A stretch of 64,000 bases of DNA, taken from the NCBI GenBank assembly GCA_020444325.1, contig JAHLLD010000002.1, positions 286,882-350,881 of the forward strand, read 5' to 3'. Both the position numbers and the translations under genes were made by a program. Position 1 is the stretch's first letter; the number at the start of each line of letters is the position of its first letter. Below are positions 1 through 64,000 of this stretch, one piece after another. The notes below the pieces were generated by a model, which worked only from the letters and a program-made list of their open reading frames with translations, was not told where the DNA came from and did no database searches. Origin of the DNA: a bacterium. GTDB taxonomy: Bacteria; Bacteroidota; Ignavibacteria; SZUA-365.

Positions 1-265
1 GAAAACGGACGTAGCCGTTCTCATGATTGCGCAGCAGGGGAGCGGGATCGAAGGCCTTTTCGAGAAAGGACCGGCGTTCGAGCTCTGCGCTGACCAGCGC
101 ACATTGCTTCGCGCTCGACTGCGGGGTGAGCATGCAGTAGCAGAGTTCGTAAAACCAGCGGTGCTCGGGAACGGCACGGAATTCTTCGAGTCGAACACGG
201 ATATCTGCTCCATGCTCAGCGTATTCCTTCACCAGTTCTTCGTAAATATCGCTTTCCGCTCTCAT
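1..265 (-). CDS. ogg: 8-oxoguanine DNA glycosylase / N-glycosylase-DNA lyase (Ogg2-type), 5' part only; gene continues beyond the window start
   Basis: My own translation of the minus strand from an ATG at 265..263: MRAESDIYEELVKEYAEHGADIRVRLEEFRAVPEHRWFYELCYCMLTPQSSAKQCALVSAELERRSFLEKAFDPAPLLRNHENGYVRF. The ELCYCMLTPQSSA...ALV motif resembles Ogg2 / archaeal-type 8-oxoG glycosylases. The start lies 2 nt downstream of the mutY stop. Not in the ORF track because no stop falls inside the window. Confidence 0.55.
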   Translation of the reverse strand, partial: MRAESDIYEELVKEYAEHGADIRVRLEEFRAVPEHRWFYELCYCMLTPQSSAKQCALVSAELERRSFLEKAFDPAPLLRNHENGYVRF

Positions 266-267
266 GT

Positions 268-1275
268 CTAATCCGTCATGCAGATTTTCAAATCTTCGAG
301 TCCTTCCGCATATGCGCGCAGATCTGTCACCTGGCGTCTGCCCCTGCGTGCGCGAATCATGCCGTCCCGCTGCAGCGTCGCGAGAATATCCAGCAGCCTG
401 GGACGCAGATCCGCCTCGCGTGTTGCCCCTGCAGTACCGGCAGGAGTAGTTTCCCCGGCGAACGTCTTTTCCCCGAGTGTTGCGGCGGACATGCAGTGCC
501 CCTTCGCCTGTCTGAGCAGTTCGATAATGCGTCCCCGGTAAATGCGCCGCGGTGTCTCGCGCAGCACGTTGCGTTCGGCCGGAGCCTTTTCTTCGAGCTT
601 GCCGGAAGAGGGACACTGCGTGGTGAGGGGACACTGGTCGCAGGAGGGAACGCGGGCTGTGCATATCGTGGCACCGAGATCCATGAGTGCCTGATTCCAG
701 TTGTAGTATGCGCGTTCGGGGAGGAGCAGGGCCGCTGTCTGCCATATGAGAGGCTCGGGCAGCATGTGGCTGCTGTTTCCCATGTTCTCACTCAGGCGTG
801 AAAGCACGCGCCGGATATTCACATCCACCACCGCATGCCGCTTTCTGAAGCCGAAGCAGGCGATGGCTGATGCCGTATAGCGTCCCACTCCCGGTAGTTT
901 CTGTAATTCCGCCGGATCCGAGGGCAGCGTCCCACCATACTCGTCGCGCACCATGCGTGCTGCCTCATGCAGATGCAATGCGCGGCGATTATAGCCCATT
1001 CCCGACCATGCAAGGAGTACCTGGCGCCGGGTCGCCGCTGCGAGTGCATTGATGTCTGGAAAGCGTCCCACCCATCGAGGAAAATGCTCGAGCACGCGCG
1101 CAACCTGCGTCTGCTGCAGCATGAATTCGCTTACGAGTACGTAGTAGGGATTGTCGATGTCTCGCCATGGCAGGGTGCGTGCATGACGAGTATACCAGCG
1201 GAGAAGACGTTCGCGCAGCTGTTTGCGCCTGTGGGCGGGGAAGGACCGGGATTGAACGTGGACTTGCGCCCTCAT
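268..1275 (-). CDS. mutY: A/G-specific adenine DNA glycosylase MutY
   Basis: 335 aa. HhH-GPD fold region (LPGVGRYTASAI). 4Fe-4S cluster loop C-x6-C-x2-C-x5-C (CTARVPSCDQCPLTTQC). MutY-like N-terminal YYVLVSEFMLQQTQV. Confidence 0.9.
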   Translation of the reverse strand: MRAQVHVQSRSFPAHRRKQLRERLLRWYTRHARTLPWRDIDNPYYVLVSEFMLQQTQVARVLEHFPRWVGRFPDINALAAATRRQVLLAWSGMGYNRRALHLHEAARMVRDEYGGTLPSDPAELQKLPGVGRYTASAIACFGFRKRHAVVDVNIRRVLSRLSENMGNSSHMLPEPLIWQTAALLLPERAYYNWNQALMDLGATICTARVPSCDQCPLTTQCPSSGKLEEKAPAERNVLRETPRRIYRGRIIELLRQAKGHCMSAATLGEKTFAGETTPAGTAGATREADLRPRLLDILATLQRDGMIRARRGRRQVTDLRAYAEGLEDLKICMTD

Positions 1276-1670
1276 TCGAGGTAAGGCAGAATCGGCAGTG
1301 ACCCTTCAAGCATCTCATAGGTGTGAATCTGTTCAAGTGTCACCCACTTGACATCCTCAAAGACCTTGTTCTGGATTGTACCGCTGTATTCTGTGACGAG
1401 GAAAAATGTGATCAGGAAATTCCCTCCATCCGGATACGTCGCCTGTATTGTGCGCAGTTCCTTGGCCTTCACCGGCTCGATATCGAGTTCCTCCCACAGC
1501 TCGCGCTCGAGGCATTCGCGCAGGGTTTCGCCCTGGATGAGCTTGCCGCCGGGGAATTCCCACTTGAGTCCGTAGCGATGGTTGATCCCACGCTGACAGA
1601 TGAGGAACGTCTCCCCGTCACGGATAACAGCGACAGCGACGCGTACGAGTTCTTCATGATCGTCAAACAT
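1272..1670 (-). CDS. NUDIX hydrolase, probable 8-oxo-dGTP diphosphatase (MutT-like)
   Basis: 132 aa. Canonical Nudix box GGKLIQGETLRECLERELWEELDI (GX5EX7REUXEEXGU). Its stop overlaps the mutY start by 4 nt, suggesting translational coupling. Confidence 0.75.
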   Translation of the reverse strand: MFDDHEELVRVAVAVIRDGETFLICQRGINHRYGLKWEFPGGKLIQGETLRECLERELWEELDIEPVKAKELRTIQATYPDGGNFLITFFLVTEYSGTIQNKVFEDVKWVTLEQIHTYEMLEGSLPILPYLE

Positions 1671-1953
1671 GGCAGCACCTGGAAAAAGTGTTGTAGATAG
1701 CGAGGTGAACCGGTGTCCCGAAGTTCACGACACCAACCGTTCCCTGTAGTCATGGCGGTGTGCGTGCAATATAAGAAATCTTTGTACAGAACAAAGGGAA
1801 GAAAACGGGCTCCCTCTCCGTTTTTTTTTCTCGAAACACCAGAAATAAACGGGGGAAATGTCCTTGATATCTTTCATCTTACTGCAGAAATTTCTATAAT
1901 CATCCTGATACCCTTAATCCACGTACCTACATTCCAAACAGAAGGAAGGACCA

Positions 1954-3231
1954 ATGCCGAAACTCCAGGAAAAACTGGCAGAAGTCTACGCTCCGAAACG
2001 CGATGAGATCAAGCAGCTCGTCAAGGAGCATGGCGACAAAGTCGTCTCTCAAGTAACTATCAAGCAGGTGTATGGCGGTATGCGCGGCGTAAAGGGCCTC
2101 GTCTGCGATACCTCCGTTGTTCCGCCGGACAAAGGACTTATTATTCGCGGTATCGAGCTGAAAGAGCTCACCGAGAAACTTCCCGAAGAAATTTTCTACC
2201 TCCTCCTCTCCGGATCGCTCCCGAATGACGAAGAGCTGGCTGATCTGCAGGCACAGCTGCGCGAGAAGCAGGACGTTCCCAGTTACGTTTGGGACGTGCT
2301 CAGCGCCATGCCGGCCGACTCGCATCCGATGGCCATGTTCAACACCGCCATTCTCGTCATGGAGAAGGAATCGGTGTTCCGTCAGCGCTATGACGAAGGC
2401 ATGAAGAAGGACGAGTACTGGATGGCAACGCTCGACGATGCCATTTCCATCGTCGCCAAGCTGCCGGCCATCGCCGCATGGATCTATCGCAAGCGTTTCG
2501 GCAAGGGCGAAGCCATCATGCCCGATCCGAAGCTCGACTGGGGCGCCAATTACGTGCACATGCTCGGACTCGGCGATCCCAACGGTGAATTCACCAAGTT
2601 CATGCGCCTCTACCTCGTTCTCCACAGCGACCACGAGGGTGGCAACGTCAGCGCGTTCTCGGCCGCGACGGTCAACAGCGCACTGTCCGATCTCTACTAT
2701 GCCATGTCGGCAGGACTCAACGGCCTCGCCGGTCCGCTGCATGGACTCGCGAACCAGGAATGCCTCAAGTGGATTCTCGACGTCAACAAGGAATTCGGCG
2801 GCGCACCGTCGAAAGAACAGCTCGAGAAGTTCGCGTGGGATACGCTCGATTCCGGAAAGGTGATTCCGGGTTACGGCCACGCCGTGCTGCGCATCACCGA
2901 CCCGCGCTTCGACGCCTTCCTCGCCTTCGGCAAGCAGTATTGCATGGATGATCCCGTGTTCCAGACCGTTTCCAACGTCTTTGACGTGGTCCCGGGTGTG
3001 CTGCGCCAGATCAAGAAGATCGCCGATCCCTGGCCAAACGTCGATGCCGGCTCCGGCGCCATGCTGTATCATTACGGACTCAAGGAGTTCTCCTACTACA
3101 CGGTGCTCTTCAGCGTCAGCCGCGCTCTGGGAATCGCATCCCAGGCAGTCGTCGCCCGCGCCTACGGACTCCCCATCACCCGTCCGAAATCCGTCCCCTC
3201 GTCATGGGTCAAGGATCAGATTAACAGTTAA
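1954..3231 (+). CDS. gltA: citrate synthase
   Basis: 425 aa. Strong similarity to type-I citrate synthases (GGMRG, LVLHSDHEGGNVSA, GYGHAVLR motifs). Full length. Confidence 0.92.
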   Translation: MPKLQEKLAEVYAPKRDEIKQLVKEHGDKVVSQVTIKQVYGGMRGVKGLVCDTSVVPPDKGLIIRGIELKELTEKLPEEIFYLLLSGSLPNDEELADLQAQLREKQDVPSYVWDVLSAMPADSHPMAMFNTAILVMEKESVFRQRYDEGMKKDEYWMATLDDAISIVAKLPAIAAWIYRKRFGKGEAIMPDPKLDWGANYVHMLGLGDPNGEFTKFMRLYLVLHSDHEGGNVSAFSAATVNSALSDLYYAMSAGLNGLAGPLHGLANQECLKWILDVNKEFGGAPSKEQLEKFAWDTLDSGKVIPGYGHAVLRITDPRFDAFLAFGKQYCMDDPVFQTVSNVFDVVPGVLRQIKKIADPWPNVDAGSGAMLYHYGLKEFSYYTVLFSVSRALGIASQAVVARAYGLPITRPKSVPSSWVKDQINS

Positions 3232-3260
3232 TCATGATCTGATAATCTGGCTGAATCTTT

Positions 3261-3500
3261 GGAAACCCTCGGTGTTACCGGGGGTTTCCTGCATACGGCA
3301 GATTGCAGATGACAAATTGCAGATGACAAATGGCAGATGACAAATTGCAGATGACAAATGGCAGATGGCAAATGACAAATGACCATCGTCCCCACGCAGA
3401 GCGTGTGGCCGATGAGCTAATCTGCCATCTGCGATCTGCCATCTGCAATTTGCAATTTGCAATCTGCAATCTGCAATCTGCAATCTGACATCTGCAATTT
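3261..3500. repeat. intergenic composite repeat: hairpin, direct 14-bp GCAGATGACAAA-type array, then an inverted heptamer (GCAATCT)n array
   Basis: Seen directly. A 13-bp-stem hairpin ggaaaccctcggt/accgggggtttcc at 3261-3289. About 5.5 tandem copies of [T/G]TGCAGATGACAAA at 3304-3381. A central spacer at 3383-3416, then about 12 tandem 7-mers of ATCTGC/CAATCTG at 3417-3500. The ATCTGC units are the reverse complement of the GCAGAT units on the left, giving a large imperfect palindrome. Confidence 0.85.
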
Positions 3501-3552
3501 ACCCCCCATTCCCGTATCTTTAGAATCCTGTTACAAGCACTAGGATCACACT

Positions 3553-4635
3553 ATGCAGATCGGACTCGTAGGACTCCCTTTCAGTGGGAAATCGACACTC
3601 TTTCAAACCATGACGCGGACGCATCTCGATGAGGCGACGCTGGCCAAGCAGCAGTCGCAGCATGCTATGGTGAAGGTGCCGGATGCGCGCGTGGATAAGC
3701 TGGCGGAATTCTTCAACCCGAAGAAGAAAGTCTATACCTCAATCGAATTCGTCGATGTGATCGGCCTCAAGAAGGGCGACCATTCTTCGACGCAGTTCAC
3801 CAGTTCTTTCCTCGGATCAGTGAAGACGAACGACGCCCTCATGCACGTGGTGCGCATGTTCGATGATCCGATGTATCCGCATCCCGAAGGTGGAGTGGAT
3901 GCGGCCCGCGATATCGAAATCCTCGAGACGGAATTCCTCCTCAGTGACATGGAAATGGTTGAGAACCGCGTCGAGAAGCTGCGCAAGCAGGTGCAGAAGG
4001 TGCAGGACGATAAGCTCAAACACGAACTTGTGGTGCTCGAACGCTTCAAGGAAGCACTCGACGAAGGAAAGCCGCTGCGCACGGTGGAGATCGACAAGCA
4101 GGATGCACAGCTGATAAAAGGTTTCCAGTTCCTCACGCAGAAACCGCTGCTCGTTGTCCTCAACATGGAAGAGGACAAGGTGGGAGAGACCGATGGTATC
4201 GTGAATGAGCTGCAGGAGCGCTTCAAGGACAGTGGTATCAGCGTGGATGCCTTCTTCGGCAAGATCGAGATGGAACTCGCACAGATGGAGGATGAGGACG
4301 CCGCCGAGTTCATGAAGGACTATGGCATCGAGGAATCGGCTCTGACGCGTATTATCCGCTCAGCCTATGAGATGCTCGGACTCATTTCCTTCCTCACTTT
4401 CGGCGAGGATGAATGCCGCGCGTGGAATGTTCGCGGCGGAAGCGTCGCTCCGGAAGCAGCGGGTGTCATCCACAGCGACCTGCAGGATCGCTTCATTCGT
4501 GCAGAAGTGGTCCACTTCGAGGATTTCGTCGAGTACGGGAGTATCTCGGCCTGCAAGGAGTCCGGGCACTGGCGGCTTGAAGGGAAGGAATACCTGGTGC
4601 AGGATGGGGATATGCTGACGATAAGACACGGGTGA
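3553..4635 (+). CDS. ychF: ribosome-binding ATPase YchF (Obg-family GTPase with TGS domain)
   Basis: 360 aa. P-loop GLPFSGKST; N-terminal MQIGLVGLPFSGKSTLFQTMT matches the YchF N-terminal region; length and C-terminal TGS-like end fit. Confidence 0.88.
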   Translation: MQIGLVGLPFSGKSTLFQTMTRTHLDEATLAKQQSQHAMVKVPDARVDKLAEFFNPKKKVYTSIEFVDVIGLKKGDHSSTQFTSSFLGSVKTNDALMHVVRMFDDPMYPHPEGGVDAARDIEILETEFLLSDMEMVENRVEKLRKQVQKVQDDKLKHELVVLERFKEALDEGKPLRTVEIDKQDAQLIKGFQFLTQKPLLVVLNMEEDKVGETDGIVNELQERFKDSGISVDAFFGKIEMELAQMEDEDAAEFMKDYGIEESALTRIIRSAYEMLGLISFLTFGEDECRAWNVRGGSVAPEAAGVIHSDLQDRFIRAEVVHFEDFVEYGSISACKESGHWRLEGKEYLVQDGDMLTIRHG

Positions 4636-4689
4636 TATCTCTTGATTGCACAAAGTCACGGAGACACCAAGTCACCAAGAGACTGTAAT

Positions 4690-4720
4690 AAAAAAACCGC
4701 CTGTGCTGGGCGGTTTTTTT
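4690..4720. terminator. bidirectional rho-independent terminator
   Basis: aaaaaaACCGCCtgtgctgGGCGGTttttttt. A perfect 6-bp GC stem with an A-run upstream and a T-run downstream. Lies between convergent ychF (+) and the VanZ-like gene (-). Confidence 0.8.
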
Positions 4721-4813
4721 ATCACAATCGGACCATTTACAGAAAAGGTATGGCACAATATACGTGCTGGGGTGACGCTAATCAATACCTGGTCTAAATA
4801 ATATTACGTTTTT

Positions 4814-5302
4814 TCAGGATTTTTCCGATGGAAGAGGAAGGCGGAGGAGTCGGGCGGAGAGGTGCAGGATGCGCATGCGGCCGGTGATGGCAATGAACAG
4901 GCAGGCGAGCGCGATGCCGATGGCATTTGCAAGAATGTCGTACGTGTCGGCGAGGCGCGATGTGAAGACGTCCTGGTAATATTCGCTGAGTGCGCCGAAA
5001 ATCAGGGTGATAATGGCGGCACGGAGCAGGAGCCCCCAACCGGGATTGGGCTGGACACCATTTTCAGTTTTGCTGCCGGCATTGTGTTGCCCGCCGCTCT
5101 CGGATGAACTTCCGGCTGCTCTGCGGTACGCAAATGCGATCCAGAGGAGCACGGTCTGCATGCCGAAGAGTCCGAAATGCGCGATTTTGTCGGGCTTCCA
5201 GAAATTGACTTCAGGGAAGGACGATCCGGGGAGGGACAACAGCACCATGATGAGAAGAAACCAGAGGGTGGCGGGAAGGACGGTACGCTGGCGATGGCTC
5301 AT
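4814..5302 (-). CDS. VanZ-like family membrane protein
   Basis: 162 aa, 4 predicted TM helices. PDKIAHFGLFG motif, typical of the VanZ family. Confidence 0.55.
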   Translation of the reverse strand: MSHRQRTVLPATLWFLLIMVLLSLPGSSFPEVNFWKPDKIAHFGLFGMQTVLLWIAFAYRRAAGSSSESGGQHNAGSKTENGVQPNPGWGLLLRAAIITLIFGALSEYYQDVFTSRLADTYDILANAIGIALACLFIAITGRMRILHLSARLLRLPLPSEKS

Positions 5303-6882
5303 CGCTGGGCGGCATCCGAGCCGTTGAGCAGATCGCGGATAATCTCGCCGTACGCGTGCATGATGTCCGTGGCAATCAGCCCGTACTCACCGACGATATC
5401 CCGTGCATGATCGCCCGCGAGTCCGTGCAGATACACGCCCAGGCATGCGGCCTGCTCCATGCTGGCACCCTGCGCCGCGAGTCCTGCGATGATGCCGGAA
5501 AGCACGTCACCAGATCCCGCCGTGGCCATGCCGGGATTGCCCGTAGAGTTGATGAAGGTCTTCCCATCCTTCGTGGCGACGACTGTCGGGGCTCCCTTGA
5601 GCACGAGGGTGACACCGAATTCCACGGCGAACGTCTGTGCGATGTCGATGCGCTTGCTCTCGATTTCTTCCTTGGACTGCACCACGAGACGCGCGAATTC
5701 CCCGACATGGGGTGTGAGGATGATGTCGTTCTGCGTCTGCTGCAGCAGCGGGAGATGCTCGCGCAGGGCGTACAGCGCGTCAGCGTCGAGCAGGAGGGGA
5801 CGCGAGGCGCGTTCGATGAGGCGGCGCACGAGATTCTGCGTCTCATACTGCCGGGAAATGCCCGGACCGAGGATACTGATGCTGGCGTCGTCACAGCGTT
5901 TGAGTATGGCATCGAAATCCTGCAGACTGAAGCTCCCGACACTGGTTTCCCCGAAGGGAATGGTCATGACTTCGGTCAGCTTGATTTCCAAGATGGAATT
6001 GAGGCTGGCTGGAACACCGAGATTGACGATGCCGGCACCGCTGCGCAGTGCCGCTTCCGATGCCATGGCGGCCGCACCGGTGAGCCCGGTTGACCCGGCA
6101 AGCACGAAGACATTTCCCAGCTGATACTTGTGCACATCGTGCCGGCGCCGCGGCAGCCATTTGCGCATGGCGTGCTCGGTGAGCTGGAAAGTTGAAGTCG
6201 CATGTTCGGTGTATCCCGCCTGCGCATTGCCGATATCAATATTGAACACCTCTCCGGCATACACGCGTCCCTCACGCAGCAGTAGTCCGCGCTTGAGTCC
6301 GCCCATGGTCGCCGTCGCGGCGCATTCGAGCGCAATGCCCAGTACTTCGCCGGTATCCGCATTGATGCCTGTGGGAATGTCCACCGCGAAGACGGGGATG
6401 TCGGACTGGTTGAGTACCTCAACGATCTCGGCGATTTCCCCCTTGATTGGCGAACTGATTCCGGTCCCGAGCATGGCGTCCACCACGAAGTCGGGCCGCC
6501 GGTCGATCGTGTCCTGCAGCGCAGCGCTGCCGCTCAGAAGCTGCACGCGCAGGAGATCCGTGTCTTTCTCCATCCGTCGGATGATCCGAAGGTTTGCTGC
6601 CGCGTCTCCCTGCGACGCTTCATCGGGTCCCAGCGTGTACACCAGCACGCGTGCCCGGCGATTGACCAGGTGCCGCGCCATGGCGAAACCATCCCCGCCG
6701 TTGTTGCCTTTGCCGCAGAGTATGACGACGAAGGCGCCCTCCATGTCGCCAAAAAATTCTTCGGCGGCATCGACGGCGCCCCGTGAGGCATTTTCCATGA
6801 GGACGATGCCGGGAATTCCGTATTCTTCGATCGCGGCCCTGTCACAGGCGCGCATCTCGTCAGATGTGTAGACAGGAAGCAT
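5299..6882 (-). CDS. nnr: bifunctional NAD(P)H-hydrate repair enzyme Nnr (epimerase + ADP-dependent dehydratase)
   Basis: 527 aa. N-terminal YjeF_N motif (GKGNNGGDGFAMARHL); C-terminal carbohydrate-kinase-like dehydratase domain (GPGISRQY...GSGDVLSGIIAG). Confidence 0.88.
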   Translation of the reverse strand: MLPVYTSDEMRACDRAAIEEYGIPGIVLMENASRGAVDAAEEFFGDMEGAFVVILCGKGNNGGDGFAMARHLVNRRARVLVYTLGPDEASQGDAAANLRIIRRMEKDTDLLRVQLLSGSAALQDTIDRRPDFVVDAMLGTGISSPIKGEIAEIVEVLNQSDIPVFAVDIPTGINADTGEVLGIALECAATATMGGLKRGLLLREGRVYAGEVFNIDIGNAQAGYTEHATSTFQLTEHAMRKWLPRRRHDVHKYQLGNVFVLAGSTGLTGAAAMASEAALRSGAGIVNLGVPASLNSILEIKLTEVMTIPFGETSVGSFSLQDFDAILKRCDDASISILGPGISRQYETQNLVRRLIERASRPLLLDADALYALREHLPLLQQTQNDIILTPHVGEFARLVVQSKEEIESKRIDIAQTFAVEFGVTLVLKGAPTVVATKDGKTFINSTGNPGMATAGSGDVLSGIIAGLAAQGASMEQAACLGVYLHGLAGDHARDIVGEYGLIATDIMHAYGEIIRDLLNGSDAAQR

Positions 6883-6888
6883 ATGCTT

Positions 6889-8313
6889 CTAGAATAAGCG
6901 GCCCATCCAGTCGAGTATCCACGACGGGAAAACGCCGATCAGCAGGATGCCGACGGCTGAAAGCGCGAGTGCAAAGGCACTGCTGCCGGAAAACACCGTC
7001 TGCTGGGGCTGTTCCTCTGTCTGGAAGAACATTACCACGACGACACGGAGATAGTAGTACACCGAAATCATACTGGTAATGACACCGATAATGGTGAGCC
7101 AGGTGTAACCGCCTTCGATTGCGGCGACGAAGATGTAGTATTTCCCGAAGAAGCCCGCGAGCGGGGGGAGTCCCACCAGCGAGAACATGAATACTGCCAT
7201 CATCACCGCGAGCGTGGGACGGCGGTAATAAAGTCCTTTGAAGTTGTCGATGGCCGTGCCGCCCTGCTCACTGTTCTCGATCACCGAGGCGATGCCAAAG
7301 GCGCCGATGTTGGTGAGTGTGTAGGAGATCAGGTAGAACAGCACGCCTGCCAGACTGATCTCACCACCGACCGTGAGTCCGATAAGCATGTAGCCCGCAT
7401 GCGCAATGCTCGAGTATGCCAGCATGCGTTTGATGTTGCTCTGTGCCAGCGCCACGAGGTTTCCAATCAGCATCGAAGCGACAGAGAGGACGGCAAACAC
7501 GGTGTTGATGCTGCTCTCGGTGAACTTGAAGGTTGATGTGAAGACAAGCAGCAGGGCCGTGAAGGCCGCGGCCTTTGCGCCGGTGGACATGAAGGCGGAG
7601 ACCATCGTGGGGGAGCCTTCGTACACGTCGGGCACCCACATGTGAAAGGGGACGGCGCCGACCTTGAAGGCGAAGCCGACAAGCAGCAGTCCGACCCCTG
7701 TCAGGAACAGGGGATCGGACTTGAGTGCCTGCAGATTCTGAGCGATTTCAAGAATGTTGGTCGTACCGGTGCTGCCGTAAATCAACGCGATGCCGTAGAG
7801 AAAGAAGCCGGTGGCGAAGGCGCCGAGAAGGAAGTATTTCAGCGCGGCTTCGTTGGCTTTGAGAACGCGACGGCTGAAGCCGGCGAGCACGTAGAGGCAG
7901 ACAGACATCAGCTCGAGGCCGATAAAGGTCACGACGAGGTCGGTTCCTGTGGCAAGCGCCATCATTCCGCCGACTGCAAGGAGAATGAGATGGAAAAATT
8001 CTCCGTACGCGACACCGATTTTCGCGATGTATTCCCGGGAGAGCATTATGGTGAGTCCCGCCGCCACAAGGAATATGATATTGACAAGACTGGCGTAGCC
8101 GCCTGTCATCACCATCCCGTCGAAGGCTGTTCCACGGTGCGGGAACGTCCACACGGCCAGCGCGATGTTGCCGAGAATGCCGATGAGCGACACCCAGTAC
8201 TCCGCTGTGTGCGAATCTTTCTTCAGCGCATTGATCATGATAACGATCAACGCGAGGAGAATCGTACCGGCGACCGGTGCGGTGTTCAGCGTATCAGTGA
8301 GCAGTTGTTCCAT
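6889..8313 (-). CDS. nuoN: NADH-quinone oxidoreductase subunit N
   Basis: 474 aa polytopic membrane protein with a NuoN/ND2-like profile (TDLVVTFIGLELMSV, HMWVPDVYEGSPT). Confidence 0.9.
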   Translation of the reverse strand: MEQLLTDTLNTAPVAGTILLALIVIMINALKKDSHTAEYWVSLIGILGNIALAVWTFPHRGTAFDGMVMTGGYASLVNIIFLVAAGLTIMLSREYIAKIGVAYGEFFHLILLAVGGMMALATGTDLVVTFIGLELMSVCLYVLAGFSRRVLKANEAALKYFLLGAFATGFFLYGIALIYGSTGTTNILEIAQNLQALKSDPLFLTGVGLLLVGFAFKVGAVPFHMWVPDVYEGSPTMVSAFMSTGAKAAAFTALLLVFTSTFKFTESSINTVFAVLSVASMLIGNLVALAQSNIKRMLAYSSIAHAGYMLIGLTVGGEISLAGVLFYLISYTLTNIGAFGIASVIENSEQGGTAIDNFKGLYYRRPTLAVMMAVFMFSLVGLPPLAGFFGKYYIFVAAIEGGYTWLTIIGVITSMISVYYYLRVVVVMFFQTEEQPQQTVFSGSSAFALALSAVGILLIGVFPSWILDWMGRLF

Positions 8314-8352
8314 CGTGTATGCCTGAAATCGCAGTGTAAGGAAAAATCCTGG

Positions 8353-9879
8353 TTAGGAAAAATACAGCCACCAGATCAGGATGAAGATCGGCAGCAGTAT
8401 GGGTATTGAAAACTTGATCATGTAGCCGAAGAACGAGGGCATCTTCGCGCCCATCTGTTCGGCGATGGACTTCACCATGAAGTTCGGGGCGTTGCCAATA
8501 TACGTCATCGCACCGAAGAAGACGGCGGAAACGCTGATGGCCATCACGTACAGCGGGTGCACGCTGATCAGCTGTGACACCTGGATGTCGCTGAGCGGCA
8601 CGCTGTTTGCGGCCACCATGCTCGGGTGATATTCCACGAGCGTCTTGACCGTCATACGTACTTCCTCGGAATACTGCATGAAGTTCGGGGCGTGCAGCGC
8701 ACCGTTCGCAATGACTTCCTGCACCTGGTGAATCAGGTCGGGCTGGACGAGCAAACCGATTTCGGCGCTCAGGAAATTCAGGTACGTCGGCGCATTGTCG
8801 AGGAAGGAGGAAAGGATGCCCGTGCCCCAGTAAAACTGTCCCGGAGCCGTGATGCCGAGCGAACCGGCGTTCAGCTCGAGCCAGTCGAGGGCAGGCACCA
8901 TCGTGGCGAAGAGCCCGAGGAAGAGGAAGCCCACTTCCTTGATCGGGAAGAAATTGAAGTCGTTGGCCTTGTGCACATGCTCCTTCGTCGTGTAATAGGA
9001 ACCCGCGGCGGCGATGATCATGATGGCTTCGCGCACGAAGGGGGGATCCTGGATAAACACGGCGACGAGAATCATCAGCAGGAAGCCGATGTTGTGCAGT
9101 CCTTCCACCTTTGTCTTATCCCCGGCGTCATCCTGCTTGTGCCTGATGTCGGCGGGCATCTTCATATAGTAGAACCAGTCGATGGCGACGAATACCGCGA
9201 GAATCATGAGGATGGTCAGTCCCCAGATATCCCACACATACTCGAGCACCCAGAAAAAGGGTATGCCTTTCAGGTAGCCGAGGAAGAGCGGGGGATCGCC
9301 GATCGGGGTGAGTCCGCCACCGATGTTGCTGACGATGAAGATGAAAAAGACGATGTGGTACGCGTGCAGACGCGACTTGTTGTTGCGGAGGAAGGGACGG
9401 ATGAGAATCATCGACGCGCCGGTGGTACCGACGATATTCGCGAGTACGGCACCGATGGCGAGGATGATGGTGTTTTTAATGGGCGATGCATAGCCCTGCA
9501 GGGCGATGTGCAGCCCGCCCGCGACGATATACAGTGAACCGACGAGGGCGATGAAACTGAAGTACTCGATTCCCGAGTGCAGCATGCGCACGGGATTCTG
9601 AAGGAAAAAGACATAGTAGATGATGGTGATGAGGCCGAGTCCGATGGCCACATGCGGAAAATAATGATGCCACCAGTGTCCGTTGATGAAAGGCATGAGG
9701 GCAATGGCGAGCAGGAGAAGGATGAAGGGAATCACCATAAGGGGATCGGGCTCAATTAAATGCATTTCACCCGCCTCCGACGCGAAGGCCGGGACGTTGA
9801 AAAGCATCAGAGCCACGAGCGTGGTCATACACGCTCTGAAAATTCGGGAAAACGGTTTCAACAAGGTGCTCCTGTGCAT
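8353..9879 (-). CDS. nhaD: NhaD/ArsB-superfamily Na+/H+ antiporter-like transporter embedded in the nuo operon
   Basis: 508 aa, about 12 TM segments, ion-transporter (CitMHS/ArsB/NhaD) superfamily pattern. It sits between nuoM and nuoN, the same position as nhaD in the Rhodothermus marinus nqo10-14 operon (established knowledge). Confidence 0.75.
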   Translation of the reverse strand: MHRSTLLKPFSRIFRACMTTLVALMLFNVPAFASEAGEMHLIEPDPLMVIPFILLLLAIALMPFINGHWWHHYFPHVAIGLGLITIIYYVFFLQNPVRMLHSGIEYFSFIALVGSLYIVAGGLHIALQGYASPIKNTIILAIGAVLANIVGTTGASMILIRPFLRNNKSRLHAYHIVFFIFIVSNIGGGLTPIGDPPLFLGYLKGIPFFWVLEYVWDIWGLTILMILAVFVAIDWFYYMKMPADIRHKQDDAGDKTKVEGLHNIGFLLMILVAVFIQDPPFVREAIMIIAAAGSYYTTKEHVHKANDFNFFPIKEVGFLFLGLFATMVPALDWLELNAGSLGITAPGQFYWGTGILSSFLDNAPTYLNFLSAEIGLLVQPDLIHQVQEVIANGALHAPNFMQYSEEVRMTVKTLVEYHPSMVAANSVPLSDIQVSQLISVHPLYVMAISVSAVFFGAMTYIGNAPNFMVKSIAEQMGAKMPSFFGYMIKFSIPILLPIFILIWWLYFS

Positions 9880-11421
9880 TTACTGGTCTGAAACAGTGGT
9901 TGACAGCAATTCACCACGCTGTACCTGTTCCAGCTTGTCGACGACGCGCTGCATCGTGGGTTCGGTTTTCTCCATGAAGGTGCTCGGATAAATGCCGATC
10001 CACACGATGAAAAGCAGTATAGGCAGGAGCAGCCCGATTTCACGTGACGACAGGTCGACAAGTTTGCTGTTTTCCTCGCTGCGGGAGACACCGAACACCA
10101 CGCGCTGGAACATCCAGAGCATGTAGACGGCCGCAAAAACCACGCCCGTGGCAGCGAAGATGACGTACCAGTGCGAGCCCAGTACAGTGGAGTTGAAGGA
10201 GCCGAGGAGGATAAGGAATTCCCCGACAAAACCGTTGAGTCCGGGGAGGCCGATCGATGACAGTGTGACGATCATGAAGAACGTCGAGAACACCGGGATC
10301 TGTCGGGCGAGTCCGCCGAAATCTTCAATCATGCGCGTATGACGTCTGTCGTAAATCATGCCGACGATAAGGAAGAGTGCGCCGGTGGAGAGACCATGAT
10401 TGATCATCTGGATGAGTCCACCCTGCAAACCCTCAATCGTCATGCCGAAAATGCCGAGAAGAATGAAACCCATGTGGCTGACGGAGGAATAGGCCACAAG
10501 TTTTTTCACATCCTTCTGCACCATGGAAACGAGTGCTCCGTATATAATGCCCACCACGCCAAGCGCGGAAAGGACGGAGGCGAATTCAATGGAAGCCAGC
10601 GGGAAAAGCTGGAGGTTGAAACGGATCAGACCGTAGGTCCCCATTTTCAGCAGCACACCGGCCAGGATAACCGATCCGCCGGTGGGTGCCTGGACGTGTG
10701 CGTCCGGCAGCCAGGTGTGCAGCGGGAAGGCGGGAACCTTGATGAGAAAGCTCAGCGCAAAGGCCGCGAACATCCATCCTTGAATGTCGAGCGGAATCGT
10801 CGGCGCGATGTCGAAGAGCATGGTAATGTCGGTGGTGAACGTGCCGCCCGGAAGGGTGGAGGCATAGTAGCCCAGCCAGATAATGGCGATGAGCATGAGC
10901 AGCGAACCGACCATGGTGTAGATGAAGAACTTCACCGTGGCGTAAATGCGCTCTTTGCCGCCCCAGATACCGATGATGAAATACATCGGGATGAGGATCA
11001 ACTCCCAGAACACGTAAAACAGGAAGGTGTCGAGGGAGGAGAAGACGCCGATCATGGCCGTTTCAAGCAGCAGCATGAGTGCGACATAGGCGGGCACCTG
11101 CTTCGTCACGGATTTCCACGACGAAATCAGCACGATGGGAGTCAGGAAGGTGGTCAGCACCACCAGCAGCAGGGAAATCCCGTCGAGTCCGACATGATAG
11201 CTCACGTTGAGGGCGGGAATCCAGCTGACTTTCTCCACGAACTGCATCGCCGGATTTGCCGGGTCGTAGGCAAAGAACAGTTCCAGCGAGACGAGGAAGT
11301 TCAGCAGCGAGGCGCCGAGTCCCGTCCAGCGGGCGGCTCCGTCACTGCGGCGCGCGAGCAGCACGGCTGCGAGGCCGATGAGGGGGAGAAAAAGTACGAC
11401 GTTGAGAACGTGTGGAATCAT
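9880..11421 (-). CDS. nuoM: NADH-quinone oxidoreductase subunit M
   Basis: 513 aa. Antiporter-like complex I subunit with NuoM/ND4 motifs (FYVFWELILIPMYFIIGIWGG, HTWLPDAHVQAPTGGSVILAGVLLK). Confidence 0.92.
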   Translation of the reverse strand: MIPHVLNVVLFLPLIGLAAVLLARRSDGAARWTGLGASLLNFLVSLELFFAYDPANPAMQFVEKVSWIPALNVSYHVGLDGISLLLVVLTTFLTPIVLISSWKSVTKQVPAYVALMLLLETAMIGVFSSLDTFLFYVFWELILIPMYFIIGIWGGKERIYATVKFFIYTMVGSLLMLIAIIWLGYYASTLPGGTFTTDITMLFDIAPTIPLDIQGWMFAAFALSFLIKVPAFPLHTWLPDAHVQAPTGGSVILAGVLLKMGTYGLIRFNLQLFPLASIEFASVLSALGVVGIIYGALVSMVQKDVKKLVAYSSVSHMGFILLGIFGMTIEGLQGGLIQMINHGLSTGALFLIVGMIYDRRHTRMIEDFGGLARQIPVFSTFFMIVTLSSIGLPGLNGFVGEFLILLGSFNSTVLGSHWYVIFAATGVVFAAVYMLWMFQRVVFGVSRSEENSKLVDLSSREIGLLLPILLFIVWIGIYPSTFMEKTEPTMQRVVDKLEQVQRGELLSTTVSDQ

Positions 11422-11430
11422 CGTGTTGTA

Positions 11431-13368
11431 TCAGCTCAATATGATCAATCCGAGAACGATAACGATACCGAGAACGATCAGGGCGGCGTAACTCTGCACG
11501 ACGCCTGTCTGGATCACGCGAATACTGCGGCTGACCCATGCGGTCAGTGTTGCGACGCCGTTGACGATACCGTCAATGATGCGTACGTCGAACACGCGGA
11601 ACAGGAAGCTTTCCGAGGTCTTCACGAGGGGACGCACGACACTGCCGTTGTACCCCTCGTCGACATAATACTTGTTGGCAAGCAGGCGGTAGAGGAAACC
11701 GGTTTTCGCGGCAATCTTGTTGTCCGCTTCCGGGTTCTTCAAGAACACCGAGCGACCGAACCAGAAACCGATGAAGCCGATCGCGACGCTCACCGCCATG
11801 AGGATGTACTCGAGCGTGTGATTGTGATGCTCGGCCAGCGCCATGGTGTGCTCCGCCTGTGCGAAAATGGGATGCAGCCACTGGTGAATGGCGTTGCCGC
11901 CGCCGAGCACGGCGGGGATGCCGATGAAGCCGCCCACAATGGCCAGGAAAGCAAGCACGATGAGCGGAATGGTCATCGTGGCCGGGGATTCATGCGGATG
12001 CTTGTCTTTCGCCCAGCGCGGCTCGCCTTCAAAGGTGAGTGTGACCATGCGGAACATGTAGAATGCCGTCATCAGTGCTGCCAGCGCACCGATGCCCCAG
12101 AGCAGTACCGAGCCGTCAGCGAAGGATTTCCAGAGAATCTCATCCTTGGAGAAAAACCCTGCCAGCGGCGGGAAGCCCGCGATGGCGAAACTGGAGATGA
12201 GGAAGGTCCAGTACGTCTTCGGCATGACGCTCTTCAGTCCGCCCATGTAGCGAATGTCCTGCTCCTCGTGCATGGCATGAATCACCGAACCGGATCCGAG
12301 GAAGAGGCAGGCCTTGAAGAACGCATGCGTCATCACGTGGAAAATACCAGCGGTGAAAGCGCCCACACCGAGGGCGAGGAACATATATCCGAGCTGGCTG
12401 ACGGTAGAGTATGCCAGCACTTTCTTGATGTCGTTCTGTACGAGTCCGATAGACGCGGCCATGATGGCGGTGAGCGCACCGACGATGGCGACGACCATCA
12501 TGGTGTCAGGCGCCAGTGCGTACAGCGCGGAGTTGCGTGCCACCATGTAGACGCCGGCGGTAACCATGGTTGCGGCATGGATCAGGGCGCTGACGGGGGT
12601 GGGACCAGCCATGGCGTCGGGCAGCCAGACGAACAGCGGGATCTGCGCCGATTTTCCGGTTGCGCCGATGAAAAGCAGCAACGTGATCCAGAACACGGTG
12701 CTGTTCCCGACAGCCAGGTGTTCCGAACCCTGCATGACTTCATTGAACGTCAGCGAACCGAATTCCTTGAAGATCAGGAACATGCCGAGCATGAAGGCGA
12801 AGTCGCCGATGCGGTTGACCCAGAAGGCCTTGTTGCCCGCGTCACCCGTCCATGTAATGCCCACGCCGTCGAATTTCTTGTCGTACCAGAACCCGATCAG
12901 GAGGTAGGAACAGAGTCCGACACCTTCCCAGCCGAGGAACATCAGCACGTAGTTGTCGGCAAGGACGAGATTCAGCATGGCGAAAATGAACAGGTTCAGG
13001 TAGGTGAAAAACCTCCAGAAACTGCGGTCGCCGTGCATGTAGCCGATCGAGTAGACGTGAATGAGGAAACCGACACCCGTGACAACGAGGGTCATGAAGA
13101 TGGAAAGCTGGTCGACCTGGTAGGCGGCGGAAACCTTGAATGTGCCGGCGGCCAGCCAGGTGAACAGCGTAACCACGCTTCCACGCTCTTCGGCGGGCAT
13201 GCCAAGCATTTCGATGAAAATGCCTGCGGCTACGAGGAAGGAAAGCCCCACCGCGCCGCTGCCGATGCTTCCGATCAGCTTTTCATTCTTGATTTTCCGT
13301 CCGAACAGCCCGTTGATGAGCAGTCCGATCAGCGGAAAGAGTACGATAAGCCCGACGTATTGATGCAT
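11431..13368 (-). CDS. nuoL: NADH-quinone oxidoreductase subunit L
   Basis: 645 aa. NuoL/ND5 motifs (LGWEGVGLCSYLLIGFWY, LFVWLPDAMAGPTPVSALIHAATMVTAGVYM), plus the long C-terminal extension typical of NuoL. Confidence 0.92.
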   Translation of the reverse strand: MHQYVGLIVLFPLIGLLINGLFGRKIKNEKLIGSIGSGAVGLSFLVAAGIFIEMLGMPAEERGSVVTLFTWLAAGTFKVSAAYQVDQLSIFMTLVVTGVGFLIHVYSIGYMHGDRSFWRFFTYLNLFIFAMLNLVLADNYVLMFLGWEGVGLCSYLLIGFWYDKKFDGVGITWTGDAGNKAFWVNRIGDFAFMLGMFLIFKEFGSLTFNEVMQGSEHLAVGNSTVFWITLLLFIGATGKSAQIPLFVWLPDAMAGPTPVSALIHAATMVTAGVYMVARNSALYALAPDTMMVVAIVGALTAIMAASIGLVQNDIKKVLAYSTVSQLGYMFLALGVGAFTAGIFHVMTHAFFKACLFLGSGSVIHAMHEEQDIRYMGGLKSVMPKTYWTFLISSFAIAGFPPLAGFFSKDEILWKSFADGSVLLWGIGALAALMTAFYMFRMVTLTFEGEPRWAKDKHPHESPATMTIPLIVLAFLAIVGGFIGIPAVLGGGNAIHQWLHPIFAQAEHTMALAEHHNHTLEYILMAVSVAIGFIGFWFGRSVFLKNPEADNKIAAKTGFLYRLLANKYYVDEGYNGSVVRPLVKTSESFLFRVFDVRIIDGIVNGVATLTAWVSRSIRVIQTGVVQSYAALIVLGIVIVLGLIILS

Positions 13369-13442
13369 GGGTCGAAATGGACGTTATGAAGTTTCAGTAG
13401 TCGATGGATTGGTAATGCTGTCCCGCACAGGCCGAGACAGTG

Positions 13443-13745
13443 TCACCACTTGAGAATATTGACGTCGTTGATGTTGACCGTCTGCTTGTTTCGGAACAGT
13501 GCGATAACGATCGCGAGTCCGACCGCAGCTTCCGCTGCAGCGACGGCCATGACAAAGAAGACGAAAATCTGTCCGTTGACGTTGCCGAGATACGACGAGA
13601 ACGCAACGAAGGTCAGGTTCACCGAGTTGAGCATCAGCTCGATACACATGAAGATGATAATCGCATTGCGGCGTGTGAGCACTCCCACCACACCGGTGAT
13701 GAACATGACAGCGCTGAGAATCAGGTAGTAGTGTATGGGGATCAT
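13443..13745 (-). CDS. nuoK: NADH-quinone oxidoreductase subunit K
   Basis: 100 aa, 3 TM. NuoK/ND4L motifs ([35 protein letters not shown]). Confidence 0.9.
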
Positions 13746-13772
13746 GAGTCCGTATTCCGTTTGGTCATTCGA

Positions 13773-14294
13773 TCAGGGGAAACGCTTTTTGGCCAGCACC
13801 ACGGCACCGATCATGGCCGCGAGCAGCAGAATGGACGTCAGTTCAAAAGGAAAGACGAAGCGCGTGAACAGCACGCCGCCGATATGTTCGACAGTCCCTA
13901 TTTCAGCGCTCGTCGGCGCCTGCTGTGTGAAACCGGCAAGTGAATCGGCCCCCTTCCATGCTATCACTTCAATAATGAGTCCGAGGGTCACGAGGGCGAA
14001 CAGCAGGCTTGCATAATGCCGTTTCGTCATGGTTTCACGGAGCGGCACTTCGTCCTCGAGATTGAGAAGCATGATGACGAAGAGCACGAGCACCATGATC
14101 GCACCTGCATACACGAGTATCTGTATGATGGCGACGAACTGGGCGCTGAGTGTGAGGTAAATGCCGGCGAGGGAAATGAAATTCAGGATGAGGAACAGGG
14201 CGCTGTTGACCGGATTCGCGCGCGTGATCATCAAAATCCCTGAGAGTACCGCGACGGCGGCAAGGACGAGGAAGACGATCAAATCGGAAGACAC
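13773..14294 (-). CDS. nuoJ: NADH-quinone oxidoreductase subunit J
   Basis: 173 aa. NuoJ/ND6-like membrane protein (ILVYAGAIMVLVLFVIMLL) at the head of the J-K-L-M cluster. Confidence 0.85.
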   Translation of the reverse strand: MSSDLIVFLVLAAVAVLSGILMITRANPVNSALFLILNFISLAGIYLTLSAQFVAIIQILVYAGAIMVLVLFVIMLLNLEDEVPLRETMTKRHYASLLFALVTLGLIIEVIAWKGADSLAGFTQQAPTSAEIGTVEHIGGVLFTRFVFPFELTSILLLAAMIGAVVLAKKRFP

Positions 14295-14399
14295 ATTTTC
14301 TCCGGGAAAGGGTGAAAATCAGCTCGTAATCATACGAATATAGCCGGAATGCGTGACTGATACAAACCAGCAGGGAACAGGCACTTGCGCAGTTTCCGG

Positions 14400-15224
14400 T
14401 CAGGAAAATGCGAGCCAGGCATCGCGCAGCGGAAGCATGCCTTCAGCCGGGAAGAGGGGGACGGCATGGTTGCCGACATGGCTGACCGGAAAGGGTCCCA
14501 GCAGGGCGTTTGCCACGCAGATTATCGCTCCCGAGGTAAGCTCCTGTGGCTGCACGGTGCGCCGCTGTACCTCCATGCCCAGGTCGCTGCATATTTCCGC
14601 CATGACACCACTGGTGATGCCGGGCAGCGCATCGTCAGATTCTGGGAGCACCAGTTTGTCGTCGTCGAAAATCAGGAGTGATGTGAACGTGCATTCGGAG
14701 ATGTTGCCCCGACGGTCGCGCAGCACGGCGTCGTCATACCCCTCACGCCGCGCGGCGTGCAGCAGGTGGCGGTAGGAAAGATAGCTCGTGCTTTTGTGTC
14801 CGGCGATGGGCGTCGCCAGCATCTGTTCCGGTGCACGGAGTTTCCAGGCGATGTCCTGCGGGGGACGCACGTAAGGCTCAGCAGTGATCATCACGGTGTC
14901 GTGACGATGCGTCCAGTGCTGCGCTACGTCCCCGGGCGTTGCGAGAATTTTTACACGGCATTCGAAGTCCAGCAGTTCATTGCGCGTGAGCAGTTCGCCG
15001 ATGATGTGGCGCACCTCTTCGTCCTCAAGTGCAAACGGGATGCCGAGCGCGTTGGAGGAAGCACGCAGCCGGGCCAGATGCCTGTCGAGCAGACGGGGCG
15101 TTCCATTTCGAGCGAGCAGGGTTTCAAACAGTCCCGCCCCGAACAACATGCCGGCATCCATGGCGGGCACGCGGGCTTCACGCGCGGGGTGGTATTCTCC
15201 GTTGACATAAATGATCTGCTGCAT
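14400..15224 (-). CDS. pabC: aminodeoxychorismate lyase (class IV aminotransferase fold)
   Basis: 274 aa class-IV aminotransferase-like sequence, directly downstream of pabB with a 5-nt gap. Confidence 0.72.
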   Translation of the reverse strand: MQQIIYVNGEYHPAREARVPAMDAGMLFGAGLFETLLARNGTPRLLDRHLARLRASSNALGIPFALEDEEVRHIIGELLTRNELLDFECRVKILATPGDVAQHWTHRHDTVMITAEPYVRPPQDIAWKLRAPEQMLATPIAGHKSTSYLSYRHLLHAARREGYDDAVLRDRRGNISECTFTSLLIFDDDKLVLPESDDALPGITSGVMAEICSDLGMEVQRRTVQPQELTSGAIICVANALLGPFPVSHVGNHAVPLFPAEGMLPLRDAWLAFS

Positions 15225-15229
15225 CGGTA

Positions 15230-16690
15230 TTACTCCTCAAGGCCGGATTCCACTCCGGCGATGTTGAAAAATGTCGCGCCCTTGTGCAGGGTCTCCATGT
15301 ATTCGTCCGACGGATCGGAATCAAACACGATACCGCCTCCCACCGAAAGGTGACAGATGCCGCTGCGTACCACCGCGGTGCGGATGGCGATATTGAAATC
15401 CGCCGTGCCGTCCGCTTCAAGCAAACCGACACTCCCCGTGTAGACATGACGAGTCTCCGGCTCCAGCGCATCGATGATTTCCATTGCGCGGATTTTCGGA
15501 CAGCCGGTGATCGATCCCCCGGGAAATACCGCGCGGAACACATCGTCGATTCCAGCTTCGCCGGACAGTGTGCCTTCGACAATGGACACCAGGTGCATGA
15601 CGTTGGCATAGCGTTCGATGCGCCGGTGTTCCCGCACGCGCACAGTTCCCGTGCGGCATACACGTCCGAGATCGTTGCGCGCAAGGTCCACGATCATCGA
15701 AAGCTCCGCATCGTCTTTCTCGCTGGCCAGCAGGGCGCGTTCCTGTTGGCTGTCATCTTCATCGTTCTGTCCCCTGGGACGCGTGCCTTTTATCGGACGC
15801 GTCTCGATGTGCACGCTCTTGTCATCCGCTGTCTCCAGGCGGAACAGCCTCTCCATCGATGTCGAAAGCACGCAGTGATCCCCGGCGTTTACCCAGGCAT
15901 AGAAGGGAGCTGGGTTCTGCTCGAAGAGCCGGAGCCAGATCGAAAATGCCGGCTGCGGCAGCGGGAAGCTGAAACGCTGGGAAAGATTGACCTGGTAGAC
16001 GTCGCCGTCGTAAATGTGCTGCCGCACGCGGCGTACGGCAGACTCATACTCCTCACGCGAAAAGCCGCGCCTTGGCAGCGACGCAGGTGAATATGCGGTT
16101 TCTGCATATTTTCTCGGGCCGGAATATGCAGAATCTGCATAATGCGCTGAAATACCGTTCTCCGAAAGCGGCTGCAACTGCTCGCCGTCCATCGCCCAGA
16201 CGATACTGTATTCGCTTCGCTGCGCCGCGGCATGATCGAAGTGCAGCATGCGTGTAGGCCAGAGAAGGACGAAATCCGGCAGGTCCAGCACATCCTCCGC
16301 TGCTGCGGGCAATCGTTCGATGTACCTTCCCGCTTCGTAGGCGACATAGCAGGCGACAGCCGCCGTGGCGTCCCGCTCTGTTTCAATGCCGGTGAGTCCT
16401 TCCCTGACTGCGGCAAGCAGTGTGAAAGGGTCCGTATTTTCTTCCCGCTCGCAGCCGCGTGTCGTAAGCAGTTCAGCGACGCCGTTTTTGACGCGGAGCA
16501 TGGCGGCGGGACGAAGCATTGCAAGTGATCGGCGGCTGCAGTCGTGCTCCGCCCCACTGAGATATATGGCTGAAGGCAGGGATTCGGCATCCGGCTGCAT
16601 TTCCGCGACGAAGTCATCGTGGCTTCCCCGGGAGGTACTTTCCCGCCTCACTGAAGGACGCATCGAGCGGAGGCGATCATGAAAACTCAT
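15230..16690 (-). CDS. pabB: aminodeoxychorismate synthase component I (chorismate-binding enzyme)
   Basis: 486 aa. C-terminal chorismate-binding motifs (FPGGSITGCPKIRAMEII, GGGIVFDSDPSDEYMET). Overlaps pabA by 4 nt. Confidence 0.82.
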   Translation of the reverse strand: MSFHDRLRSMRPSVRRESTSRGSHDDFVAEMQPDAESLPSAIYLSGAEHDCSRRSLAMLRPAAMLRVKNGVAELLTTRGCEREENTDPFTLLAAVREGLTGIETERDATAAVACYVAYEAGRYIERLPAAAEDVLDLPDFVLLWPTRMLHFDHAAAQRSEYSIVWAMDGEQLQPLSENGISAHYADSAYSGPRKYAETAYSPASLPRRGFSREEYESAVRRVRQHIYDGDVYQVNLSQRFSFPLPQPAFSIWLRLFEQNPAPFYAWVNAGDHCVLSTSMERLFRLETADDKSVHIETRPIKGTRPRGQNDEDDSQQERALLASEKDDAELSMIVDLARNDLGRVCRTGTVRVREHRRIERYANVMHLVSIVEGTLSGEAGIDDVFRAVFPGGSITGCPKIRAMEIIDALEPETRHVYTGSVGLLEADGTADFNIAIRTAVVRSGICHLSVGGGIVFDSDPSDEYMETLHKGATFFNIAGVESGLEE

Positions 16691-17283
16691 CGCGGGTCCT
16701 CCGGCTTCATCCTCATCCCGGCAAGCGCAAGGAAGTTTGCAGCCATCGCGCTGCCGTGTTCCGTCATGAATGATTCGGGGTGAAATTGCACGGCATGAAT
16801 TGGCAGTGCGCTGTGGTGCAGTGCCATCACGCAGCCGTCATCGGTCCACGCATCTTCAACGAGTAGTTCCGACGCTCGCTTCACTGCGAGCGAATGATAG
16901 CGCGCGGCACGGAAGGGGGAAGGGAGTCCGGCAAACACCCCCGCACCGCTATGTCGCAGAAGCTGGGCTTTCCCATGCACGGGAAGTGGCGCGTGCACCG
17001 TACGTCCTTCATAGTGTTCATTGATCACCTGCATCCCGAGACAGACACCGAGTATAGGCAGCTCGCGCTCCCATCGCCTCAGCGCCTCACGGCTGACGCC
17101 GCTGTCGCGTGGCGTTCCCGGTCCCGGTGAAATGCATAACGCATCCGGTCGCAGAGCGGCCAGTTCGTTAACCGGAACGTCGTTCCGCCGCACGACGACA
17201 TCCACTTGATCTCCGAGTGCCGCAAACAGCTGGGCCAGGTTGTAGGTGAATGAGTCGAAGTTGTCGATGATCAGTAAACGCAT
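16687..17283 (-). CDS. pabA: aminodeoxychorismate/anthranilate synthase component II (class I glutamine amidotransferase)
   Basis: 198 aa. GATase1 catalytic triad region (GVCLGMQ ... HPES). N-terminal LLIDNFDSFTYNL. Confidence 0.85.
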   Translation of the reverse strand: MRLLIIDNFDSFTYNLAQLFAALGDQVDVVVRRNDVPVNELAALRPDALCISPGPGTPRDSGVSREALRRWERELPILGVCLGMQVINEHYEGRTVHAPLPVHGKAQLLRHSGAGVFAGLPSPFRAARYHSLAVKRASELLVEDAWTDDGCVMALHHSALPIHAVQFHPESFMTEHGSAMAANFLALAGMRMKPEDPR

Positions 17284-17352
17284 CCCACAAGATAATCACC
17301 GGGAAAAAGAAAAACCCCGTCCTTCGCAAGGAAGAACGGGGAGTATCTTTTC

Positions 17353-17428
17353 TGGAGCCATCCATCGGACTCGAACCGACGACCTGCTCATTACGAGTGA
17401 GCTGCTCTACCAACTGAGCTAGGATGGC
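17353..17428 (-). tRNA. tRNA-Thr (anticodon CGT)
   Basis: The reverse complement folds as a canonical cloverleaf: GCCATCC-TA-GCTC AGTTGGTA GAGC-A-GCTCA CTCGTAA TGAGC-AGGTC-GTCGG TTCGAGT CCGAT-GGATGGC-T-CCA. The 7/7 acceptor stem is perfect. Anticodon loop CTCGTAA gives CGU, reading ACG. CCA is encoded. Confidence 0.88.
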
Positions 17429-17591
17429 GAGTCAACAAATATAGGAGCGATGCAAGATAAATGCAACAAGCTGCGCTCAACGGGAACACGGATGTTCACC
17501 CGTCTTCGTCCTCGCTACGCTCGGACTTCGCCGCGGCAGGCCGGAGGAAAGGAGAGGCCCGATTTGCCAGCAGTGACTGTAGCGGTTGACA

Positions 17592-17658
17592 AATTCGGAT
17601 TCCCCCAGTCTCCGCGAAGATTCGTATAATCCGTGGAGATCCGTGTTCCCCTTGATTG
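17592..17658. repeat. degenerate partial copy of the AATCCGTG...CCCTTGATTG palindromic intergenic element
   Basis: aattcggattc...aatccgtggagatccgtgttccccttgattg matches the right arm of the element at 32680-32835 (aaaatccgtaggatccgtgagaatccgtgttaccattgattg). Confidence 0.45.
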
Positions 17659-17890
17659 CGCTGATTGTGGCCTTTTTCGGAAAAGATTTTTCTCTTACCT
17701 TTTAATAATACCGCATTCTGAGCGGGAAGTAGTTGCGGTTCCCTGCTGTGTTCCTTCCCTCCGCATTGAAAGGTGAGTGAAGAACATGTACCGGTACTGA
17801 GCCTGTAAGCTGCAGGATCACCGGAGGCGGAGCTACGACATAGATTGATCGATTGATAACGTCATATTATTACCTGATAGGAAAACTTCC

Positions 17891-19039
17891 ATGTCTTATC
17901 TCTTCACATCCGAATCCGTATCCGAAGGACATCCGGACAAAGTCTGCGATGCGATTTCCGATGCGGTGCTCGACAGTATTCTTCGTGACGATCCGCAGGC
18001 GCGGGTGGCCTGCGAGTGCTTTACGACGACAGGTTTCGTGCTGGTCGGCGGTGAGATTACCACGGACGCGTATGTGGACGTGCAGGAAATCGTACGCGAG
18101 ACGGTACGCGAGATCGGTTATACGGATCCCAAGTATCGCTTCGACGCAGACAGCTGCGGCGTCGCATCGCATATTCACCAGCAGTCTCCCGACATTTTCC
18201 GCGGCGTGAAAGGCGGCGGTGCGGGCGACCAGGGTATCATGTTCGGCTACGCGACGAACGCGACTCCCGAATTCATGCCGCGTCCGATTCTCTACTCCCA
18301 CAAGCTGGTGCAGCGGCTCGCCGAGATCAGGAAGAATGAGCCGAAGCTCATGCCGTACCTACGTCCCGATGCGAAGTCACAGGTGACTTTTGAGTATGAG
18401 GGACGCGAAGCGAAGCGTGTGCATACCATCGTCGTATCTACGCAGCATGATCCGAGCGTCTCCCAGAAGCAGATCAAAGAGGATGTGCGTGAGCATGTGA
18501 TTGAAAAAGTCTTTCCCGAGGAATTGCTCGAGGGACGCGTCAAGCTGCATGTGAATCCCACGGGACGATTTGAAATTGGTGGCCCCCACGGGGATTCTGG
18601 ACTGACGGGACGCAAGATCATCGTCGACACGTACGGTGGATGGGCTCCCCATGGCGGCGGCGCGTTCAGCGGTAAGGATCCGTCGAAAGTGGACCGCAGT
18701 GCAGCATACGCCACGCGTCATCTCGCGAAGAACCTCGTCGCAGCTGGTGTGGCGGACGAATGCACGATTCAGATCGGCTACGCCATCGGCGTGGCCAAAC
18801 CGGTGTCGGTGCATGTCGATACGCACGGCACGGCGAAGAACGGCGTCACCGATACCGATATCGAGCGCTGGGTGCAGAAGAACGTGGACCTGACGCCGGC
18901 CGGTATTATCGAACGGCTGAAACTGCGTCGTCCCATCTACCGCGCAACCGCAGCGTACGGACACTTCGGGCGCAGCGAGAAGACGTTCACCTGGGAGAAA
19001 CTCGACATGGTGAAAGACATCAAGAAGAAGCTGGTATAG
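17891..19039 (+). CDS. metK: S-adenosylmethionine synthetase
   Basis: 382 aa. Highly conserved MetK motifs ([43 protein letters not shown]). Confidence 0.95.
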
Positions 19040-19088
19040 ATCATCAATTTCGATTAACCGTTTATTTCAATACAGGAGTGATCCCCTG

Positions 19089-20369
19089 ATGGCAAAAGCC
19101 AAAAAGAACTACAAGGTCAAAGACATCAAGCTCGCCGACGAGGGCCGCAAGAAAATTGAGTGGGCCGAAAGCCGCATGCCTGTCATGATGGCGCTGCGCG
19201 AGAAGTACAAGAAGACCAAGCCGCTGAAAGGTTTCCGCATTGCGGGCTGCCTCCACGTGACCAAGGAAACCGCCGTACTCGTCGAAACGCTCGCCGCTGC
19301 TGGAGCAGATGTGAGCTGGAGCGGATGCAATCCGCTTTCTACCAATGACGAAGTGGCCGCCGCGCTCGCCGCAAAGGGTACGTCCATTTACGCATGGCAC
19401 GGCATGAACGTGAAGGAATTCTACTGGGCCATCGAGCGCACGCTCGATTTCAAGCCCAACCTCACGCTCGATGATGGCGCGGACCTGATTTTCACCATCC
19501 ACAACAAGCACAAAAAATTGATCCCTGAAATCCTCGGTGGTACGGAAGAGACCACGACCGGCGTGCATCGCCTGCGTGCCATGGCGGATGCGGGACAGCT
19601 CGAATACCCGGTCATCGCTGTCAACGACGCCGAGACGAAGTGGGATTTCGATAATGTGTACGGTACCGGACAGTCTACCCTCGACGGCATCCTGCGCGCA
19701 ACGAGCATTCTGTTCGCTGGCAAGAACGTCGTCGTCGCCGGTTATGGCCACTGTGGAAAGGGCGTCGCCGAACGTGCGAAGGGACTCGGCGCCAATACCA
19801 TCGTTACCGAAGTCAAGCCGACCGCGGCACTCAAGGCCACGCTCGAGGGACATGAGGTGATGACCATGGATCAGGCAGCCAAGGTGGGCGATGTGTTCAT
19901 TACTGCTACGGGCGTGAAGGATGTCATCCGCGAAAAACATTTCCAGATGATGAAAGACGGCGCCGTGGTCTGCAACACCGGTCACTACGACTGTGAAATC
20001 AATATCCCTGAGCTCGAGAAGATCAAAAAGAGCAAGCGTCAGATCCGTGCCAACAACGAGGAATACATCCTCAAGAAAAACGGCAACCGTGTATACCTGC
20101 TCGCGCAGGGACGCCTGGTCAACCTGGCTGCCGCCGAGGGACATCCCTCCGAGGTGATGGATATGTCCTTCGCCAACCAGTTCCTCTCGCAGTTGCGCCT
20201 GGCCGAACTCGCGAAGAAAGGCAAGCGCCTCGACACCGCGGTGCATGATATCCCTGTCAAGCAGGACCAGGATATCGCCGCGCTCAAACTCCGTACCATG
20301 GGCTACAAGATTGACAAGCTCACGAAGGAGCAAAAAGAGTACATGGACGATTACAGCGCCGGTACCTGA
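19089..20369 (+). CDS. ahcY: adenosylhomocysteinase
   Basis: 426 aa. NAD-binding GYGHCGKG and SAHH signatures. 50 nt downstream of metK (activated methyl cycle pair). Confidence 0.95.
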   Translation: MAKAKKNYKVKDIKLADEGRKKIEWAESRMPVMMALREKYKKTKPLKGFRIAGCLHVTKETAVLVETLAAAGADVSWSGCNPLSTNDEVAAALAAKGTSIYAWHGMNVKEFYWAIERTLDFKPNLTLDDGADLIFTIHNKHKKLIPEILGGTEETTTGVHRLRAMADAGQLEYPVIAVNDAETKWDFDNVYGTGQSTLDGILRATSILFAGKNVVVAGYGHCGKGVAERAKGLGANTIVTEVKPTAALKATLEGHEVMTMDQAAKVGDVFITATGVKDVIREKHFQMMKDGAVVCNTGHYDCEINIPELEKIKKSKRQIRANNEEYILKKNGNRVYLLAQGRLVNLAAAEGHPSEVMDMSFANQFLSQLRLAELAKKGKRLDTAVHDIPVKQDQDIAALKLRTMGYKIDKLTKEQKEYMDDYSAGT

Positions 20370-20401
20370 TCCTGCCTGTTTCCGGTACGAGCATTTTGCA
20401 G

Positions 20402-20437
20402 CGCCGTTTCTCATGAGAGGGACGGCGTTGTTTTTTT
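20402..20437 (+). terminator. putative rho-independent terminator after ahcY
   Basis: CGCCGT-tttctcatgagagg-GACGGCG followed by ttgttttttt. A 6-7 bp stem with a long loop, hence moderate confidence. Confidence 0.5.
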
Positions 20438-20553
20438 CGGAGACCAACCACCTGCGCGGTAACAGGACCGACTGCTCCCGCCCGATCACGTTTTTTCGCC
20501 TGCCCGCGAGACTGTATATTTCATCAGGAATTCATCATCACTATCCCATCGCC

Positions 20554-21219
20554 ATGCCAACCGTAAACCTCCTTCCAGACAGTCAGTCCATCAAAGCAGG
20601 CACGATTTACTGCATTGGACGCAATTACATCAAGCACATCCAGGAACTGGAAAATGAATTCAACGCCGAACCGGTACTCTTCCTCAAACCTGCGGCGTCG
20701 CTGATCACCGGGGAACGTCAGATCGAACTGCCGGCATTCAGCAGTGATGTGCACCACGAGACGGAGATCGTACTGCTGGTTGGAAAAGAAGGAAGAAACA
20801 TCTCCGAAGAAAACGCATTGCAGCATGTTACCGGTGTAGGGATAGGACTCGATCTCACCGCCCGCGATACGCAAAAAGCATTGAGGGACAAGGGACTGCC
20901 ATGGACGGTGTCCAAGGGATTTGAAACTGCTGCCTGCGTTTCGGATTTCCTCCCGTTGCAGCGACTTGGTGAGCTTTCCCGCCTGCGCTTCTCGCTTCGT
21001 GTCAACGGAGAAATGCGGCAGGAGGGAGACAGCAGTCTCATGATATTCTCCATCCCGAAGATCATCGCCTACATCAGCAGCATCGTGACGCTGCTGCCGG
21101 GCGATCTCATTTATACCGGCACGCCGCACGGCGTCGCTCCCATCGCCGGTGGCGACAGGCTCGAGCTGTCGCTCGAAAACATCCTGCACGCCTCGTTTAC
21201 CGTCGCGGAGGCGAATTAA
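20554..21219 (+). CDS. fumarylacetoacetate hydrolase (FAH) family protein
   Basis: 221 aa from the internal ATG (MPTVNLLPDS...). FAH-fold motifs (ETEIVLLVGKEG, PGDLIYTGTPHGV). The longer ORF from 20245 overlaps ahcY in another frame, so it was trimmed. Confidence 0.78.
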   Translation: MPTVNLLPDSQSIKAGTIYCIGRNYIKHIQELENEFNAEPVLFLKPAASLITGERQIELPAFSSDVHHETEIVLLVGKEGRNISEENALQHVTGVGIGLDLTARDTQKALRDKGLPWTVSKGFETAACVSDFLPLQRLGELSRLRFSLRVNGEMRQEGDSSLMIFSIPKIIAYISSIVTLLPGDLIYTGTPHGVAPIAGGDRLELSLENILHASFTVAEAN

Positions 21220-21235
21220 CCCGGTGAAATCCGTG

Positions 21236-23470
21236 ATGCGCAGTGCCGTCGCCCCCGTCCTTATTGTCCTTGCCATTTCCTTCGGGTATGTGTTGCTGTC
21301 AGGCAACGATACTTCGCAAGAGCGTGTGGAAAAGGAGCGTGTCAGCAATCGATATGACACACTGGAGACGGACTGGGATGACTACCTCTGGCCCACGAAT
21401 GCCGGGACAATTCGCACGTCGGATTTCGCGGAATTCCGGCGCACGCATTTTCATGCCGGAATCGATGTCAGTACCGGGGGACGCACCGGCTACGATGTAT
21501 ACGCCTCGCGTGATGGCTGGCTGCATTCGATCATGTTCGAACCCGGCGGCTACGGCTGGTTCCTCGTCCTCAAACATCACGACGGTTATCACACCTGCTA
21601 TGCGCATCTCGAGAGCTTTTCAGAAAACGTGCTGAAAGCATATCGCCGTCGTCTCGCACAGCTCGACCGTTCCTATGGCTATGCGCTTCTCGATGCGAAA
21701 GACACCACCTGGGTGAAGAAAGGAGAGGTTGTCGCATTCACGGGTGCGACCGGGGCGGGACCTGCACATCTGCATTTCGAGGTGCGCGATCGCGATTTCA
21801 ATCCTGTCAATCCGGGACTCTCACGCAACCTTCGTCCCGCCGATTCCATCCCTCCGGAACTGCGTCAGCTTTGCCTGCAGCCTCTCGACGGAAGCTCGAG
21901 CATCGACGGGGTATTTGAACAGAGCGTAGAGAATCTCCGGGGCTCCGGAAGCTCGTTCCGCGTAAACGCGGTACCGGTGATCAGGGGACGCGTAGGACTC
22001 CTGCTCCGCGCCCATGACAGGGCGAACGGGGCGACGGACTATCCGACGCCGTACAAGATCATGATGTTCGTCGACGGGAAGGAAGCCTTTTCCGTCGTGT
22101 CGAATCGCTTCTGCGACACCCTCAATTTCCATATTCGCATTGACAGGGACCACTGGCTCATGCAGTCGCGAAAGGGAGAATTCCGCAAGCTGTATCGCGA
22201 AGATGGCAATCTGCTCGAAACCTATGTGCAGCGTGCTGCGGACGCAGGAGTACTCTCCGAAGCCAATCTGGGCATCGGGGAAAAAAGACTGCTCATTGTG
22301 GCTGAGGATCTTGCAGGCAATCGCTCCATGCTCTCCATGCGTGTGATGATTGCAGCGGATGTGAAACTCGAACAGAAGCTCGAAGGGAAAACGCTGCACT
22401 TGAAAACTCTCGGAAACTGCGAAGCGCTGATTTTCGAGGAGCGCAACGGACGCCATTGGAAGGAAGTGCGTCAGTGGCCCGGCACTGCTGCGGGCAACGG
22501 TGTGGATGTTGATCTCGCGAGAATGCAGAAAGGCGATCTACGTGCCCGTACCCTCGATGCTGCAGGGAACGAGACGGTGCAGGCGACCTGGAACACCGCG
22601 CCGGTCAAGCACAGCGTAGGACGCCTCTACCAGAAGCGGGAATTCCTGTTCGATGAAATCGTGTACAGGCTCAAGATTGCGGCACCGTACGCCGAGCCGC
22701 CGACAGTGCGTATTACGCAGGGCGACAGAACGGAATTAGCGCAGGTGCTGCCGCTGGACGATGACACCTACCGTGCCGTCTGTCCCACATGGCCAGGCTT
22801 CGCCGGTGAAGCTGTCGTGAGTGTCGATTACAGGGTGGGACGAAAATCCATTCACTGGACAGACAATTTCAAGGCATATCACATCAGCGCACTCGACGGT
22901 GGACAGGTGACAGCGGATGATGGACGCTTTGTGATGTCCTTCAAGCCGGGCGACGTGTTCCGCTCTATGCTCTGTTTCGTGAGCAGTCCATCAGGTGATT
23001 CCATTCCCACCTGGAGAGTTGAGCCGGAAGACATGCCACTTGCCGGCCGTCCCCTCGTCAGCGTGGTGCCGCGTGTACGCAGGAGCGATTATCTGCTCAC
23101 TGCTGATTATCCGGTCAAAAATTATGGTGCGGTACATATTCCGAATTCTCCCGCCGTCGCCGCACACTTCGGAAGATTTCTCGGAACCTATCATCTCAGA
23201 CATGATGATGAAGGGCCCGATATTTCCGTCGCGTTCGCGTTCCGCAGTCGTGAACCGATTCGCCTCTCCATCAGCGATTCCGTGTCCGGGGTGGACTGGA
23301 ACTCCATCGCTGTGTACATCGACAAGGCACTCATTCCCGTTGAATACAACGAGCGCCGTAATCTGCTCGTCGTTCCCTACGATGTGTACAAATCCATCGG
23401 CAAGGGCACACTTACCGTTCATGCGAAAGACCGGGCCGGGAACAGCTCCGTACTCAAACGGAAGATGTAG
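21236..23470 (+). CDS. M23 family metallopeptidase with N-terminal membrane anchor and long C-terminal beta-rich extension
   Basis: About 744 aa. M23/LytM motifs HFHAGIDV ... GPAHLHFEVRD. Signal-anchor MRSAVAPVLIVLAISFGYVLL. The start was chosen at the ATG 17 nt after the FAH stop; an in-frame GTG at 21224 is an alternative. Confidence 0.78.
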   Translation: MRSAVAPVLIVLAISFGYVLLSGNDTSQERVEKERVSNRYDTLETDWDDYLWPTNAGTIRTSDFAEFRRTHFHAGIDVSTGGRTGYDVYASRDGWLHSIMFEPGGYGWFLVLKHHDGYHTCYAHLESFSENVLKAYRRRLAQLDRSYGYALLDAKDTTWVKKGEVVAFTGATGAGPAHLHFEVRDRDFNPVNPGLSRNLRPADSIPPELRQLCLQPLDGSSSIDGVFEQSVENLRGSGSSFRVNAVPVIRGRVGLLLRAHDRANGATDYPTPYKIMMFVDGKEAFSVVSNRFCDTLNFHIRIDRDHWLMQSRKGEFRKLYREDGNLLETYVQRAADAGVLSEANLGIGEKRLLIVAEDLAGNRSMLSMRVMIAADVKLEQKLEGKTLHLKTLGNCEALIFEERNGRHWKEVRQWPGTAAGNGVDVDLARMQKGDLRARTLDAAGNETVQATWNTAPVKHSVGRLYQKREFLFDEIVYRLKIAAPYAEPPTVRITQGDRTELAQVLPLDDDTYRAVCPTWPGFAGEAVVSVDYRVGRKSIHWTDNFKAYHISALDGGQVTADDGRFVMSFKPGDVFRSMLCFVSSPSGDSIPTWRVEPEDMPLAGRPLVSVVPRVRRSDYLLTADYPVKNYGAVHIPNSPAVAAHFGRFLGTYHLRHDDEGPDISVAFAFRSREPIRLSISDSVSGVDWNSIAVYIDKALIPVEYNERRNLLVVPYDVYKSIGKGTLTVHAKDRAGNSSVLKRKM

Positions 23471-23719
23471 GCGTCACTCACAGCAACCAACGCATTGTGT
23501 GCGCGCACGGGAGATGCGCTGTGCAGAAGATGCACTGAGGTTGCGGTCTGCTGTCGCGGGACGTATGTGCGTGCAGCCTCTTCGCATGGCTGTGCGGCAA
23601 GCACCCACCCCATATTGCACTTCTGCCGCGTACTTCCGATAATAACGTGTTGCATATACGTATGCATCCCATGCCAGCACGCGACAGTCTGTATTTTCAA
23701 TGATAAGAAGGAGTACACC

Positions 23720-24007
23720 ATGGCCAACGAAGGGTATCATGAGCCTGTCTCGGAACTGTCACAGGAAACAAAGGACATGCATCGCGCACTGGTTTCACTC
23801 ATGGAAGAGCTGGAAGCGGTGGACTGGTACAACCAGCGCATGGATGTCTGTGCAAACAAGGATCTCAAATCCATCCTCAGGCACAACAGGGACGAAGAAA
23901 AGGAACACGCCGCCATGCTGGTGGAGTGGATTCGCCGCAACGATCCAAAGTTCGAAGATGAATTGAAGGACTATCTTTTCACAGACAAGTCCTTCTCCCA
24001 TGATTAA
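23720..24007 (+). CDS. encapsulated-ferritin-like (EncFtn family) small ferritin-like protein
   Basis: 95 aa. LVSLMEELEAVDWYNQRMD...ILRHNRDEEKEHAAMLVEWIRRND closely resembles EncFtn proteins (E...E..H ferroxidase motif). A perfect AAGGAG Shine-Dalgarno lies 8 nt upstream. Confidence 0.65.
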   Translation: MANEGYHEPVSELSQETKDMHRALVSLMEELEAVDWYNQRMDVCANKDLKSILRHNRDEEKEHAAMLVEWIRRNDPKFEDELKDYLFTDKSFSHD

Positions 24008-24037
24008 CACGCCGGATTCGGTGGAATATTTACATAG

Positions 24038-24613
24038 ATGGAGGCAGCCATGAGCGCCGTAGATAAAGCGCTGCAAACGCAGCTCACAAACATACAGGAG
24101 CGGACGGGGAAGAGCCTGTCGCAGCTCAAGAAGGTGATCGAGAAGAGCGGGCTCGAGAAGCACGGACAGATTCGGGACATGCTCAAGAAAGACCTGGGGA
24201 TGGGGCATGGTGATGCGAATACCCTCACGCATATTTACCTGAACGGTATGCCGGACGAAGCCTCGGGAGGAAGCGATGATGTGTTGGAGAGTATTTACAG
24301 CGGGAAAAAGGAGGTGTTTCTGCCCGTGCACGACAAGCTGATGAAGGAAATCAGTAAGTTCGGGGAATTCGAAATTGCGCCGAAGAAAACCTATGTGAGT
24401 CTGCGGCGGAAGAAACAGTTTGCCACCATCGGTCCCCCCACGAACTCACGAATGGAGGTGGGACTCAATATGAAAGATGTCGAAGCCACGGAACGACTCG
24501 AAGTGCTGCCGAAAGGACAGATGTGTCAGTACAAGGTGCGTCTCACAACCCCTGAAGAAGTGGACAAGGAATTGATCGACTGGATACGTATCGCGTATGA
24601 TTCCGCCGGTTGA
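24038..24613 (+). CDS. DUF4287/DUF5655 domain-containing protein
   Basis: 191 aa. N-terminus (LQTQLTNIQERTGKSLSQLKKVIEKSGLEKHGQIRDMLKKDLGMGHGDANTLTHIY) matches the DUF4287 pattern. Confidence 0.6.
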   Translation: MEAAMSAVDKALQTQLTNIQERTGKSLSQLKKVIEKSGLEKHGQIRDMLKKDLGMGHGDANTLTHIYLNGMPDEASGGSDDVLESIYSGKKEVFLPVHDKLMKEISKFGEFEIAPKKTYVSLRRKKQFATIGPPTNSRMEVGLNMKDVEATERLEVLPKGQMCQYKVRLTTPEEVDKELIDWIRIAYDSAG

Positions 24614-24650
24614 GCCGGATGTAATTTGTACCGTTCGAGTAGTTGAAAAC

Positions 24651-24683
24651 AAAAGGCCGTCCCGGTGATCGGGACGGCCTTTC
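24651..24683. terminator. bidirectional rho-independent terminator
   Basis: aaaaGGCCGTCCCGgtgatCGGGACGGCCtttct. A perfect 10-bp stem between the convergent DUF4287 gene (+) and the OMP gene (-). Confidence 0.82.
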
Positions 24684-24756
24684 TCGTGGAATGACCACTG
24701 GTCGTGATTGTTGAAGAGGGCACTGCTCAATTGCCCTCATCCGTTATTCCCATCTG

Positions 24757-25521
24757 CTAGGGGACAGGGAAATTCAAGTCGAGCACGAAGCGAACGTTGT
24801 CGATTCTCCAGGTATCCGCATACGGCGCGTCGATCACGTTTGTGAGACCGAACTCGTAGATGAGCTGCGGTGTGAGGAAACCGTAGCGGAAGAAGAAATC
24901 GTAACCGAGTCCGACGCTGGCAGCATAGCGCATGCCGTTGACGTCCTCGATTTCGCCTTCCTGCGGAGGAGCAATGCTGCCGCTCGCCCATTCCGGTTCG
25001 ACAAGTGTTGCTTCATGAGAGAAATTATCCTTGATCAGCGTGCCGACATTGAGTCCGCCGCTGACGAACAGTCCGGGACCGCTCATCGGGTACAGTTTCG
25101 TGTACACGCCAAAGGTGAGGTATTGCAGTGTATAGTCGACCGTCTGGTCACGGACGACCTCACTGACAATCGTGGGATCATCGGGGTCGGCGACACGGAA
25201 GGGGTCCGTGAAGCGGCCCTCGACATCCCCCGACATCTGGTTGAATGCGAGCCGGAGACCGAACACCACGTAACGCGTCACGGATTTTTCACCCTGCACG
25301 CCGAAGAGGAAATTGGTGGTGTTGCCGTCGGCATAAAAACCGTTCTCCGCCGAGGGGAGGAGAGGCACGTTCCCGTTGTGGAAACTCTGGTTGGCTCCGA
25401 TGAAAAGTCCTCCGCGCACGGTATACCAGGCCCTGTCGCCAACCCGGAAGCCCTGCGCATGCGCTGCATACGTGCCGGCGAATGTCAGTGCAAGGAGGAG
25501 AATGATGCTGATGCGTTTCAT
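24757..25521 (-). CDS. outer-membrane beta-barrel protein (porin/OMP_b-brl family)
   Basis: 254 aa. Signal peptide MKRISIILLLALTFAGTYAAHAQ. Alternating hydrophobic beta-strand pattern, aromatic girdle residues, and a C-terminal ...FVLDLNFPVP strand. Confidence 0.65.
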   Translation of the reverse strand: MKRISIILLLALTFAGTYAAHAQGFRVGDRAWYTVRGGLFIGANQSFHNGNVPLLPSAENGFYADGNTTNFLFGVQGEKSVTRYVVFGLRLAFNQMSGDVEGRFTDPFRVADPDDPTIVSEVVRDQTVDYTLQYLTFGVYTKLYPMSGPGLFVSGGLNVGTLIKDNFSHEATLVEPEWASGSIAPPQEGEIEDVNGMRYAASVGLGYDFFFRYGFLTPQLIYEFGLTNVIDAPYADTWRIDNVRFVLDLNFPVP

Positions 25522-25532
25522 GAGTCAGCTCC

Positions 25533-28500
25533 TTAGTTGGCTATGATCAGTTTCTGGGCGCTGCGGAACGTTCCGGTTGTCATCACCACGAAGTACACTC
25601 CCGGGCGCATGCGGTCCGCCTGGTAGCGGAAGCTGTACGCACCCGATTTGAGCATGCCGCGGTGGATGACGTCGGTTTCCACACCGAGCAGGTTGTAGAG
25701 TTTGATTTCCACATAGCTGTCACGATCGACGGATACCTGGATCTGCGTTTCGCGTCCGGTCTTTCCATCAAGGACGTTGGGACGCGGCGGTGTCAGACTG
25801 GTGATGCCGAGATCGGCGAGAGTGGTGACACCGTTGCGGGGACGAATGGTAATCGTACCGCTGGTGCCATCATCCGCGGTGATCTGTGCGATGTCGGGTT
25901 CGAGCGCAGCGTTGGAAATACTCCATTCCGTGCTTGAGGTTCGTCCGACCAGCACTTCCATTGAAATCCGAACAAGTGGACCGGCGGTGAAGCGGGAGGC
26001 GGAAACCGTCACGGTCAGGCTGTTGGCGCCTGTTCGCGCGAATTCTGCACTTCCCTGACCGGCGGAGACATGGTCGGGGTTGAGTGAGATACCGTCGAAG
26101 TTGAGATCGAAACTCAGCGTTCCGTTCTCGATTTCGCAGACGAGATCTTCAGTGACGAAGACCGGGATTTCGACGATGTCACCGGGACGCGCACTGAGCT
26201 GAGGTGCCGTACCGCCATTTTCGCTCGCACTGATCGCGAAAGCGGGACGCTCGTACTCGACATTCATCGCGACGGAAATTTCACTGCCGCAGCGATTCTC
26301 CATCGCGTAGAGGGTTGCGGCGTTGCTTTCGCCTTCCATCGGCGTGTAGAGCACGTTAACCGCAGCGCGGTCATGCGCGGGAATGGTGAGCTGGGTCTGA
26401 CCGCTTTCGAAGCTGAATGCGGAAGAACCATCAATGTGCAGTGTGAGCGTCAGGTCGACGTCACCGTTGTTCATCAATTCGGCCTGGAGCATCACCGGTT
26501 CGGTCGCACAGGTGGCGGTCGCGCCGAGCGTGTCCTGCACGAACGCGTACGACACGCGACTGAGCTGTCCGGCGAACGGAATCACCTTCGTTTCGGGGAC
26601 GCATCGCATGTCACGCACCGTGGTGACCTCAAGCACACCGCTGAAGTCACGGTCCTGCTCATCAAACGGAGGCTGCACGGCGACGGTGATTTCCTGCGAC
26701 GCACCCGCTGCCACGATGAGCGGCCAGCTGAGTGGTGCCATGAAGCGAACCGGAGAATTCGCGGGCTGAATCTGACCGCTGATCTCCAGCGGTACTGCGC
26801 CTGTATTGCGGAAGATGAGTTTCTGTTCGAGCTGGGCCTGGTCATCAGGGTGGACGAAGCCGTCGGGACAGAGAAGAATGTCACCGAAGTCCAGTGCCTG
26901 CGGTTCGAGTGTGTAACTACTGTTGATGACGGTAGCCTGCACGGGGAAGGCCGCCTGAATGTCGCAGGGCGCGCCGAACAGTGTCACCAGCCCGCTGTAA
27001 TCACCCGGCTCCGTTGCGGTGAATCGTACGATGACGTTCCGCGACTGTGAGGGTTGCAGCGTGAAGGGGAACTGCTCGGGTGGATCGTAGACGAAGCCTT
27101 CCGGAAGGAGACTGCCGTCCTGCACCGTGACCGGCGTCGGTCCGGTATTCTGTACCGAAGCCGTGATCTGACGCGATTTGCTCGTCTCACAGCTCAGGAC
27201 TTCAAGGCGTCCCTGGGGACTGACATCGGTGACCTCGAAGAAGGGTTGCACACCGCGTCCGCGCACCGTAAAGGCTACGCTGTCGCTGCAGTAGTCCGAG
27301 CTGAAGAAAATGGTCTGTGCATCGATACCGACCTGGAGGGGATTGTAGCGAATCGGGAATTCGCGGTACGCACCCGGCTCCAGCGTAATCTTGAACGGTT
27401 TTGCAAGCAGCTGGAAAGGCGAGAGAGCAGTAAAGCCATCTGTCATGACCGTGAGCCGCTTGTCGCCGGTGTTCTCGACAATGAAGCCGCGAACCACCGA
27501 ACCGTCGACACAAACGTCGCCGAAGTTGGTGCTGTAGCCGTTCTCACGCACGAGGAAGCGGGGCTCATAACGTTCGCCGCGAAGGACGACGGGGAAGGTC
27601 TCCCGGCAGTAGCCTCCGGTTCCGGCGATGATTTCGAGTTCGAGGGTATCGCTGAACTTGCCGCCCATTCCCGGACGCGCAATGACATCGATTTCACGGG
27701 AATCGTTCGCCGCTATTTCCACACCCTGTGTCGGGAAGGGGATGGGACCGAGGCGCAGTTCATATTTCGAGGCTTCCGCCAGTGCGTTGAGCGTGACAGG
27801 AAGCGGCGAATTGTTTTCGATGGTGATGACACGGCTGGGACCGCTTGCACCATCGGCGCAGGAGATGATTTCTCCAAAGTCCAGCGTTTCGGGTGTGATC
27901 GAAACCTGCGGAAGGACGCGTTCACCGGCGAGGGTGAAGTACACCGTGCTGCCGCAGGGTTTGCCGAACCATTGCACGCTGCCGCCAAAGCTGCCACCGT
28001 CGCCGAGAGGCGGTTCGAAGCGAATGTATGCCTCGAAAGGATTCATCGAATCAGGCGGGATAACGATGGGAAGGCGCAGTGCCTCATCCCACGCGAAACC
28101 GTTCGGCAGTGCCGGCAGGTCTTCGAAGCGAACGGGCTCCGTGCCTGCGTTGTAAACCTGGAGCAGCATCTTCGCACTCGGTTCGCAGTTTGCCAGCGTA
28201 ATGCTGGGCGGGGTCACCGAGGAAGTCAGCAGCTGCTGCGAGAATGTCACACCGCGGAGATCTACGCTTGCCTCGAGGTCGCAGAGATTCGCGGAAATCG
28301 TAAGTGTCTCTTCGAACAGGCCCGGTGCGGTGGGATGGAAGCGTATGGGAACCACACGGTCGGCACCCGGCTGCAGCGGGAAGGTGTTGCTGAAAGCATC
28401 GATCTCGAACGGTGCGGCCACGCCGATAGTCATCAGCAGTTCCGCCGTCCCGTTGTTGACGATGCGAATGCTCTTGGCTTCGGAATACTCACCGACGCAG

Positions 28501-30311
28501 GTCGTGTCGTACAGCTGCGGCGGAAGCATGCCCGGTGTCGCGACGGCCTCAGCAAAGAACGATGGGCTCTGACGTGTGCCCTGCATGTCGATGCTGAAGC
28601 GTTCGGCGCAGATGCCGAAATCGGCTTCGATGCCGAGGACGCCAGAGATTGTCTCCGCTCCCAGACGCGCCGGCTCAATCGTCACCGTCGTCGAAGTGCC
28701 GCCCGGAAGGGAATCCGGTGCGTTCACCAGTGTGAAGCCGGAAGGTACGTTGTAGCGGAGCACCGCCAGCTGACTGTGTGCGTTTTCGAGCACGATGTCG
28801 CGTTGAGGCAGCGGGTCGACACCGCAGGCGTTGACCAGTCCGAAATCAAGTTCAAATACGTCGGCTGTGACGGTGGGTGCGATGCGGGAGGCTTCGAGCT
28901 TGAAGAGAATCTCCTGACCGCATTTGTCCGCTGCCATGATGACGTTTTCGATAATGGTACCGCGCTGCATCGGTGTGGGAGCGAACTCGATATACATTTT
29001 TACCGAGTCGCGGGCCGGAATGGCCAGCGGGAAGATATTCGGATTCTTCAGCACGAAGCCTTCGCCGAGGTCAGGAGGCGTGCTGAAATCGACACCGTTG
29101 AGTCCTTCATTGAAAAGCGTCACTGTGATCAGATCGGTCGCCTTGTCCTGGCAGCTCAGGATGGAAGGCATGCCATCGACCGTTGCAGACAGACTTGTGC
29201 GGCCGATGCGGAGAATGACCGGAATTTCAATGGTGTTCGGATCGGTGAAATCGGAAGTCAGCTCGATAGTGCCGGCATGTGTTCCCGGACAGGGAATGGC
29301 CGAGGTGATGACTTCCACTTCGAGGGAGTCATTTCCCATACCGACGGTTTTCGACAGGCGCAGCCATGGGACTGTAGGTGTGGCCGTCCATGTATAGCAA
29401 CTGAGTCCGCTGTTGGTGATGTACACCTTCTGCGGATCCGGCGGATTCTGTGTCACTACGAAGGTATCGAGTTCGGAAACCGTCACGGGGAAAGTGCGCG
29501 GGGCGTAGTTCGCAATCACCGTCTTGTTGCTGGTCATGCTGACCGTGAGAAGGTTGTTGGTACCGGATGCGTCACCCGACCAGTGCGAGAACACATAGCA
29601 GGTATCCGGGGCCGGAAGATTCAGGGCCACGAGTCCAACACCCGTCCCCGGTGCATAATCAGGCAGCAGCGGGAATCGCAGCACCTGTCCCTTGCCCGGG
29701 GGATTCACTTCAACGTTCAGCGTATATCGTGTGGGAGGCGGATCGCCATACGTTACCTCAATGAGGTAGCGGTTCGTGCCGACCGGGAGTTCCACCTGCG
29801 CCAGGGAACTCATATCCTCATCCACAATGGTGGGATCGGGATACGACACCAGACGCATGCTGGAAATGCCCGTGGCGAGGGGAAGGCTCCATTTCATCCA
29901 GGTTGTCGTCGCACCCGGGTCACGACGGACCCGAAGCTCGAAGGTCTGGGAGATGGGAGGAGCGGTGAAAATACCGCGAAGATCCTTGACGACACCGTTC
30001 CCGAGTATGGATGGCGTGCGGATATCGTTGTCGATCAGACGGGCATCGTAATTGCCGGGAACATAGGGGGGAAGCTCGACTTCACCCAGTCCCGCATCGA
30101 TGCCGTCGGATGCCGACGCATGAATGCCGATACGCAGGTCGGTGCTGTTGGCGACGTTGTCAAATACCGTCAGAACTGTCTGAATGTTCTGAGCAGCAGC
30201 CTGCTGCGTTCCCGAGGCCAGGAAGACAAGCAGTACCGCCGGTATCAACAACAGGAGCCGGGGTCTCGTAGTAACGGACGATGGCATAATCAACCTCTTA
30301 ACCTGTTGCAA
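25533..30311 (-). CDS. giant T9SS-secreted cell-surface protein with multiple choice-of-anchor-D/ASH (HYDIN-like) Ig-fold repeats and a type-A Por secretion C-terminal domain
   Basis: 1592 aa. Signal peptide. At least 8 repeats of the FG[DE][IV]..C.DG..........[IV].N.G..PL.[IV] type. C-terminus LYNLLGVETDVIHRGMLKSGAYSFRYQADRMRPGVYFVVMTTGTFRSAQKLIIAN is a canonical type-A T9SS CTD (TIGR04183-like). Confidence 0.85.
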   Translation of the reverse strand: MQQVKRLIMPSSVTTRPRLLLLIPAVLLVFLASGTQQAAAQNIQTVLTVFDNVANSTDLRIGIHASASDGIDAGLGEVELPPYVPGNYDARLIDNDIRTPSILGNGVVKDLRGIFTAPPISQTFELRVRRDPGATTTWMKWSLPLATGISSMRLVSYPDPTIVDEDMSSLAQVELPVGTNRYLIEVTYGDPPPTRYTLNVEVNPPGKGQVLRFPLLPDYAPGTGVGLVALNLPAPDTCYVFSHWSGDASGTNNLLTVSMTSNKTVIANYAPRTFPVTVSELDTFVVTQNPPDPQKVYITNSGLSCYTWTATPTVPWLRLSKTVGMGNDSLEVEVITSAIPCPGTHAGTIELTSDFTDPNTIEIPVILRIGRTSLSATVDGMPSILSCQDKATDLITVTLFNEGLNGVDFSTPPDLGEGFVLKNPNIFPLAIPARDSVKMYIEFAPTPMQRGTIIENVIMAADKCGQEILFKLEASRIAPTVTADVFELDFGLVNACGVDPLPQRDIVLENAHSQLAVLRYNVPSGFTLVNAPDSLPGGTSTTVTIEPARLGAETISGVLGIEADFGICAERFSIDMQGTRQSPSFFAEAVATPGMLPPQLYDTTCVGEYSEAKSIRIVNNGTAELLMTIGVAAPFEIDAFSNTFPLQPGADRVVPIRFHPTAPGLFEETLTISANLCDLEASVDLRGVTFSQQLLTSSVTPPSITLANCEPSAKMLLQVYNAGTEPVRFEDLPALPNGFAWDEALRLPIVIPPDSMNPFEAYIRFEPPLGDGGSFGGSVQWFGKPCGSTVYFTLAGERVLPQVSITPETLDFGEIISCADGASGPSRVITIENNSPLPVTLNALAEASKYELRLGPIPFPTQGVEIAANDSREIDVIARPGMGGKFSDTLELEIIAGTGGYCRETFPVVLRGERYEPRFLVRENGYSTNFGDVCVDGSVVRGFIVENTGDKRLTVMTDGFTALSPFQLLAKPFKITLEPGAYREFPIRYNPLQVGIDAQTIFFSSDYCSDSVAFTVRGRGVQPFFEVTDVSPQGRLEVLSCETSKSRQITASVQNTGPTPVTVQDGSLLPEGFVYDPPEQFPFTLQPSQSRNVIVRFTATEPGDYSGLVTLFGAPCDIQAAFPVQATVINSSYTLEPQALDFGDILLCPDGFVHPDDQAQLEQKLIFRNTGAVPLEISGQIQPANSPVRFMAPLSWPLIVAAGASQEITVAVQPPFDEQDRDFSGVLEVTTVRDMRCVPETKVIPFAGQLSRVSYAFVQDTLGATATCATEPVMLQAELMNNGDVDLTLTLHIDGSSAFSFESGQTQLTIPAHDRAAVNVLYTPMEGESNAATLYAMENRCGSEISVAMNVEYERPAFAISASENGGTAPQLSARPGDIVEIPVFVTEDLVCEIENGTLSFDLNFDGISLNPDHVSAGQGSAEFARTGANSLTVTVSASRFTAGPLVRISMEVLVGRTSSTEWSISNAALEPDIAQITADDGTSGTITIRPRNGVTTLADLGITSLTPPRPNVLDGKTGRETQIQVSVDRDSYVEIKLYNLLGVETDVIHRGMLKSGAYSFRYQADRMRPGVYFVVMTTGTFRSAQKLIIAN

Positions 30312-30518
30312 TTAAAGAGACTACTACCATTAACTTAAGTACTTTATGAGAAAAATGCAGTAAAAATCAAGTTTTTGTCCAAAAAAATATTTGAGGGTTT
30401 TCGGCCTGCTTTTTGGCGCATTTAACGCCGTTCTCATATCAATTCACGGAGATTATTGCTACATTCATCGTGCAAACAGTCCCTTTATATAGTAGCAAAC
30501 CGGCATGGGAGTCACTGT

Positions 30519-31271
30519 ATGCTAACGTTGTACCTGGCATGTCTCGTTTTCGGCGGCGTGCTGCTGACCATCTCGCTCTTTGCTGGAGGGGATGCGGATG
30601 CGGACGTGGATCACGGCATGGATCTGCAGGGTGATGTCGATATGGACCACTCCATCGATCTGCATGGTGACGTCGACATGGACCATACGCTGGATCTCCA
30701 GGGTGACGTGGATACCGCGGTCGATCTCCAGGCTGAATTCGGGGAAGGGGACCTCCCGGCGGATATGACAGTGGACGGGGGACATCCGGCCGTGGACACG
30801 GTGCAGGATATTGAGAGTGGGGGACATGGGACTTCCGCGCTGTCCGCTGCCTTCGAATTTTTCAGCTTCCGCAATATGGTGTACATGACCACGTTTTTCG
30901 GTTTGACCGGGAGCGTGTTAAGCTGGCTCACCATGCCGTTCGGACTTACCCTCGGGTCCTCCATCGGCATGGGACTGTTTGCCGGGGTCGTCGGCCATCG
31001 ATTCATGCGCTACCTCAAAGGCTCGGAATCCGGCGACGCCCTGCATATCGCCAGCCTCATCGGGCACGTTGCGGTCGTGACGCTGCCGGTGACGAAATTC
31101 CGTCGCGGGAAGGTGCGTGTCGAGGCGGCGGGGCAAATCGTAGAGCTGCTTTCGCTGCTGCACGAATCCAGCGAGGCGGACGAAGTGCGACCGGGGGACC
31201 GCGTGTTCATCCTTGCTCTGGAAAAGGATGTGGTCCTGGTTGACAAAGGGGATTTTCTCGAGGAACGCTGA
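30519..31271 (+). CDS. NfeD-like membrane protein (flotillin-associated) with an Asp/His-rich tandem-repeat insert
   Basis: About 251 aa. N-terminal TM helix. C-terminal OB-fold segment (KVRVEAAGQIVELL...PGDRVFILALEKDVVLV), typical of short NfeD/YqiJ proteins. 49 nt upstream of the flotillin gene. Contains four 12-aa D.D.DH..DLQG repeats. Confidence 0.68.
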   Translation: MLTLYLACLVFGGVLLTISLFAGGDADADVDHGMDLQGDVDMDHSIDLHGDVDMDHTLDLQGDVDTAVDLQAEFGEGDLPADMTVDGGHPAVDTVQDIESGGHGTSALSAAFEFFSFRNMVYMTTFFGLTGSVLSWLTMPFGLTLGSSIGMGLFAGVVGHRFMRYLKGSESGDALHIASLIGHVAVVTLPVTKFRRGKVRVEAAGQIVELLSLLHESSEADEVRPGDRVFILALEKDVVLVDKGDFLEER

Positions 31272-31319
31272 CTGCATTTACCATCGCTATCCATACACAG
31301 CACAGAGTGACGTATCACC

Positions 31320-32681
31320 ATGGAAGAATTCATCGTATCAATTTTCGGTATCGCGCTGTTCGCGATCATCGTCATCATGGTTGCCATCAGCCGTTTGCTT
31401 CTGATCTGTCATCCCAACGAAGTCATCGTCCTTTCCGGACGCAAGCGCAAACTCTCGGACGGTTCCATGGTCGGGTACCGTCTCATCCGCGGGGGACGCG
31501 CGATTCGCGTGCCGCTGATCGAGAAAGCCGCGCGCATGTCTCTTGAAACCATTCCTCTCGACCTGAGCGTCATGAACGCATATTCCAACGGGGGTATTCC
31601 ACTCAAAGTGGAGGCGATCGCCAATATCAAGATCGACAGCAGCGAGCCAACTTTTGGTAATGCCGTCGAACGTTTTCTCGGGAAATCCATGGCGGAGATA
31701 CATGAAATCGCAAAGGACACACTCGAGGGTAACCTGCGTGGCGTACTCGCAACACTGACCCCCGAAGAAGTCAACGACGATCGCCTCAAATTCGCCGGCA
31801 GTTTGATTGAAGAGGCGGATACCGATCTGAAGGCGCTCGGACTGCAGCTCGATACCCTGAAAATACAGAATGTCTCCGACGACGCCGGATATCTCGACAG
31901 CATCGGCCGCAGGAAAACCGCGGAGGTGCTTTCGAATGCGCGTAAGGCGGAAGCCGAAAGGAAGTCTGAAGCTGAGCAGTCCGAAGCCGATGCGCAGCAG
32001 AGGGCCGAGGTGGCCAAGGCCAATGCGAAGAAGGAAATCGAATCCGCGCAGATCAATGCCGAACGCACTATCAATGTAACCAAGGCCAAGGCGCAGCAGG
32101 ACGTTGAGATCGAGAATAACAACCTCCGCATCAAGAAGGCGGAACTCGAGCGCGAAGCGATCATCAAGGAGAAAGAAGCGGAAGTCGCCGGAGAAAAGGC
32201 GCGCGTTGTGTACGAGCAGGCCATGGAGCAGGAACGCATCGAACTGCAGAAAAAGCGTCTCACCGCCGATGTCATCGAACCGGCCCGCGCGAAGAAGGAG
32301 GCCATGGAACTAGAGGCCAAGGGCGACGCCGCCAAGATCATTGAAAACGGACTCGCGAACGTGAACATCCTCAACCAGATGATTAGCGCGTACAAGACGG
32401 CAGAAGGCGACGGAGAGAAGGTGTTCATCCTGAACATGCTGCCGGAAATCATCAATCAGCTGGTCGGTACTGTCGGCAAGCTCAACATCGACAAAATTTC
32501 TGTGGTGGACAGCGGCAGCGGCAAAACGGTTGGTGGACTCATGGGCCAGCTCCCTTCCGCGGTGATTTCCCTCAACGAAATCATTGAAAACGCCACAGGC
32601 GTGAACATCCTCAGCAATTTCAAAAAAGAAGAACTCCAGGCCGCCACGAAAAAAATCGACAATCTGACCCCCGAACAATAA
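31320..32681 (+). CDS. flotillin (SPFH/band-7 family, YqiK/FloA-like)
   Basis: 453 aa. N-terminal TM helix, SPFH domain, then a long Ala/Glu/Lys-rich coiled-coil (EA repeats) and a flotillin C-terminal region. Confidence 0.9.
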   Translation: MEEFIVSIFGIALFAIIVIMVAISRLLLICHPNEVIVLSGRKRKLSDGSMVGYRLIRGGRAIRVPLIEKAARMSLETIPLDLSVMNAYSNGGIPLKVEAIANIKIDSSEPTFGNAVERFLGKSMAEIHEIAKDTLEGNLRGVLATLTPEEVNDDRLKFAGSLIEEADTDLKALGLQLDTLKIQNVSDDAGYLDSIGRRKTAEVLSNARKAEAERKSEAEQSEADAQQRAEVAKANAKKEIESAQINAERTINVTKAKAQQDVEIENNNLRIKKAELEREAIIKEKEAEVAGEKARVVYEQAMEQERIELQKKRLTADVIEPARAKKEAMELEAKGDAAKIIENGLANVNILNQMISAYKTAEGDGEKVFILNMLPEIINQLVGTVGKLNIDKISVVDSGSGKTVGGLMGQLPSAVISLNEIIENATGVNILSNFKKEELQAATKKIDNLTPEQ

Positions 32682-32835
32682 TCAAGGGGAACATCAATCA
32701 AGGGGAACACAGATCTGCGCGGATTCTACGGATTTGCACGGAGAAGGTAGAAAGAACTCGCCATAATCTCCGTGAAAATCCGTAGGATCCGTGAGAATCC
32801 GTGTTACCATTGATTGATGTTACCCCTTGATTGTA
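32680..32835. repeat. ~155-bp palindromic intergenic element (MITE/REP-like), also a likely transcription stop for the flotillin gene
   Basis: Terminal inverted repeats aatcaaggggaacatcaatcaaggggaacac (32680-32710) and gtgttaccattgattgatgttaccccttgattg (32801-32833). Internal AATCCG[T] repeats in opposite orientations. A related degenerate copy lies at 17592-17658. Confidence 0.6.
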
Positions 32836-32899
32836 ATTGCCTGTTGGTCGCGGGAAGTGTACTTTTCAGGATTGCTCGTTTTTTACCGAAGAGGAACAC

Positions 32900-33514
32900 G
32901 TGAAAAAGTATTTCGTCCTGACCATTGCCGCACTCATGGTAACTGCCTGCGGCAGCGATAAAGATAAGACCGAACAGTCCGCCCAGCAGGAAGAATCTCC
33001 TGTCGTACGCATGCCCTTTGCGGAGGATTCCGAGGTCCCGGAGCCGTCTCCGGATGCGCTCGCCCCTGCGGAGAATATTCCGGATGAGGATCTGCCCGAT
33101 CTGAGCAAGCTCAGTACTGTTGAGCGGCAGATCTTCCGGAGAACGGTAAGTATCCAGGTCCCGTACTACGACGCGCTGGAGAAATGGGCCGATGCTGCCA
33201 ACGATATCAAGAAGGGAAGTGACGCCGCAAAGTCCCTTCGCAAATACATCGCGCTGCAGAATGATTTCGCCATCGAGATGCAGCAGATCGATGCGGAGTT
33301 CGCCGGGAAGATTGATGCGAACTATCAGGGTAGCCAGGAATTCCAGCGTGTGCTGGATGCCTACCTGAACGATCCGGATTTGATGCGGCGCACGGATTAC
33401 ATCATGCGTAGTTACATGTCTCTGATTCAGCGTTTCAAGGATGATCCTGCATGTAAGGATGTATTCGCCGATATCGAGCGTATGGCGCGTGAGGCGCAGC
33501 AGCAGATGCAGTAA
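32900..33514 (+). CDS. hypothetical lipoprotein
   Basis: About 204 aa from a GTG start (VKKYFVLTIAALMVTACGSDKDK). Signal peptide plus lipobox-like MVTAC. Acidic, helical. Start uncertain; the ORF track begins at 32837. Confidence 0.4.
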   Translation: MKKYFVLTIAALMVTACGSDKDKTEQSAQQEESPVVRMPFAEDSEVPEPSPDALAPAENIPDEDLPDLSKLSTVERQIFRRTVSIQVPYYDALEKWADAANDIKKGSDAAKSLRKYIALQNDFAIEMQQIDAEFAGKIDANYQGSQEFQRVLDAYLNDPDLMRRTDYIMRSYMSLIQRFKDDPACKDVFADIERMAREAQQQMQ

Positions 33515-33538
33515 GGTTGGTTACGGAGCGGATGAAGA

Positions 33539-35464
33539 TCAGTCTTCGAGCCGCTGGGCAAACTCCAGCCATTTGTCAGATAATTCTTCGATACGCGCAT
33601 CAATCTCCCTGATGCGCTCCCCGATTTCGGCCAGGCGGGCATAGTCCCCGCCTGCGCCATTTTCCAGCTCATCTGAAAGCGTCGCTTTTTCTTCCTCCAG
33701 GGACTGGATGTCGGTTTCCAGTTTTTCGAAGGCGCGTTCTTCCTTCCAGGTCAGTTTCTTCGGATTTTTTATCGGACGCGGCTCCGCGGGCTGCCTGGTC
33801 GAGGTGTTCTTCTGCACACGCTCCTGCGTTTCCGCTTCCTGCTGTGCTTCTGCTTCCTTGCGCTCCAGATATGAAGTGTAATTTCCGGGATACTGGCGAA
33901 TCTGTCCCTCACCGTCAAATGAATAGATGTAATCGACCGTGCGGTCGAGAAACATCCTGTCGTGGGAGACGATGACGAGGAAGCCGAGGAAGTTGGTCAG
34001 GTATTCTTCGAGAGCGGACATCGTCTGCAGATCGAAATCATTCGTCGGTTCGTCGAGGAAGAGCACATTCGGATTGTTCATCAGCACGATGAGCAGGGCC
34101 AGGCGGCGGCGTTCTCCGCCCGAAAGAGTGCCGACCAGCGCTCCCTGTTTTTTATGGGGGAAATGGAATTTTTTCAGCATATCCGTCGCCGAGAGATAGC
34201 GGTCTCTTCCCACACCCGTGTCGATGTACTCCGCCACTTCACGCAGCGTGGCGATGACACTTTTACTTGGATCGAAGTCCGTGTTTTCCTGCCGGAAATA
34301 ACCGATGCGTACGGAGCTCCCGATCTTCACACTTCCTTCGTCGGGCTCGATGTTCCCGCAGAGCACGTTGAGCAGGGTGGATTTCCCGCAGCCATTGGGT
34401 CCGATAATGCCGATGCGATCACCTGCCGTTGCGCGATAGGTGAAATGCTCGAAAAGGAGCTTGCCGCCTATGCTCTTTGCGATATTGACAGCGTCGATGA
34501 TTTTGCTGCCGAGGAAGCTGTCGCCCACTTCGATCTTGATGCGTTTTTCCTGCACCGGTTTTGGTGCCGCATGCATCTTCGCGATCCAGTCGATGCGGCT
34601 TTTCTGTTTGCTCCGTCTCGCCCGCGCTCCGCGCTGTAGCCAGGCAAGTTCCTGCCGCAGTTTCGAGCGTGTGCGTTCGGCTTCTGCCTCCTGTGCGTTT
34701 ATCATCGATTCGCGCCGCTCGAGGTATTGCTCATAGTTGCCGGGGAAACTGATGAGCTGCTGCTGATCCATTTCCACAATACGATTGACCACGGCGTCGA
34801 GAAAATAGCGGTCATGGGTGATCAGCAGCAGGGCGCGGGGGGACTGCTGAAGGCGGTCCTGCAGCCACTGCACGGAATCCGCATCCAGGTGATTTGTCGG
34901 TTCGTCGAGGATAAGCAAATCCGGATCGCGCAGCAGTGCACGCGCAAGTGCGACGCGCTTTCGTTGTCCGCCCGACAGTCGGCGCACATCCGCGTCAAAC
35001 TCCTGCACACCGAGTTTCTGCAGGATGATGCGTGCGTCCGTTTCCAGCGACCAGCCCTGCACATGCTCGATGCGCTCCGTTACGGTATCGAGTTCCTTCT
35101 GCAACGCTGCATCGTGCGACTTCGCGACGAGGCCGCACAGCTGCTCATGCCTGTCGAGCAGATCCCGTACCTCGCTTCTGCCATCGAGTACTGCATCAAG
35201 CACCGTCTGCTCTACGGGAAAGGATGGCATCTGCTCAAGGTATTCGAACGTGGCCTTGCTGTTGAAGGCGACCTTCCCGTCATCCGCATCTTCCGTGCCC
35301 GCAATGATGCGCAGCAACGTCGTCTTGCCCACGCCGTTCTTCCCGATAATGCCCACACGTTCGCCTTCCTCCATACCGAAGGCCACATCCGTAAATAGCG
35401 GCTGCTCGTGAAATGTCTTACTGAGTCCGTTGGTTGAAAACAATACCATGCATGCAATGTACAT
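33539..35464 (-). CDS. ABC-F family ATPase (tandem ABC domains, no TMD; translation-factor type)
   Basis: 641 aa. Two Walker A sites (GKNGVGKTT, GPNGCGKST), two signature motifs (LSGGQRKRVALA, LSGGERRRLALL), an inter-domain linker and a C-terminal coiled-coil. Confidence 0.9.
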   Translation of the reverse strand: MYIACMVLFSTNGLSKTFHEQPLFTDVAFGMEEGERVGIIGKNGVGKTTLLRIIAGTEDADDGKVAFNSKATFEYLEQMPSFPVEQTVLDAVLDGRSEVRDLLDRHEQLCGLVAKSHDAALQKELDTVTERIEHVQGWSLETDARIILQKLGVQEFDADVRRLSGGQRKRVALARALLRDPDLLILDEPTNHLDADSVQWLQDRLQQSPRALLLITHDRYFLDAVVNRIVEMDQQQLISFPGNYEQYLERRESMINAQEAEAERTRSKLRQELAWLQRGARARRSKQKSRIDWIAKMHAAPKPVQEKRIKIEVGDSFLGSKIIDAVNIAKSIGGKLLFEHFTYRATAGDRIGIIGPNGCGKSTLLNVLCGNIEPDEGSVKIGSSVRIGYFRQENTDFDPSKSVIATLREVAEYIDTGVGRDRYLSATDMLKKFHFPHKKQGALVGTLSGGERRRLALLIVLMNNPNVLFLDEPTNDFDLQTMSALEEYLTNFLGFLVIVSHDRMFLDRTVDYIYSFDGEGQIRQYPGNYTSYLERKEAEAQQEAETQERVQKNTSTRQPAEPRPIKNPKKLTWKEERAFEKLETDIQSLEEEKATLSDELENGAGGDYARLAEIGERIREIDARIEELSDKWLEFAQRLED

Positions 35465-35496
35465 CGAATGCAGTCAAATCCCCGAATTGGCAATTT

Positions 35497-35925
35497 GCAG
35501 ATGGCAGATTGCAGATTACAGATTGCAGATTACAGATTACAGATTACAGATTGCAGATGGCAGATGGCAGATGGCAGATTGCAAATTGGGCAGGAGCGGG
35601 GATTGCTTCCCACGGCGTGTCCCCGGATGCTTGCCTGGCGCCCGGAAGCAATCCCTGATTTGCGGAACATGGAAGTATTGAAAGATCGAATAATGGAATC
35701 ATAAGGATGATGTCATATTTCCATTTTCCATCATTTCATTTTTCCATACTCAGCGTTCCTCCGGTAGCACTCAGAATCAGGGATTGCTTCCGGGCTTTGC
35801 GCAGGTATCCGGGAACACGCCGAGGGAAGCAATCCCTGCTCCTGCCGAGTTTGTAATCTGTAATCTGTAATCTGTAATCTGTAATCTGCAATCTGCCATA
35901 TGGAATATGGAATCTGTTATCTGGA
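35497..35925. repeat. ~430-bp composite inverted-repeat element: heptamer (RCAGATK)n array plus hairpin module on each arm, flanking a 106-bp AT-rich core
   Basis: Left arm 35497-35660: 13 tandem heptamers (GCAGATG/GCAGATT/ACAGATT), then ggcaggagcgGGGATTGCTTCC-33nt-GGAAGCAATCCCtgatt. Right arm 35767-35925 is the ~85%-identical reverse complement (tcagGGATTGCTTCC...GGAAGCAATCCCtgctcctgcc, then (GTAATCT)n). The core 35661-35766 is about 70% AT. The element lies between divergent ABC-F (-) and M20 peptidase (+) starts. Confidence 0.85.
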
Positions 35926-35995
35926 CTGATTTTTTGTATATTCCTCAATTCACGTCTAAATCGCCCAATTTCGTGCACCAGCAGGAGCTATAGTG

Positions 35996-37378
35996 ATGAA
36001 AGAGCTTGCGGAGTATTTCAAAGCCAACCAGGATCGCTACATGGAGGAGTTGGCGGAGTTTATCAAGATTCCGAGTATCAGCGCGCATGCGGAACGGCGG
36101 AAGGACATCTCAAAGGCCGCCAAATTCACGGAAAAACAGCTGAAAGCGGCGGGATTGAAGAATGTGAAACAGTATCCCACCAAGGGGAATCCCGTTGTGT
36201 ACGGTGAATGGCTCGGTGCAAAGGGAGCACCCACCGTTCTGGTGTACGGACATTATGATGTGCAGCCTGTCGAGCCGCTTGAGAAATGGAAATCCGAACC
36301 GTTCACCATGACGATTCGCGGTGGGAAAATGTTCGGCCGCGGTACGGCGGATGATAAGGGACAGGTGTTCATTCACTTCAAGGTGATCGAAGCTTACCTC
36401 AAGACACAGAAGAAGTTACCGGTCAACATCAAAGTCATCGTTGAGGGTGAGGAAGAGGTCGGTAGCATCAATCTGGTGGATTTTGTCAAGAAGCATCGCA
36501 AGCTGCTGACCTGTGATACCATCCTGATTTCCGATACGAACATGCTCGGGAAGACCAAGCCGAGTATCACGTACGGACTGCGTGGACTCACGTACCTCGA
36601 GCTTTCCGTGACCTCCCTCAACGGCGACCAGCACAGCGGTACCTTCGGCGGCGGCGTGGCCAATCCGATTCAGGTGTTGTCGGAGCTTCTCGTCAAGTGT
36701 AAGGACCCGAAAACCAGCAAGGTGAAAATTCCAGGATTCTACGATGACGTGGTCCCCCTGAGCCGTAAGGAGCGCAATGAACTCGCAAAGATTCCGCACG
36801 ATGACAGGATGTATGCAAAATCCATCGGCGCGGTCAATACTTTCGGTGAGAAGGGGTATACGACCATCGAACGCACCGGTGCTCGTCCCACCTTTGAAAT
36901 CAACGGCATGTGGGGTGGACACACGGGAGCGGGTGTGAAAACCGTGCTGCCGGCATCCGCGCATGCGAAAGTTTCGATGCGCCTTGTCGCCAATCAGGAT
37001 CCTGACAAGATTGCAAAGCTCTTCAAAGACTATATCAAGAGCATCGCGCCGGACACGGTGAAGGTGGATGTCAAACTGTATGAGAACAACGGGTATGCCG
37101 CGCTGACGCCCATCAACGCTGACGGTATGAAGGCAGCGGGAGCCGCGATCAGAAAGGTGTACAAGAAGGATCCCTTCTTTACCCGCGAAGGTGGTTCCAT
37201 TCCTGTCGTGGCCGATTTCCAGCGCCTGCTCGGAGTGGAAGCCATTCTCCTCGGTTTCGGCCTGCCTGACGACAATCTGCATGCTCCCAATGAGAAAATG
37301 GATATATCCCAGTTCAATAAGGGACTCACGACAACGATGCATTTTCTCGAGGAATATGCCGCGCTGAAGCAGAAATAG
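35996..37378 (+). CDS. M20 family dipeptidase/peptidase (ArgE/DapE/CPG2-type, with dimerisation domain)
   Basis: About 460 aa. M20 metal-binding motifs (GHYDVQPV, GRGTADDKGQ, EGEEEVGS). Confidence 0.85.
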   Translation: MKELAEYFKANQDRYMEELAEFIKIPSISAHAERRKDISKAAKFTEKQLKAAGLKNVKQYPTKGNPVVYGEWLGAKGAPTVLVYGHYDVQPVEPLEKWKSEPFTMTIRGGKMFGRGTADDKGQVFIHFKVIEAYLKTQKKLPVNIKVIVEGEEEVGSINLVDFVKKHRKLLTCDTILISDTNMLGKTKPSITYGLRGLTYLELSVTSLNGDQHSGTFGGGVANPIQVLSELLVKCKDPKTSKVKIPGFYDDVVPLSRKERNELAKIPHDDRMYAKSIGAVNTFGEKGYTTIERTGARPTFEINGMWGGHTGAGVKTVLPASAHAKVSMRLVANQDPDKIAKLFKDYIKSIAPDTVKVDVKLYENNGYAALTPINADGMKAAGAAIRKVYKKDPFFTREGGSIPVVADFQRLLGVEAILLGFGLPDDNLHAPNEKMDISQFNKGLTTTMHFLEEYAALKQK

Positions 37379-37381
37379 TGC

Positions 37382-37406
37382 TTTTTATGCAGAAACTGCA
37401 TAAAAA
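37382..37406. terminator. bidirectional rho-independent terminator
   Basis: TTTTTATGCAG-aaa-CTGCATAAAAA. A perfect 11-bp AT-rich stem immediately after the M20 stop and upstream of the convergent methyltransferase gene end. Confidence 0.6.
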
Positions 37407-37485
37407 CGCGTCTGCGTTTATGCACATTCTGCATATTTTCCTTCGTGAAGGGCTGCTCACACGGGCGGCCCTTTCCTTTTCTCGC

Positions 37486-38670
37486 TTAATCGATACGCTC
37501 GGCGAACATCATGAGGTGTTCATCACCTCGACGAGTAACGATAATCACACCGTTGCGGCTGCCTCGCAGGGAGAGCTGACGCCGCAGCTGTTCCGGCGTT
37601 TCCGGGAAACCGCGCTTTTTGATCTCCGTGGTGGGACCGAAATCCAGTTCGGTCGCGATGCGGCGGAGACGCTTGCGGTTGAATGCTTCGACACGCAAAA
37701 GATGAAAGCTGCGATGCCAGATGGAGGGCAGGGGACGCTCTTCACTCCAACCGTAGGCGATCTGAGGATCCAGTGCTTCCGCGCGCTGCTCGCGCAGGTA
37801 ATGCGCCACGCTACCAGTGCGGATGATGGCTGCATGTGGCTCGATGAGAAATGTCGGATCGCCGATATTCCTTGAAGGCGCGTCACCCGGAATCCACCGT
37901 TCTCCGTTGTCCGCATGCAGGGCACAGCGGGAAGGGAGTCCGCAGTTGCGCGTCAGCAGTTGTTCGGGACAGGCGCTGCCTGTGGCAACCGTCGCAACCT
38001 GCCATCCGGGAGGAGCATCGGCCCCGGGTGCAATCTTCACCACCACGGGGGTGGCAGACGGAAGCGCATCAAACAGGTCCAGCGAGGGCTGGTATTCTTC
38101 GATGTCACGGAAACGGCGGCCGGTATCCCGGCGAGCGGGATCCGCAAAGACTCCGGAGATTTTCTCCGTCCGCAAATGCGGGAGCCAGTGTTCCGCCAGT
38201 CCCTGCAATGCGAGTGCGTTTCGACATCCGGAAACGGAAAGGTTGTGTCGCAGCAGCCGGACGTGTGCTTCATCCGCTTCTATGCAGAGTAGTCCATCGG
38301 CACGCTGAGTCAGGGCCAGCGCATCACTGCCGATACCTGAGGCAATGTCGAGCAGCACACCCTGCGACGGGAGGAGCGATGCATGCAGTCTGGCCGTCGC
38401 CGCCGATGAGGCCATCTCGAGTCCTTCACGCGTGACCAGGCATCCTGACGCAAACCCGCATTTTTCAATTGCCGCGGCTTCGAGTGCGAAGGCTTCCATG
38501 CATGCGGCAAGCAGGGACGTATCGAGGTCAGCAAATACTGCCCTCAGCCTGGTTTGCATTCTGAGTGAATCTCGGTATTTTTCAGCTTGTCTCCGGTATT
38601 CCGTTCGGATTTCGGAGGCGCGGCCAGAGGTGAGAAACGCTGCCTGTGTCCTGCTAAACCGGTATCGCAT
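37486..38670 (-). CDS. class I SAM-dependent methyltransferase with C-terminal THUMP-like domain
   Basis: 394 aa. SAM-binding motif I VLLDIASGIGSDALAL. C-terminal about 100 aa resembles the THUMP-like module of this methyltransferase family. Confidence 0.55.
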   Translation of the reverse strand: MRYRFSRTQAAFLTSGRASEIRTEYRRQAEKYRDSLRMQTRLRAVFADLDTSLLAACMEAFALEAAAIEKCGFASGCLVTREGLEMASSAATARLHASLLPSQGVLLDIASGIGSDALALTQRADGLLCIEADEAHVRLLRHNLSVSGCRNALALQGLAEHWLPHLRTEKISGVFADPARRDTGRRFRDIEEYQPSLDLFDALPSATPVVVKIAPGADAPPGWQVATVATGSACPEQLLTRNCGLPSRCALHADNGERWIPGDAPSRNIGDPTFLIEPHAAIIRTGSVAHYLREQRAEALDPQIAYGWSEERPLPSIWHRSFHLLRVEAFNRKRLRRIATELDFGPTTEIKKRGFPETPEQLRRQLSLRGSRNGVIIVTRRGDEHLMMFAERID

Positions 38671-38770
38671 TCGCTCGCTGTCTATTGATCTGCAGATCAG
38701 GCAAGGTACGATAAAACGCCTTTCTTTACTCCATGCCGCATTTTATTCACCGGATTAAACGCTGGATTGT

Positions 38771-41005
38771 ATGAAGCGAATTGCGACGACTGCGACCATC
38801 CTGATTCTCACCATCGTATTTTCCCAACAGGTCTTTGCCCAGAAGAATGGAGGCATCAAGGGAATTGTCTCCGACTCCCTGACCGGCGAGCGGCTCTCGC
38901 TGGTGAATATTTATATCCCCTCTGAAGGACTCGGTGCGGCGACGGATGCGAACGGGTTCTTTTTCATCGGCAATATTCCCCCGGGAAAAAAGACCTTCCG
39001 CATCACCCTGATTGGATACGGTATGATCACGAAGGAGTTTGAGATCCAACCGGGAAAAATCGTGACGATGGATCTTCAGCTCTCACCATCGGTCGTGGAA
39101 ATGGATGTCGTGGAAACGACGGCTGAGCGGCGCATTCGTTATGACACGGAAATCAGCACCATGCCTATTTCCGCTGCCGAGATTTCCGTCGTGCCCAAGG
39201 CGGTGGAAGCAGATCTTTTCCGAACCATTGCGGTACTGCCGGGTGTGGTTTCGACGAGCGATGTCAGCAGCAAGTTCTACGTACGCGGTGGTGGCGGAGA
39301 TCAGAACCTGATCATCCTCGACGGTATGACCATTTACAATCCTTTCCACGCTCTCGGCATCTTCTCCATCTTTGATGCAGATGCCGTCAAGGAAGCGGAA
39401 ATCATCAAGGGCGGTTTCCCCGCGCAGTGGGGCAACAGGCTCTCGTCGGTGATCAACATCCGCACGCGAGAAGGCAACAAGAACCGGCTTTCCGGAAAGC
39501 TGAACATGAGCCAGGTGAGCGGCAAGGCGCTGCTCGAAGGACCCACGCCCTGGGATGGTTCATGGATGGTGTCGGCAAGAAAGAGCTTTTTCGATGAGGT
39601 GCTGCAGAATTTCGTGCAGCAGGACACTCCGTTCGATTTTTATGATGTCATTGCACGCATGAACGTTGCCACCGGTGAGAGCGGACGGCTGTCGCTGCAC
39701 ACCCTTTTCAGTGGTGACGTCATCCGGCCCGGCTCCACCTTCGATCCGGAATACGAGTGGAAGAACGCCGCCTACGGTATGAGCTGGTTCCAGGTTCTCG
39801 AGAACAAGTATCTCATCGAGACGACATTCAGTTTCTCGAATTTCCTCGGGGAATTGCGTCCCCGGTCGAACGCGCAAATCACTCCCCGCATGTCCGAGGT
39901 CAATGACGTGTACTTCAACGGGTCCGTCACGTATTTCCGCGACAACGGTGACCAGTACGGCGCGGGCTTCATGTTCCGGCTTCCAGAGTACCACTACAGC
40001 TTCGTCAACTCCGCGAATTATCAGCGCGATGAGGTGAAGAAGAGCAGCGAAACGGGTATATGGTTCAAGTACAAAATCAAGCAGTTCCGGCCGTTCTCCC
40101 TCGAACTGGGAGTGCGCTCCGATCTCTTCTCCGTGCTTTCCCCGAACAGTTCCGATGCCTTCGAACCCAGGATCGGATTCGCCTGGGATATCAATCCGAA
40201 ACTTGCCTTCAAGCTCAGCTACGCCCGTGTGCATCAGCGTGTCATCACCATTACGAATGAAGACGACGTTGTGTCGCTGTTCGAGACATGGATTCCGGTG
40301 CCGGAGGACGAGCCCTCCGAGCAGGCGGATCACTATATTGTCGGCGTGGACGGTGATATTCCCGGTGTGCCGGGGTTGAACTTCAACGTGCAGGCGTACT
40401 ACAAGGACATGAAGAACCTTGTCGATTACAACCGCGACAAGGTCGATGCCGACGATCCTGATTTTACGCGAGCGGAAGGAGAATCCTATGGATTCGAATT
40501 TTTCCTCGAGGAGCGTCACCCGAAGTATTACGGACTGCTTTCCTATTCGCTCGGGTACACCAACCGCAGTATCGGCACGTTCACCTACAGTCCGCGTTAT
40601 GACCGTCGGCACAATCTCAACATCATCGCGGGTTGGAAGCCGGCGGAAGGCTGGGATGTCAATGTGCGTTGGGAATACGGCTCCGGACTTCCGTTCTCCC
40701 AGATCATCGGCTTTTACGACAGGCTGCAGTTCGGTGGACTCTTCGACGGTAAGGGGTATATCGGTGAAAGCGGTCAGCCCTACACCATGCTTGGTCCCAA
40801 AAACTCGGGCCGTCTGCCTTCGTACCACCGCATGGATGTCAGCGTGTCAAAAGCCTTCCAGTTCGAATTCATCAAGCTGGTTGCGGAAGCAAGCGTGCTC
40901 AACGTGTATGACCGCAACAACATGTTCTACTATGACCGCACGTCAGGCGATCGCATCGACATGCTCCCGATCCTGCCGACAGTAAATCTCCGGGTCGAAT
41001 TCTAG
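38771..41005 (+). CDS. TonB-dependent receptor with N-terminal carboxypeptidase-regulatory-like (CarbopepD_reg) domain
   Basis: 744 aa. Signal peptide, CarbopepD_reg_2-like segment (GIKGIVSDSLTGERL...ANGFFFIGNIPPGKKTFRITLIGY), plug domain, 22-strand barrel ending in a terminal F (LRVEF). Confidence 0.88.
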   Translation: MKRIATTATILILTIVFSQQVFAQKNGGIKGIVSDSLTGERLSLVNIYIPSEGLGAATDANGFFFIGNIPPGKKTFRITLIGYGMITKEFEIQPGKIVTMDLQLSPSVVEMDVVETTAERRIRYDTEISTMPISAAEISVVPKAVEADLFRTIAVLPGVVSTSDVSSKFYVRGGGGDQNLIILDGMTIYNPFHALGIFSIFDADAVKEAEIIKGGFPAQWGNRLSSVINIRTREGNKNRLSGKLNMSQVSGKALLEGPTPWDGSWMVSARKSFFDEVLQNFVQQDTPFDFYDVIARMNVATGESGRLSLHTLFSGDVIRPGSTFDPEYEWKNAAYGMSWFQVLENKYLIETTFSFSNFLGELRPRSNAQITPRMSEVNDVYFNGSVTYFRDNGDQYGAGFMFRLPEYHYSFVNSANYQRDEVKKSSETGIWFKYKIKQFRPFSLELGVRSDLFSVLSPNSSDAFEPRIGFAWDINPKLAFKLSYARVHQRVITITNEDDVVSLFETWIPVPEDEPSEQADHYIVGVDGDIPGVPGLNFNVQAYYKDMKNLVDYNRDKVDADDPDFTRAEGESYGFEFFLEERHPKYYGLLSYSLGYTNRSIGTFTYSPRYDRRHNLNIIAGWKPAEGWDVNVRWEYGSGLPFSQIIGFYDRLQFGGLFDGKGYIGESGQPYTMLGPKNSGRLPSYHRMDVSVSKAFQFEFIKLVAEASVLNVYDRNNMFYYDRTSGDRIDMLPILPTVNLRVEF

Positions 41006-41017
41006 CAGCCGCATCCC

Positions 41018-42430
41018 ATGGCGAAACCGCGCCGAAACGACTTCCTCATTCCCCTGATGGCCGTGCTCTCAGACAGCGCGGCCATTCTCGCATCCTTTTA
41101 CCTGGCCTACCTGATTCGTTTCGAGAGTCCTCTCGTCAACTTTATTCCCGTGACCAAAGGTTTTCCGCCTGTGAGCGCATACCTGATCGGGGGACTGGTT
41201 ATCACGCCGATCTGGCTGCTGATGTTCAGTGGACGCCGGGTGTACCGCGCACGGCGCGATGTGGATATGAGCCTCGAACTTTTCCAGGTCATCCGTTACG
41301 TCAGCATCGGGATGCTGGTAGTGCTCAGCCTCGCATTTTTCTATCGTGAGTTTTCGTATTCCCGTATTGTGTTCGTGTTTATCTGGGGACTCTCGATCGC
41401 GCTGATTTTCCTCGGGCGTGTTCTCGTGCTTTCGTATGAGAAAAGACTGTACGCGAAGGGCAGGGAACTGCGGAACGTACTCATTGTCGGTACGAACAAG
41501 ATGGCACAGGACCTCGCACTCAAGATGCAGCATCAGCCTGCAAACGGCTACCGCCTGATGGGGTATCTTTCGCATGAGGATGAACGGATTGAGAGTGTTG
41601 CCACGCCGCGTCTCGGCAGTATTGAGAATATTGTTCGCGTGGTTGAAGAGCAGCGTATTGAGAGTATTCTCGTCTGTCTCTCGGTCGGTGAAAACAACGA
41701 ACTTGCGCAGCTGTTTTCCATGCTCGAAGGAAAGACGGTGCAGATTCTGCTGCAGCCGGATGTGATCGGTATCACTCCAACGCGTCTTCGGCTCGGTGAA
41801 TTTCTCGGCAATCCACTTCTCGGTGTGAAGGACCTGCCGATGACGACCTGGGCACGCATCCTGAAAAGGCTGTTCGATATCGCTTTCAGCCTGCTCGTGC
41901 TGCTGTTATTCTCCCCGTTCGCGGCGTTGATTTTCCTGATCATCTGGATTGAGTCGGGACGACCCATATTTTACCGGCAGGTGCGAGTCGGACTCGAAGG
42001 AGAGGAGTTCGAACTGCTGAAATTTCGCACCATGAAAGTCAATGCGGAGCAGGAAACCGGTCCGACATGGACGAAGCGTGGTGACCCACGCGTCACGCGC
42101 ATCGGGAAATTGCTCAGGCGTCTAAGCCTGGATGAAATTCCGCAGTTCATCAATGTTCTGCGCGGAGAGATGAGCGTCGTCGGTCCGCGCCCTGAGCGCC
42201 CGGAGTTCGTCCGTCAGTTTCAGCAGTATGTACCCAAATACCTCGAGCGCCATCGTCTCAAGACCGGGCTCACGGGCTGGGCACAGGTCAACGGTCTGCG
42301 TGGGGAAGTCCCGATTGCAGAACGCACGAAATTCGACCTTTACTATATTGAAAACTGGTCGCTCAAACTTGACCTTCGCATTATCTTCAAAACCGTATAC
42401 GCCATTTTATTCGGCAAGGACGCATACTGA
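41018..42430 (+). CDS. undecaprenyl-phosphate hexose-1-phosphate transferase (WbaP/bacterial sugar transferase family)
   Basis: 470 aa. N-terminal TM segments plus a C-terminal PF02397-like domain (KRLFDIAFSLLVLLLFSP, LLKFRTM, MSVVGPRPERPEFV). Confidence 0.88.
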   Translation: MAKPRRNDFLIPLMAVLSDSAAILASFYLAYLIRFESPLVNFIPVTKGFPPVSAYLIGGLVITPIWLLMFSGRRVYRARRDVDMSLELFQVIRYVSIGMLVVLSLAFFYREFSYSRIVFVFIWGLSIALIFLGRVLVLSYEKRLYAKGRELRNVLIVGTNKMAQDLALKMQHQPANGYRLMGYLSHEDERIESVATPRLGSIENIVRVVEEQRIESILVCLSVGENNELAQLFSMLEGKTVQILLQPDVIGITPTRLRLGEFLGNPLLGVKDLPMTTWARILKRLFDIAFSLLVLLLFSPFAALIFLIIWIESGRPIFYRQVRVGLEGEEFELLKFRTMKVNAEQETGPTWTKRGDPRVTRIGKLLRRLSLDEIPQFINVLRGEMSVVGPRPERPEFVRQFQQYVPKYLERHRLKTGLTGWAQVNGLRGEVPIAERTKFDLYYIENWSLKLDLRIIFKTVYAILFGKDAY

Positions 42431-42431
42431 C

Positions 42432-42740
42432 ATGATCGCCATCATCGTTTTCTATCTGCATATCATCGGAGCCGTATACGCCTTCAGCAAAGGGTATGTG
42501 GAACACAAGCTGGTAGACGCCTTCATGTCGCTGGCTTTCGTTGCCATTATTTTCTCGGTGGGCTGGACCATGGCCGGTTTCATCGTGCGTTTTCTCTTCC
42601 CGGAGAAGGGATTTGGCACCTGGCTCGACAACGATACCATTTCGCTGATACTGGTGACATTCTTCGAAGTCATTCTCTATGTCACCTATTTTGTCAAGCA
42701 GAGAGGGAAGGATGAGACCGCAGGACAAGCAGCGTCCTGA
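42432..42740 (+). CDS. small hypothetical membrane protein
   Basis: 102 aa, 3 predicted TM helices. ATG overlaps the sugar-transferase stop (ATGA-type coupling). The longer ORF from 42228 was trimmed. Confidence 0.4.
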   Translation: MIAIIVFYLHIIGAVYAFSKGYVEHKLVDAFMSLAFVAIIFSVGWTMAGFIVRFLFPEKGFGTWLDNDTISLILVTFFEVILYVTYFVKQRGKDETAGQAAS

Positions 42741-42776
42741 AAGCACATCGGCAAAGTCTGTACCTGAATGGAAATG

Positions 42777-42805
42777 AAAACGTCCCCGCGCTGCGGGGAC
42801 GTTTT
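42777..42805. terminator. bidirectional rho-independent terminator
   Basis: gaaACGTCCCCGCgctGCGGGGACGTttt. A perfect 10-bp GC-rich stem with a 3-nt loop, between convergent genes. Confidence 0.82.
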
Positions 42806-42832
42806 GCGATGTATACGTACGGGACGACAGTC

Positions 42833-43471
42833 TCAGATGATTTTCTGTGCGAGTTCGATGCCCAGTCCCTCACGGGTGATCTCCGGAACTTCTTCCGTGA
42901 AGTCGATCATGGTTGAAAGGCGATCACCGAAAGGGGACCGGTACTTTGCATCGACTTCAATAATGATGTCGACGAAAGGATCGAACAGATCGAACAGGCC
43001 TTCATTGGTATCCGGTTCTTCCCAATCGGGCAACTTGGCGGACATGGAAATCAGAGGATTGCCGAGTTCGGCGATCAGCATCTGGCAGAGGAAATGGTCC
43101 GGCACCCGGATACCTGTCACTTTGCGGCGGGAATTGAGCACGAGGTTCGGCACCATTTTCGTCGCCGGCAGCAGAAGTGTGTACGGTCCGGGCACGAGCT
43201 GCCGTATGATCTGATAGGTGGTGTCGGAAATCTTGGCGTAGTCTGAGATCTGGGAGATATCCGCTGCGACGAAGGTGAGCGGTTTGGCTTCTGGCAGATT
43301 CCGCATTTTGCGAATGCGTTCCTGTCCCGCTTTGTTGCGAATGTCGCAGCCAATGGCGTAGACGGTGTCCGTGGGATACAGCATCACCGCACCACGCTGG
43401 AGCTGATCGACTACCGTGTCGATGAGGCGCAGCTGGGGATTATCGGGATGAATGTTGTAACGGGTAGCCAT
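42833..43471 (-). CDS. tsaC: L-threonylcarbamoyladenylate synthase (YrdC/Sua5 family, short TsaC type)
   Basis: 212 aa. YrdC-domain motifs (VMLYPTDTVYAIGCD, ISMSAKLPDWEEP). Confidence 0.82.
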   Translation of the reverse strand: MATRYNIHPDNPQLRLIDTVVDQLQRGAVMLYPTDTVYAIGCDIRNKAGQERIRKMRNLPEAKPLTFVAADISQISDYAKISDTTYQIIRQLVPGPYTLLLPATKMVPNLVLNSRRKVTGIRVPDHFLCQMLIAELGNPLISMSAKLPDWEEPDTNEGLFDLFDPFVDIIIEVDAKYRSPFGDRLSTMIDFTEEVPEITREGLGIELAQKII

Positions 43472-43537
43472 TTCTCGCTGTCCGGTTGTGCTTTGATGGT
43501 GTGGATATGAATTACTTACGTGAATATACGCAAACGG

Positions 43538-44293
43538 TTACGGCTTGCGCGATGCGAATATTGATGCCAGCTCAGAAAGCTGTTCAACAGTATTGACTCC
43601 GCGAATCTCGTCAAAACTCTCGACCACATGCGGAATCATCGTACGCTGCTCATTCTGGAAAATCTCAAAGACGTCCGGGAGGTAATATTCGCCCTGTGCG
43701 TTGTCGTTCGTCACACGGGCCAGGGCATCGAAGAGGGGGCTTTTCTGAAAGACATATATCCCGCTGTTGATTTCCCGCACCGCGCGCTCTTCCTCGCTTG
43801 CGTCCTTGTGTTCGACGATACGCAGAATTTCCCCATCGCTGCCACGTATGACACGGCCGTACCCGGTGGGATCGGGAAGCATTGCCGTGAGTACGGTCAC
43901 CGCTGAGGCGGCCTCATGGTGCTTATCGAGCGCAGCCTGCATGGTCTCACGTCTTGTCATGGGAGCGTCCCCCGAGAGGATCATGACATCGCCTTCAAAG
44001 TCAGCGAGCAGGGGCTCCGCCATCCGTACGGCGTGTCCGGTACCCAGCTGTTCTGCCTGCACGGCGAACTCGATGTCCGGATCGAGGCCTGAAAGATAAT
44101 CCATTACCTGCTGGCGCTGATGACCGACAATGACGATGATGCGCTGGGCGCCGAGGTCTTTTGCCAGGCGGACAACATGCTCGACAAGAGGCACACCGGC
44201 AAGCTCGTGCATGACCTTGGCCTTATCGGGGTTTTTCATGCGCTTGCCCTGCCCGGCTGCCATGATTACTGCGGCAAGAGAGGGTGTATTCAT
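43538..44293 (-). CDS. sugar-phosphate nucleotidyltransferase (GlmU N-terminal-like NTP_transferase domain only)
   Basis: About 251 aa from MNTPSLAAVIMAAGQGKRMKNPDKAKVMHELAGVPLVEHV. This is the G-x-G-x-R nucleotidyltransferase signature, similar to GlmU/MobA-like proteins, with no LbH acetyltransferase part. The ORF track start at 44356 was trimmed to the internal ATG. Confidence 0.7.
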   Translation of the reverse strand: MNTPSLAAVIMAAGQGKRMKNPDKAKVMHELAGVPLVEHVVRLAKDLGAQRIIVIVGHQRQQVMDYLSGLDPDIEFAVQAEQLGTGHAVRMAEPLLADFEGDVMILSGDAPMTRRETMQAALDKHHEAASAVTVLTAMLPDPTGYGRVIRGSDGEILRIVEHKDASEEERAVREINSGIYVFQKSPLFDALARVTNDNAQGEYYLPDVFEIFQNEQRTMIPHVVESFDEIRGVNTVEQLSELASIFASRKP

Positions 44294-44378
44294 ACGATGA
44301 TCTTGAGATGACTTGACAGGAAGGTACGAGGGATGTGTGGGACCCCCATGTGACATCCGTTCCCGGTGCTGACGGTGC

Positions 44379-44735
44379 TCACAGGATCTGCTTTACGTTG
44401 TTGTGCTCGTCGACGAGAATGATGGAAGGTTTATGGCCGCTGAGTTCGCTGTCTTCATATTCGGCATAGGTAATAATGATGACTTCGTCTCCGACGTGGC
44501 CAAGCCGTGCGGCTGCGCCGTTCAGGCATATCGTTCCACTTCCGGCTTCACCCTTGAGTGCATAGGTTTCGAAGCGTTGACCATTGTTCACATTCACCAC
44601 CTGAACCTTCTCGTATTCGAGAATATCCGCCTGCGCCATGAGGTCACGGTCGATGGTGATGCTGCCTTCGTAGTACAGCTCCGCCTGTGTGACACGTGCA
44701 CGGTGAATCTTGGATTTGAACATGATGCGCTTCAT
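44379..44735 (-). CDS. panD: aspartate 1-decarboxylase
   Basis: 118 aa. Strongly conserved PanD sequence ([23 protein letters not shown], the self-cleavage G-S site, [12 protein letters not shown]). Confidence 0.92.
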
Positions 44736-45592
44736 TGCTGCGTCGCCTGCTTTCCGAGTAAGATGTTGTCAATCAATCGTGTCTTTCCGACACGACCGGC
44801 AATGGCTATCAGGGCTGTTGTTTCGATACGGCCTTCGATGGGAAGGAAGGTCGCCGGATCGACGACTTCGACGTAATCGAGCGTGACACCACTGCCCATA
44901 ATCTCCTCTTCCACAGCGTTGCGAAGGGTTTCTGTGTGGCGTTCGCCGCGTAAAAACATCGCTTCCGCGCTGCGGAGGGAACGGGAAAGCGCGAGAGCTT
45001 CCAATCGTTCCTGATCCGAAAGATACGTGTTTCTCGAACTCATTGCCAGTCCATCCGGTTCCCTGCGGATGGGGGCGACGACGATCTCGATGCCGAAATG
45101 GAGGTCGGTTGTCATCCGGCGGATGATGGCGGCCTGCTGAGCGTCTTTCTGGCCGAAAACGGCGGCGTGGGGTCGCACGATATGAAACAGTTTGCTGACC
45201 ACGGTGGTAACGCCGCGAAAATGTGTCGGACGATGGGCACCTTCAAGAGTTGCTCCGAGCCGGTCGACGTTGACCCAGCTGCTGTCGTTCTCAGGGTACA
45301 TCTCACCGGCGGTGGGAGTGAAAATGATGTCGCATCCCGCGGCTTCCGCGAGCTCTCTGTCACGCGCGAGGTCTCGCGGGTAGCGTTCGAGATCTTCACC
45401 TTCCGCGAATTGTGTGGGATTGACAAAAATGGACATCACGACAATATCGCCGTGCTGACGGGCCAGGCGCAGCAGGTCAAGATGCCCCTCGTGCAGATAG
45501 CCCATCGTGGGCACAAATGCGATGCGTTTGCCTTCGGCGCGGAGACGGTCTGCAGTCTCCTGCATCGATGCAATGGAATTGATAAGTATCAC
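44732..45592 (-). CDS. panC: pantoate--beta-alanine ligase
   Basis: 286 aa. PanC motifs ([24 protein letters not shown]). Overlaps panD by 4 nt. Confidence 0.92.
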
Positions 45593-45603
45593 AGCGCGTC
45601 CGA

Positions 45604-46449
45604 TCAGACGTTATGCATGTGTTCGAGGAGGGTGCCGAGTGTATCGCGCATATCCGCGCGCGGCACAACCTTGTCAAGAAAGCCTTTATCAAGCAGAAAT
45701 TCGGCACGCTGAAAGCCTTCGGGAAGATCGCGTCCGATGGTCTGCTTGATCACACGGGGACCTGCGAAACCGATCAGCGCCTTGGGTTCGGCCAGGATGA
45801 TATCGCCCAGCATTGCGAAACTGGCGGTGACGCCGCCTGTCGTCGGATCGAGCAGGATGGATATGTACGGCAGGCCGGCATCGTGCAGCAATGAGAGCCG
45901 TGCGCTGGTTTTCGCCATCTGCATCAGGGAATAGGCACCTTCCATCATACGCGCGCCGCCGCTGGAGGACACGATGATGAGGGGACATTTCTGTTTGATC
46001 GCGCGGTCGATCGCTCGCGCGATCTTCTCGCCGACAACAGAACCCATGCTCCCGCCGATGAATCCGAAATCCATCACCGCGATGGAAACCGTGCGGCCGT
46101 GGATTTTTCCGAGTCCGCTGCGCATGGCGTCCTGCAGACCACTTTTCTTTATCGTTGCTTCGACACGATCTGCATAGGGCTTGCTGTCGGTGAATTCGAG
46201 GGGATCGGTCGCCCGCATCTTGCGGTCATATTCCTTGAAGCTCCCCTTGTCGAGGATGATTTCCAGGTACTGGGAACTGCCGACACGAAAGGAAGCACCG
46301 CAGTGAATGCAGGTGTAGAGGGCAGCCTCGAGCTGTTTCTGATGCATCATTTCACTGCAATGATTGCATTTCACCCACGATCCGTCCGGTACGTCGCGCT
46401 TACGGCCTGAAGTTTCTATGTTGGATTTGCTGCGTTTAAACCACGCCAT
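45604..46449 (-). CDS. accD: acetyl-CoA carboxylase carboxyltransferase subunit beta
   Basis: 281 aa. N-terminal Zn-ribbon CNHCSEMMHQKQLEAALYTCIHCG, then a carboxyltransferase domain (GGSMGSVVGEKIARA...GGARMMEG). Confidence 0.9.
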   Translation of the reverse strand: MAWFKRSKSNIETSGRKRDVPDGSWVKCNHCSEMMHQKQLEAALYTCIHCGASFRVGSSQYLEIILDKGSFKEYDRKMRATDPLEFTDSKPYADRVEATIKKSGLQDAMRSGLGKIHGRTVSIAVMDFGFIGGSMGSVVGEKIARAIDRAIKQKCPLIIVSSSGGARMMEGAYSLMQMAKTSARLSLLHDAGLPYISILLDPTTGGVTASFAMLGDIILAEPKALIGFAGPRVIKQTIGRDLPEGFQRAEFLLDKGFLDKVVPRADMRDTLGTLLEHMHNV

Positions 46450-46464
46450 GATGGAAGCTCCGTG

Positions 46465-47163
46465 CTATTCCTTTTCCGTTGCTGTAAACAGGGGATTTTT
46501 TGCCTGTTTTACAATAAAGTCCTGCAGGTACAGCGGTTCGCAGGTTTCAGGGTCGGCGGATTGTCCCGCCGCTAACATTTCGGTACCGAGCAGGACGATG
46601 TCTTCCGCCGTTGCGCAGGCGACAGATAACACTGTGCCACGGGAGAACCGTTCCGCCAGTGTCTGTGCTGCATCGCCGGCAAGCAACAGCGGTGCTGCAT
46701 GCGGTGCTTTCAGGTCGTCAATTGCGGAGAGGGCCGGGCCCGAAATTCTTGTCCATGCGTCCCCTTCGGACCGGTATGCTGCATGGTACACGCGCTCTCT
46801 GCGCGCGTCGAGTGCGACAAGCAGTTGCGAGTCGTGCTCGACATTCCTCTGGCGACGGACAGCGAAGGCGATCGCGTCCATGGTCGGGACAGCGATGAGC
46901 GGTATCGCAAGCGAGAATGCGAAGCCTTTTGCCATGGCCATACCGATCCGCAGTCCGGTAAACGAACCTGGTCCCGATGCCACAGCGACGGTGGAAAGAT
47001 CAGCGGCCTGCAGCCCGTTTTCCTTCAGCAGTTCCTGTATGACTGGGGCGAGCATTGCGTCGTGCGCATTCGGTATGTCTATCGATTTGCGGGCGACGAT
47101 GCTTCCGGTCTCTGCCAGTGCGACGCCGAGCGTCTGCGCTGCGGTATCGATGCCGAGTATCAA
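46465..47163 (-). CDS. tsaB: tRNA threonylcarbamoyladenosine biosynthesis protein TsaB (YeaZ)
   Basis: 232 aa. MILGIDTAAQTLGVALA ... VAVASGPGSFTGLRIGMAMAKG, typical of YeaZ/TsaB. Confidence 0.85.
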   Translation of the reverse strand: MILGIDTAAQTLGVALAETGSIVARKSIDIPNAHDAMLAPVIQELLKENGLQAADLSTVAVASGPGSFTGLRIGMAMAKGFAFSLAIPLIAVPTMDAIAFAVRRQRNVEHDSQLLVALDARRERVYHAAYRSEGDAWTRISGPALSAIDDLKAPHAAPLLLAGDAAQTLAERFSRGTVLSVACATAEDIVLLGTEMLAAGQSADPETCEPLYLQDFIVKQAKNPLFTATEKE

Positions 47164-47642
47164 GCGGACCTCTGGAACATCTGCTGCGGTGCGCTGAGGA
47201 TGCTCTTGCCCCCATGCTCGAGCCGATGAATGCGGTAGGAGCGATGGGATTCTGAATCGCCGTGGGCTGCCGCAACTTCAAAGCGGGGAAGTGGCAGCAG
47301 GGGCAGCGCACGCTCAGCCCATTCGACGAGAATGATCCCATCTTCAGAGAACAGCGCATCGAGTCCGATTTCCAGCATGTCCTCAACCGCATCAAGGCGA
47401 TAGAGATCGCAATGCCGCACGCTGCGCGATCCGGAGTACTCGTTGACGATGGTGAAGGTAGGACTGCTCACCTGTCCCGCACAATCGAAATAATCACATA
47501 CGCCCTGAATGAACGCAGTCTTTCCCGAGCCGAGATCACCACAGAACGCAACGAGCGCCGACGCCGGCAGGGTCGAAGCGAAACGGCGTCCCAGGGCACG
47601 CGTTTCCTCCACGCTGTATGTCTCATGCACTTCGTCGGACAC
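47160..47642 (-). CDS. tsaE: tRNA threonylcarbamoyladenosine biosynthesis ATPase TsaE (YjeE)
   Basis: 160 aa. Walker A GDLGSGKT, SPTFTIVNEY and HCDLYRL motifs of YjeE. 4-nt overlap with tsaB. Confidence 0.85.
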   Translation of the reverse strand: MSDEVHETYSVEETRALGRRFASTLPASALVAFCGDLGSGKTAFIQGVCDYFDCAGQVSSPTFTIVNEYSGSRSVRHCDLYRLDAVEDMLEIGLDALFSEDGIILVEWAERALPLLPLPRFEVAAAHGDSESHRSYRIHRLEHGGKSILSAPQQMFQRSA

Positions 47643-47645
47643 GGT

Positions 47646-49208
47646 TCAGGCCTTCGCCTTCATGGTGATGACGGGGAGAATGAGTTCTTCTAGCGACATG
47701 CCGCCATGCTGGAAGCTGTCGCGGTAATACGAGAGATATTTGTTGTACTCTGTCGGATAGACGAAGTAATAATCTTCCTTGGCGATGACGTAGTTCACCG
47801 TTACGCCGCGCTTTGGCAGTTTGTACTCTTCAGGATTGCGGATGTACATCGCGTGCTTGGTGTCGGCCTTGACATTCCGCCCGTATTTGTAACGCAGATT
47901 CGTTGAGGTTTCCCTGTCGCCGAGTACCTTGCTCCCGCGCATACAGCGCACACTGCCATGATCCGTTGTCACGACGATGGTCGCGTTGGGCGTCTTCGCG
48001 ATCTGCTGGAACATGTTGTAGAGCGACGAATGCGTGAACCAGGTGTTGGTAAGGGAGCGGTAGGCCGATTCGTCCGGCGCAATCTCTTTCAGGATGGGGT
48101 AATCGGAACGTGAATGCGCCAGCATGTCAACAAAATTCACGACGATTGCAGTGAGGTGGTTTTTCACGAACGACGCGATGTTGCCCACCATCTGCTTCCC
48201 GAACTCGGGATCGATGATTTTGATGTATTTCAGGTCATTGCGCAGTTTGATGCGGCGGCGCTCGAGAAGCTTCTCGAGGAATTCCTTCTCGTACTTGTTC
48301 ATTGAATAATCATCGTCATCCTTCGAGGCCCAGAGATCCGGGAACACCCGTTCAATTTCGGAAGGATAGTACCCGCTGAAAATCGCATTGCGCGCGTACG
48401 GTGTCGCCGTCGGAAGAATTCCCATGTAGAATTCTTTCTCGATAGTGTAAAGATCGCGCAGGTGTTGTTCCATGATCAGCCACTGGTCGTAACGCATGCA
48501 GTCGATTACGAAGAAGAACACCGGCCCCTTGCTTTCGAGATGCGGGAGAAGAAAGCGATCCACTACCTGGGGTGAGAGGGTGACATCGTCGTCCTCAAGC
48601 CAGTCGCGGTAATGACGCTCGACGAACTTGCAGAATTCCTGGTTGCATTCCTTCCGCTGATCCGCCATGGTCTGCTGCAATCCCAGACGCGGATGCTGAT
48701 CGAGTTCGATTTCCCATTCCACAAGTTTCTTGTAAATCTCCATCCACTCTTCAAGGTCGAGCGGACCCTGCAGTTTCATTGACACATCGTTGAACTCGCG
48801 GATGTAATACTGTGCCGTGCGGTCGCCAACGATACGTTTCCCCTGCAGCACTTTTTTGGCGACGAGCAGAATCTGACTTGGATTCACCGGTTTTGTGAGG
48901 TAATCGCTGATCTGCTCGCCGATGGCCTCTTCCATCAGCGCCTCTTCCTCGTTTTTCGTCACCATGACGACGGGGATATCCGGTTGCATGGCTTTGAGCT
49001 CCGACAGCGTTTCGAGTCCGCCCATGCCGGGCATCGATTCGTCGAGCAGAATCAGGTCAACCGGCTCATTCCGGACAAAATCCAGCGCGTCCTCACCGTT
49101 GGTAACGGTACTCAGACGGTAGCCACGCTGTTCGAGGTGAAGGATATGAGGCCGGAGAAGTTCCACTTCATCGTCGACCCAGAGAATATGTCCCTTGTCT
49201 TCCGCCAT
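47646..49208 (-). CDS. porX: PorX-family response regulator (CheY-like receiver domain fused to a PglZ alkaline-phosphatase-superfamily domain)
   Basis: 520 aa. Receiver domain (ILWVDDE...DLILLDESMPGMGGLE...TKP) plus PglZ-type motifs (VIDCMRYDQW, TTDHGS). Same architecture as Porphyromonas gingivalis PorX, which regulates T9SS. Ends 3 nt before tsaE. Confidence 0.8.
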   Translation of the reverse strand: MAEDKGHILWVDDEVELLRPHILHLEQRGYRLSTVTNGEDALDFVRNEPVDLILLDESMPGMGGLETLSELKAMQPDIPVVMVTKNEEEALMEEAIGEQISDYLTKPVNPSQILLVAKKVLQGKRIVGDRTAQYYIREFNDVSMKLQGPLDLEEWMEIYKKLVEWEIELDQHPRLGLQQTMADQRKECNQEFCKFVERHYRDWLEDDDVTLSPQVVDRFLLPHLESKGPVFFFVIDCMRYDQWLIMEQHLRDLYTIEKEFYMGILPTATPYARNAIFSGYYPSEIERVFPDLWASKDDDDYSMNKYEKEFLEKLLERRRIKLRNDLKYIKIIDPEFGKQMVGNIASFVKNHLTAIVVNFVDMLAHSRSDYPILKEIAPDESAYRSLTNTWFTHSSLYNMFQQIAKTPNATIVVTTDHGSVRCMRGSKVLGDRETSTNLRYKYGRNVKADTKHAMYIRNPEEYKLPKRGVTVNYVIAKEDYYFVYPTEYNKYLSYYRDSFQHGGMSLEELILPVITMKAKA

Positions 49209-49414
49209 TATGCGTCCTTGATGCTAAGGTGTGTGGAAGCGATACAAACATGAAAGCTACAAAAGATCACAGGGGTAAACAAGGTACGGGAACGCCTCCG
49301 CGGAGGGGGGCATGCTGCGGAATCCGGGTGGGTTGCGCAGGGCGTCCTCAAGGCTGTATTGCCGATTGTGAGGCACTTTGTTGTGTTTGAGGGAGTATTG
49401 AGATAGATTCGGAC

Positions 49415-50461
49415 ATGGTTGCGTTACTCCTGATCAGTGTTGGTATCCTTGCCCTGTCTTTCCTTGCTTCGAGCATGGAAGCGGCCTTGTTTTCCGTCAC
49501 TGCCATACAGATAGAGCAGATGGTGGAGAAGGGGGAGCGCGGGGCGCTCCGGTTGCGCGCGAACAAGGAGAATATTCGGGACAGCATCGTTGCCATCGTG
49601 ATTCTCAACAACCTGAGCAATATTGCGGGCTCCATCATCGTGGGAGCGCTCGCCGTGGACGTGTTCGGGGACCTTTGGGTAGGCGTGTTTTCTGCGATCC
49701 TGACATTTGTCATCATCCTCCTTGGCGAGGTGGTACCGAAAACCATTGGTGAGCGCAACGCCGCCAGCTATGCCCGCCACACGGCCGTGATCGTCACCGT
49801 CCTGCGCATTCTTTTCTATCCGTTCGTTCTCATCATCAATCTCATGACACGCCCCGTCGGGGGATCCGAGGATGCCTCACGGCAGCTGAGCGAGGACGAG
49901 ATTACCGTGCTGGCACGCCTCAGCCATCGCGACGGCAACATTCTCGACATGGAGAACAAGCTGATCAGGCACGTCTTCCAGCTCGATGACATCATGGCCC
50001 GGGATATCATGACACCGCGCACAGTGGTCTTCGCATTGCGTGCGGATGAGACGTTGGATGAAGTCCGGCACGAACTGTTCAAAGCCTCCGTCAGCCGTAT
50101 ACCGATCTTCGGGGAGGATATGGACGATATCCTTGGACTCGCGCATATCAGGGACCTCCTTGCGGCACTTGCGAAAGGGAAAGGGCAGCGGCGGATGTCC
50201 GAATTCGCGGTGGAAGTCCACTATGTGCCCGATACCGCCCGGCTTAATGTCATACTCAGCGATTTCCTGAAAAACCGTGAGCATCTTGCCATCGTGGTCG
50301 ACGAGCATGGCGGGATGGCGGGGGTGATTACGCTGGAGGATATTCTTGAACAGCTCGTCGGAGAAATCGTCGACGAACACGACAGGGACGTGGATTTGCG
50401 AGTGCGCGCACGCATGTTGCAGGAACGGCGCGGCAGGGGGAAGGACGAATTTGCATCCTGA
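49415..50461 (+). CDS. CNNM/DUF21 transmembrane domain + CBS-pair protein (hemolysin/CorC-family divalent-cation transport-associated)
   Basis: 348 aa. 4 TM DUF21 domain, then two CBS motifs (IMTPRTVVFAL ... DEHGGMAGVITLEDILE). Confidence 0.85.
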   Translation: MVALLLISVGILALSFLASSMEAALFSVTAIQIEQMVEKGERGALRLRANKENIRDSIVAIVILNNLSNIAGSIIVGALAVDVFGDLWVGVFSAILTFVIILLGEVVPKTIGERNAASYARHTAVIVTVLRILFYPFVLIINLMTRPVGGSEDASRQLSEDEITVLARLSHRDGNILDMENKLIRHVFQLDDIMARDIMTPRTVVFALRADETLDEVRHELFKASVSRIPIFGEDMDDILGLAHIRDLLAALAKGKGQRRMSEFAVEVHYVPDTARLNVILSDFLKNREHLAIVVDEHGGMAGVITLEDILEQLVGEIVDEHDRDVDLRVRARMLQERRGRGKDEFAS

Positions 50462-50497
50462 TCGCCACATCCGCTGCGGATGCGGGATGCATGAAAA

Positions 50498-51631
50498 TTA
50501 CGGGGCGAAACGGTAGGCGATTCCACCACTGAAAATGAGATGCTTGGCAATTCCCGTGCTCGCGAAGAGCTGCATCGGACCAAGATGCCCGGTCACACCG
50601 ATCGTGGCCTTGACCGCGTCGTCGCTCAGGGAAACCGGCACGGTCTGCGGATCAATATCGTAGCCGATTTCATCCTTGATGTTCTGCGGAAGGGTGAAGG
50701 TATAGCTGCCTTCGGAATTCAATGTCTCATAGCTGATGCCCACATAGGGCTCGAGCCAGTGGAAAAAGCGCCGGCTTGCATGCAGGTTGACCGCAAAAAG
50801 GTCGGTGTCGGCCTCGAGCTTGGCCTTGGTGATGCCGACTTCATTGGTAATGGAGCTTGTCTGAAATGCGACCTGAACCGCCGCATTGAAGGGGGGATTC
50901 TCAATCCAGTTGGTAAACGCGTGTTTGACGGCGACACCGAAGAAGCTGAATTTTCCGACGTTCTCATCGAAAACGACAGGCGGAACGTAGCGCAGAAGCA
51001 GTTCAGTGCTGTAGTAGGAGCCGATGGTAAGCTGCGGCACGGCGGCAAGGACGAAATCCTGGTTCGTACCGTCCGTAAGAGGGAGCTGGCTCGGCAGTCC
51101 CGCCAGTGTGGCACTGTCGATGCCGGCAACGTTCTCGAGCAGATATTCCTTCGGCACATTGAAACCGGCACCCTTTCCTCCGAAGACGGTGGCTGTTTCC
51201 ACCTCGGGCTGCAGCTCACCCGCCGCGACAGCACCGCGCAGCTGTGTTTTGAAATAGTTCAACTGCAGGACACGCTGCCATTCTTCGGAAAGGATTGGAT
51301 AGGGATTCTCGGCATTCTCAAGCGGAAGCCGTCCGATGAAGGTGCGCTCCTCGTCGATCACAGTTGCGTACATACTTCTGACGGAAATGTCGAAGTAGAA
51401 CACGTTTTCCTTCGGCACATAGGCGCTGTTGTAAAACGCATCGTTCGCGCCGACGTTGGACACGATGACGAGCGGACTCATGAAGCCCTTGGCATTGGCC
51501 TCGAAAAGTTCACGGGAATAGTCCTCGAGCAGTGCCTTGGTATCGATTTCCACCTGTGCGCTCGCACTGGCGGTAAACATGAGGAGCAGGATGGGGAGTG
51601 CGAGGCTCCGAAGCATGATGCGTCCTTTCAT
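50498..51631 (-). CDS. secreted/outer-membrane protein of unknown function (paralog A)
   Basis: 377 aa. Signal peptide MLRSLALPILLLMFTASASAQ. Beta-rich. Shares motifs with the adjacent gene (ATVFGGKGAG vs ATVVGNKGAV; GKFSFFGVAVKHAFT vs GKVSFYGAALKHELT). Confidence 0.5.
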   Translation of the reverse strand: MKGRIMLRSLALPILLLMFTASASAQVEIDTKALLEDYSRELFEANAKGFMSPLVIVSNVGANDAFYNSAYVPKENVFYFDISVRSMYATVIDEERTFIGRLPLENAENPYPILSEEWQRVLQLNYFKTQLRGAVAAGELQPEVETATVFGGKGAGFNVPKEYLLENVAGIDSATLAGLPSQLPLTDGTNQDFVLAAVPQLTIGSYYSTELLLRYVPPVVFDENVGKFSFFGVAVKHAFTNWIENPPFNAAVQVAFQTSSITNEVGITKAKLEADTDLFAVNLHASRRFFHWLEPYVGISYETLNSEGSYTFTLPQNIKDEIGYDIDPQTVPVSLSDDAVKATIGVTGHLGPMQLFASTGIAKHLIFSGGIAYRFAP

Positions 51632-52557
51632 AAGGAGAGTCCTATTCCGATTGAGAGGTTGTCCATTTCGCCCAAACTATAACCGGCAGTGATATCAAGC
51701 AATGGGAGCAGCGTAATTGCTCCACCGAAACTGAAACGCAGATTCCGTCTGCGGAATTCCAGCGTGATGTCCTCGGGCTGCTGTCCCGTCTGCACGGGAG
51801 TGTACGTGTAACTCACATCGATGGCGTATGCTTCGTACCCGAGTCCGGCGAACAGCGTGATCGCAGCGAAGTCCCTGCTGACCAGCAGCATGCCGTTCAG
51901 GCTGTTTCCCTGTACCGCGTCTCCGATTTCAAATTGCTGGTAGCCGGCCAGAACGGCAACCTGGACGGGCGAGTCATACCAGTGGGTCAGTTCATGTTTC
52001 AGCGCGGCACCGTAAAACGATACTTTCCCGATTTCCGTGTCGAAGGTAGCGGGCGGCAGGCCGCGGAGTATGATATCGGTACCGAGAACGGGACCGAAGC
52101 TGACCTGCGGAAGCAGAAGTGCTGTCTGTCGCAGCCCGGTCCCATCCGGGAGCACGATGTCCGGTGCCGAAGACTGATTGGATTGCAGTACCGCCCCCTT
52201 GTTGCCGACGACGGTGGCGGTTGTCACATGATCGGGATAGCCTGCCGAAACCAGCGCCTCCGGCAACACGCCAACGAAGGTCTGCTGCTGCTCGGGAATA
52301 AACGTGAAGATCGCTTTTGCACCGGCCCAGATGTGAAAGGCCGTATCGACGCGTGCGGTATGCGCATACCCACTGTTGATGGTGTAGCCGATGGCATCGA
52401 CACCGGGACGCAGGTAGTCGCGCGCAAGTTCCTCGACGCCCAGTTGCTCGACGAGGTCACTCAGTGACTGCGCACGCAGCGTGACGGCAGATGGGAATAA
52501 AAATGCGGCGGTCAAAAATAGCGCCGCCGCAACAGTGTTCATTCTGCGAATATGCAT
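51628..52557 (-). CDS. secreted/outer-membrane protein of unknown function (paralog B)
   Basis: 309 aa. Signal peptide. Paralogous to 50498-51631, in tandem with a 4-nt overlap. Confidence 0.5.
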   Translation of the reverse strand: MHIRRMNTVAAALFLTAAFLFPSAVTLRAQSLSDLVEQLGVEELARDYLRPGVDAIGYTINSGYAHTARVDTAFHIWAGAKAIFTFIPEQQQTFVGVLPEALVSAGYPDHVTTATVVGNKGAVLQSNQSSAPDIVLPDGTGLRQTALLLPQVSFGPVLGTDIILRGLPPATFDTEIGKVSFYGAALKHELTHWYDSPVQVAVLAGYQQFEIGDAVQGNSLNGMLLVSRDFAAITLFAGLGYEAYAIDVSYTYTPVQTGQQPEDITLEFRRRNLRFSFGGAITLLPLLDITAGYSLGEMDNLSIGIGLSL

Positions 52558-52565
52558 ATCAGGTC

Positions 52566-53120
52566 TTACACACGATGTTCGACAGCCGTGATGATCTGCC
52601 CGGTGATGTCCGTGATATCGCCCACACCCTGAATGTCGACGAGCAGACCTTTTCCGCGGTAATACTCCGCGAGCGGCTCTGTTGTTTCATGGTAGATATG
52701 GAGGCGGTGGCGAATGGTGTCAAGCGAATCGTCGGAGCGACCGCGCTTTCCGAGACGCTCAAGCAGTTCCTCTTCCGGAACAATCATGTTCAGCACCGCA
52801 TCGAGGGTTGCTCCGTCAGGAAGGAAGGAGTCGAGTGCCTCCGCCTGTGCCGGAGTGCGTGGATAGCCGTCGAGCAGAAACCCTGCCGCTGTATCCGGCT
52901 TCTCGAGCCGCTCCTTGACCATCGCATTCGTCACGCTGTCAGGAACAAGGTCGCCTGCCTCGGAGTAGCGCTTGGCTTCGATGCCGAGTGGCGTTCCGTT
53001 GCGGATGTTTTCCCGGAAAATATCTCCGGTCGAGATGTGCGGAATGTTGAAATGCGTGGAAATGAACTGCGCCTGTGTTCCTTTGCCGGCCCCGGGAGGG
53101 CCGAAAATCAGAAGCCGCAT
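52566..53120 (-). CDS. adk: adenylate kinase (short lid type)
   Basis: 184 aa. P-loop GPPGAGKGTQA. NMP-binding and short LID segments. Confidence 0.92.
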   Translation of the reverse strand: MRLLIFGPPGAGKGTQAQFISTHFNIPHISTGDIFRENIRNGTPLGIEAKRYSEAGDLVPDSVTNAMVKERLEKPDTAAGFLLDGYPRTPAQAEALDSFLPDGATLDAVLNMIVPEEELLERLGKRGRSDDSLDTIRHRLHIYHETTEPLAEYYRGKGLLVDIQGVGDITDITGQIITAVEHRV

Positions 53121-53209
53121 GTAGTCCTCGAGATTGGAAGGGATACTGGATGTAAGTTCTGTCTAGCGAACGGATAAAATAAAGTAAGGATTTTCCTTAC
53201 GTGAACAAA

Positions 53210-54328
53210 TCAGAGGTTCTCCGTCTGTTTTGTCGTATGCCTGACGGCCAGCTGGCCGCAGGCTGCGTCGATGTCTTTTCCCGAACTCGAACGCAGCATG
53301 ACGGTTACATCCTCCTTGCGCAGTGCAGCGGCGAAACGCTCGATGTGTTCACGGGATGGTGACGCAAGCGTGAGCGGCATGCCGTCGGGATACGCTGTGC
53401 TGATCTGATGAAAGGGGATGATGTTGACCTTGCTCGGCACGCGGCGTGTGAGCTTGACCAGTCGCCTGACATCCTCGGGACCGTCATTGAGTCCGTCAAA
53501 GAGTATGTACTCGTACGTAATGCGCCTTCGCGTTTTCCGGTAATAATATTCTGCTGCGTCGAGCAGTTCGGAGAGAGGGAATTTTTTGTTGATGGGCATC
53601 AACCGGAGACGCAGTTCATCCGTCGTCGCATGCAGTGAAATGGCCAGCTTGATTTTCCGATTCTCATCGGCCAGCTGTCTGATGCGATCCGCGAGTCCGG
53701 CTGTCGACAATGTCATATGACTTGTCGCGATACCTTCGGTTTTCTCATGCGTCATGATTTCAACGCTGTGCATGACGTGATCGTAGTTCAGCATGGGCTC
53801 GCCCATACCCATGAACACCAGGTTGGTGATGCGCCGTGCGGAATGCTTCTGCACGGCGAGATACTGCCCGAAGATCTCGCCGGGGTGGAGGTTGCGCTTG
53901 AGTTTCATCGAAGCTGTGGCGCAGAACTTGCAGTCGAGCGGACACCCCACCTGCGTCGACACACAGATGGTGAGGCGCCTGGGTTCCCCTTCATCCTCAC
54001 TCTCGGAGGGAATCAGCACGGTTTCGACATTCCTGCCGTCGTCGAGCGCGAAGAGAAACTTCCGGGTTCCGTCTTCGCTCTGCTGTTCGCGGACGAGCGT
54101 CGGATGTGCGATACGGTAGTTTTGCTCGAGTTCGCTGCGCAGGGCCTTCGGCATGTTGCCGCATGCGCTGAAAGTTTCGACGCCCCGGTTATAGAGCCAG
54201 TAGAACAGCTGCTCGGCACGAAAGCGCGGCTGACCGGCAGACGTCATCTCTTCTTCGAGCTGGCGGAGGGTGAGGCCGAAAATATTTTTTTTCTGTGACT
54301 GCATGGGAGATATGTGTGCTTCTGTCAT
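53210..54328 (-). CDS. rlmN: 23S rRNA (adenine2503-C2)-methyltransferase / dual-specificity RNA methyltransferase RlmN (radical SAM)
   Basis: About 372 aa from MTEAHISPMQSQKK. Radical-SAM CPLDCKFCAT; RlmN motifs (FRAEQLFYWLY, NLVFMGMGEPMLNY, conserved C-terminal Cys region). The ORF track start at 54628 is probably too far upstream; an alternative start is at 54301. Confidence 0.85.
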   Translation of the reverse strand: MTEAHISPMQSQKKNIFGLTLRQLEEEMTSAGQPRFRAEQLFYWLYNRGVETFSACGNMPKALRSELEQNYRIAHPTLVREQQSEDGTRKFLFALDDGRNVETVLIPSESEDEGEPRRLTICVSTQVGCPLDCKFCATASMKLKRNLHPGEIFGQYLAVQKHSARRITNLVFMGMGEPMLNYDHVMHSVEIMTHEKTEGIATSHMTLSTAGLADRIRQLADENRKIKLAISLHATTDELRLRLMPINKKFPLSELLDAAEYYYRKTRRRITYEYILFDGLNDGPEDVRRLVKLTRRVPSKVNIIPFHQISTAYPDGMPLTLASPSREHIERFAAALRKEDVTVMLRSSSGKDIDAACGQLAVRHTTKQTENL

Positions 54329-54453
54329 AGCAACATAGGGATTTTCCCGGCATTGCTGAAGTGCGGGAATCCGGTGCCAGGGGGAACGAATCGCTGACTT
54401 GTTCAGCGCAGTCGGTGGTCGTATTTTATTCGATTGGCTGATTTCTCCAGTGA

Positions 54454-55380
54454 ATGAGGATTTCGTCCGTGTCCCGTCTGCCTTCCCTGCGTGTGCTCTG
54501 TCTCTCCGCTTTTGTTTTCCTCTTTCTGTTCCGCCCAGTGGCGGCGCAGCAGGACAGTGTTTATACCCCGGTTCCGTTTGAGGGATACGATCCTCATGAA
54601 ACACACTGGCAGTGGGAGAATCTCGCAATCGTCGGGGGGGTGCTGGGCGCGACGGTGACAGGGATTCATATCTATCAGCAGAATGCGTGGTGGCAGGGAC
54701 AACGTGGGCCGTTTCATTTTGTCAACGATCCGGATTACGCCTTGAACGTTGACAAGGCGGGACATTTTTATGGCGGGGCATTCGGGTCGTGGCTGGGACA
54801 GAAGTCAATGGTCTGGTCGGGCGCCTCGCAGGAAACCGCTGTCTGGGGCGGCTTTGCACTTGGCTCGCTCTTTGAACTGTATGTGGAATTTGAAGACGGC
54901 TTTGCCACGGGTTGGGGATTCAGTCCGGGTGACGCCTACGCCGATGTTGCCGGTGCCGCCTGGCCTGTGCTGCAGCACTACGTGCCGTATCTCTCGAGTT
55001 TCCAGCCAAAGTTCACCTACTGGCCGTCCGATGCCTTCATCAATGGGACGCACAAGGGGAACGCCATCGATGACTACGAGGGACAGACGTACTGGATGGG
55101 TATCCACATGTATGAGCTGCTGCCTCCTTCCTGGCAGGATTACTGGCCGTCGTGGCTGGGAATTGCAGTTGGAATCTCCATTCGCAACATGCATACGGAG
55201 CAGGGGTATGAGAACCTGCAGCGTAATGTCATCATCGCGCTTGATTATGACATGCGCGAGATCATCCCCGGAGATTCCTGGCTGCTGCACACATTGAAGG
55301 AGGCGTTGAATTTTATTCATTTTCCCTCGCCCGCAATACGCATCTCACCCAATTACATCGCTTACGGTATTTATTTCTAA
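54454..55380 (+). CDS. DUF2279-like secreted protein
   Basis: 308 aa. Signal peptide. DKAGHFYGGAFGSW motif reminiscent of the DUF2279 family. Trp/Tyr-rich. Confidence 0.45.
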   Translation: MRISSVSRLPSLRVLCLSAFVFLFLFRPVAAQQDSVYTPVPFEGYDPHETHWQWENLAIVGGVLGATVTGIHIYQQNAWWQGQRGPFHFVNDPDYALNVDKAGHFYGGAFGSWLGQKSMVWSGASQETAVWGGFALGSLFELYVEFEDGFATGWGFSPGDAYADVAGAAWPVLQHYVPYLSSFQPKFTYWPSDAFINGTHKGNAIDDYEGQTYWMGIHMYELLPPSWQDYWPSWLGIAVGISIRNMHTEQGYENLQRNVIIALDYDMREIIPGDSWLLHTLKEALNFIHFPSPAIRISPNYIAYGIYF

Positions 55381-55397
55381 ACCAGCCGCTGCACTAC

Positions 55398-56120
55398 GTG
55401 ATTTCAATAATCATCCCGACGCTTGACGAAGAAAAACTGCTGCCGCAGATTCTTGCGCAGTTCCCCGCAGAACTGTGCCGCGCACATGATGTGGAAATCA
55501 TCATCAGTGACGGGGGCAGCAAGGATGCGAGCACACAGATCGCGCGGGAGCATGGAGCCGTCGTCGTTGAGCATGAGGGCGATCACCGGCAGACCATTGC
55601 CGAAGGAAGGAATCGCGGTGCGGAGGTTGCCCGGGGCGACATCCTCGTTTTCATCAACGCCGACATCCGTATCAGTGATGTGTCCTCCTTTTTCCGGGAT
55701 ATCGAAAGCTGTCTGCAGCGTGATACTGTCAGCGGTGTCACGGCAGTGGTGAGGGTGTTTCCCGAAGAGGAGATCCTCTCGGACCGCATGTTCCATTTCT
55801 GGCACAATCATTACGTGCGCTTTCTCAACGCCATCGGCGAGGGAATGGGGAGGGGAGAATGCCAGGTGCTGCGCAGGGAAATGTTCCGAAGCATCGGCGG
55901 CTATAACGCCTCGATGGTCGCGGGCGAGGATTACGACCTGTTTCGCCGTGTGCGGAAAAAAGGGAAAGTCGTCATGATGCCGCATACGGTGATCTATGAA
56001 TCCCCCAGGCGCTTCCGTAAGTATGGTTACCTGCACATTTTGTGGGGCTGGACGAGAAATGCGCTGGCGGTGATTTTCCGGAATAAGTCCTCAAGTGAGG
56101 AATGGGAAGCAGTGCGCTGA
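55398..56120 (+). CDS. family 2 glycosyltransferase
   Basis: 240 aa. GT2 fold motifs (IIIPTLDEE, DGGSKD, FINAD, acidic ED motif). Confidence 0.8.
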   Translation: MISIIIPTLDEEKLLPQILAQFPAELCRAHDVEIIISDGGSKDASTQIAREHGAVVVEHEGDHRQTIAEGRNRGAEVARGDILVFINADIRISDVSSFFRDIESCLQRDTVSGVTAVVRVFPEEEILSDRMFHFWHNHYVRFLNAIGEGMGRGECQVLRREMFRSIGGYNASMVAGEDYDLFRRVRKKGKVVMMPHTVIYESPRRFRKYGYLHILWGWTRNALAVIFRNKSSSEEWEAVR

Positions 56121-56162
56121 GGAATGGGAAGCAGTGCGCTGAGGAATGGGAAGCAGTGCGCT
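56097..56162 (+). repeat. perfect 22-bp tandem repeat x3 (gaggaatgggaagcagtgcgct) spanning the GT2 stop codon
   Basis: Seen directly: three identical consecutive copies at 56097-56118, 56119-56140 and 56141-56162. The first copy encodes the C-terminal EEWEAVR-stop of the GT2 gene. Confidence 0.92.
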
Positions 56163-56235
56163 GAGGCTTGGAATTCAGTTCGCCTGGCGGCATATTTTAT
56201 ATGGAGTTGTTCAATCTCGTCTGCAGGTGAAAAGT

Positions 56236-57057
56236 ATGTTTTCAAGATTTCCTGTCACGCTGGCTGTTCTTCTGCTCAGTGTCCTCGTTCTGGGCGCATG
56301 CGACGATGATGATGGCGGTGGTGACCCGAGTGCGTCGCTTGAAATGGTCAACATTCCCGCTGGAAGCTTTACTATGGGGGATCCCAGTGCTTCGCATGAG
56401 ATCAATGAGCGCCCAGCCCGGGAGGTTTTAATCAACGCGTTCAGCATGAGTAAATTCGAGGTGTCACAGAAGCTGTATTCGGATGTCATGGGTGAAAATC
56501 CCAGCAGCAATAAGGGCGACAACAATCCCGTTGAGAAGGTGAAATTTGCGGATGCGCTGCGCTTCTGCAACGCGCTTTCTGAGCGAGATGGACTGACGCC
56601 GGTTTACTCTGATATTGATGGTGCCGTCAAGGCGAACTTCGACGCGAACGGTTACCGTTTGCCTACGGAAGCTGAGTGGGAATATGCCTGTCGTGCCGGC
56701 ACGACCACGGATTTCTATACGGGTTCGACGCTTGAGGACCTGCAGTCCTGTGGATGGTTTTCCGGGAATGCTGACGGTCATACTCATGAGCGCGGGAAGC
56801 TCGCACCAAACGACTTTGGGCTTTATGACATGCACGGAAACGTATTCGAGTGGTGCTGGGACTGGTACAGCCAGAATTATTATGCGCAGGGTGTAAACAA
56901 CAATCCGCATGGTCCTGCCGGTGGGACACAGCGCGTCTGCCGCGGTGGTTCATGGTTTGTCTATCAGTACGGGTGTCGTTCCAGTTTTCGTTCCATGCTC
57001 GAACCGAAGTACGACAGCATCGACATCGGCATACGCCTGGTCAGAAATGCCGGGTGA
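56236..57057 (+). CDS. formylglycine-generating-enzyme (FGE-sulfatase/SUMF1) domain lipoprotein
   Basis: About 273 aa. Lipoprotein signal (LVLGAC). FGE-sulfatase domain motifs (VNIPAGSFTMG, GYRLPTEAEWEYACRAG, YDMHGNVFEWCWDWY, RVCRGGSW). Confidence 0.8.
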   Translation: MFSRFPVTLAVLLLSVLVLGACDDDDGGGDPSASLEMVNIPAGSFTMGDPSASHEINERPAREVLINAFSMSKFEVSQKLYSDVMGENPSSNKGDNNPVEKVKFADALRFCNALSERDGLTPVYSDIDGAVKANFDANGYRLPTEAEWEYACRAGTTTDFYTGSTLEDLQSCGWFSGNADGHTHERGKLAPNDFGLYDMHGNVFEWCWDWYSQNYYAQGVNNNPHGPAGGTQRVCRGGSWFVYQYGCRSSFRSMLEPKYDSIDIGIRLVRNAG

Positions 57058-57223
57058 AGTCCCATAGCGGAACCATCGCGCTCCGGAGCAAGTTATTACT
57101 GATAGCCGTCTTAGACTGCCCTCCATGGCCGCGCCGTTGCGCATTGATTTCAACAGTGACTTTTGCTACCATGTAAGCGGACAAGACATTTTCGCACTTC
57201 CCCATTTCAGATAGAGAAGCACC

Positions 57224-58825
57224 ATGTTCAAACAGAAAATCTCCCTGGCGAGTGTTTTTATTCTGCTGGTCTTCGGAATTTTCATGGGTACGCAGATCCG
57301 AGCGATATCCGAAGACAACATCTATGAACAATTCACCAAGTTCAAGGATGTTCTCAACTACACGCAGAAATATTACGTAGATGAGGTCAAGGTTTCGGAC
57401 CTGGTCACGCATGCTGTCGAAGGGATGCTCAAATCCCTCGATCCGCATTCCGTGTACATCAGTCCGAAGCAGCTCGAAAAGGTACAGGAGGATTTCAAGG
57501 GAAGTTTCGAAGGCATCGGTATAGAATTCCGCATCGTGAATGATACCATTACAGTCGCCAATGTCATTTACGGCGGACCCAGTGAGAAAGTGGGACTGCT
57601 CTCGGGAGACAAAATCATTGGCATTGACGGTGAAAGTGCCATCAAGTTCAAGAATGAGGATGTGCAGAAAAAGCTGCGTGGCGAGAAAGGCACCGAGGTG
57701 GTGGTCACCGTCAAGCGATTCGGCCTGGCAGATCCCATTGATTTTACCATCTCACGCGACAAGATTCCGCTTTACAGCGTAAATGCCGGTTTCCTTCTTG
57801 ACGATGGAATCGGATACATGAGTATCAATCGCTTCTCTGCGACGACATATGAGGAGTTCCTCACCGGACTGCGTGATCTCAAGAAGCAGGGTATGAAAAA
57901 GCTCGTTCTTGATCTGCGCGGCAATCCCGGCGGCTATCTCGAACAGTCGTTCCGCCTGGCGAATGAATTCCTGAGCAGGGGGCAGAAGATTGTGTACACG
58001 AAGGGACGCCGCAGCGATTTCGACGAGAACTACGTTGCCACAGGCAGCGGGGAGTTCCAGGATCTGCCTCTCATCGTCCTCCTCAGTAACGGCAGTGCTT
58101 CGGCAAGCGAAATCGTTGCCGGCGCGGTGCAGGATCATGATCGCGGTTTGATCGTCGGTGAAACCTCCTTCGGAAAGGGACTCGTGCAGCGTCAGTTCGA
58201 CCTCAGCGACGGCTCCGCCTTCCGTCTGACAACCGCGCGTTATTACACGCCCAGCGGACGCATGATTCAGCGTCCCTATGATGGTTCTGACGAGGATTAC
58301 TACCGCAACGCCTATCACCGCGAGGAAGTGGATGGCGACAATATCGAGCATACGGAAGAAGCCGACAGCACGCGTCCGGTATTCCACACCGACAGCGGTC
58401 GCCCGGTTTACGGCGGCGGTGGCATCACGCCCGACTACATCGTCCGCTATGAAGATCTGAGCGAATACGTTGCACGCATGCGCATCCTCGTCTTTGAATT
58501 CGGAACGCATTACATGGACAAGAAGGGCGCCACACTTCGTGAGAAGTACGAAAACGCCGACGCTGCCGCTTTTGTGAAGTCCTTCCAGGTCAGCGACGCC
58601 ATGATGAAGGAACTGATTGCCTTCGGCAAGGCGAAGGGCGTGGAATTCAAACAGGAGGAATACGACAAGGACAAGGACTATCTCCGTGCCGTGGTCAAGG
58701 CGCAGATCGCCAGGACGCTCTATGGCAATGAGGGACAGTTCCGCTCCATGCTGGAAGTCGATCCTCAGTACGGCAAGGCGACGAGCCTCTTTCCCGAGGC
58801 GAGAAAGATCGCCGGCCTCCGCTGA
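57224..58825 (+). CDS. ctp: carboxyl-terminal processing protease (S41 family, with PDZ domain)
   Basis: 533 aa. Signal anchor. PDZ (GLLSGDKIIGIDG). S41 catalytic region (LDLRGNPGGYL, GSASASEIVAGAVQDHDRGLIVGETSFGKG). Confidence 0.9.
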   Translation: MFKQKISLASVFILLVFGIFMGTQIRAISEDNIYEQFTKFKDVLNYTQKYYVDEVKVSDLVTHAVEGMLKSLDPHSVYISPKQLEKVQEDFKGSFEGIGIEFRIVNDTITVANVIYGGPSEKVGLLSGDKIIGIDGESAIKFKNEDVQKKLRGEKGTEVVVTVKRFGLADPIDFTISRDKIPLYSVNAGFLLDDGIGYMSINRFSATTYEEFLTGLRDLKKQGMKKLVLDLRGNPGGYLEQSFRLANEFLSRGQKIVYTKGRRSDFDENYVATGSGEFQDLPLIVLLSNGSASASEIVAGAVQDHDRGLIVGETSFGKGLVQRQFDLSDGSAFRLTTARYYTPSGRMIQRPYDGSDEDYYRNAYHREEVDGDNIEHTEEADSTRPVFHTDSGRPVYGGGGITPDYIVRYEDLSEYVARMRILVFEFGTHYMDKKGATLREKYENADAAAFVKSFQVSDAMMKELIAFGKAKGVEFKQEEYDKDKDYLRAVVKAQIARTLYGNEGQFRSMLEVDPQYGKATSLFPEARKIAGLR

Positions 58826-58836
58826 TCCCGCTCCCC

Positions 58837-59703
58837 ATGACTGACATGAACATTTATCGGAAACGTGGTTTCTTCGGGAACCACGTTTTTCTTTTCCTGG
58901 CTGCCGGACTACTGCTGGTATCACATGCTTTTTCGCAGTCGAAAAAGCAGCAGCAGAATGAGTGCAAGCCGAACTTCGCCGTGTTCACAGAGGGAGAGGA
59001 GCTTACCTATGAGGTCAGCTATCTCGGTATGGGACTCGGGACAATTCGCACCCGGGTTCTTCGCGTGCGCAACGGGGAACATGGCCTGCAGGTCTGGCTG
59101 GAAGGCCTCATTCGCACCTACAGGGGTGTACCCTTCGTGACGCTCAATACGCTGTACCGGAGTCGCATCGGCGGAACGCTCGCTTCACAGGATTTTCACA
59201 ACAAGGAATACCTGCGAAACGACACCGTGTACAAACACATCGACTACGATTTCGACAGCAAAAAGGATGTCGTTTATATACACGAGACCGTCGACGACAA
59301 TCCATATTGGATTCGTGACGACACGCTCGCCCTTGAAGGAAAGCACTGGCAGGATGGATTGAGTCTGCTCTTCTATGCAAGGGCGTATGCGCACGCACAT
59401 TGCCGGAAAAAGGTGCCTGTGCTCATGTATCGAGACAAGGCCATCACCACGATAAATTTTGGTGTGGAACGTGAGGAAATGGACCTCGATGCCATCGACC
59501 GAGAGGTGCGGACGGTCAAACTCGATGGTGAAACCGGTTTTACCGGGATTTTCGGACTTACGGGGGGATTCGAGGGCTGGTTCAGTGAGGACAGGGCGGC
59601 CATACCCATTGTCGCCAAAATGCATGTTCTGATCGGCAGCGTGTATATTGAATTGATCAAATGGAAGCGGCCCGGATGGTCGCCGCCACTATACAAGGAT
59701 TGA
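58837..59703 (+). CDS. DUF3108-like secreted protein
   Basis: 288 aa. Signal peptide. FTEGEELTYEVSYLGMGLGTIRTRVL matches the characteristic DUF3108 N-terminal beta-hairpin motif. Confidence 0.45.
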   Translation: MTDMNIYRKRGFFGNHVFLFLAAGLLLVSHAFSQSKKQQQNECKPNFAVFTEGEELTYEVSYLGMGLGTIRTRVLRVRNGEHGLQVWLEGLIRTYRGVPFVTLNTLYRSRIGGTLASQDFHNKEYLRNDTVYKHIDYDFDSKKDVVYIHETVDDNPYWIRDDTLALEGKHWQDGLSLLFYARAYAHAHCRKKVPVLMYRDKAITTINFGVEREEMDLDAIDREVRTVKLDGETGFTGIFGLTGGFEGWFSEDRAAIPIVAKMHVLIGSVYIELIKWKRPGWSPPLYKD

Positions 59704-59717
59704 CGGGAGACAACTCC

Positions 59718-60290
59718 ATGATTTATCCCTATCAGGGTATTTACCCGCAGATTCACCCGAGCGTGTTCATGACGGAAGACGTCACCATTATCGGGGATGT
59801 GCGTATTGATGAGGATGCCAACATCTGGTTCGGTTCAGTCGTTCGAGGTGACGTCAATCGCGTCACGATTGGCGCGCGAACGAACATACAGGACAACTGT
59901 ACGCTGCATGAGACCTGGAAGAAATATCCTCTCGTGATCGGGGCGGATGTCACCGTAGGACACGGCGCCATTCTGCACGCTTGCACCATCAACGACGCCT
60001 GCCTTATCGGCATGGGCGCAAAGGTACTTGATAATGCGACGGTCGGCAGTGAATCGCTCGTCGCGGCGGGTGCCGTCGTGCGTGAAGGATTTACCGTGCC
60101 CGAAGGGATGCTCGTTGCTGGTGTCCCTGCGAAAGTCGTTCGTGAACTCGATGACGAGGAGCGCGCGCATATCCGTAATTCTGCGAAAAACTACCTTCAT
60201 TACGTGGGTGAGTACCGCAAGCATCGGGATCTCGAGAAAGGACTCGACTTCCACTCCTATATTGAATACCGAAACAAGGGCCGCATATGA
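59718..60290 (+). CDS. gamma-class carbonic anhydrase-like / hexapeptide-repeat (LbH) protein (YrdA/PaaY/CamH family)
   Basis: About 190 aa from MIYPYQGIYPQIHPSVFM. LbH hexapeptide repeats with conserved His ligands (HETW..., VGHGAILHAC). Confidence 0.85.
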   Translation: MIYPYQGIYPQIHPSVFMTEDVTIIGDVRIDEDANIWFGSVVRGDVNRVTIGARTNIQDNCTLHETWKKYPLVIGADVTVGHGAILHACTINDACLIGMGAKVLDNATVGSESLVAAGAVVREGFTVPEGMLVAGVPAKVVRELDDEERAHIRNSAKNYLHYVGEYRKHRDLEKGLDFHSYIEYRNKGRI

Positions 60291-61168
60291 GACTGAGTAT
60301 TCTTCACGACAGTACCATGCTGCAGCGAATTGAAGCTGCGCTGCGCGAGGACGTTGGGACGGGAGATGTCACCACCGAATGTACCGTGCCAACGGATCTC
60401 AAGGGTGAAGGGGTATTCCTTGCAAAGGCCAACGGCGTACTTTCAGGACTGGAAGTTGCCGCAACGGTATTTCATCTGGTGGATAATGAACTGGTCATCG
60501 ACGCCAGCATTACCGATGGCATGCCCGTGCTCCGCGGAGCGTCCATTGCAGTCGTACGCGGCAATATCGCGTCCATGCTGACCGCCGAACGCGTTGCCCT
60601 CAACTTCCTGCAGCGTATGTCCGGCATCGCCACCGCCACGGCATCCATGGTGAAGCTGGTGGAAGGCAGCGAGACGCAGATACTGGATACCCGCAAAACC
60701 GTGCCCGGCCTGCGCGCGTTCGATAAACTCGCCGTTGCACACGGTCGCGGCACCAATCACCGATTCGGTCTCGACGATATGGTTCTTATCAAGGACAATC
60801 ACATCGCCGCAGCCGGGGGACTCAAGGAGGCTGTTGATCTCGTAGCCGGACGGCTCCCCGCCGATCGGAAGATCAAGATCGAAGTGGAGGCAGACAGCCT
60901 CAACCAGGTGATCGAGGCACTGTCTTGCAAAGCAGTGGATATCATCATGCTCGATAACTTCACGCTCGATGAAATGGCCACGGCGGTAAAACTTATCCGT
61001 GGCAAGCGCAGCGATGTGCGCATTGAAGCATCTGGAAATGTATCAGAACAGACCGTGCGTGCGATTGCCGAAACAGGCGTCGATATGATTTCCGTCGGAG
61101 CGCTTACGCATTCCGTCGCCGCGCTTGACATTTCCTTCAATATCAGTGAAAAGAAAGCGTCGTTGTGA
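60287..61168 (+). CDS. nadC: nicotinate-nucleotide pyrophosphorylase [carboxylating] (quinolinate phosphoribosyltransferase)
   Basis: 293 aa. NadC motifs (LREDVGTGDVTT, TRKTVPGLR, MVLIKDNHI, IMLDNF). 4-nt overlap with the upstream gene. Confidence 0.92.
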   Translation: MRLSILHDSTMLQRIEAALREDVGTGDVTTECTVPTDLKGEGVFLAKANGVLSGLEVAATVFHLVDNELVIDASITDGMPVLRGASIAVVRGNIASMLTAERVALNFLQRMSGIATATASMVKLVEGSETQILDTRKTVPGLRAFDKLAVAHGRGTNHRFGLDDMVLIKDNHIAAAGGLKEAVDLVAGRLPADRKIKIEVEADSLNQVIEALSCKAVDIIMLDNFTLDEMATAVKLIRGKRSDVRIEASGNVSEQTVRAIAETGVDMISVGALTHSVAALDISFNISEKKASL

Positions 61169-61755
61169 CCGCTGCAGATCCTTCACCTTCACTCAGTGCA
61201 ATCCGCACCGTCCTTTCCGGGCACAGTCGGGACATGCTTGATCGGCCCGGCTACCGGCGGGCGGCGGTATTGATACCGCTGATCGCGGTGCAGGGGGACT
61301 GGGATCTTCTGCTGACCAGGCGAAACAGCGATTTGCCACATCATCGGGGGCAGATCGCTTTCCCGGGTGGCAGTGTCGAGGAAGGTGAAGATTGCAGGCA
61401 GGCAGCATTGAGGGAAGCGGAAGAGGAGATTGCTCTTGCACCGTCAAACGTTGAAGTTCTTGGCTGTCACGATGATATATGGACACCAAGCGGTTTCATC
61501 ATTTCCCCTGTAGCTGCAGTGCTGTCGTCAGATGATGGATTGACCCCGAATCCGGATGAAGTGGCGAGGATGTTTCGTGTGCCGCTATCATTTTTCGCAC
61601 AGCGCGGGAATGTCAACATTCAGCTTTTCGAATTCGAGGGGCGTGAGCGGGAAGTGTATTTCTACAGCTATGATGGCGAAACCATCTGGGGTGCAACAGC
61701 CCTGATCATCAGGAATTTTCTGCGGGATCTGCAGCTTCTTGATGCATCGGCCTGA
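61165..61755 (+). CDS. NUDIX hydrolase, CoA pyrophosphatase type (NudL-like)
   Basis: 196 aa. Nudix box GQIAFPGGSVEEGEDCRQAALREAEEEIAL. Upstream AAVLIPL motif typical of CoA pyrophosphatases. Overlaps the nadC stop by 4 nt. Confidence 0.75.
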   Translation: MTAADPSPSLSAIRTVLSGHSRDMLDRPGYRRAAVLIPLIAVQGDWDLLLTRRNSDLPHHRGQIAFPGGSVEEGEDCRQAALREAEEEIALAPSNVEVLGCHDDIWTPSGFIISPVAAVLSSDDGLTPNPDEVARMFRVPLSFFAQRGNVNIQLFEFEGREREVYFYSYDGETIWGATALIIRNFLRDLQLLDASA

Positions 61756-61779
61756 GCCGAATCCGAAACATGAGAACAA

Positions 61780-61816
61780 GAAAAAACCCTTCCCGGTAGC
61801 GGGAAGGGTTTTTTCT
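61780..61816. terminator. bidirectional rho-independent terminator
   Basis: aaaaaACCCTTCCCGgtagCGGGAAGGGTtttttc. A perfect 10-bp stem with an A-tract and T-tract, between convergent genes. Confidence 0.88.
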
Positions 61817-61844
61817 CACGTTCCACGAAAATCGTGGGTCACTA

Positions 61845-62309
61845 TCAGAAGGGGTATACGACCTGTGCGGTGTAGATCGGCTTTTCGGACCTGTTGTCCC
61901 ACTTGCGCACCAGCGTCTGGCAGTGCTTTGCGACGCGGTCGGAGCCATCGAGCATCGCGGTCTGCTGCACGGCGAAGCGGCTCTTGCGGGAATCCTGGTA
62001 CTCATAGAGAGCGAGGGCGGAGATGATACGAATGCCGTCATCAGACTCGTTCTTCAGTTTGTCCATCAGGGGAATGATCGCATAGTCGAAGTCGTATTCG
62101 GGGTAGGCGCGCTTCAGATCGATCACCAACTGCACGTAGTCTGCCTGTACTTCCATGGACGGATGCTGAAGTCCTGCCAGCACGTTCTCCTTGATGTACT
62201 CCTGTCGTTCCTGACTCAATGGGGGATTGGCTTCACCTGCCAGTGCCACCTGGGTAACTGCACTTATCGCGAACAGCATCATCATCGTTATCATTACCTT
62301 TTTCATCAC
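61845..62309 (-). CDS. small secreted hypothetical protein
   Basis: 154 aa. Signal peptide MMKKVMITMMMLFAISAVTQVALA. Helical. No recognisable family. Confidence 0.4.
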   Translation of the reverse strand: MMKKVMITMMMLFAISAVTQVALAGEANPPLSQERQEYIKENVLAGLQHPSMEVQADYVQLVIDLKRAYPEYDFDYAIIPLMDKLKNESDDGIRIISALALYEYQDSRKSRFAVQQTAMLDGSDRVAKHCQTLVRKWDNRSEKPIYTAQVVYPF

Positions 62310-62688
62310 AGCCTCCGGCTTTTTGATGTATTTGAACAGCTTGATTGTTGTTTACACACTGTCGTGTACGCGGTGATCAGGGACGAGTTGCAGCTGCGAT
62401 AAAAATCTTGTACGGATTTATTTTTGCACTGAAAAAAAGATGATTCCAGTGCAACTTTTTTTGTATTTGCCGCGGGCAGAAGACTACCCACTGGTCAGGA
62501 ATTCGGCTGTAAAAATCCGGATGTCCCTGGCTGAAGGCGGGAATTCAGCACTGGCGGCGTGGCGGTGAAAAACGTAACTTTCCACAGTGTACATGTGTCG
62601 TAAATGAGTGGCCAACATCTGCCCGGTCACACCGCGGATTTTCCACCCGCACATGCTGTCTCCGTTCCGCGCACCAAGAAAGAACTCC

Positions 62689-64000
62689 ATGACACGTTCG
62701 TTCCGAGCTGTATTTTTCCTGGCACTGAGCGTCCTGCTCCTCTCGTCCGCCGGCCAGCAGGCGCGGGCGCAGCTTGCTATAAAGGAAGGAATCCCGGTCG
62801 ATTCGCTGGTGCGCACATACTTCATCGGGGGCGGAGCACAGGTCGACAATATCACATACAAAGGCTTCGCCAGGGGAATAGGTTATTTCGACGGCTCGAA
62901 ATCCAACATAGGGATCAACGAGGGAGTATTGATGACGACGGGGTGGATCGGCTACGCCGTGGGACCGAACAACTACGATGACATTTCCTACCCCGCACTC
63001 AGGGCAGGCGACCCGGACCTCTCGCAGCTTGTGGGATATTTCACCTTCGACGCATCCGTTCTCGAGTTCGATTTCATTCCTTATCAGGACACCGTGTCTT
63101 TCGATTACGTCTTTGCCTCGGAAGAGTATCCCGAGTATGTAGGATCCGTGTACAATGACGTGTTCGCATTCTACATTTCCGGTCCTGGCTTCCCGGTGAA
63201 GAAGAACATCGCCCTCATCCCCGGAACGAGTATCCCTGTCGCTATCAATACTGTCAATCATATTGACTCCACCCGTTACTATGTGAACAATGCGATCGGA
63301 CAGTCGGTGGAATACGACGGCTTCACAACGGTACTGCGGGCGTCAGCAGTGGTCACCCCCTGTGAGACCTATCATCTCAAGCTGGCAATAGCGGACGTTT
63401 CCGATAATCTCTATGACTCGGGAGTGTTTCTCCGTTCCGGGAGTTTCGATGCAGGGAATCAGCTGAGCGTCGTCGGATTGAAAGACGCTGCAGAAGGAGG
63501 CTGCGATCCGGGCGTGATTGAGATTCAGCGGATGGGGAATCTCGAAGATACCATGACGGTGAGTTTTCAGCTGCGGGGAGAAGCGATCAATGACAGCGAT
63601 TACGCGCATGTGGTCAACACGTTCACCTTTGCAAGGGGACAGGCGAGCTATCGCATTCCCATCAGTGCATTCAAGGACGCTGTTTCTGACGATGGTGAAT
63701 GGGTGACGGTGTACATCCCGGATATCTGTAATACGGGACTCGTGCGTGACTCCATTCGCATCGTCGAGGTTCCGGACATGCAGGCAGTAGCGCATGCGGA
63801 TACTATTCTCTGTGCCGGAGCGTCACTTCGTTTCGAAGCCAGAATCATTGGCGGGTCAGGGTACTTCGGATATGAGTGGAGTGGAGGTATGGGAACGGAT
63901 CGGGTGCTGAGCATGGATCCCGCTGTGTCAGGGACCTATGTGTTTACGGTGTACGATTCCATCACCGGCTGCAGCAGTATGGATACACTGCATGTAACGG
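62689..64000 (+). CDS. large cell-surface adhesin-like protein, N-terminal part (signal peptide + choice-of-anchor-L domain + Calx-beta-like and Ig-like repeats); runs off the window end
   Basis: My own translation from the ATG at 62689: MTRSFRAVFFLALSVLLLSSAGQQARAQ...GAQVDNITYKGFARGIGYFDGSKSNIGINEGVLMTTG...FASEEYPEYVGSVYNDVFAFYISGPG...ADVSDNLYDSGVFLRSGSF. These are choice-of-anchor-L hallmarks. No stop before position 64000. Confidence 0.7.
   Translation, partial: MTRSFRAVFFLALSVLLLSSAGQQARAQLAIKEGIPVDSLVRTYFIGGGAQVDNITYKGFARGIGYFDGSKSNIGINEGVLMTTGWIGYAVGPNNYDDISYPALRAGDPDLSQLVGYFTFDASVLEFDFIPYQDTVSFDYVFASEEYPEYVGSVYNDVFAFYISGPGFPVKKNIALIPGTSIPVAINTVNHIDSTRYYVNNAIGQSVEYDGFTTVLRASAVVTPCETYHLKLAIADVSDNLYDSGVFLRSGSFDAGNQLSVVGLKDAAEGGCDPGVIEIQRMGNLEDTMTVSFQLRGEAINDSDYAHVVNTFTFARGQASYRIPISAFKDAVSDDGEWVTVYIPDICNTGLVRDSIRIVEVPDMQAVAHADTILCAGASLRFEARIIGGSGYFGYEWSGGMGTDRVLSMDPAVSGTYVFTVYDSITGCSSMDTLHVT

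What the first reader, a model, noticed from the sequence alone, without database searches (positions are those of the whole stretch)
1..1670. Complete 8-oxoguanine (GO) repair system in one tight operon: NUDIX(MutT-like)-mutY-ogg
On the minus strand, a NUDIX hydrolase overlaps mutY by 4 nt (ATGA), and mutY is followed after only 2 nt by an ogg-type 8-oxoG glycosylase start (my own translation: ...ELCYCMLTPQSSAKQCALVSAEL...). In E. coli the three GO-system genes (mutT, mutY, mutM) are dispersed. Here all three functional arms are translationally coupled: nucleotide-pool sanitation, A:8oxoG repair and 8oxoG:C excision. This also supports the MutT-like role of the otherwise generic NUDIX protein.
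Basis: partly seen in the sequence, partly recalled or inferred. Interest (0 to 1): 0.55.

Follow-up and report, generated by a model that had tools for sequence, protein, structure and literature searches.

The report
Three-gene 8-oxoguanine defence operon
Three tightly packed genes in an uncultured Bacteroidota/Ignavibacteria-type bacterium appear to cover all three defences against oxidised guanine, and the middle enzyme is an unusual MutY that reads DNA with a small winged-helix domain instead of the usual MutT-like domain.

Summary
On the minus strand lie a 132-aa NUDIX gene (1272..1670) and a 335-aa MutY-family gene (268..1275, ATGA overlap). Two bases further on, an Ogg gene starts and runs off the window. 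An identical contig (L001) completes the Ogg ORF. It is a 211-aa Ogg2-type glycosylase/lyase with the catalytic Lys and Asp present.

The order NUDIX, then MutY-like, then Ogg2, with -4 or +2 nt junctions, recurs in about 15 loci from Bacteroidota and Ignavibacteria MAGs. It holds down to about 40% identity and with different flanking genes. Four protein clusters fuse NUDIX and MutY-like into one ORF, still followed by Ogg2.

This MutY keeps the catalytic residues and the [4Fe-4S] cysteines but lacks the canonical MutT-like C-terminal domain. Instead it has a winged-helix domain whose best structural match is the "X domain" of the clusterless MutYX (PDB 8UUC).

The NUDIX has an intact Nudix box and is closest to MutT/NudG, but it passes no curated cut-off, so its substrate is inferred.

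Verdict: a real, conserved operon of GO-system type, apparently undescribed. It is a new variant of known components. Interest is moderate.

The parts
1272..1670 (-). NUDIX hydrolase gene (132 aa) of the MutT/NudG subfamily. The Nudix box is intact: GKLIQGETLRECLERELWEELDI.
   Evidence: The ORF is listed. It hits PF00293 at 2.4e-19 and PF14815 at 1e-11. NCBIfam best hits are PRK08999 at 100 bits, TIGR00586 mutT at 76.3 bits (cut-off 97.9) and NudG at 58 bits, all below their cut-offs. PDB best hits are 3GWY, 3HHJ, 1MUT and 2RRK. The Nudix box is invariant in 12 orthologues.
1272..1275 (-). ATGA overlap: the NUDIX stop TGA shares bases with the MutY-like start ATG.
   Evidence: The sequence is read. 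The same -4 overlap occurs in L001-L005, L084 and L086 by gene calls or ORFs.
268..1275 (-). MutY-family adenine glycosylase gene (335 aa). It combines a catalytic HhH-GPD domain, a [4Fe-4S] cysteine motif and a winged-helix C-terminal domain.
553..1221 (-). Catalytic domain (residues 19-241). It contains Glu50 in SEFMLQQTQV, Tyr95 in GMGYN, Asp151/Asn153 in VDVN, and the HhH motif.
   Evidence: In 30 homologues E50, M52-Q57, G94, Y95, N96 and N153 are invariant. These residues correspond to GsMutY Glu43, Gln48/Thr49 and Tyr88, as described in PMC12631127.
613..663 (-). [4Fe-4S] ligand motif Cys205-X6-Cys212-X2-Cys215-X5-Cys221.
   Evidence: C205, C212, C215 and C221 are invariant in alignment A2. 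There is a weak PF10576 hit. 32 of 34 near-full-length (>=280 aa) proteins with this C-terminal domain keep the motif.
271..552 (-). Winged-helix C-terminal domain (residues 242-335: three helices and three strands). Conserved motif P-x-R-x-x-R-G at its start.
263..270 (-). Junction TAG-AC-ATG: the MutY-like stop, a 2-nt spacer, and the ogg start.
   Evidence: The sequence is read. Orthologous junctions are +2 (L002-L004, L087), +8 (L005) or -4 (L007, L009-L011, L083-L085, and the contig encoding the P0268 fusion).
1..265 (-). 5' part (88 codons) of an Ogg2-type 8-oxoguanine DNA glycosylase/AP lyase gene. The remaining 123 codons lie beyond the left edge of the window.
   Evidence: The translation is and the fragment hits PF22175 at 1.7e-8. 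The complete ORF is L001:3064-3699, 211 aa, with PF22175 at 158.5 bits and PRK01229 at 179.8 bits (cut-off 183). It matches 3FHF/3KNT at about 1e-31, with GIGYKEASHFLRN (Lys), IVDRH (Asp) and a C-terminal Lys present.
1671..1953 (.). 283-nt divergent intergenic region between the NUDIX gene (-) and citrate synthase (+). This is the presumed promoter region of the operon.
   Evidence: ORF layout is. The same divergent citrate synthase neighbour appears in L001, L002, L083 and L084. The consensus scan found no sigma-70-like promoter on the operon strand, and Bacteroidota promoters are not covered by that scan.

Best explanation
This is a single transcription unit that packs three layers of defence against 8-oxoguanine (OG).

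1. A small MutT/NudG-type Nudix pyrophosphohydrolase most likely hydrolyses oxidised purine (d)NTPs such as 8-oxo-dGTP, so that they are not incorporated into DNA.
2. A [4Fe-4S] MutY-family glycosylase removes A mispaired with OG. It uses the normal MutY catalytic machinery (Glu50, Asp151, the Gln55/Thr56 contacts to OG, and the Tyr95 wedge). For its second DNA-reading module it has a C-terminal winged-helix domain like the X domain of MutYX, not the canonical MutT-like domain.
3. An Ogg2-type bifunctional glycosylase/AP lyase removes OG paired with C, the job done by MutM/Fpg in E. coli.

The ATGA overlap and the 2-nt spacer tie the three products to one mRNA and probably couple their translation.

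A plausible reason for the NUDIX-MutY coupling comes from my own knowledge of mutT/mutY genetics. MutY acting on A:OG pairs that arose from incorporated 8-oxo-dGTP fixes mutations. MutY is therefore only safe when the nucleotide pool is sanitised.

Shown here: the gene anatomy, the family and fold assignments, the conserved residues, the conservation of the trio, and the fusions. Inferred: the substrates, co-transcription, and the reason for the coupling.
For: - **Anatomy and junctions:**
- **Ogg2 is complete:** catalytic Lys and Asp and the C-terminal Lys are present, and all are conserved in 12 orthologues.
- **The MutY-like protein is closest to MutY.** It scores 236 bits against MutY, 185 against Mig and 87 against EndoIII. 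The catalytic and OG-contact residues and the four Cys are invariant.
- **The C-terminal domain is a confident winged helix.** The whole chain superposes best on the DNA-bound MutYX structure 8UUC. That enzyme has been shown experimentally to be OG:A-specific through its X domain (PMC12631127).
- **The NUDIX looks like an active enzyme.** Its Nudix box is intact and invariant across orthologues down to about 41% identity. Its best matches are MutT, NudG and a putative CTP pyrophosphohydrolase. The residue aligned with MutT Asn119 is Ser here, but Asn in the more distant orthologues and in the fusions.
- **The trio is conserved.** It recurs in about 15 MutY-anchored loci, including L085 and L087, which have unrelated flanks.
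- **Fusions exist.** Four divergent NUDIX+MutY-like single ORFs, 46-59% identical to P0162, were found. Two of the four had their contexts looked up, and in both Ogg2 follows the fusion.
- **Further links between NUDIX and OG repair.** MutY-catalytic-domain genes with an adjacent MutT-like gene recur in Acidobacteriota and Nitrospirota. One locus has NUDIX directly followed by Ogg2.
- **No internal terminator.** No terminator-like site lies on the operon strand inside the unit.
Against: - No activity has been measured for any of the three proteins.
- The NUDIX misses every NCBIfam equivalog cut-off (MutT 76.3 vs 97.9; NudG 58 vs 156). In this genome it has Ser where MutT has the OG-reading Asn119.
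- Its closest solved relative is annotated as a putative CTP pyrophosphohydrolase.
- The MutY-like protein is below the mutY equivalog cut-off (258.3 vs 286.5) and lacks the canonical OG-recognition domain.
- Its C-terminal domain shows no detectable sequence similarity to the 8UUC X domain. The MutYX OG-reading residues Gln201 and Arg209 could not be mapped.
- Most MutT-like NUDIX genes sampled at 36-48% identity have no MutY neighbour (41 of 48 loci with room). Context therefore does not define the whole subfamily.
- Only 64 kb plus one contig of this genome was seen, so other GO genes (fpg, a canonical mutY) may exist elsewhere in it.
Confidence: 0.6

Rival explanations
1. The NUDIX protein is a physical partner of the MutY-like glycosylase, and in the fused forms a domain of it. 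On this view the pair is a permuted 'MutT + MutY' machine, not two merely co-regulated enzymes. The NUDIX might add a second OG-binding module, or might couple pool sanitation to adenine excision at the same site. This rival overlaps with the best explanation and does not exclude it.
For: - The ATGA overlap is conserved in many orthologous loci.
- Four divergent natural fusions have the architecture NUDIX + MutY catalytic domain + winged helix. In both of the two fusions whose contexts were looked up, Ogg2 follows the fused gene.
- Canonical MutY is itself a fusion of an adenine glycosylase with a MutT-like domain (PMC11078426).
- The NUDIX-MutY pair persists in L086, where Ogg2 is absent.
Against: - The Nudix box is fully conserved, which points to retained hydrolase activity; in canonical MutY the equivalent motif has decayed.
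- There is no FSH loop.
- The glycosylase already has its own C-terminal reading domain.
- The AF2 model of the fusion has confident domains but a lower pTM (0.76 vs 0.88), so it gives no evidence of a fixed interface.
- Fusions are rare: 4 among thousands of homologues.
Confidence: 0.2
2. The NUDIX is a house-cleaning or RNA-directed Nudix enzyme with a different substrate, such as CTP, 5-methyl-dCTP, other modified NTPs, or RNA 5' ends. On this view the locus is a two-glycosylase BER operon plus an unrelated or loosely related neighbour, not a complete GO system.
For: - The best solved relative is a putative CTP pyrophosphohydrolase (3GWY). The RNA pyrophosphohydrolase BdRppH (3EES) and NudG (2RRK) score about as well as MutT.
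- No equivalog cut-off is passed.
- The position of MutT Asn119 is Ser in this genome.
- Most relatives at about 40% identity have no MutY neighbour.
Against: - Linkage to OG-repair glycosylases is conserved, across changing flanks and in fusions.
- One locus has NUDIX directly followed by Ogg2.
- Asn is present at the MutT-Asn119 position in the distant orthologues and in the fusions.
- From my own knowledge, E. coli NudG (Orf135) also hydrolyses oxidised nucleotides, so several of these alternative substrates would still amount to pool sanitation.
Confidence: 0.2
3. The MutY-like enzyme is not OG:A-specific. Lacking the canonical OG-recognition domain, it would act as a general A:G, T:G (Mig-like) or other-lesion glycosylase, and the operon would be a general base-excision cluster.
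For: - It is below the mutY equivalog cut-off.
- The authors of the MutYX paper themselves report reduced OG:A over G:A specificity for MutYX and suggest it may act on other lesions.
Against: - The MutY-specific SE(F/V)MLQQTQV motif, the Gln/Thr OG contacts and the Tyr wedge are invariant.
- The protein is closer to MutY than to Mig by both sequence and fold.
- The only solved enzyme with this two-domain architecture is OG:A-specific.
- Its conserved partners are an OG glycosylase and a MutT-like enzyme.
Confidence: 0.12
4. The adjacency is incidental gene packing in a compact genome and has no functional meaning.
For: The unit also runs straight into an unrelated ABC ATPase and nusB. This shows that tight spacing alone is not proof of shared function.
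Against: - The trio keeps its order and junctions down to about 40-50% identity.
- It survives complete replacement of the flanking genes (L085, L087).
- It is reinforced by gene fusions.
Confidence: 0.03

Closest known systems
E. coli GO system (MutT, MutY, MutM/Fpg)
   Same: It has the same three functional arms: sanitation of the oxidised-nucleotide pool by a Nudix enzyme, removal of A opposite OG by a MutY-family glycosylase, and removal of OG opposite C by a bifunctional glycosylase/lyase.
   Different: In E. coli the genes lie at distant loci in separate operons (PMC11078426). Here they are contiguous with -4 and +2 nt junctions. The OG:C arm is Ogg2, not Fpg. The MutY lacks the MutT-like domain. 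The MutT arm has not been demonstrated.
MutYX (Eggerthella sp., PDB 8UUC; Trasvina-Arenas et al., NAR 2025, PMC12631127)
   Different: MutYX is defined as clusterless. This protein and 32 of 34 near-full-length (>=280 aa) relatives keep Cys-X6-Cys-X2-Cys-X5-Cys. No sequence similarity between the C-terminal domains was detected. Equivalents of Gln201 and Arg209 were not established. The paper's PSI-BLAST with the X domain found only clusterless homologues.
Canonical MutY (E. coli 1KG2; G. stearothermophilus 1RRQ/6U7T)
   Same: The catalytic Glu and Asp, the MLQQTQV motif, the Tyr wedge, the HhH motif and the [4Fe-4S] ligands are shared. Identity is 35-40% over the catalytic domain.
   Different: There is no C-terminal MutT-like (PF14815) domain and no FSH loop. 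The score is below the TIGR01084 cut-off.
Ogg2 family (M. jannaschii Ogg 3FHF/3KNT, S. solfataricus 3FHG, T. maritima TM1821 3N0U)
   Same: It has the same length class (211 aa), the catalytic Lys in GxGxKEASHFLRN, the Asp in (I/V)DRH, and a C-terminal Lys. It matches 3FHF at 7.5e-32 and covers PF22175 end to end.
   Different: It is bacterial and embedded in an operon with MutY-like and NUDIX genes. It sits 3 bits below the NCBIfam PRK01229 cut-off.
MutT / NudG (Orf135) subfamily of Nudix hydrolases (1MUT, 2RRK, 3GWY, 3HHJ)
   Same: It has the same size, the KWEFPGGK motif followed by an intact GX5EX7REUXEEXGU box, and alignment over the whole chain.
   Different: The C-terminal motif is LEG(S/N), not FPPAN or PxAD. 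No equivalog cut-off is reached. The gene is translationally coupled or fused to a MutY-like gene.
mutY-yggX operon of gammaproteobacteria
   Same: It is a known case in which mutY shares an operon with an oxidative-stress partner (PMC11078426).
   Different: The partner there is YggX, an iron-trafficking protein, not another arm of the GO system.

Membership tests
Ogg2 (PF22175 / NF002305 N-glycosylase/DNA lyase) | Full-length match to the family model | tested here: met
   PF22175 scores 158.5 bits (cut-off 27) and covers 3-172 of 173 model positions. NF002305 scores 179.8 bits against a cut-off of 183, so it is marginally below the equivalog threshold.
Ogg2 (PF22175 / NF002305 N-glycosylase/DNA lyase) | Catalytic Lys after the HhH motif, catalytic Asp, and C-terminal Lys | tested here: met
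   GIGYKEASHFLRN, AIVDRHI and the terminal ...LLK align with the same residues of MjaOgg. They are conserved in 12 orthologues. The roles of these residues are taken from my own knowledge of the MjaOgg structures.
Ogg2 (PF22175 / NF002305 N-glycosylase/DNA lyase) | 8-oxoG excision and AP-lyase activity | not testable with these tools
   This needs a biochemical assay.
Canonical MutY (TIGR01084; HhH-GPD + PF14815) | Catalytic Glu in SE(V/I)MLQQTQV and catalytic Asp in (L/V)DGN | tested here: met
   E50 and M52-Q57 are invariant. D151 lies in VDVN and N153 is invariant.
Canonical MutY (TIGR01084; HhH-GPD + PF14815) | Cys-X6-Cys-X2-Cys-X5-Cys [4Fe-4S] ligands | tested here: met
   C205, C212, C215 and C221 are invariant in 30 homologues.
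Canonical MutY (TIGR01084; HhH-GPD + PF14815) | C-terminal MutT-like (NUDIX fold) OG-recognition domain with FSH loop | tested here: not met
   The 335-aa protein has no PF14815 or PF00293 hit. The model shows a winged helix of three helices and three strands. None of the 120 best homologues carries PF14815.
Canonical MutY (TIGR01084; HhH-GPD + PF14815) | Score above the NCBIfam equivalog cut-off | tested here: not met
   The score is 258.3 bits against a cut-off of 286.5.
MutYX (PMC12631127; PDB 8UUC) | Small C-terminal 'X' domain (about 67 aa, three helices and three short strands) in place of the MutT-like domain | tested here: met
MutYX (PMC12631127; PDB 8UUC) | Absence of the [4Fe-4S] cluster, with compensating helices | tested here: not met
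   All four Cys ligands are present and invariant. By this defining feature the protein is not a MutYX.
MutYX (PMC12631127; PDB 8UUC) | OG-recognition pair Gln201/Arg209 at the connector/X-domain boundary | tested here: inconclusive
   Invariant R244 and R247 sit at the start of the first helix of the domain, which is a comparable place. No residue-level alignment to 8UUC was available, and no conserved Gln lies upstream.
MutYX (PMC12631127; PDB 8UUC) | Sequence homology of the X domain | tested here: not met
   The C-terminal-domain profile A3 does not hit 8UUC at E <= 10. Full-length and profile alignments to 8UUC stop at the catalytic domain.
MutT (TIGR00586 / NF008044, 8-oxo-dGTP diphosphatase) | Nudix box GX5EX7REUXEEXGU | tested here: met
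   The box is GKLIQGETLRECLERELWEELDI, with only the penultimate G replaced by D. The Glu and Arg residues are invariant in 12 orthologues.
MutT (TIGR00586 / NF008044, 8-oxo-dGTP diphosphatase) | Score above the equivalog cut-off | tested here: not met
   TIGR00586 scores 76.3 against 97.9, NF008044 scores 66.1 against 148, and NudG NF007834 scores 58 against 156.
MutT (TIGR00586 / NF008044, 8-oxo-dGTP diphosphatase) | Asn119 (FPPAN), which reads the 8-oxoG base in E. coli MutT (role from my own knowledge) | tested here: inconclusive
   The residue aligned with Asn119 is Ser124 in this genome. It is Asn ('LEGN') in the more distant orthologues and in the fusions.
MutT (TIGR00586 / NF008044, 8-oxo-dGTP diphosphatase) | Preference for 8-oxo-dGTP | not testable with these tools
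   This needs enzyme kinetics or mutT complementation.
Operon (single transcription unit) | Same strand, overlapping or near-abutting ORFs, and no internal terminator | tested here: met
   The junctions are -4 and +2 nt. No terminator-like site lies on the operon strand within L001:1659-4523.
Operon (single transcription unit) | One mRNA covering all genes | not testable with these tools
   No transcriptome data are available.

The most novel reading that the evidence does not exclude
A clade of Bacteroidota/Ignavibacteria-type bacteria carries a previously undescribed form of MutY with three features:
- It retains the [4Fe-4S] cluster.
- It reads DNA with a MutYX-like winged-helix domain. It could therefore represent the cluster-containing state from which clusterless MutYX arose.
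- It works as a unit with an enzymatically live MutT-type Nudix protein that is translationally coupled or, in some lineages, fused to its N-terminus.

Together with the MutY-catalytic-domain-only genes followed by a separate MutT-like gene in Acidobacteriota and Nitrospirota, this would give living examples of the unfused and alternatively fused states. Those states bear on the proposed origin of canonical MutY by fusion of an adenine glycosylase with MutT.
Probability: 0.25. Interest if true: 0.7.

Novelty: new variant of a known kind. Interest (0 to 1): 0.55.

Why it matters
The GO system is a textbook example of a pathway whose genes are scattered, and its evolutionary origin is described as unknown (PMC11078426). 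Here all three arms sit in one conserved, translationally coupled unit, which offers three things.

First, it is a natural handle for assigning function to an otherwise generic Nudix protein.

Second, it shows that the winged-helix 'X-type' reading domain, described in 2025 only for clusterless MutYX, also occurs with an intact Fe-S motif. That separates the question of what the cluster is for from the question of how OG is read.

Third, the NUDIX-MutY fusions here, and the adjacent short-MutY and MutT gene pairs in other phyla, are concrete test cases for the idea that canonical MutY arose by fusion of an adenine glycosylase with MutT.

The operon may also be useful in practice. It could serve as a compact three-gene cassette for complementing GO-deficient strains.

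Tried and rejected
- **Exact look-up of the MutY-like protein.** It found no contig, although a 100%-identical cluster exists. The NUDIX look-up succeeded and gave L001.
- **The NUDIX as a split-off MutY C-terminal domain.** I considered this because the NUDIX hits PF14815. I rejected it for four reasons. The Nudix box is intact and conserved. There is no FSH loop. The gene lies upstream, not downstream. The glycosylase has its own C-terminal domain.
- **Sequence link between the C-terminal domain and the MutYX X domain.** The A3 profile against the PDB at E <= 10 returned only weak MarR/Fur/DtxR-type winged-helix hits and not 8UUC. A relative with degraded cluster ligands (P0186) also aligns to 8UUC only over the catalytic domain. 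The supplementary alignment of the MutYX paper is not held.
- **Metagenome scan anchored on the NUDIX.** It was cut at 600 candidate stretches and returned only relatives at 36-48% identity. I therefore used it as a control, not as a census.
- **AF2 model of a natural fusion (P0162).** The domains are confident, but pTM is 0.76 and no PAE is available. I draw no conclusion about an interface.
- **Scans with nothing informative.** Rfam found only a tRNA at 17356-17428. The sigma-70 promoter and terminator scans found nothing above shuffled expectation.
- **Literature.** Four full-text searches found no description of a clustered GO operon, an N-terminal NUDIX-MutY fusion, or a cluster-containing X-type MutY. 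Absence from that library is not proof of absence.


Full report
**1. What is in the sequence**

On the minus strand of the window, a 132-aa ORF occupies 1272..1670 and a 335-aa ORF occupies 268..1275. The first ORF's stop and the second ORF's start share ATGA at 1272..1275. The 335-aa ORF ends with TAG at 268..270. Two bases later, an ATG at 263..265 opens an ORF that leaves the window at base 1.

Upstream of the first gene lies a 283-nt gap to a divergently transcribed citrate synthase gene (1954..3231, + strand). The unit therefore starts at the NUDIX gene.

**2. Completing the third gene**

An exact look-up of the NUDIX protein returned a 17.6-kb Logan contig, L001. It is 100% identical to the window over all 1800 compared bases and extends past the window's left edge. 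In L001 the third ORF is 211 aa (L001:3064-3699).

This ORF matches the Ogg-HhH model end to end. PF22175 scores 158.5 bits and covers 3-172 of 173 positions. It scores 179.8 bits on the NCBIfam N-glycosylase/DNA lyase equivalog, against a cut-off of 183. It aligns at 7.5e-32 with the Methanocaldococcus jannaschii Ogg structures 3FHF and 3KNT. The Lys of GIGYKEASHFLRN, the Asp of IVDRH and the C-terminal Lys are all present.

It is an Ogg2-type enzyme.

**3. The middle gene is a MutY, but not a canonical one**

- **Family placement.** The 335-aa protein hits HhH-GPD and HhH. It matches the mutY model TIGR01084 at 258.3 bits, but only over residues 19-241 and below the 286.5 cut-off. A profile of 30 homologues scores 236 bits on E. 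coli MutY, 185 on the Mig thymine glycosylase and 87 on endonuclease III.
- **Conserved residues.** The following are invariant: Glu50 within SEFMLQQTQV, Gln55/Thr56, Tyr95 in GMGYN, Asn153 in VDVN, and the four cysteines C205-X6-C212-X2-C215-X5-C221. These correspond to the catalytic Glu, the Watson-Crick-face OG contacts, the intercalating Tyr and the [4Fe-4S] ligands, as described for GsMutY and MutYX (PMC12631127).
- **What is missing.** The C-terminal MutT-like domain (PF14815) is absent here and in all 120 best homologues.
- **The model.** An AlphaFold model built on the 30-sequence alignment is confident (pLDDT 92, pTM 0.88). Residues 243-333 fold as three helices and three strands, which is a winged helix.
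- **Precedent.** MutYX was described in 2025 as a clusterless adenine glycosylase. Its 67-residue 'X domain' has three helices and three short strands and resembles TFIIIC, cullin and LmrR winged helices. It replaces the MutT-like domain and reads OG through Gln201 and Arg209.

The protein here therefore has the MutYX architecture while keeping the Fe-S ligands that define canonical MutY.

Limits on this conclusion: no sequence similarity between the two C-terminal domains could be detected. I could not map Gln201 or Arg209. The invariant P242-x-R244-x-x-R247-G248 at the start of the domain is only a candidate equivalent.

A profile of the C-terminal domain finds 464 clusters (at the 50%-identity level) among 1.84 billion representatives, almost all at the C-terminus of ~300-aa MutY-like proteins or in fragments of them. 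Of the 34 near-full-length (>=280 aa) proteins, 32 keep the exact Cys motif. P0198 has altered Cys spacing. P0186 has lost two ligands. The catalytic Asp position is Asp in 230 and Glu in 12 of 244 relatives, a variation also reported within MutYX.

**4. The first gene**

The 132-aa protein is a NUDIX hydrolase (PF00293, 2.4e-19) with an intact Nudix box. Its best curated matches are MutT-type models and NudG, all below their cut-offs. Its best solved relatives are a Bacteroides putative CTP pyrophosphohydrolase (3GWY), Bartonella MutT (3HHJ), BdRppH (3EES), E. coli MutT (1MUT) and NudG (2RRK).

In the alignment to E. coli MutT, FPPANEPVI pairs with MLEGSLPIL. MutT Asn119 therefore corresponds to Ser124 here. 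More distant orthologues and the fusions have Asn at this position ('LEGN'). The Nudix-box Glu and Arg residues are invariant in 12 orthologues down to about 41% identity.

This argues for a live hydrolase and not a degenerate binding module like the canonical MutY C-terminal domain, whose Nudix motif has decayed (PMC5389931). The substrate cannot be read from sequence.

**5. Conservation and fusions**

- **MutY-anchored scan.** A scan of one genome per species, anchored on the MutY-like protein, returned 80 loci. Probing these and the looked-up contigs with tblastn shows NUDIX, then MutY-like, then Ogg2 in L001-L011 (Bacteroidota, Ignavibacteriaceae and similar MAGs). NUDIX identity falls to 40% and Ogg2 identity to 45%.
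- **Pre-computed gene calls.** These show the same trio in L002, L083 (Ignavibacteriae GCA_016218045.1), L084 and L085. L086 has the NUDIX-MutY-like pair without Ogg2. L085 has entirely different flanking genes.
- **Junctions.** NUDIX/MutY is mostly -4 nt. MutY/Ogg2 is +2 or -4 nt.
- **Tally.** Among 87 MutY-anchored loci, 15 have an upstream NUDIX, and 13 of these also have Ogg2 downstream. One further locus, L010, has Ogg2 downstream but is cut off at its upstream end.
- **Fusions.** The C-terminal-domain search also turned up single ORFs of 425-437 aa with the architecture NUDIX + MutY catalytic domain + winged helix (P0162, P0168). A follow-up search added P0268 and P0269. The other three are 46-59% identical to P0162. 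Pfam confirms the architecture. Two of the four fusions had their contexts looked up, and in both the fused gene is followed by Ogg2.
- **Control.** A metagenome scan anchored on the NUDIX returned only relatives at 36-48% identity. Of 48 loci with room on both sides, 6 have a MutY-like gene immediately downstream (2 of them also with Ogg2). One has Ogg2 directly downstream. The other 41 have neither.

The linkage is therefore recurrent and far above random expectation. It characterises particular clades, not all MutT-like proteins.

**6. Related arrangements elsewhere**

In 17 of the MutY-anchored loci, mostly Acidobacteriota/Vicinamibacterales plus Nitrospirota, the MutY-like ORF ends right after the catalytic domain, at about 230-260 aa. 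It is followed, sometimes with overlap, by a separate ORF encoding a MutT-like protein with an intact Nudix box and an FPPAD motif. One Bipolaricaulota MutY (L066) has a fused C-terminal Nudix domain that retains both an intact Nudix box and a YSH motif at the FSH position.

The accepted view is that canonical MutY arose by fusion of an adenine glycosylase with a MutT-like domain (PMC11078426). These arrangements look like unfused, alternatively ordered and intermediate states of that association. That is an inference, not something shown here.

**7. Mechanism proposed**

The locus most likely encodes three coupled activities on one mRNA:
- a pool-sanitising Nudix enzyme,
- an OG:A adenine glycosylase that uses a winged-helix reader,
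- an OG:C glycosylase/lyase.

No terminator-like site interrupts the unit on its strand. The unit continues with a 4-nt overlap into a FecE/HmuV-like ABC ATPase gene and then nusB. Tight spacing alone is therefore not proof of common function. The argument rests on conservation and on the fusions.

A rationale for coupling NUDIX to MutY comes from my own knowledge and is echoed in the abstract of PMC13511376. MutY excision of A opposite an OG that was incorporated from 8-oxo-dGTP fixes mutations, so MutY is safest when MutT activity is guaranteed.

**8. Comparison with what is known, and novelty**

In E. coli the GO genes lie at distant loci in separate operons, and the only noted MutY operon partner is YggX (PMC11078426). 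Four full-text searches found none of the following:
- a description of a clustered MutT-MutY-Ogg operon,
- an N-terminal NUDIX-MutY fusion,
- an Fe-S-containing MutY with an X-type domain.

The MutYX authors report that PSI-BLAST with the X domain finds only clusterless proteins. The Lost City MutY survey discarded candidates lacking the canonical C-terminal domain.

Every component belongs to a known family, and nothing is categorically new. The combination is a new variant of known kinds.

**9. Caveats**

- No biochemistry or transcript data exist for this locus.
- The NUDIX substrate is inferred.
- The relation of the C-terminal domain to MutYX is at the fold level only.
- The loci sampled are biased toward relatives of the query.
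- Only 64 kb plus one contig of the source genome was examined. The rest of the window is ordinary chromosome (YjeF, Nuo subunits, anthranilate synthase, MetK and others). Other GO genes may exist elsewhere in that genome.

Noticed in passing
window 3297-3498: The gap between citrate synthase and ychF holds two heptamer-based tandem arrays in opposite orientation. One is (GCAGATGACAAATG) x5.6 at 3305-3383. The other is (AATCTGC) x11.4 at 3419-3498, which is the reverse complement of GCAGATT. The purpose is unknown.
   Followed up: partly
L001:3696-4523 (just beyond the window's left edge): A 275-aa ABC ATPase of the heme/corrinoid/ferric-siderophore type (HmuV/FecE-like) overlaps the ogg stop by 4 nt and is followed by nusB. 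No permease or binding-protein gene is adjacent. The same gene follows ogg in L002, L004-L006 and L083. L084 has an Fe-ADH gene inserted in between. In L085, L087 and the P0268 context it is replaced by a saccharopine-dehydrogenase-like gene.
   Followed up: partly
L016, L023, L035, L039, L042, L049, L052, L054, L058, L064, L069, L070, L077, L078, L081: In these 15 loci (one search counts 17 of this kind in all), from Acidobacteriota (mostly Vicinamibacterales) and Nitrospirota (including Nitrospira defluvii), a MutY catalytic-domain-only ORF (about 230-260 aa, Fe-S motif present) is followed by a separate MutT-like ORF, sometimes overlapping it. That ORF has an intact Nudix box and an FPPAD motif. 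The gene order is the same as the domain order of canonical MutY.
   Followed up: partly
L066:4977-6146: A Bipolaricaulota MutY of 390 aa has a fused C-terminal Nudix-fold domain. That domain keeps an apparently intact Nudix box (GKRRPLESLEDCVRREIFEEVNI) together with HGYSH at the position of the canonical H-x-FSH OG-reading loop.
   Followed up: no
L089:3490-4581: In one metagenome contig a MutT-like NUDIX gene is followed directly by an Ogg2 gene, with no MutY-like gene between them.
   Followed up: no
protein P0186 (309 aa): This MutY-like protein has the same winged-helix C-terminal domain but has lost two of the four Fe-S cysteine ligands (CTEIAPRYDVCPLKKAGLY). It is a possible independent clusterless derivative within this family.
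   Followed up: partly
window 6892-13368 (- strand): A CitMHS_2 transporter-like gene (8356-9879, 450.7 bits) sits between NuoM/N-type (Proton_antipo_M) genes, next to a NuoL-type gene. This is an unusual insertion in a complex-I-like antiporter-subunit cluster.
   Followed up: no
window 25536-30311 (- strand): A 1592-aa protein has many HYDIN/ASH/Cep192-type Ig-like repeats and an InlB B-repeat-like domain. It is probably a large surface protein.
   Followed up: no

Follow-up and report, generated by a model that had tools for sequence, protein, structure and literature searches.

Inverted heptanucleotide repeat arrays between gltA and ychF and their counterparts in other bacterial genomes

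Between the citrate synthase gene gltA and the ychF gene of a bacterial genome lie two tandem arrays of a seven-nucleotide repeat that face each other in inverted orientation, and the question raised by this locus is what kind of element such a pair represents and how it comes to be kept. The analysis covered a stretch of 64,000 nucleotides, hereafter called the window, together with the same site and the same repeat in other genomes. An earlier, sequence-only reading had offered three interpretations, namely a site for a multimeric DNA-binding protein, a structured RNA, or a MITE-like repeat. The gltA-ychF spacer occupies positions 3232-3552 of the window and contains, in order, a GC-rich hairpin, a left array, a core, and a right array. 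These and their neighbours are as follows.

1954 to 3231, + strand: gltA, citrate (Si)-synthase, an open reading frame whose exact sequence stands under this source name (MCB2203881.1)
3261 to 3289, + strand: GC-rich hairpin, terminator-like for gltA, GGAAACCCTCGGT-GTT-ACCGGGGGTTTCC, with a 13-bp stem, 92% complementary, −23.1 kcal/mol
3297 to 3383, + strand: left arm, in which GCAGATK and GACAAAT alternate over about 12.5 heptamer units, an effective 14-mer period (Tandem Repeats Finder)
3384 to 3418, no strand: non-repeat core of 35 nt with its own small hairpin, CATCG..CCCAC-GCAGAGC-GTGTGG..CGATG
3419 to 3498, + strand: right arm, the left-arm family in reverse complement, about 12 units of MATCTGC / AATTTGC
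3498 to 3526, + strand: promoter-like site TTTACC-17-TAGAAT (consensus scan), abutting the last repeat unit, upstream of ychF
3553 to 4635, + strand: ychF, redox-regulated ATPase (open reading frame; PF06071; source name)

The flanking genes are those named in the sequence-only reading. Relatives whose GltA falls into one 90%-identity cluster with the window GltA are labelled Bacteroidota, and their GltA proteins match PF00285. Tandem Repeats Finder described the left array (3297-3383) both as period 7 with 11 copies and as period 14 with 5.6 copies (89% match, consensus GCAGATGACAAATG), and the right array (3419-3498) as period 7 with 11.4 copies (86% match, AATCTGC). The left arm can be parsed into the units GGCAGAT, TGCAGAT, GACAAAT, TGCAGAT, GACAAAT, GGCAGAT, GACAAAT, TGCAGAT, GACAAAT, GGCAGAT, GGCAAAT, and GACAAAT, and the right arm into AATCTGC, CATCTGC, GATCTGC, CATCTGC, AATTTGC, AATTTGC, AATCTGC (three times), AATCTGA, CATCTGC, and AATTTAC. 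The sequence itself bears out the arrays given by Tandem Repeats Finder. By inverted-repeat pairing the two arrays are mutually inverse, with 84-nt arms that are 79% complementary and 39 nt apart (left partner 3297-3380). The arrays and core together make up 202 of the 321 intergenic bases, in agreement with the claim that the repeat takes up most of the spacer. The extent first given for it, 3261-3500, was right for the arrays (3297-3498) but not for the start, which belongs to the GC-rich hairpin, a separate feature outside the repeat arrays. This hairpin was missed by a simple terminator scan because of its short T run. The core region 3376-3426 folds at −17.5 kcal/mol. The arrays lie after the terminator-like hairpin of gltA and before the promoter-like site at 3498-3526, which as a consensus match is a candidate ychF promoter; a stretch of this region, CCGTATCTT, is common to the relatives L222 and L213.

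When the window was scanned for GCAGATNGCAGAT with at most one mismatch, 24 occurrences were found against 0.39 expected, about 60 times chance, and all but one fell in two repeat loci. The second of these had been noted before as a recurrence of the heptamer family at 35.5 kb, and it was found there as the arrays 35488-35588 and 35852-35923, the latter (ATCTGTA)n, with the following parts.

35488 to 35588, + strand: left arm of the second locus, about 14 units of TTGCAGA/TTACAGA/TGGCAGA (Tandem Repeats Finder)
35589 to 35851, no strand: core, two inverted GC-rich hairpin copies GGGATTGCTTCC...GGAAGCAATCCC flanking an AT-rich centre
35852 to 35923, + strand: right arm, about 10 units of ATCTGTA/ATCTGCA

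The AT-rich centre is itself a palindrome, (ATGGAAN)n / (NTTCCAT)n, and the locus as a whole (35488-35923) is a nested palindrome with 149-nt arms (81%) and a fold z-score of −18.7; the gltA-ychF element has z-scores relative to shuffled sequences of −9.8 as RNA and −9.3 as DNA. The second locus sits between the divergent genes 33539-35464 (− strand) and 35993-37378 (+ strand), and both heptamer loci within the 64-kb window are intergenic.

Several other repeats were observed in the window. The AT-rich centre of the second locus (35660-35780) shares about 35 nt (CATATTTCCATTTTCCATCATTTCAT...) with a palindrome at the gltA-ychF site of a relative (L211 150-290 / L227 2840-2930), and (ATGGAAN)n/(NTTCCAT)n is a second repeat family in the lineage of the window. 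A third intergenic palindrome, at 32686-32825 between the open reading frames 31320-32681 and 32837-33514, has 59-nt arms with 83% complementarity and is made of other short tandem units with periods of 16, 10, and 17 (GAACAACAATCAAGGG, TCCGTGAGAA); therefore, long repeat-built hairpins seem to be a general habit of the source genome. At 56096-56166, a perfect 22-mer, TGAGGAATGGGAAGCAGTGCGC, is present in 3.2 copies with 100% identity and overlaps the start of the open reading frame 56146-57057. Open reading frames of 64-130 aa at 3232-3483 (− strand), 3275-3469 (− strand), and 2948-3340 (+ strand) cross the gltA-ychF arrays, and these are artefacts of a repeat that lacks stop codons in every frame, not genes. 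Within the right arm, at window position 3466, begins a Logan short-read contig with an identical sequence; such arrays break short-read assemblies, and annotators should mask them.

The element was then set against the known classes of repeat. It is not CRISPR-like, as had been claimed: the units are contiguous heptamers without spacers in two inverted arrays, and not repeats of 23-50 nt with unique spacers. Among the three interpretations, the MITE-like repeat was closest in spirit, in that a dispersed, hairpin-forming family is present in many genomes, but the element is not a classical MITE, as there was no target-site duplication and no internal sequence common to copies. The structured-RNA interpretation received no specific support. 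The folding that had been suggested as a check did reveal a strong structure, but the Rfam search gave no family match: in the entire window only a tRNA reached gathering score, and in 3200-3560 the best matches were 18-20 bits compared to gathering scores of 57-190, with nothing at E ≤ 1. The element folds at −101.4 kcal/mol in the sense and −126.9 kcal/mol in the antisense direction, it is located between the terminator-like hairpin and the promoter-like site, and folds of both strands together with counts of G-U pairs at six orthologous or related loci showed no sense bias. The array hairpin was also rejected as an intrinsic terminator, in that the scan found none in 3100-3700 and the stem is long, AT-rich, and followed by CCCCCC. 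The properties of bacterial heptanucleotide tandem repeats of the LSSR/STRR type are all present, namely head-to-tail 7-nt units, dispersed intergenic loci (in 64 kb), and unit-number polymorphism. The convergent pair of the Xanthomonas type, with close arrays on opposite strands, was found as well, whereas the G-tract unit of that type was not: GCAGATK, GACAAAT, and AATCTGC have no run of three G.

The history of the site was followed in contigs that encode a close GltA or YchF, in which gltA is about 87-90% identical to the window at the nucleotide level. The terminator hairpin, AAAACCCCCGGGCGACCGGGGGTTTT followed by a T-rich tail, is kept at the matching place in all compared relatives, and most of them have a repeat palindrome a few bases downstream. 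In comparison to the 12 plus 12 units of the window, L222 has 4 plus 5-6 units around a 42-nt core. L223 and L224, which have an identical GltA protein, carry (GCAGATA)17 and (GCAGATA)20, respectively, followed by five degenerate inverse units with no core, and such a change in unit number between near-identical relatives is a signature of replication slippage. At the same site L211 and L227 have an 8-mer palindrome, GATGGAAA / TTTCCATC, and L213 has (GTGCAAA)3(TTTGCAC)2; the contigs L225 and L226 break off at the array, and no array was found at the gltA-ychF site of L214 (YchF 78%). The 35-nt core of the window is different in the close relative L222 and absent from L224 and L213. The gltA site is thus a clean natural series: a palindrome stays in place while its units are replaced and vary extremely in number, and the arms still pair.

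Two further observations were made on these contigs. In L223, an IS256-family transposase gene (PF00872; 3340-4569) lies directly 3′ of the (GCAGATA)17 array, at the place of ychF in the window. In the 90%-identical relative L211, about 250 nt of sequence downstream of ychF (positions 1600-1870) are missing from the window; they consist of a unit of about 45 nt repeated three times in tandem and, after it, a (CCATCTG/TAATCTG/CAATCTG)n array.

A comparable series was found in the copper ATPase gene of Chloroflexales, in which a palindromic heptamer pair directly follows the codons for VTDV in four lineages whose proteins are 76-100% identical. Each lineage has about 4.5 units per arm, and the units are ATTGCAG, AATGTTG, AATGCAA, and AAGGMTG. 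The Oscillochloris trichoides gene has a short linker and no array at this position, and the cores of the array-bearing orthologues at this CopA site resemble one another and not the O. trichoides linker. The distance between the consensus units of the two arms was 0-1 in seven of eight loci; between lineages, it was 2-4 for the CopA series and 0-3 for the gltA series. On this sequence comparison, the unit differences at the two sites are compensatory changes of whole arrays.

To see how widely the repeat occurs, one genome per species was scanned for the pattern (GCAGATN)4, and at least 120 loci were obtained. The matches come from at least seven phyla (Chloroflexota, Acidobacteriota, Planctomycetota, Gemmatimonadota, Verrucomicrobiota, Bacteroidota, Pseudomonadota, and others) and include isolates and long-read assemblies. 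The sequence-only reading had considered that the arrays might be unique to the two window loci and without conservation, and the palindromes in relatives and the (GCAGATN)n arrays in these phyla speak against this. Many family loci share the anatomy of the window element, (ATTGCAG)n, a variable core, and (CTGCAAT)n; the cores vary in length from 3 to about 270 nt and, when long, often hold a hairpin or a bidirectional terminator. No relationship links these cores, even when they come from one genome (Oscillochloris sp. ZM17-4) or from the two loci of the window. Among the matches listed, 36 pairs of arrays within 600 nt of each other had the order (GCAGATN)n...(NATCTGC)n, none had the opposite order, and 6 were direct, with the convergent pairs drawn from at least 20 genomes in at least seven phyla. 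The outer boundary of the arrays is sharp, with A at 131, T at 135, and T/G at 140 of 178 array ends (ATT/ATG) and random sequence beyond, so that the outer phase is ATT|GCAGAT; the inner boundary is fuzzy and decays gradually. No target-site duplication and no conserved base beyond ATT appeared in the flank logo of the 178 ends. Among arrays whose length the search pattern had not preselected, four units are the most frequent (18 arrays of three units, 26 of four, and 4 of five).

The surroundings of the arrays are varied. With a crude gene caller, about 33 single arrays were stop-adjacent and 26 start-adjacent, which gives no orientation preference relative to neighbouring genes. An all-against-all BLAST of 786 neighbouring open reading frames, with Pfam searches on the recurrent clusters, revealed no recurrent mobilisation gene near the approximately 120 loci and no RAYT-type or recurrent transposase-like gene adjoining any of them; the recurrent neighbour families are common housekeeping ones, such as ABC transporters, sigma-54 activators, and PMT glycosyltransferases. 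Copies in frame inside real genes were found within or between the Pfam domains Pkinase, RibD_C, Lactamase_B, PMT_2, and PDDEXK_1 and in the HAD domain of the copper P-type ATPase. Such copies are possible because all six frames of GCAGATT are free of stop codons, as can be read directly from its sequence. In two syntenic contigs that are 72-83% identical, L013 (4500-4660) and L065 (4730-4850), the element is at different spacers of a ribosomal protein operon, and its presence or absence differs by spacer, in sequences too diverged to define the junctions. One contig of this pair has probably been binned wrongly, as it is labelled Heliobacteriaceae but its match is to a MAG of Acidobacteriota.

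Abundance does not set GCAGATN apart: in viral contigs, heptamers of the same composition gave 33 loci (GGCAATN), 38 (GACGATN), and 4 (GCAAGTN), compared to 14 for GCAGATN. Therefore, heptamer arrays of many units are widespread, and a special abundance of this one is not supported. Other heptamer families show both arm orders, and the 36:0 order is a property of the GCAGATN family; a general rule that the purine-rich arm is 5′ was likewise rejected, as the other families split 4 versus 5. Any model of the GCAGATT family must therefore accommodate a fixed order of the arms, an equally fixed outer phase, a length of about four units, and copies that are tolerated inside genes.

Some individual loci have a more complex structure. 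In Oscillochloris sp. ZM17-4 (L004, 2940-3243), a composite unit made of a heptamer array and TGTCCGGATCCCGACCGAGCAGGCACAGAT, 65 to about 73 nt long, occurs four times in direct orientation, and a single inverse array ends the series. A single PMT-type glycosyltransferase open reading frame of a Chloroflexia MAG (L049, 537-1246) contains three four-unit GCAGATT arrays that translate as LQIADCRLQI or a close variant, and two other glycosyltransferases of the GT-C type (L010, L086) have one GCAGATT array each. The viral contig IMGVR_UViG_3300013117_000130 (L147) carries three MITE-like copies, at 1014-1160, 5522-5717, and 7787-7935, composed of (GGCAGTT/GGCAATT)n and its inverse around similar cores of about 90-140 nt; these cores look related, unlike those of the GCAGATT family.

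These comparisons show the element to be, to judge from its sequence, a member of a dispersed family whose unit turns over between lineages with the arms still complementary. The explanation that we prefer, and hold to be probable though well short of certain, is that of a long-lived, hypervariable palindromic heptanucleotide microsatellite, the arms of which are kept alike by correction and the length of which is changed by slippage. The number of units would grow and shrink by replication slippage, and the complementarity of the arms would be kept by correction of one arm by the other when they pair as a hairpin or cruciform, with no sequence-reading protein involved. GACAAAT, present in 6 copies in the left arm, has no counterpart in the right arm, and therefore this correction would be incomplete. 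The arrays would occupy the least constrained part of the spacer, past the terminator-like hairpin and ahead of the promoter-like site. Any effect at the gltA-ychF locus would be structural: as a long hairpin or cruciform, the element could shield ychF from transcripts that read through from gltA, and changes in array length could alter the sequence ahead of the ychF promoter, so that an insulating or a tuning effect on ychF could result. Three features of the family go beyond slippage and arm correction, namely the strict arm order (36 versus 0), the sharp outer phase, and the clean in-frame copies. The fixed order, the sharp phase, and the presence of whole modules in genes hint at an insertion-type origin, and the founding copy may have come from an insertion-type event with a defined outer end.

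Selection for a hairpin could also be the reason why a palindrome persists at one site across lineages, in which case it would be wrong to call the element mostly neutral. A long stem would then be useful at the gltA-ychF site, and the unit would drift freely as long as the arms pair. Either gltA read-through folds into a stem of about 80 bp that is stopped or cut (RNase III-type), uncoupling ychF, or a cruciform upstream of the ychF promoter tunes it. We regard this selected hairpin as unlikely, though worth serious consideration. Structure is kept without conservation of sequence at two independent sites (gltA and CopA), the fold energies of both window loci are very strong, the location between the terminator-like hairpin and the promoter-like site is suitable, and deletion of heptamer repeats in Nostoc is reported to alter the behaviour of the recO promoter (preprint, 10.1101/2022.06.06.494920). 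However, the sense strand is not the better folder (−101.4 versus −126.9 kcal/mol antisense), with no consistent bias in relatives; one arm in L223 and L224 has expanded to 17-20 units opposite 5, and L214 manages without an array. Family members are also found in every gene context, including inside open reading frames, which fits tolerance better than one function, and conversion alone can keep the arms of a palindrome alike. A protein that reads the heptamers is far less credible. In this iteron-like reading, each unit would be bound by a sequence-specific DNA- or RNA-binding protein that regulates ychF, as would suit the regular 7-nt spacing and the closeness of the array to the ychF start and the promoter-like site; there are precedents in the TTTTGAT heptads of V. 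cholerae ctxAB, which are reported to be bound by regulators, and in the binding hypothesis for TAACTGA (PMC4679880). What makes a sequence-specific binding protein unlikely is that orthologous sites do not keep the unit: in relatives that are only about 10-14% diverged in gltA, GCAGATA, GTGCAAA, or the 8-mer GATGGAAA replaces it while the palindrome persists, and in L214 it is absent. Two different units alternate within the left arm of the window, and arrays of the family have no orientation preference to genes (about 33 stop-adjacent versus 26 start-adjacent). We consider this reading highly improbable, and the multimeric protein-binding site first suggested for the locus is disfavoured with it.

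A different kind of alternative is an active, sequence-specific insertion system, in which an enzyme acting in trans, either a REPIN/RAYT-like transposase or one that performs template-based 3′-end extension at nicks or breaks, would place the module ATT(GCAGATT)~4, in most cases as two inverted copies that enclose a short loop; the window copy would be an old insertion later expanded by slippage. This would account for inverted pairs in one order only (36 against none, from no fewer than 20 genomes and seven phyla, with both orders in other heptamer families), for an outer boundary that is sharp and an inner one that is fuzzy, for a unit number that peaks at 4, as in Xanthomonas, for in-frame copies inside real domains, and for syntenic relatives with the element at different ribosomal protein operon spacers. 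It is at odds with the lack of target-site duplications in the 178 array ends, with loops and cores that differ even in one genome, and with the lack of a recurrent neighbouring gene or enzyme candidate near the approximately 120 loci. Moreover, (GCAGATN)4 in viral contigs is not commoner than some same-composition controls (14 versus 33, 38, and 4), and, since units turn over in situ, different phyla may carry an identical unit without common descent. We consider such a system doubtful, less probable again than the selected hairpin. More speculative still is the proposal that the ATT(GCAGATT)~4 module is the product of an undescribed, widespread enzymatic process that writes heptamer repeats from a fixed phase, for example by copying a template onto 3′ ends at nicks or breaks, or as a REPIN/RAYT-like system whose ends are tandem heptamers. 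If true, it would explain the 36:0 order, the boundaries, the missing target duplications, the variable cores, the modal four units, and the in-frame copies inside genes in at least seven phyla, and it would show how the excess of bacterial heptamer repeats, noted long ago, comes about. We retain the slipping, arm-corrected palindromic microsatellite as the working explanation.

Among known systems, REP/REPIN doublets, which are mobilised by RAYT transposases, have two short inverted modules with a variable spacer that form a hairpin, and they are extragenic and multicopy with single-module remnants. The inverted-doublet hairpin is found in the window element and in the pairs of its family as well; however, REP modules are imperfect palindromes with a conserved 5′ tetranucleotide, whereas the modules here are tandem heptamers. 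Rickettsia palindromic elements are small palindromic repeats that are tolerated in frame in protein genes, typically in loops, and they are confined to one genus and are not tandem heptamers. The GCAGATT family resembles them in this in-frame tolerance, but the sequence is unrelated.

Bacterial heptamer repeats as a class have already been described, and the gltA-ychF element adds one member. Their over-representation has been known since 2007 and ascribed to slippage (PMC4692102). The GGGAATC repeats of Xanthomonas number about 186 per genome, with a mode of four units, 70 convergent inverted pairs, and 89-93% in intergenic positions (Rehm et al. 2015, PMC4692102); they vary in length and sequence between Xcc and Xac, and GGGGA(C/T)T heptameric repeats of Nostoc have also been described (PMC4692102). 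Like these, the window family is dispersed and mostly intergenic, with a mode of four units and convergent pairs that can form stem-loops or cruciforms, and, as do the gltA-site arrays, the Xanthomonas repeats vary between close relatives at matching intergenic sites. The G-quadruplex rationale offered for Xanthomonas is inapplicable to GCAGATK/GACAAAT because these have no G-tracts, and GCAGATT occurs across many phyla, whereas GGGAATC belongs to one genus. The TAACTGA repeats are common to Beggiatoaceae, Cyanobacteria, and Bacteroidetes with no evident route of transfer (MacGregor 2015, PMC4679880), and they are found in ribosomal protein operons, next to start codons, and occasionally inside open reading frames; of their sets, 169 are direct and 1 is indirect, mostly "forward" and just upstream of start codons (PMC4679880). 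GCAGATT is similar in being one heptamer across distant phyla, in ribosomal operons and inside open reading frames, in which assemblies break, but TAACTGA is almost always direct, whereas the GCAGATT family is often an inverted pair without gene-orientation bias. For Nostoc, a preprint reports that heptamer repeats affect recF/recO expression (10.1101/2022.06.06.494920). The cyanobacterial LSSR/STRR heptanucleotide repeats show an intergenic excess for which polymerase slippage was proposed (Mrazek et al. 2007 and Mazel et al. 1990, as cited in PMC4692102); as represented there, these surveys treat arrays singly, whereas the window family has a fixed arm order, an outer phase, and compensatory turnover of units. 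A search of the literature by repeat sequence found no paper containing a GCAGATT array, and, as far as we found in the literature searched, arm polarity across phyla, boundary phase, and unit turnover at a stable site are undescribed. In kind, the element matches the heptamer repeats described from Xanthomonas, Nostoc, and the Beggiatoaceae.

Follow-up and report, generated by a model that had tools for sequence, protein, structure and literature searches.

A short, tag-less EncFtn-like ferritin homolog from a Bacteroidota lineage: membership of the widespread s-FLP class, absence of a nearby encapsulin gene and a possible shell-independent role

By current understanding, rings of the EncFtn type depend on an encapsulin shell for the storage of iron, yet short, tag-less members of the family (s-FLPs) are widespread, and a crystal structure of one of them has been available since 2009. 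A gene of this kind lies in the window analyzed here, a 64,000-nucleotide stretch of DNA from a Bacteroidota-related metagenome-assembled genome (MAG), and it raises the question of what a protein resembling encapsulin cargo might do where no shell gene stands beside it. The initial annotation, made from the letters of the sequence, left two alternatives, namely a shell encoded elsewhere in the genome or a free ferroxidase, and these are exactly the two that the literature leaves open. The position and sequence of the reading frame, its neighbors and its ribosome-binding site were all found as that annotation had described them (Table 1).

Table 1. Coordinates of the s-FLP gene and the elements around it, in positions of the 64,000-nucleotide window
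Feature	Position	Strand	Basis or remark
Intergenic spacer, 249 bp	23471-23719		separates the s-FLP gene from the upstream M23 peptidase gene
Shine-Dalgarno-like AAGGAG	23708-23713	+	6 nt before the ATG; read from the sequence
s-FLP gene (short EncFtn-like ferritin-like protein)	23720-24007	+	ATG start; 95 aa
DUF4287/DUF5655 gene	24038-24613	+	Pfam; 30 nt downstream of the s-FLP gene
Terminator-like hairpin with T-rich tail	24606-24628	+	consensus scan; end of the DUF4287/DUF5655 gene

The product of the gene (MANEGYHEP...DYLFTDKSFSHD) is present in the public databases as MCB2203898.1, where it is annotated "ferritin", encapsulin-associated ferritin-like being the other label in use for it, and its closest relatives come from Bacteroidota MAGs. 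A longer reading of 170 aa from a TTG at 23495 was discarded as a mechanical artefact, the homologs all starting at MANEGY. In profile searches the protein matched the Pfam EncFtn-like family (PF22277) with an E-value of 1.6e-42 and 143.6 bits (cut-off 27), over profile positions 2-85 of 85, while the matches to the Rubrerythrin and COQ7 families stayed below threshold (Rubrerythrin: 17.9 bits, E 0.004, with the cut-off at 22.8). It barely passed the cut-off of the NCBIfam model TIGR04535 (ferrit_encaps, "encapsulin-associated ferritin-like protein"; 129.9 bits against 125), and as the alignment covers positions 1-86 of the 114 in that profile, it is the C-terminal, tag-bearing part that is missing in the window protein. 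The residues of the ferroxidase center are E30, E60 and H63 with Y37 (equivalent to E32, E62, H65 and Y39 of the Rhodospirillum rubrum protein, hereafter R. rubrum); those of the putative entry site are E29, E32 and W36 (R. rubrum E31, E34 and W38), and those of the outer site H55, E59 and E62. All three sets are invariant across 79 distinct s-FLPs and 26 tag-bearing EncFtns. An AlphaFold2 model built with 42 homologs (pLDDT 87.1) has helices at 15-43, 47-74 and 76-87, that is, two long antiparallel helices followed by a short C-terminal one, as in the EncFtn-like architecture, with an 8-residue, low-confidence tail after the last helix. Its best fold matches in the PDB are 3K6C and the EncFtns of R. 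rubrum (5DA5) and Haliangium ochraceum (hereafter H. ochraceum), with TM-scores of about 0.8 (0.79-0.84 for 3K6C and 5DA5). Based on the PF22277 match and the complete set of catalytic residues, the EncFtn-type identity proposed in the initial annotation holds, and the predicted fold agrees with it.

The closest protein of solved structure, by both sequence and fold, is NE0167 of Nitrosomonas europaea (PDB 3K6C), the s-FLP type, which is likewise of 95 aa and is 71% identical to the window protein (67 of 95 positions without gaps, E 5e-43). The two share the N-terminus MAN[E/D]GY.EP, the tail pattern LFT.K...H[D/E] and the absence of a targeting peptide; they differ in the end of the tail, SFSHD in the window protein versus PIAHE in NE0167, and in their hosts, a Bacteroidota-related MAG versus a betaproteobacterial nitrifier. 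They further differ in that the window protein keeps W36 whereas NE0167 has a leucine there, and as this tryptophan, which has been implicated in the entry of metal, is invariant in the 79 s-FLPs and 26 EncFtns, 3K6C is atypical there. The 3K6C entry holds 10 chains. A full-text literature search for NE0167 returned the Eren et al. 2024 review alone and no functional study. Among the next-best solved relatives, the R. rubrum EncFtn (Rru_A0973, 5DA5) is 59% identical over the 87-residue core, and together with Hoch_3836 of H. ochraceum (5N5F) it shares the ferroxidase-center, entry-site and outer-site residues as well as the two-helix fold (TM-score about 0.8). Unlike these FLP-TP/EncFtn proteins, the window protein has no disordered linker of 30-50 aa, no terminal tag of the form ...LGIGSLK and no encapsulin gene downstream. 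The archaeal fusion of an Flp domain to encapsulin (Pyrococcus furiosus PFC_05175, 5N5E/2E0Z) contains an EncFtn-type domain that is matched weakly (E 0.058), and its shell domain is wholly absent from the window protein. Classical ferritin, bacterioferritin, Dps and rubrerythrin share with it the ferritin-like superfamily, a di-iron carboxylate site and the ExxH motif; in these proteins, however, a single chain makes up the whole four-helix bundle, and the bundles assemble into dimers or into closed cages of 12 or 24 subunits; the window protein matches them below threshold.

Eren et al. 2024 group the encapsulated ferritin-like proteins into FLP-TP, fusion-FLP, IMEF and s-FLP (PMC11202242); the s-FLPs had originally been classed as non-encapsulated, with 3K6C as an unpublished decamer (PMC11202242). 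The s-FLPs are defined by a length of about 95 aa, an EncFtn core and the lack of both a long disordered C-terminus and an apparent targeting peptide. The window protein agrees with them in every one of these features, and by sequence it is a member of this class, which, like its type structure and the question of its encapsulation, is already in the literature. To its size and conservation our searches add the following. A word-indexed protein search returned at least 8000 scored candidates, all with E<=1e-5, and the best 120 of these are nearly all exactly 95 aa long and 74-95% identical. The EncFtn family as a whole comprised 1305 clusters at E<=1e-3 in an exhaustive search of 50%-identity representatives, which, as many of them are frameshifted or mis-started, were used solely to contrast C-termini. 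For genomic context one genome per species was scanned, and the best 80 of more than 555 confirmed loci were kept. The proteins from these 80 loci range from 94 to 99 aa, and 74 of the 81 obtained on adding the window gene have exactly 95. Their hosts span at least five phyla, among them Gamma-, Beta- and Alphaproteobacteria, Bacteroidota, Campylobacterota, Bdellovibrionota and others, and many of them are sulfur oxidizers, nitrifiers or methanotrophs. Across the 74 proteins with exactly 95 residues (the window protein and 73 genomic ones) pairwise identity is 73-100% with a median of 84%, and 45 of the 95 positions are invariant, a pattern that points to strong purifying selection on s-FLPs across phyla. 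N3, M20, N38, C44, E81, D84, K90 and H94 are invariant within the s-FLPs and not in their tag-bearing relatives.

These conservation data bear directly on the proposition that the gene is a functionless remnant of an EncFtn-encapsulin operon that has lost its shell gene and tag. Both of these are indeed absent, but the reading frame is intact, is preceded by a good ribosome-binding site and has exactly the 95 codons of most of its relatives; all catalytic residues are kept, along with the positions that are invariant across phyla; its GC3 of 0.65 is similar to that of the adjoining genes; and both the gene and its neighbor are conserved in related MAGs. Decay of this kind is, hence, effectively refuted, and we regard it as highly improbable. 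We also rejected spread by mobile elements, as there were no phage matches to s-FLP and no sign of recent transfer, none of the seven plasmid or chromid matches was an intact s-FLP of the clade of the window protein, and GC3 resembles that of the neighbors. Two unusual relatives were encountered during the searches. A metagenomic protein of 112 aa (P0006) is an s-FLP variant with an internal tandem duplication of 17 residues (DWYNQRVDAC...), spanning the Trp and Tyr beside the ferroxidase center, and is either a real variant or an assembly artefact. A bacterial-type s-FLP of 76% identity lies on a 428-kb contig labeled as coming from an uncultured Halobacteria archaeon (CAVYIJ010000001.1, L024), which reflects either mis-binning or mislabeling, or transfer between domains.

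We then considered whether the short C-terminus might nonetheless carry a shell-targeting signal. The chain ends 8 residues past the last helix with LFTDKSFSHD, and it has no L-x-[IV]-G-S-L peptide after a disordered linker and no Gly/Ser-rich cargo-loading peptide, the absence of which had been correctly noted at first reading. The tag-bearing relatives extend through a linker of 30-50 aa and end in ...LGIGSLK, ...LTVGSL or ...FTIGSL. Relative to the s-FLP tail consensus LFTD(E/N)KPIAHE, the window protein keeps L86, F87, T88, D89, K90 and H94 and departs from it at the variable positions 91-93. An ending of the form LFTDKxIAH[D/E] (within DYLFTDKxIAH[D/E]) is found in nearly all 80 genomic homologs, with H94 in 99% and K90 in 95% of them. 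In a comparison with Table 2 of PMC11202242, this tail lacks the hydrophobic-x-hydrophobic-G-S-L pattern found in every known targeting peptide. Eren et al. 2024 raise as a possibility that LFTD(E/N)KPIAHE binds a shell (PMC11202242), and a tether of 8-10 aa, as in the archaeal fusion proteins, is considered to be sterically sufficient (PMC11202242).

No encapsulin gene accompanies the s-FLP gene in the window. Neither Pfam searches of about 45 ORFs of >=150 aa, which cover the whole window, nor NCBIfam searches of the Pfam-negative ones detected an encapsulin, and the Thermotoga maritima encapsulin (hereafter T. maritima) had no match at E<=10 in the six frames of the window by either phmmer or tblastn. 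This query was confirmed to be the 3DKT chain (589 bits over 265 of 265 residues) and was validated in that it recovered, at E<=1e-10, the encapsulins of R. rubrum, H. ochraceum, M. tuberculosis, K. pneumoniae and M. xanthus. The initial claim that no shell gene is adjacent is accordingly upheld, and extends to all 64 kb of the window, out of a contig of at least 525 kb; the HK97-fold (Linocin_M18) gene that usually follows the gene of an encapsulin cargo is not present. Three ORFs of the window have no Pfam or NCBIfam match (10339-13389 on the + strand, 1016 aa; 50540-51682, +, 380 aa; and 30456-31271, +, 271 aa), none of which is encapsulin-like by phmmer, the 271-aa ORF preceding a Band_7 (flotillin-like) gene. 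The same holds beyond the window: an encapsulin within 10 kb was found at none of 81 s-FLP loci (the 80 relatives and the window; 1.26 Mb searched), with the proviso that, as each genome contributed about 20 kb, a shell gene at a random position would be expected to turn up less than once in 80 genomes. As a positive control, we examined three loci of tag-bearing EncFtns (P0215, P0298 and P0174), and in all three the next gene downstream, overlapping the stop codon, codes for an encapsulin, recognized as Linocin_M18 by Pfam and by phmmer with E-values of 8e-48, 8e-15 and 3e-8, the latter two shells being clipped by contig ends. Shell adjacency is the rule for the tagged forms and is absent for the sampled short forms. 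A view of the gene as an unusual orphan or a split locus is not supported, as it is one representative of a very large and tightly conserved class of 95-aa proteins, of whose sampled relatives 80 of 80 have no encapsulin nearby. None of the genera with s-FLPs occurs among the listed entries of the Andreas & Giessen 2021 catalogue, an absence that is uninformative on this point.

It could still be argued that s-FLPs are loaded into an encapsulin whose gene lies in another part of the genome, with the LFTDKxIAH[D/E] tail acting as a non-canonical targeting sequence and the two products together forming a split EncFtn-encapsulin iron store. Such an arrangement would fit the near-universal retention of the tail and the adequacy of so short a tether, and it would answer to the inability of EncFtn rings to store iron by themselves (bioRxiv 10.1101/431494); secondary encapsulin cargos with genes remote from that of the shell are also known, though these carry targeting peptides. 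Against it speak the contrast between the s-FLP loci and the independent tag-bearing controls, the lack of the hydrophobic-x-hydrophobic-G-S-L pattern and the absence of any partner-like family among the Pfam families of the neighboring genes described below. We accordingly consider split cargo unlikely, though it deserves to be kept in view.

Turning to the immediate neighborhood of the gene, Pfam identified the upstream gene as a 773-aa M23 peptidase and confirmed the DUF4287/DUF5655 assignment that had been made for the downstream one. The short gap and shared strand of the s-FLP and DUF4287/DUF5655 genes, together with the hairpin at the end of the latter, suggest a two-gene transcript, and the pair is probably co-transcribed, although the terminator scan is purely a pattern match that found 3 such sites against 1.4 expected. 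A related locus with an s-FLP of 83% identity (L083) has the same sequence of M23 peptidase, s-FLP and DUF4287/DUF5655 genes, and the s-FLP-DUF4287/DUF5655 pair is kept in related MAGs at 95% (L082) and 83% identity (L084-L086), whereas a DUF4287/DUF5655 homolog was found near the s-FLP gene at none of the 80 other loci. As the pair is limited to the Bacteroidota lineage of the window, we interpret it as lineage synteny rather than as a family-wide partnership, and, with no relevant literature found either, DUF4287/DUF5655 was rejected as a functional partner. In L082 two further genes are conserved beside the pair, one for a 1592-aa repetitive surface protein with Ig-like/Flg_new_2 repeats (25533-30311 in the window, - strand), and the other, after it, for a 254-aa outer-membrane beta-barrel protein (24757-25521, - strand).

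The initial annotation had further suggested regulation by iron or oxidative stress, based on two motifs in the upstream spacer. Both are present in the window (GATAATAACG at 23638-23647 and ATACGTAT at 23656-23663), but at 95% (L082) and 83% (L083) protein identity each is absent or not conserved. Alignment with these two loci indicates that a segment of about 165 bp in the spacer, at roughly 23472-23636, is confined to the lineage of the window and missing from both, that the AGGAG core is the sole conserved upstream element, and that the gene start also aligns. Searches for Fur and PerR boxes gave no better footing for this suggestion. The best match to the E. coli Fur-box consensus is 10 of 19, a score equalled in 88% of windows of the same size, and the 7-1-7 and hexamer-repeat Fur variants are at background level in the spacer. 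A PerR-like match to the B. subtilis-type consensus (23695-23709, 10 of 14 positions) ranks within the top 1.2%; we do not take it as regulatory evidence, since it runs into the ribosome-binding site, is not kept in L082 or L083 and comes from one of four consensus sequences tried. In the spacer neither an Rfam family nor a fold signal (z -0.27 and +1.11) was detected, its repeats are short and at chance level, and it has no second copy in the window; upstream of the gene there is no sigma-70-type promoter on the + strand and no Bacteroidetes -7 motif TAnnTTTG, which in the window as a whole is rarer than chance. At the level of sequence, then, the regulation hypothesis is without support.

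Conserved gene neighborhoods across the class were examined by tblastn anchoring, six-frame searches and a codon-usage gene caller. When the six-frame ORFs near the 80 s-FLP genes were clustered all against all, no conserved partner emerged. In a Pfam census of the nearest genes, the 77 on the downstream side held 94 different families and the 73 on the upstream side 86, and none of these families recurs as a partner would. The sole recurrent context is an oxidative-stress operon with rubrerythrin, RFO and DUF3501, present at eight or nine of the 80 loci (L004, L019, L023, L026, L027, L037, L043, L054 and L077), in Chromatiaceae, Sedimenticola, Sulfuricella, Ca. Thiodiazotropha and others. At most of these the s-FLP gene (at about 10001-10288 of the full-length loci) is flanked, at distances of <=25 bp and in one shared orientation, by the genes for the CCG-domain Fe-S oxidoreductase (RFO) and DUF3501, and in six of them rubrerythrin is encoded about 1.4 kb upstream of it. 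The cluster of aerobic-type rubrerythrin, RFO and DUF3501 was described as an oxidative-stress module by Cardenas et al. 2016 (PMC5114695); a description of the four-gene arrangement rubrerythrin-RFO-s-FLP-DUF3501, which from its gene order we read as an oxidative-stress operon, was not found in the literature consulted and appears to go beyond it. Five further loci have a gene for a glutathione-reductase-like flavoprotein nearby, and a few others have genes for GGDEF/EAL proteins. Separately, the Thiobacillus-type loci (L008, L040, L050 and L070) contain a conserved ORF, coiled-coil-like and without a Pfam match, of about 104-119 aa on the same strand and directly upstream of the s-FLP gene at about 55-60 bp, and often a gene for a PAS-GGDEF-EAL protein downstream on the opposite strand.

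The above associations raise the possibility that s-FLPs are accessory subunits of a peroxide- or oxygen-reducing system, in which the di-iron site would act as an oxidase or peroxidase alongside aerobic-type rubrerythrin, RFO, DUF3501 or other redox partners. The insertion of the s-FLP gene into an already described stress module and the flavoprotein genes near other loci are in keeping with such a role. On the other hand, about 90% of the loci, including that of the window, have no such neighbors, the ferroxidase-center residues are identical to those of the characterized EncFtns, and the association seen in a subset may reflect a shared stress regulon and nothing further. On balance, we judge a dedicated accessory function improbable, and slightly more so than split cargo.

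In light of the core and catalytic residues that the window protein has in common with the EncFtns, its prediction as a decameric ferroxidase is well supported by homology. Isolated EncFtn cores have been shown to form metal-dependent decamers that oxidize Fe(II) without retaining the mineral (PMC5012862), and truncated, tag-less EncFtns are likewise decamers and active ferroxidases that do not store iron (bioRxiv 10.1101/431494). By homology to NE0167/3K6C and these proteins, the two-helix monomers of the window protein would pair through metal-bridged interfaces, each of which would contain a di-iron ferroxidase center formed by E30, E60 and H63 of both chains, with Y37 nearby, and five such dimers would assemble into an open, ring-shaped decamer that oxidizes Fe(II) to Fe(III). 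The role of such a ring would be an oxidant-consuming detoxification rather than an iron store, with the Fe(III) product passed on to other acceptors; given that a free EncFtn ring does not hold Fe(III), some partner is still to be expected. The lack of linkage to a shell, the lack of a known tag pattern, the diversity of the neighbors and the recurrence of the peroxide-defense operon make a free enzyme the most likely of the readings considered, and we propose that the protein probably acts as a free cytoplasmic decameric ferroxidase that detoxifies Fe(II) and oxidants. The decamer, the ferroxidase activity, the shell-independence in vivo and the physiological role are all inferred by us from these comparisons.

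Taken by itself the gene of the window is ordinary, while the s-FLP class to which it belongs is a recognized loose end. What we appear to add to the literature that we found is the absence of a shell near s-FLP genes, established against a positive control, and the rubrerythrin-RFO-s-FLP-DUF3501 arrangement, both of which pertain to the class and not to this locus in particular. The lack of a linked shell across the 81 loci, the lack of a conserved partner and the presence of about 10% of the genes in a rubrerythrin operon favor a shell-independent, stress-related role. On a more tentative note, which we would put at a little under even chances, the s-FLPs may constitute a shell-independent branch of the EncFtn family, made up of free decameric ferroxidases under extreme purifying selection, in which the His-containing tail and the s-FLP-specific surface residues (the eight positions from N3 to H94 listed above) would serve a partner or a metal-handling step, and which would have been recruited into the rubrerythrin-RFO-DUF3501 operon in sulfur-oxidizing or gradient-dwelling bacteria. 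For those annotating genomes, "encapsulin-associated ferritin-like protein" is probably a misleading label for s-FLPs; and such a branch, if real, would overturn the assumption that EncFtn-type proteins need an encapsulin to be useful.
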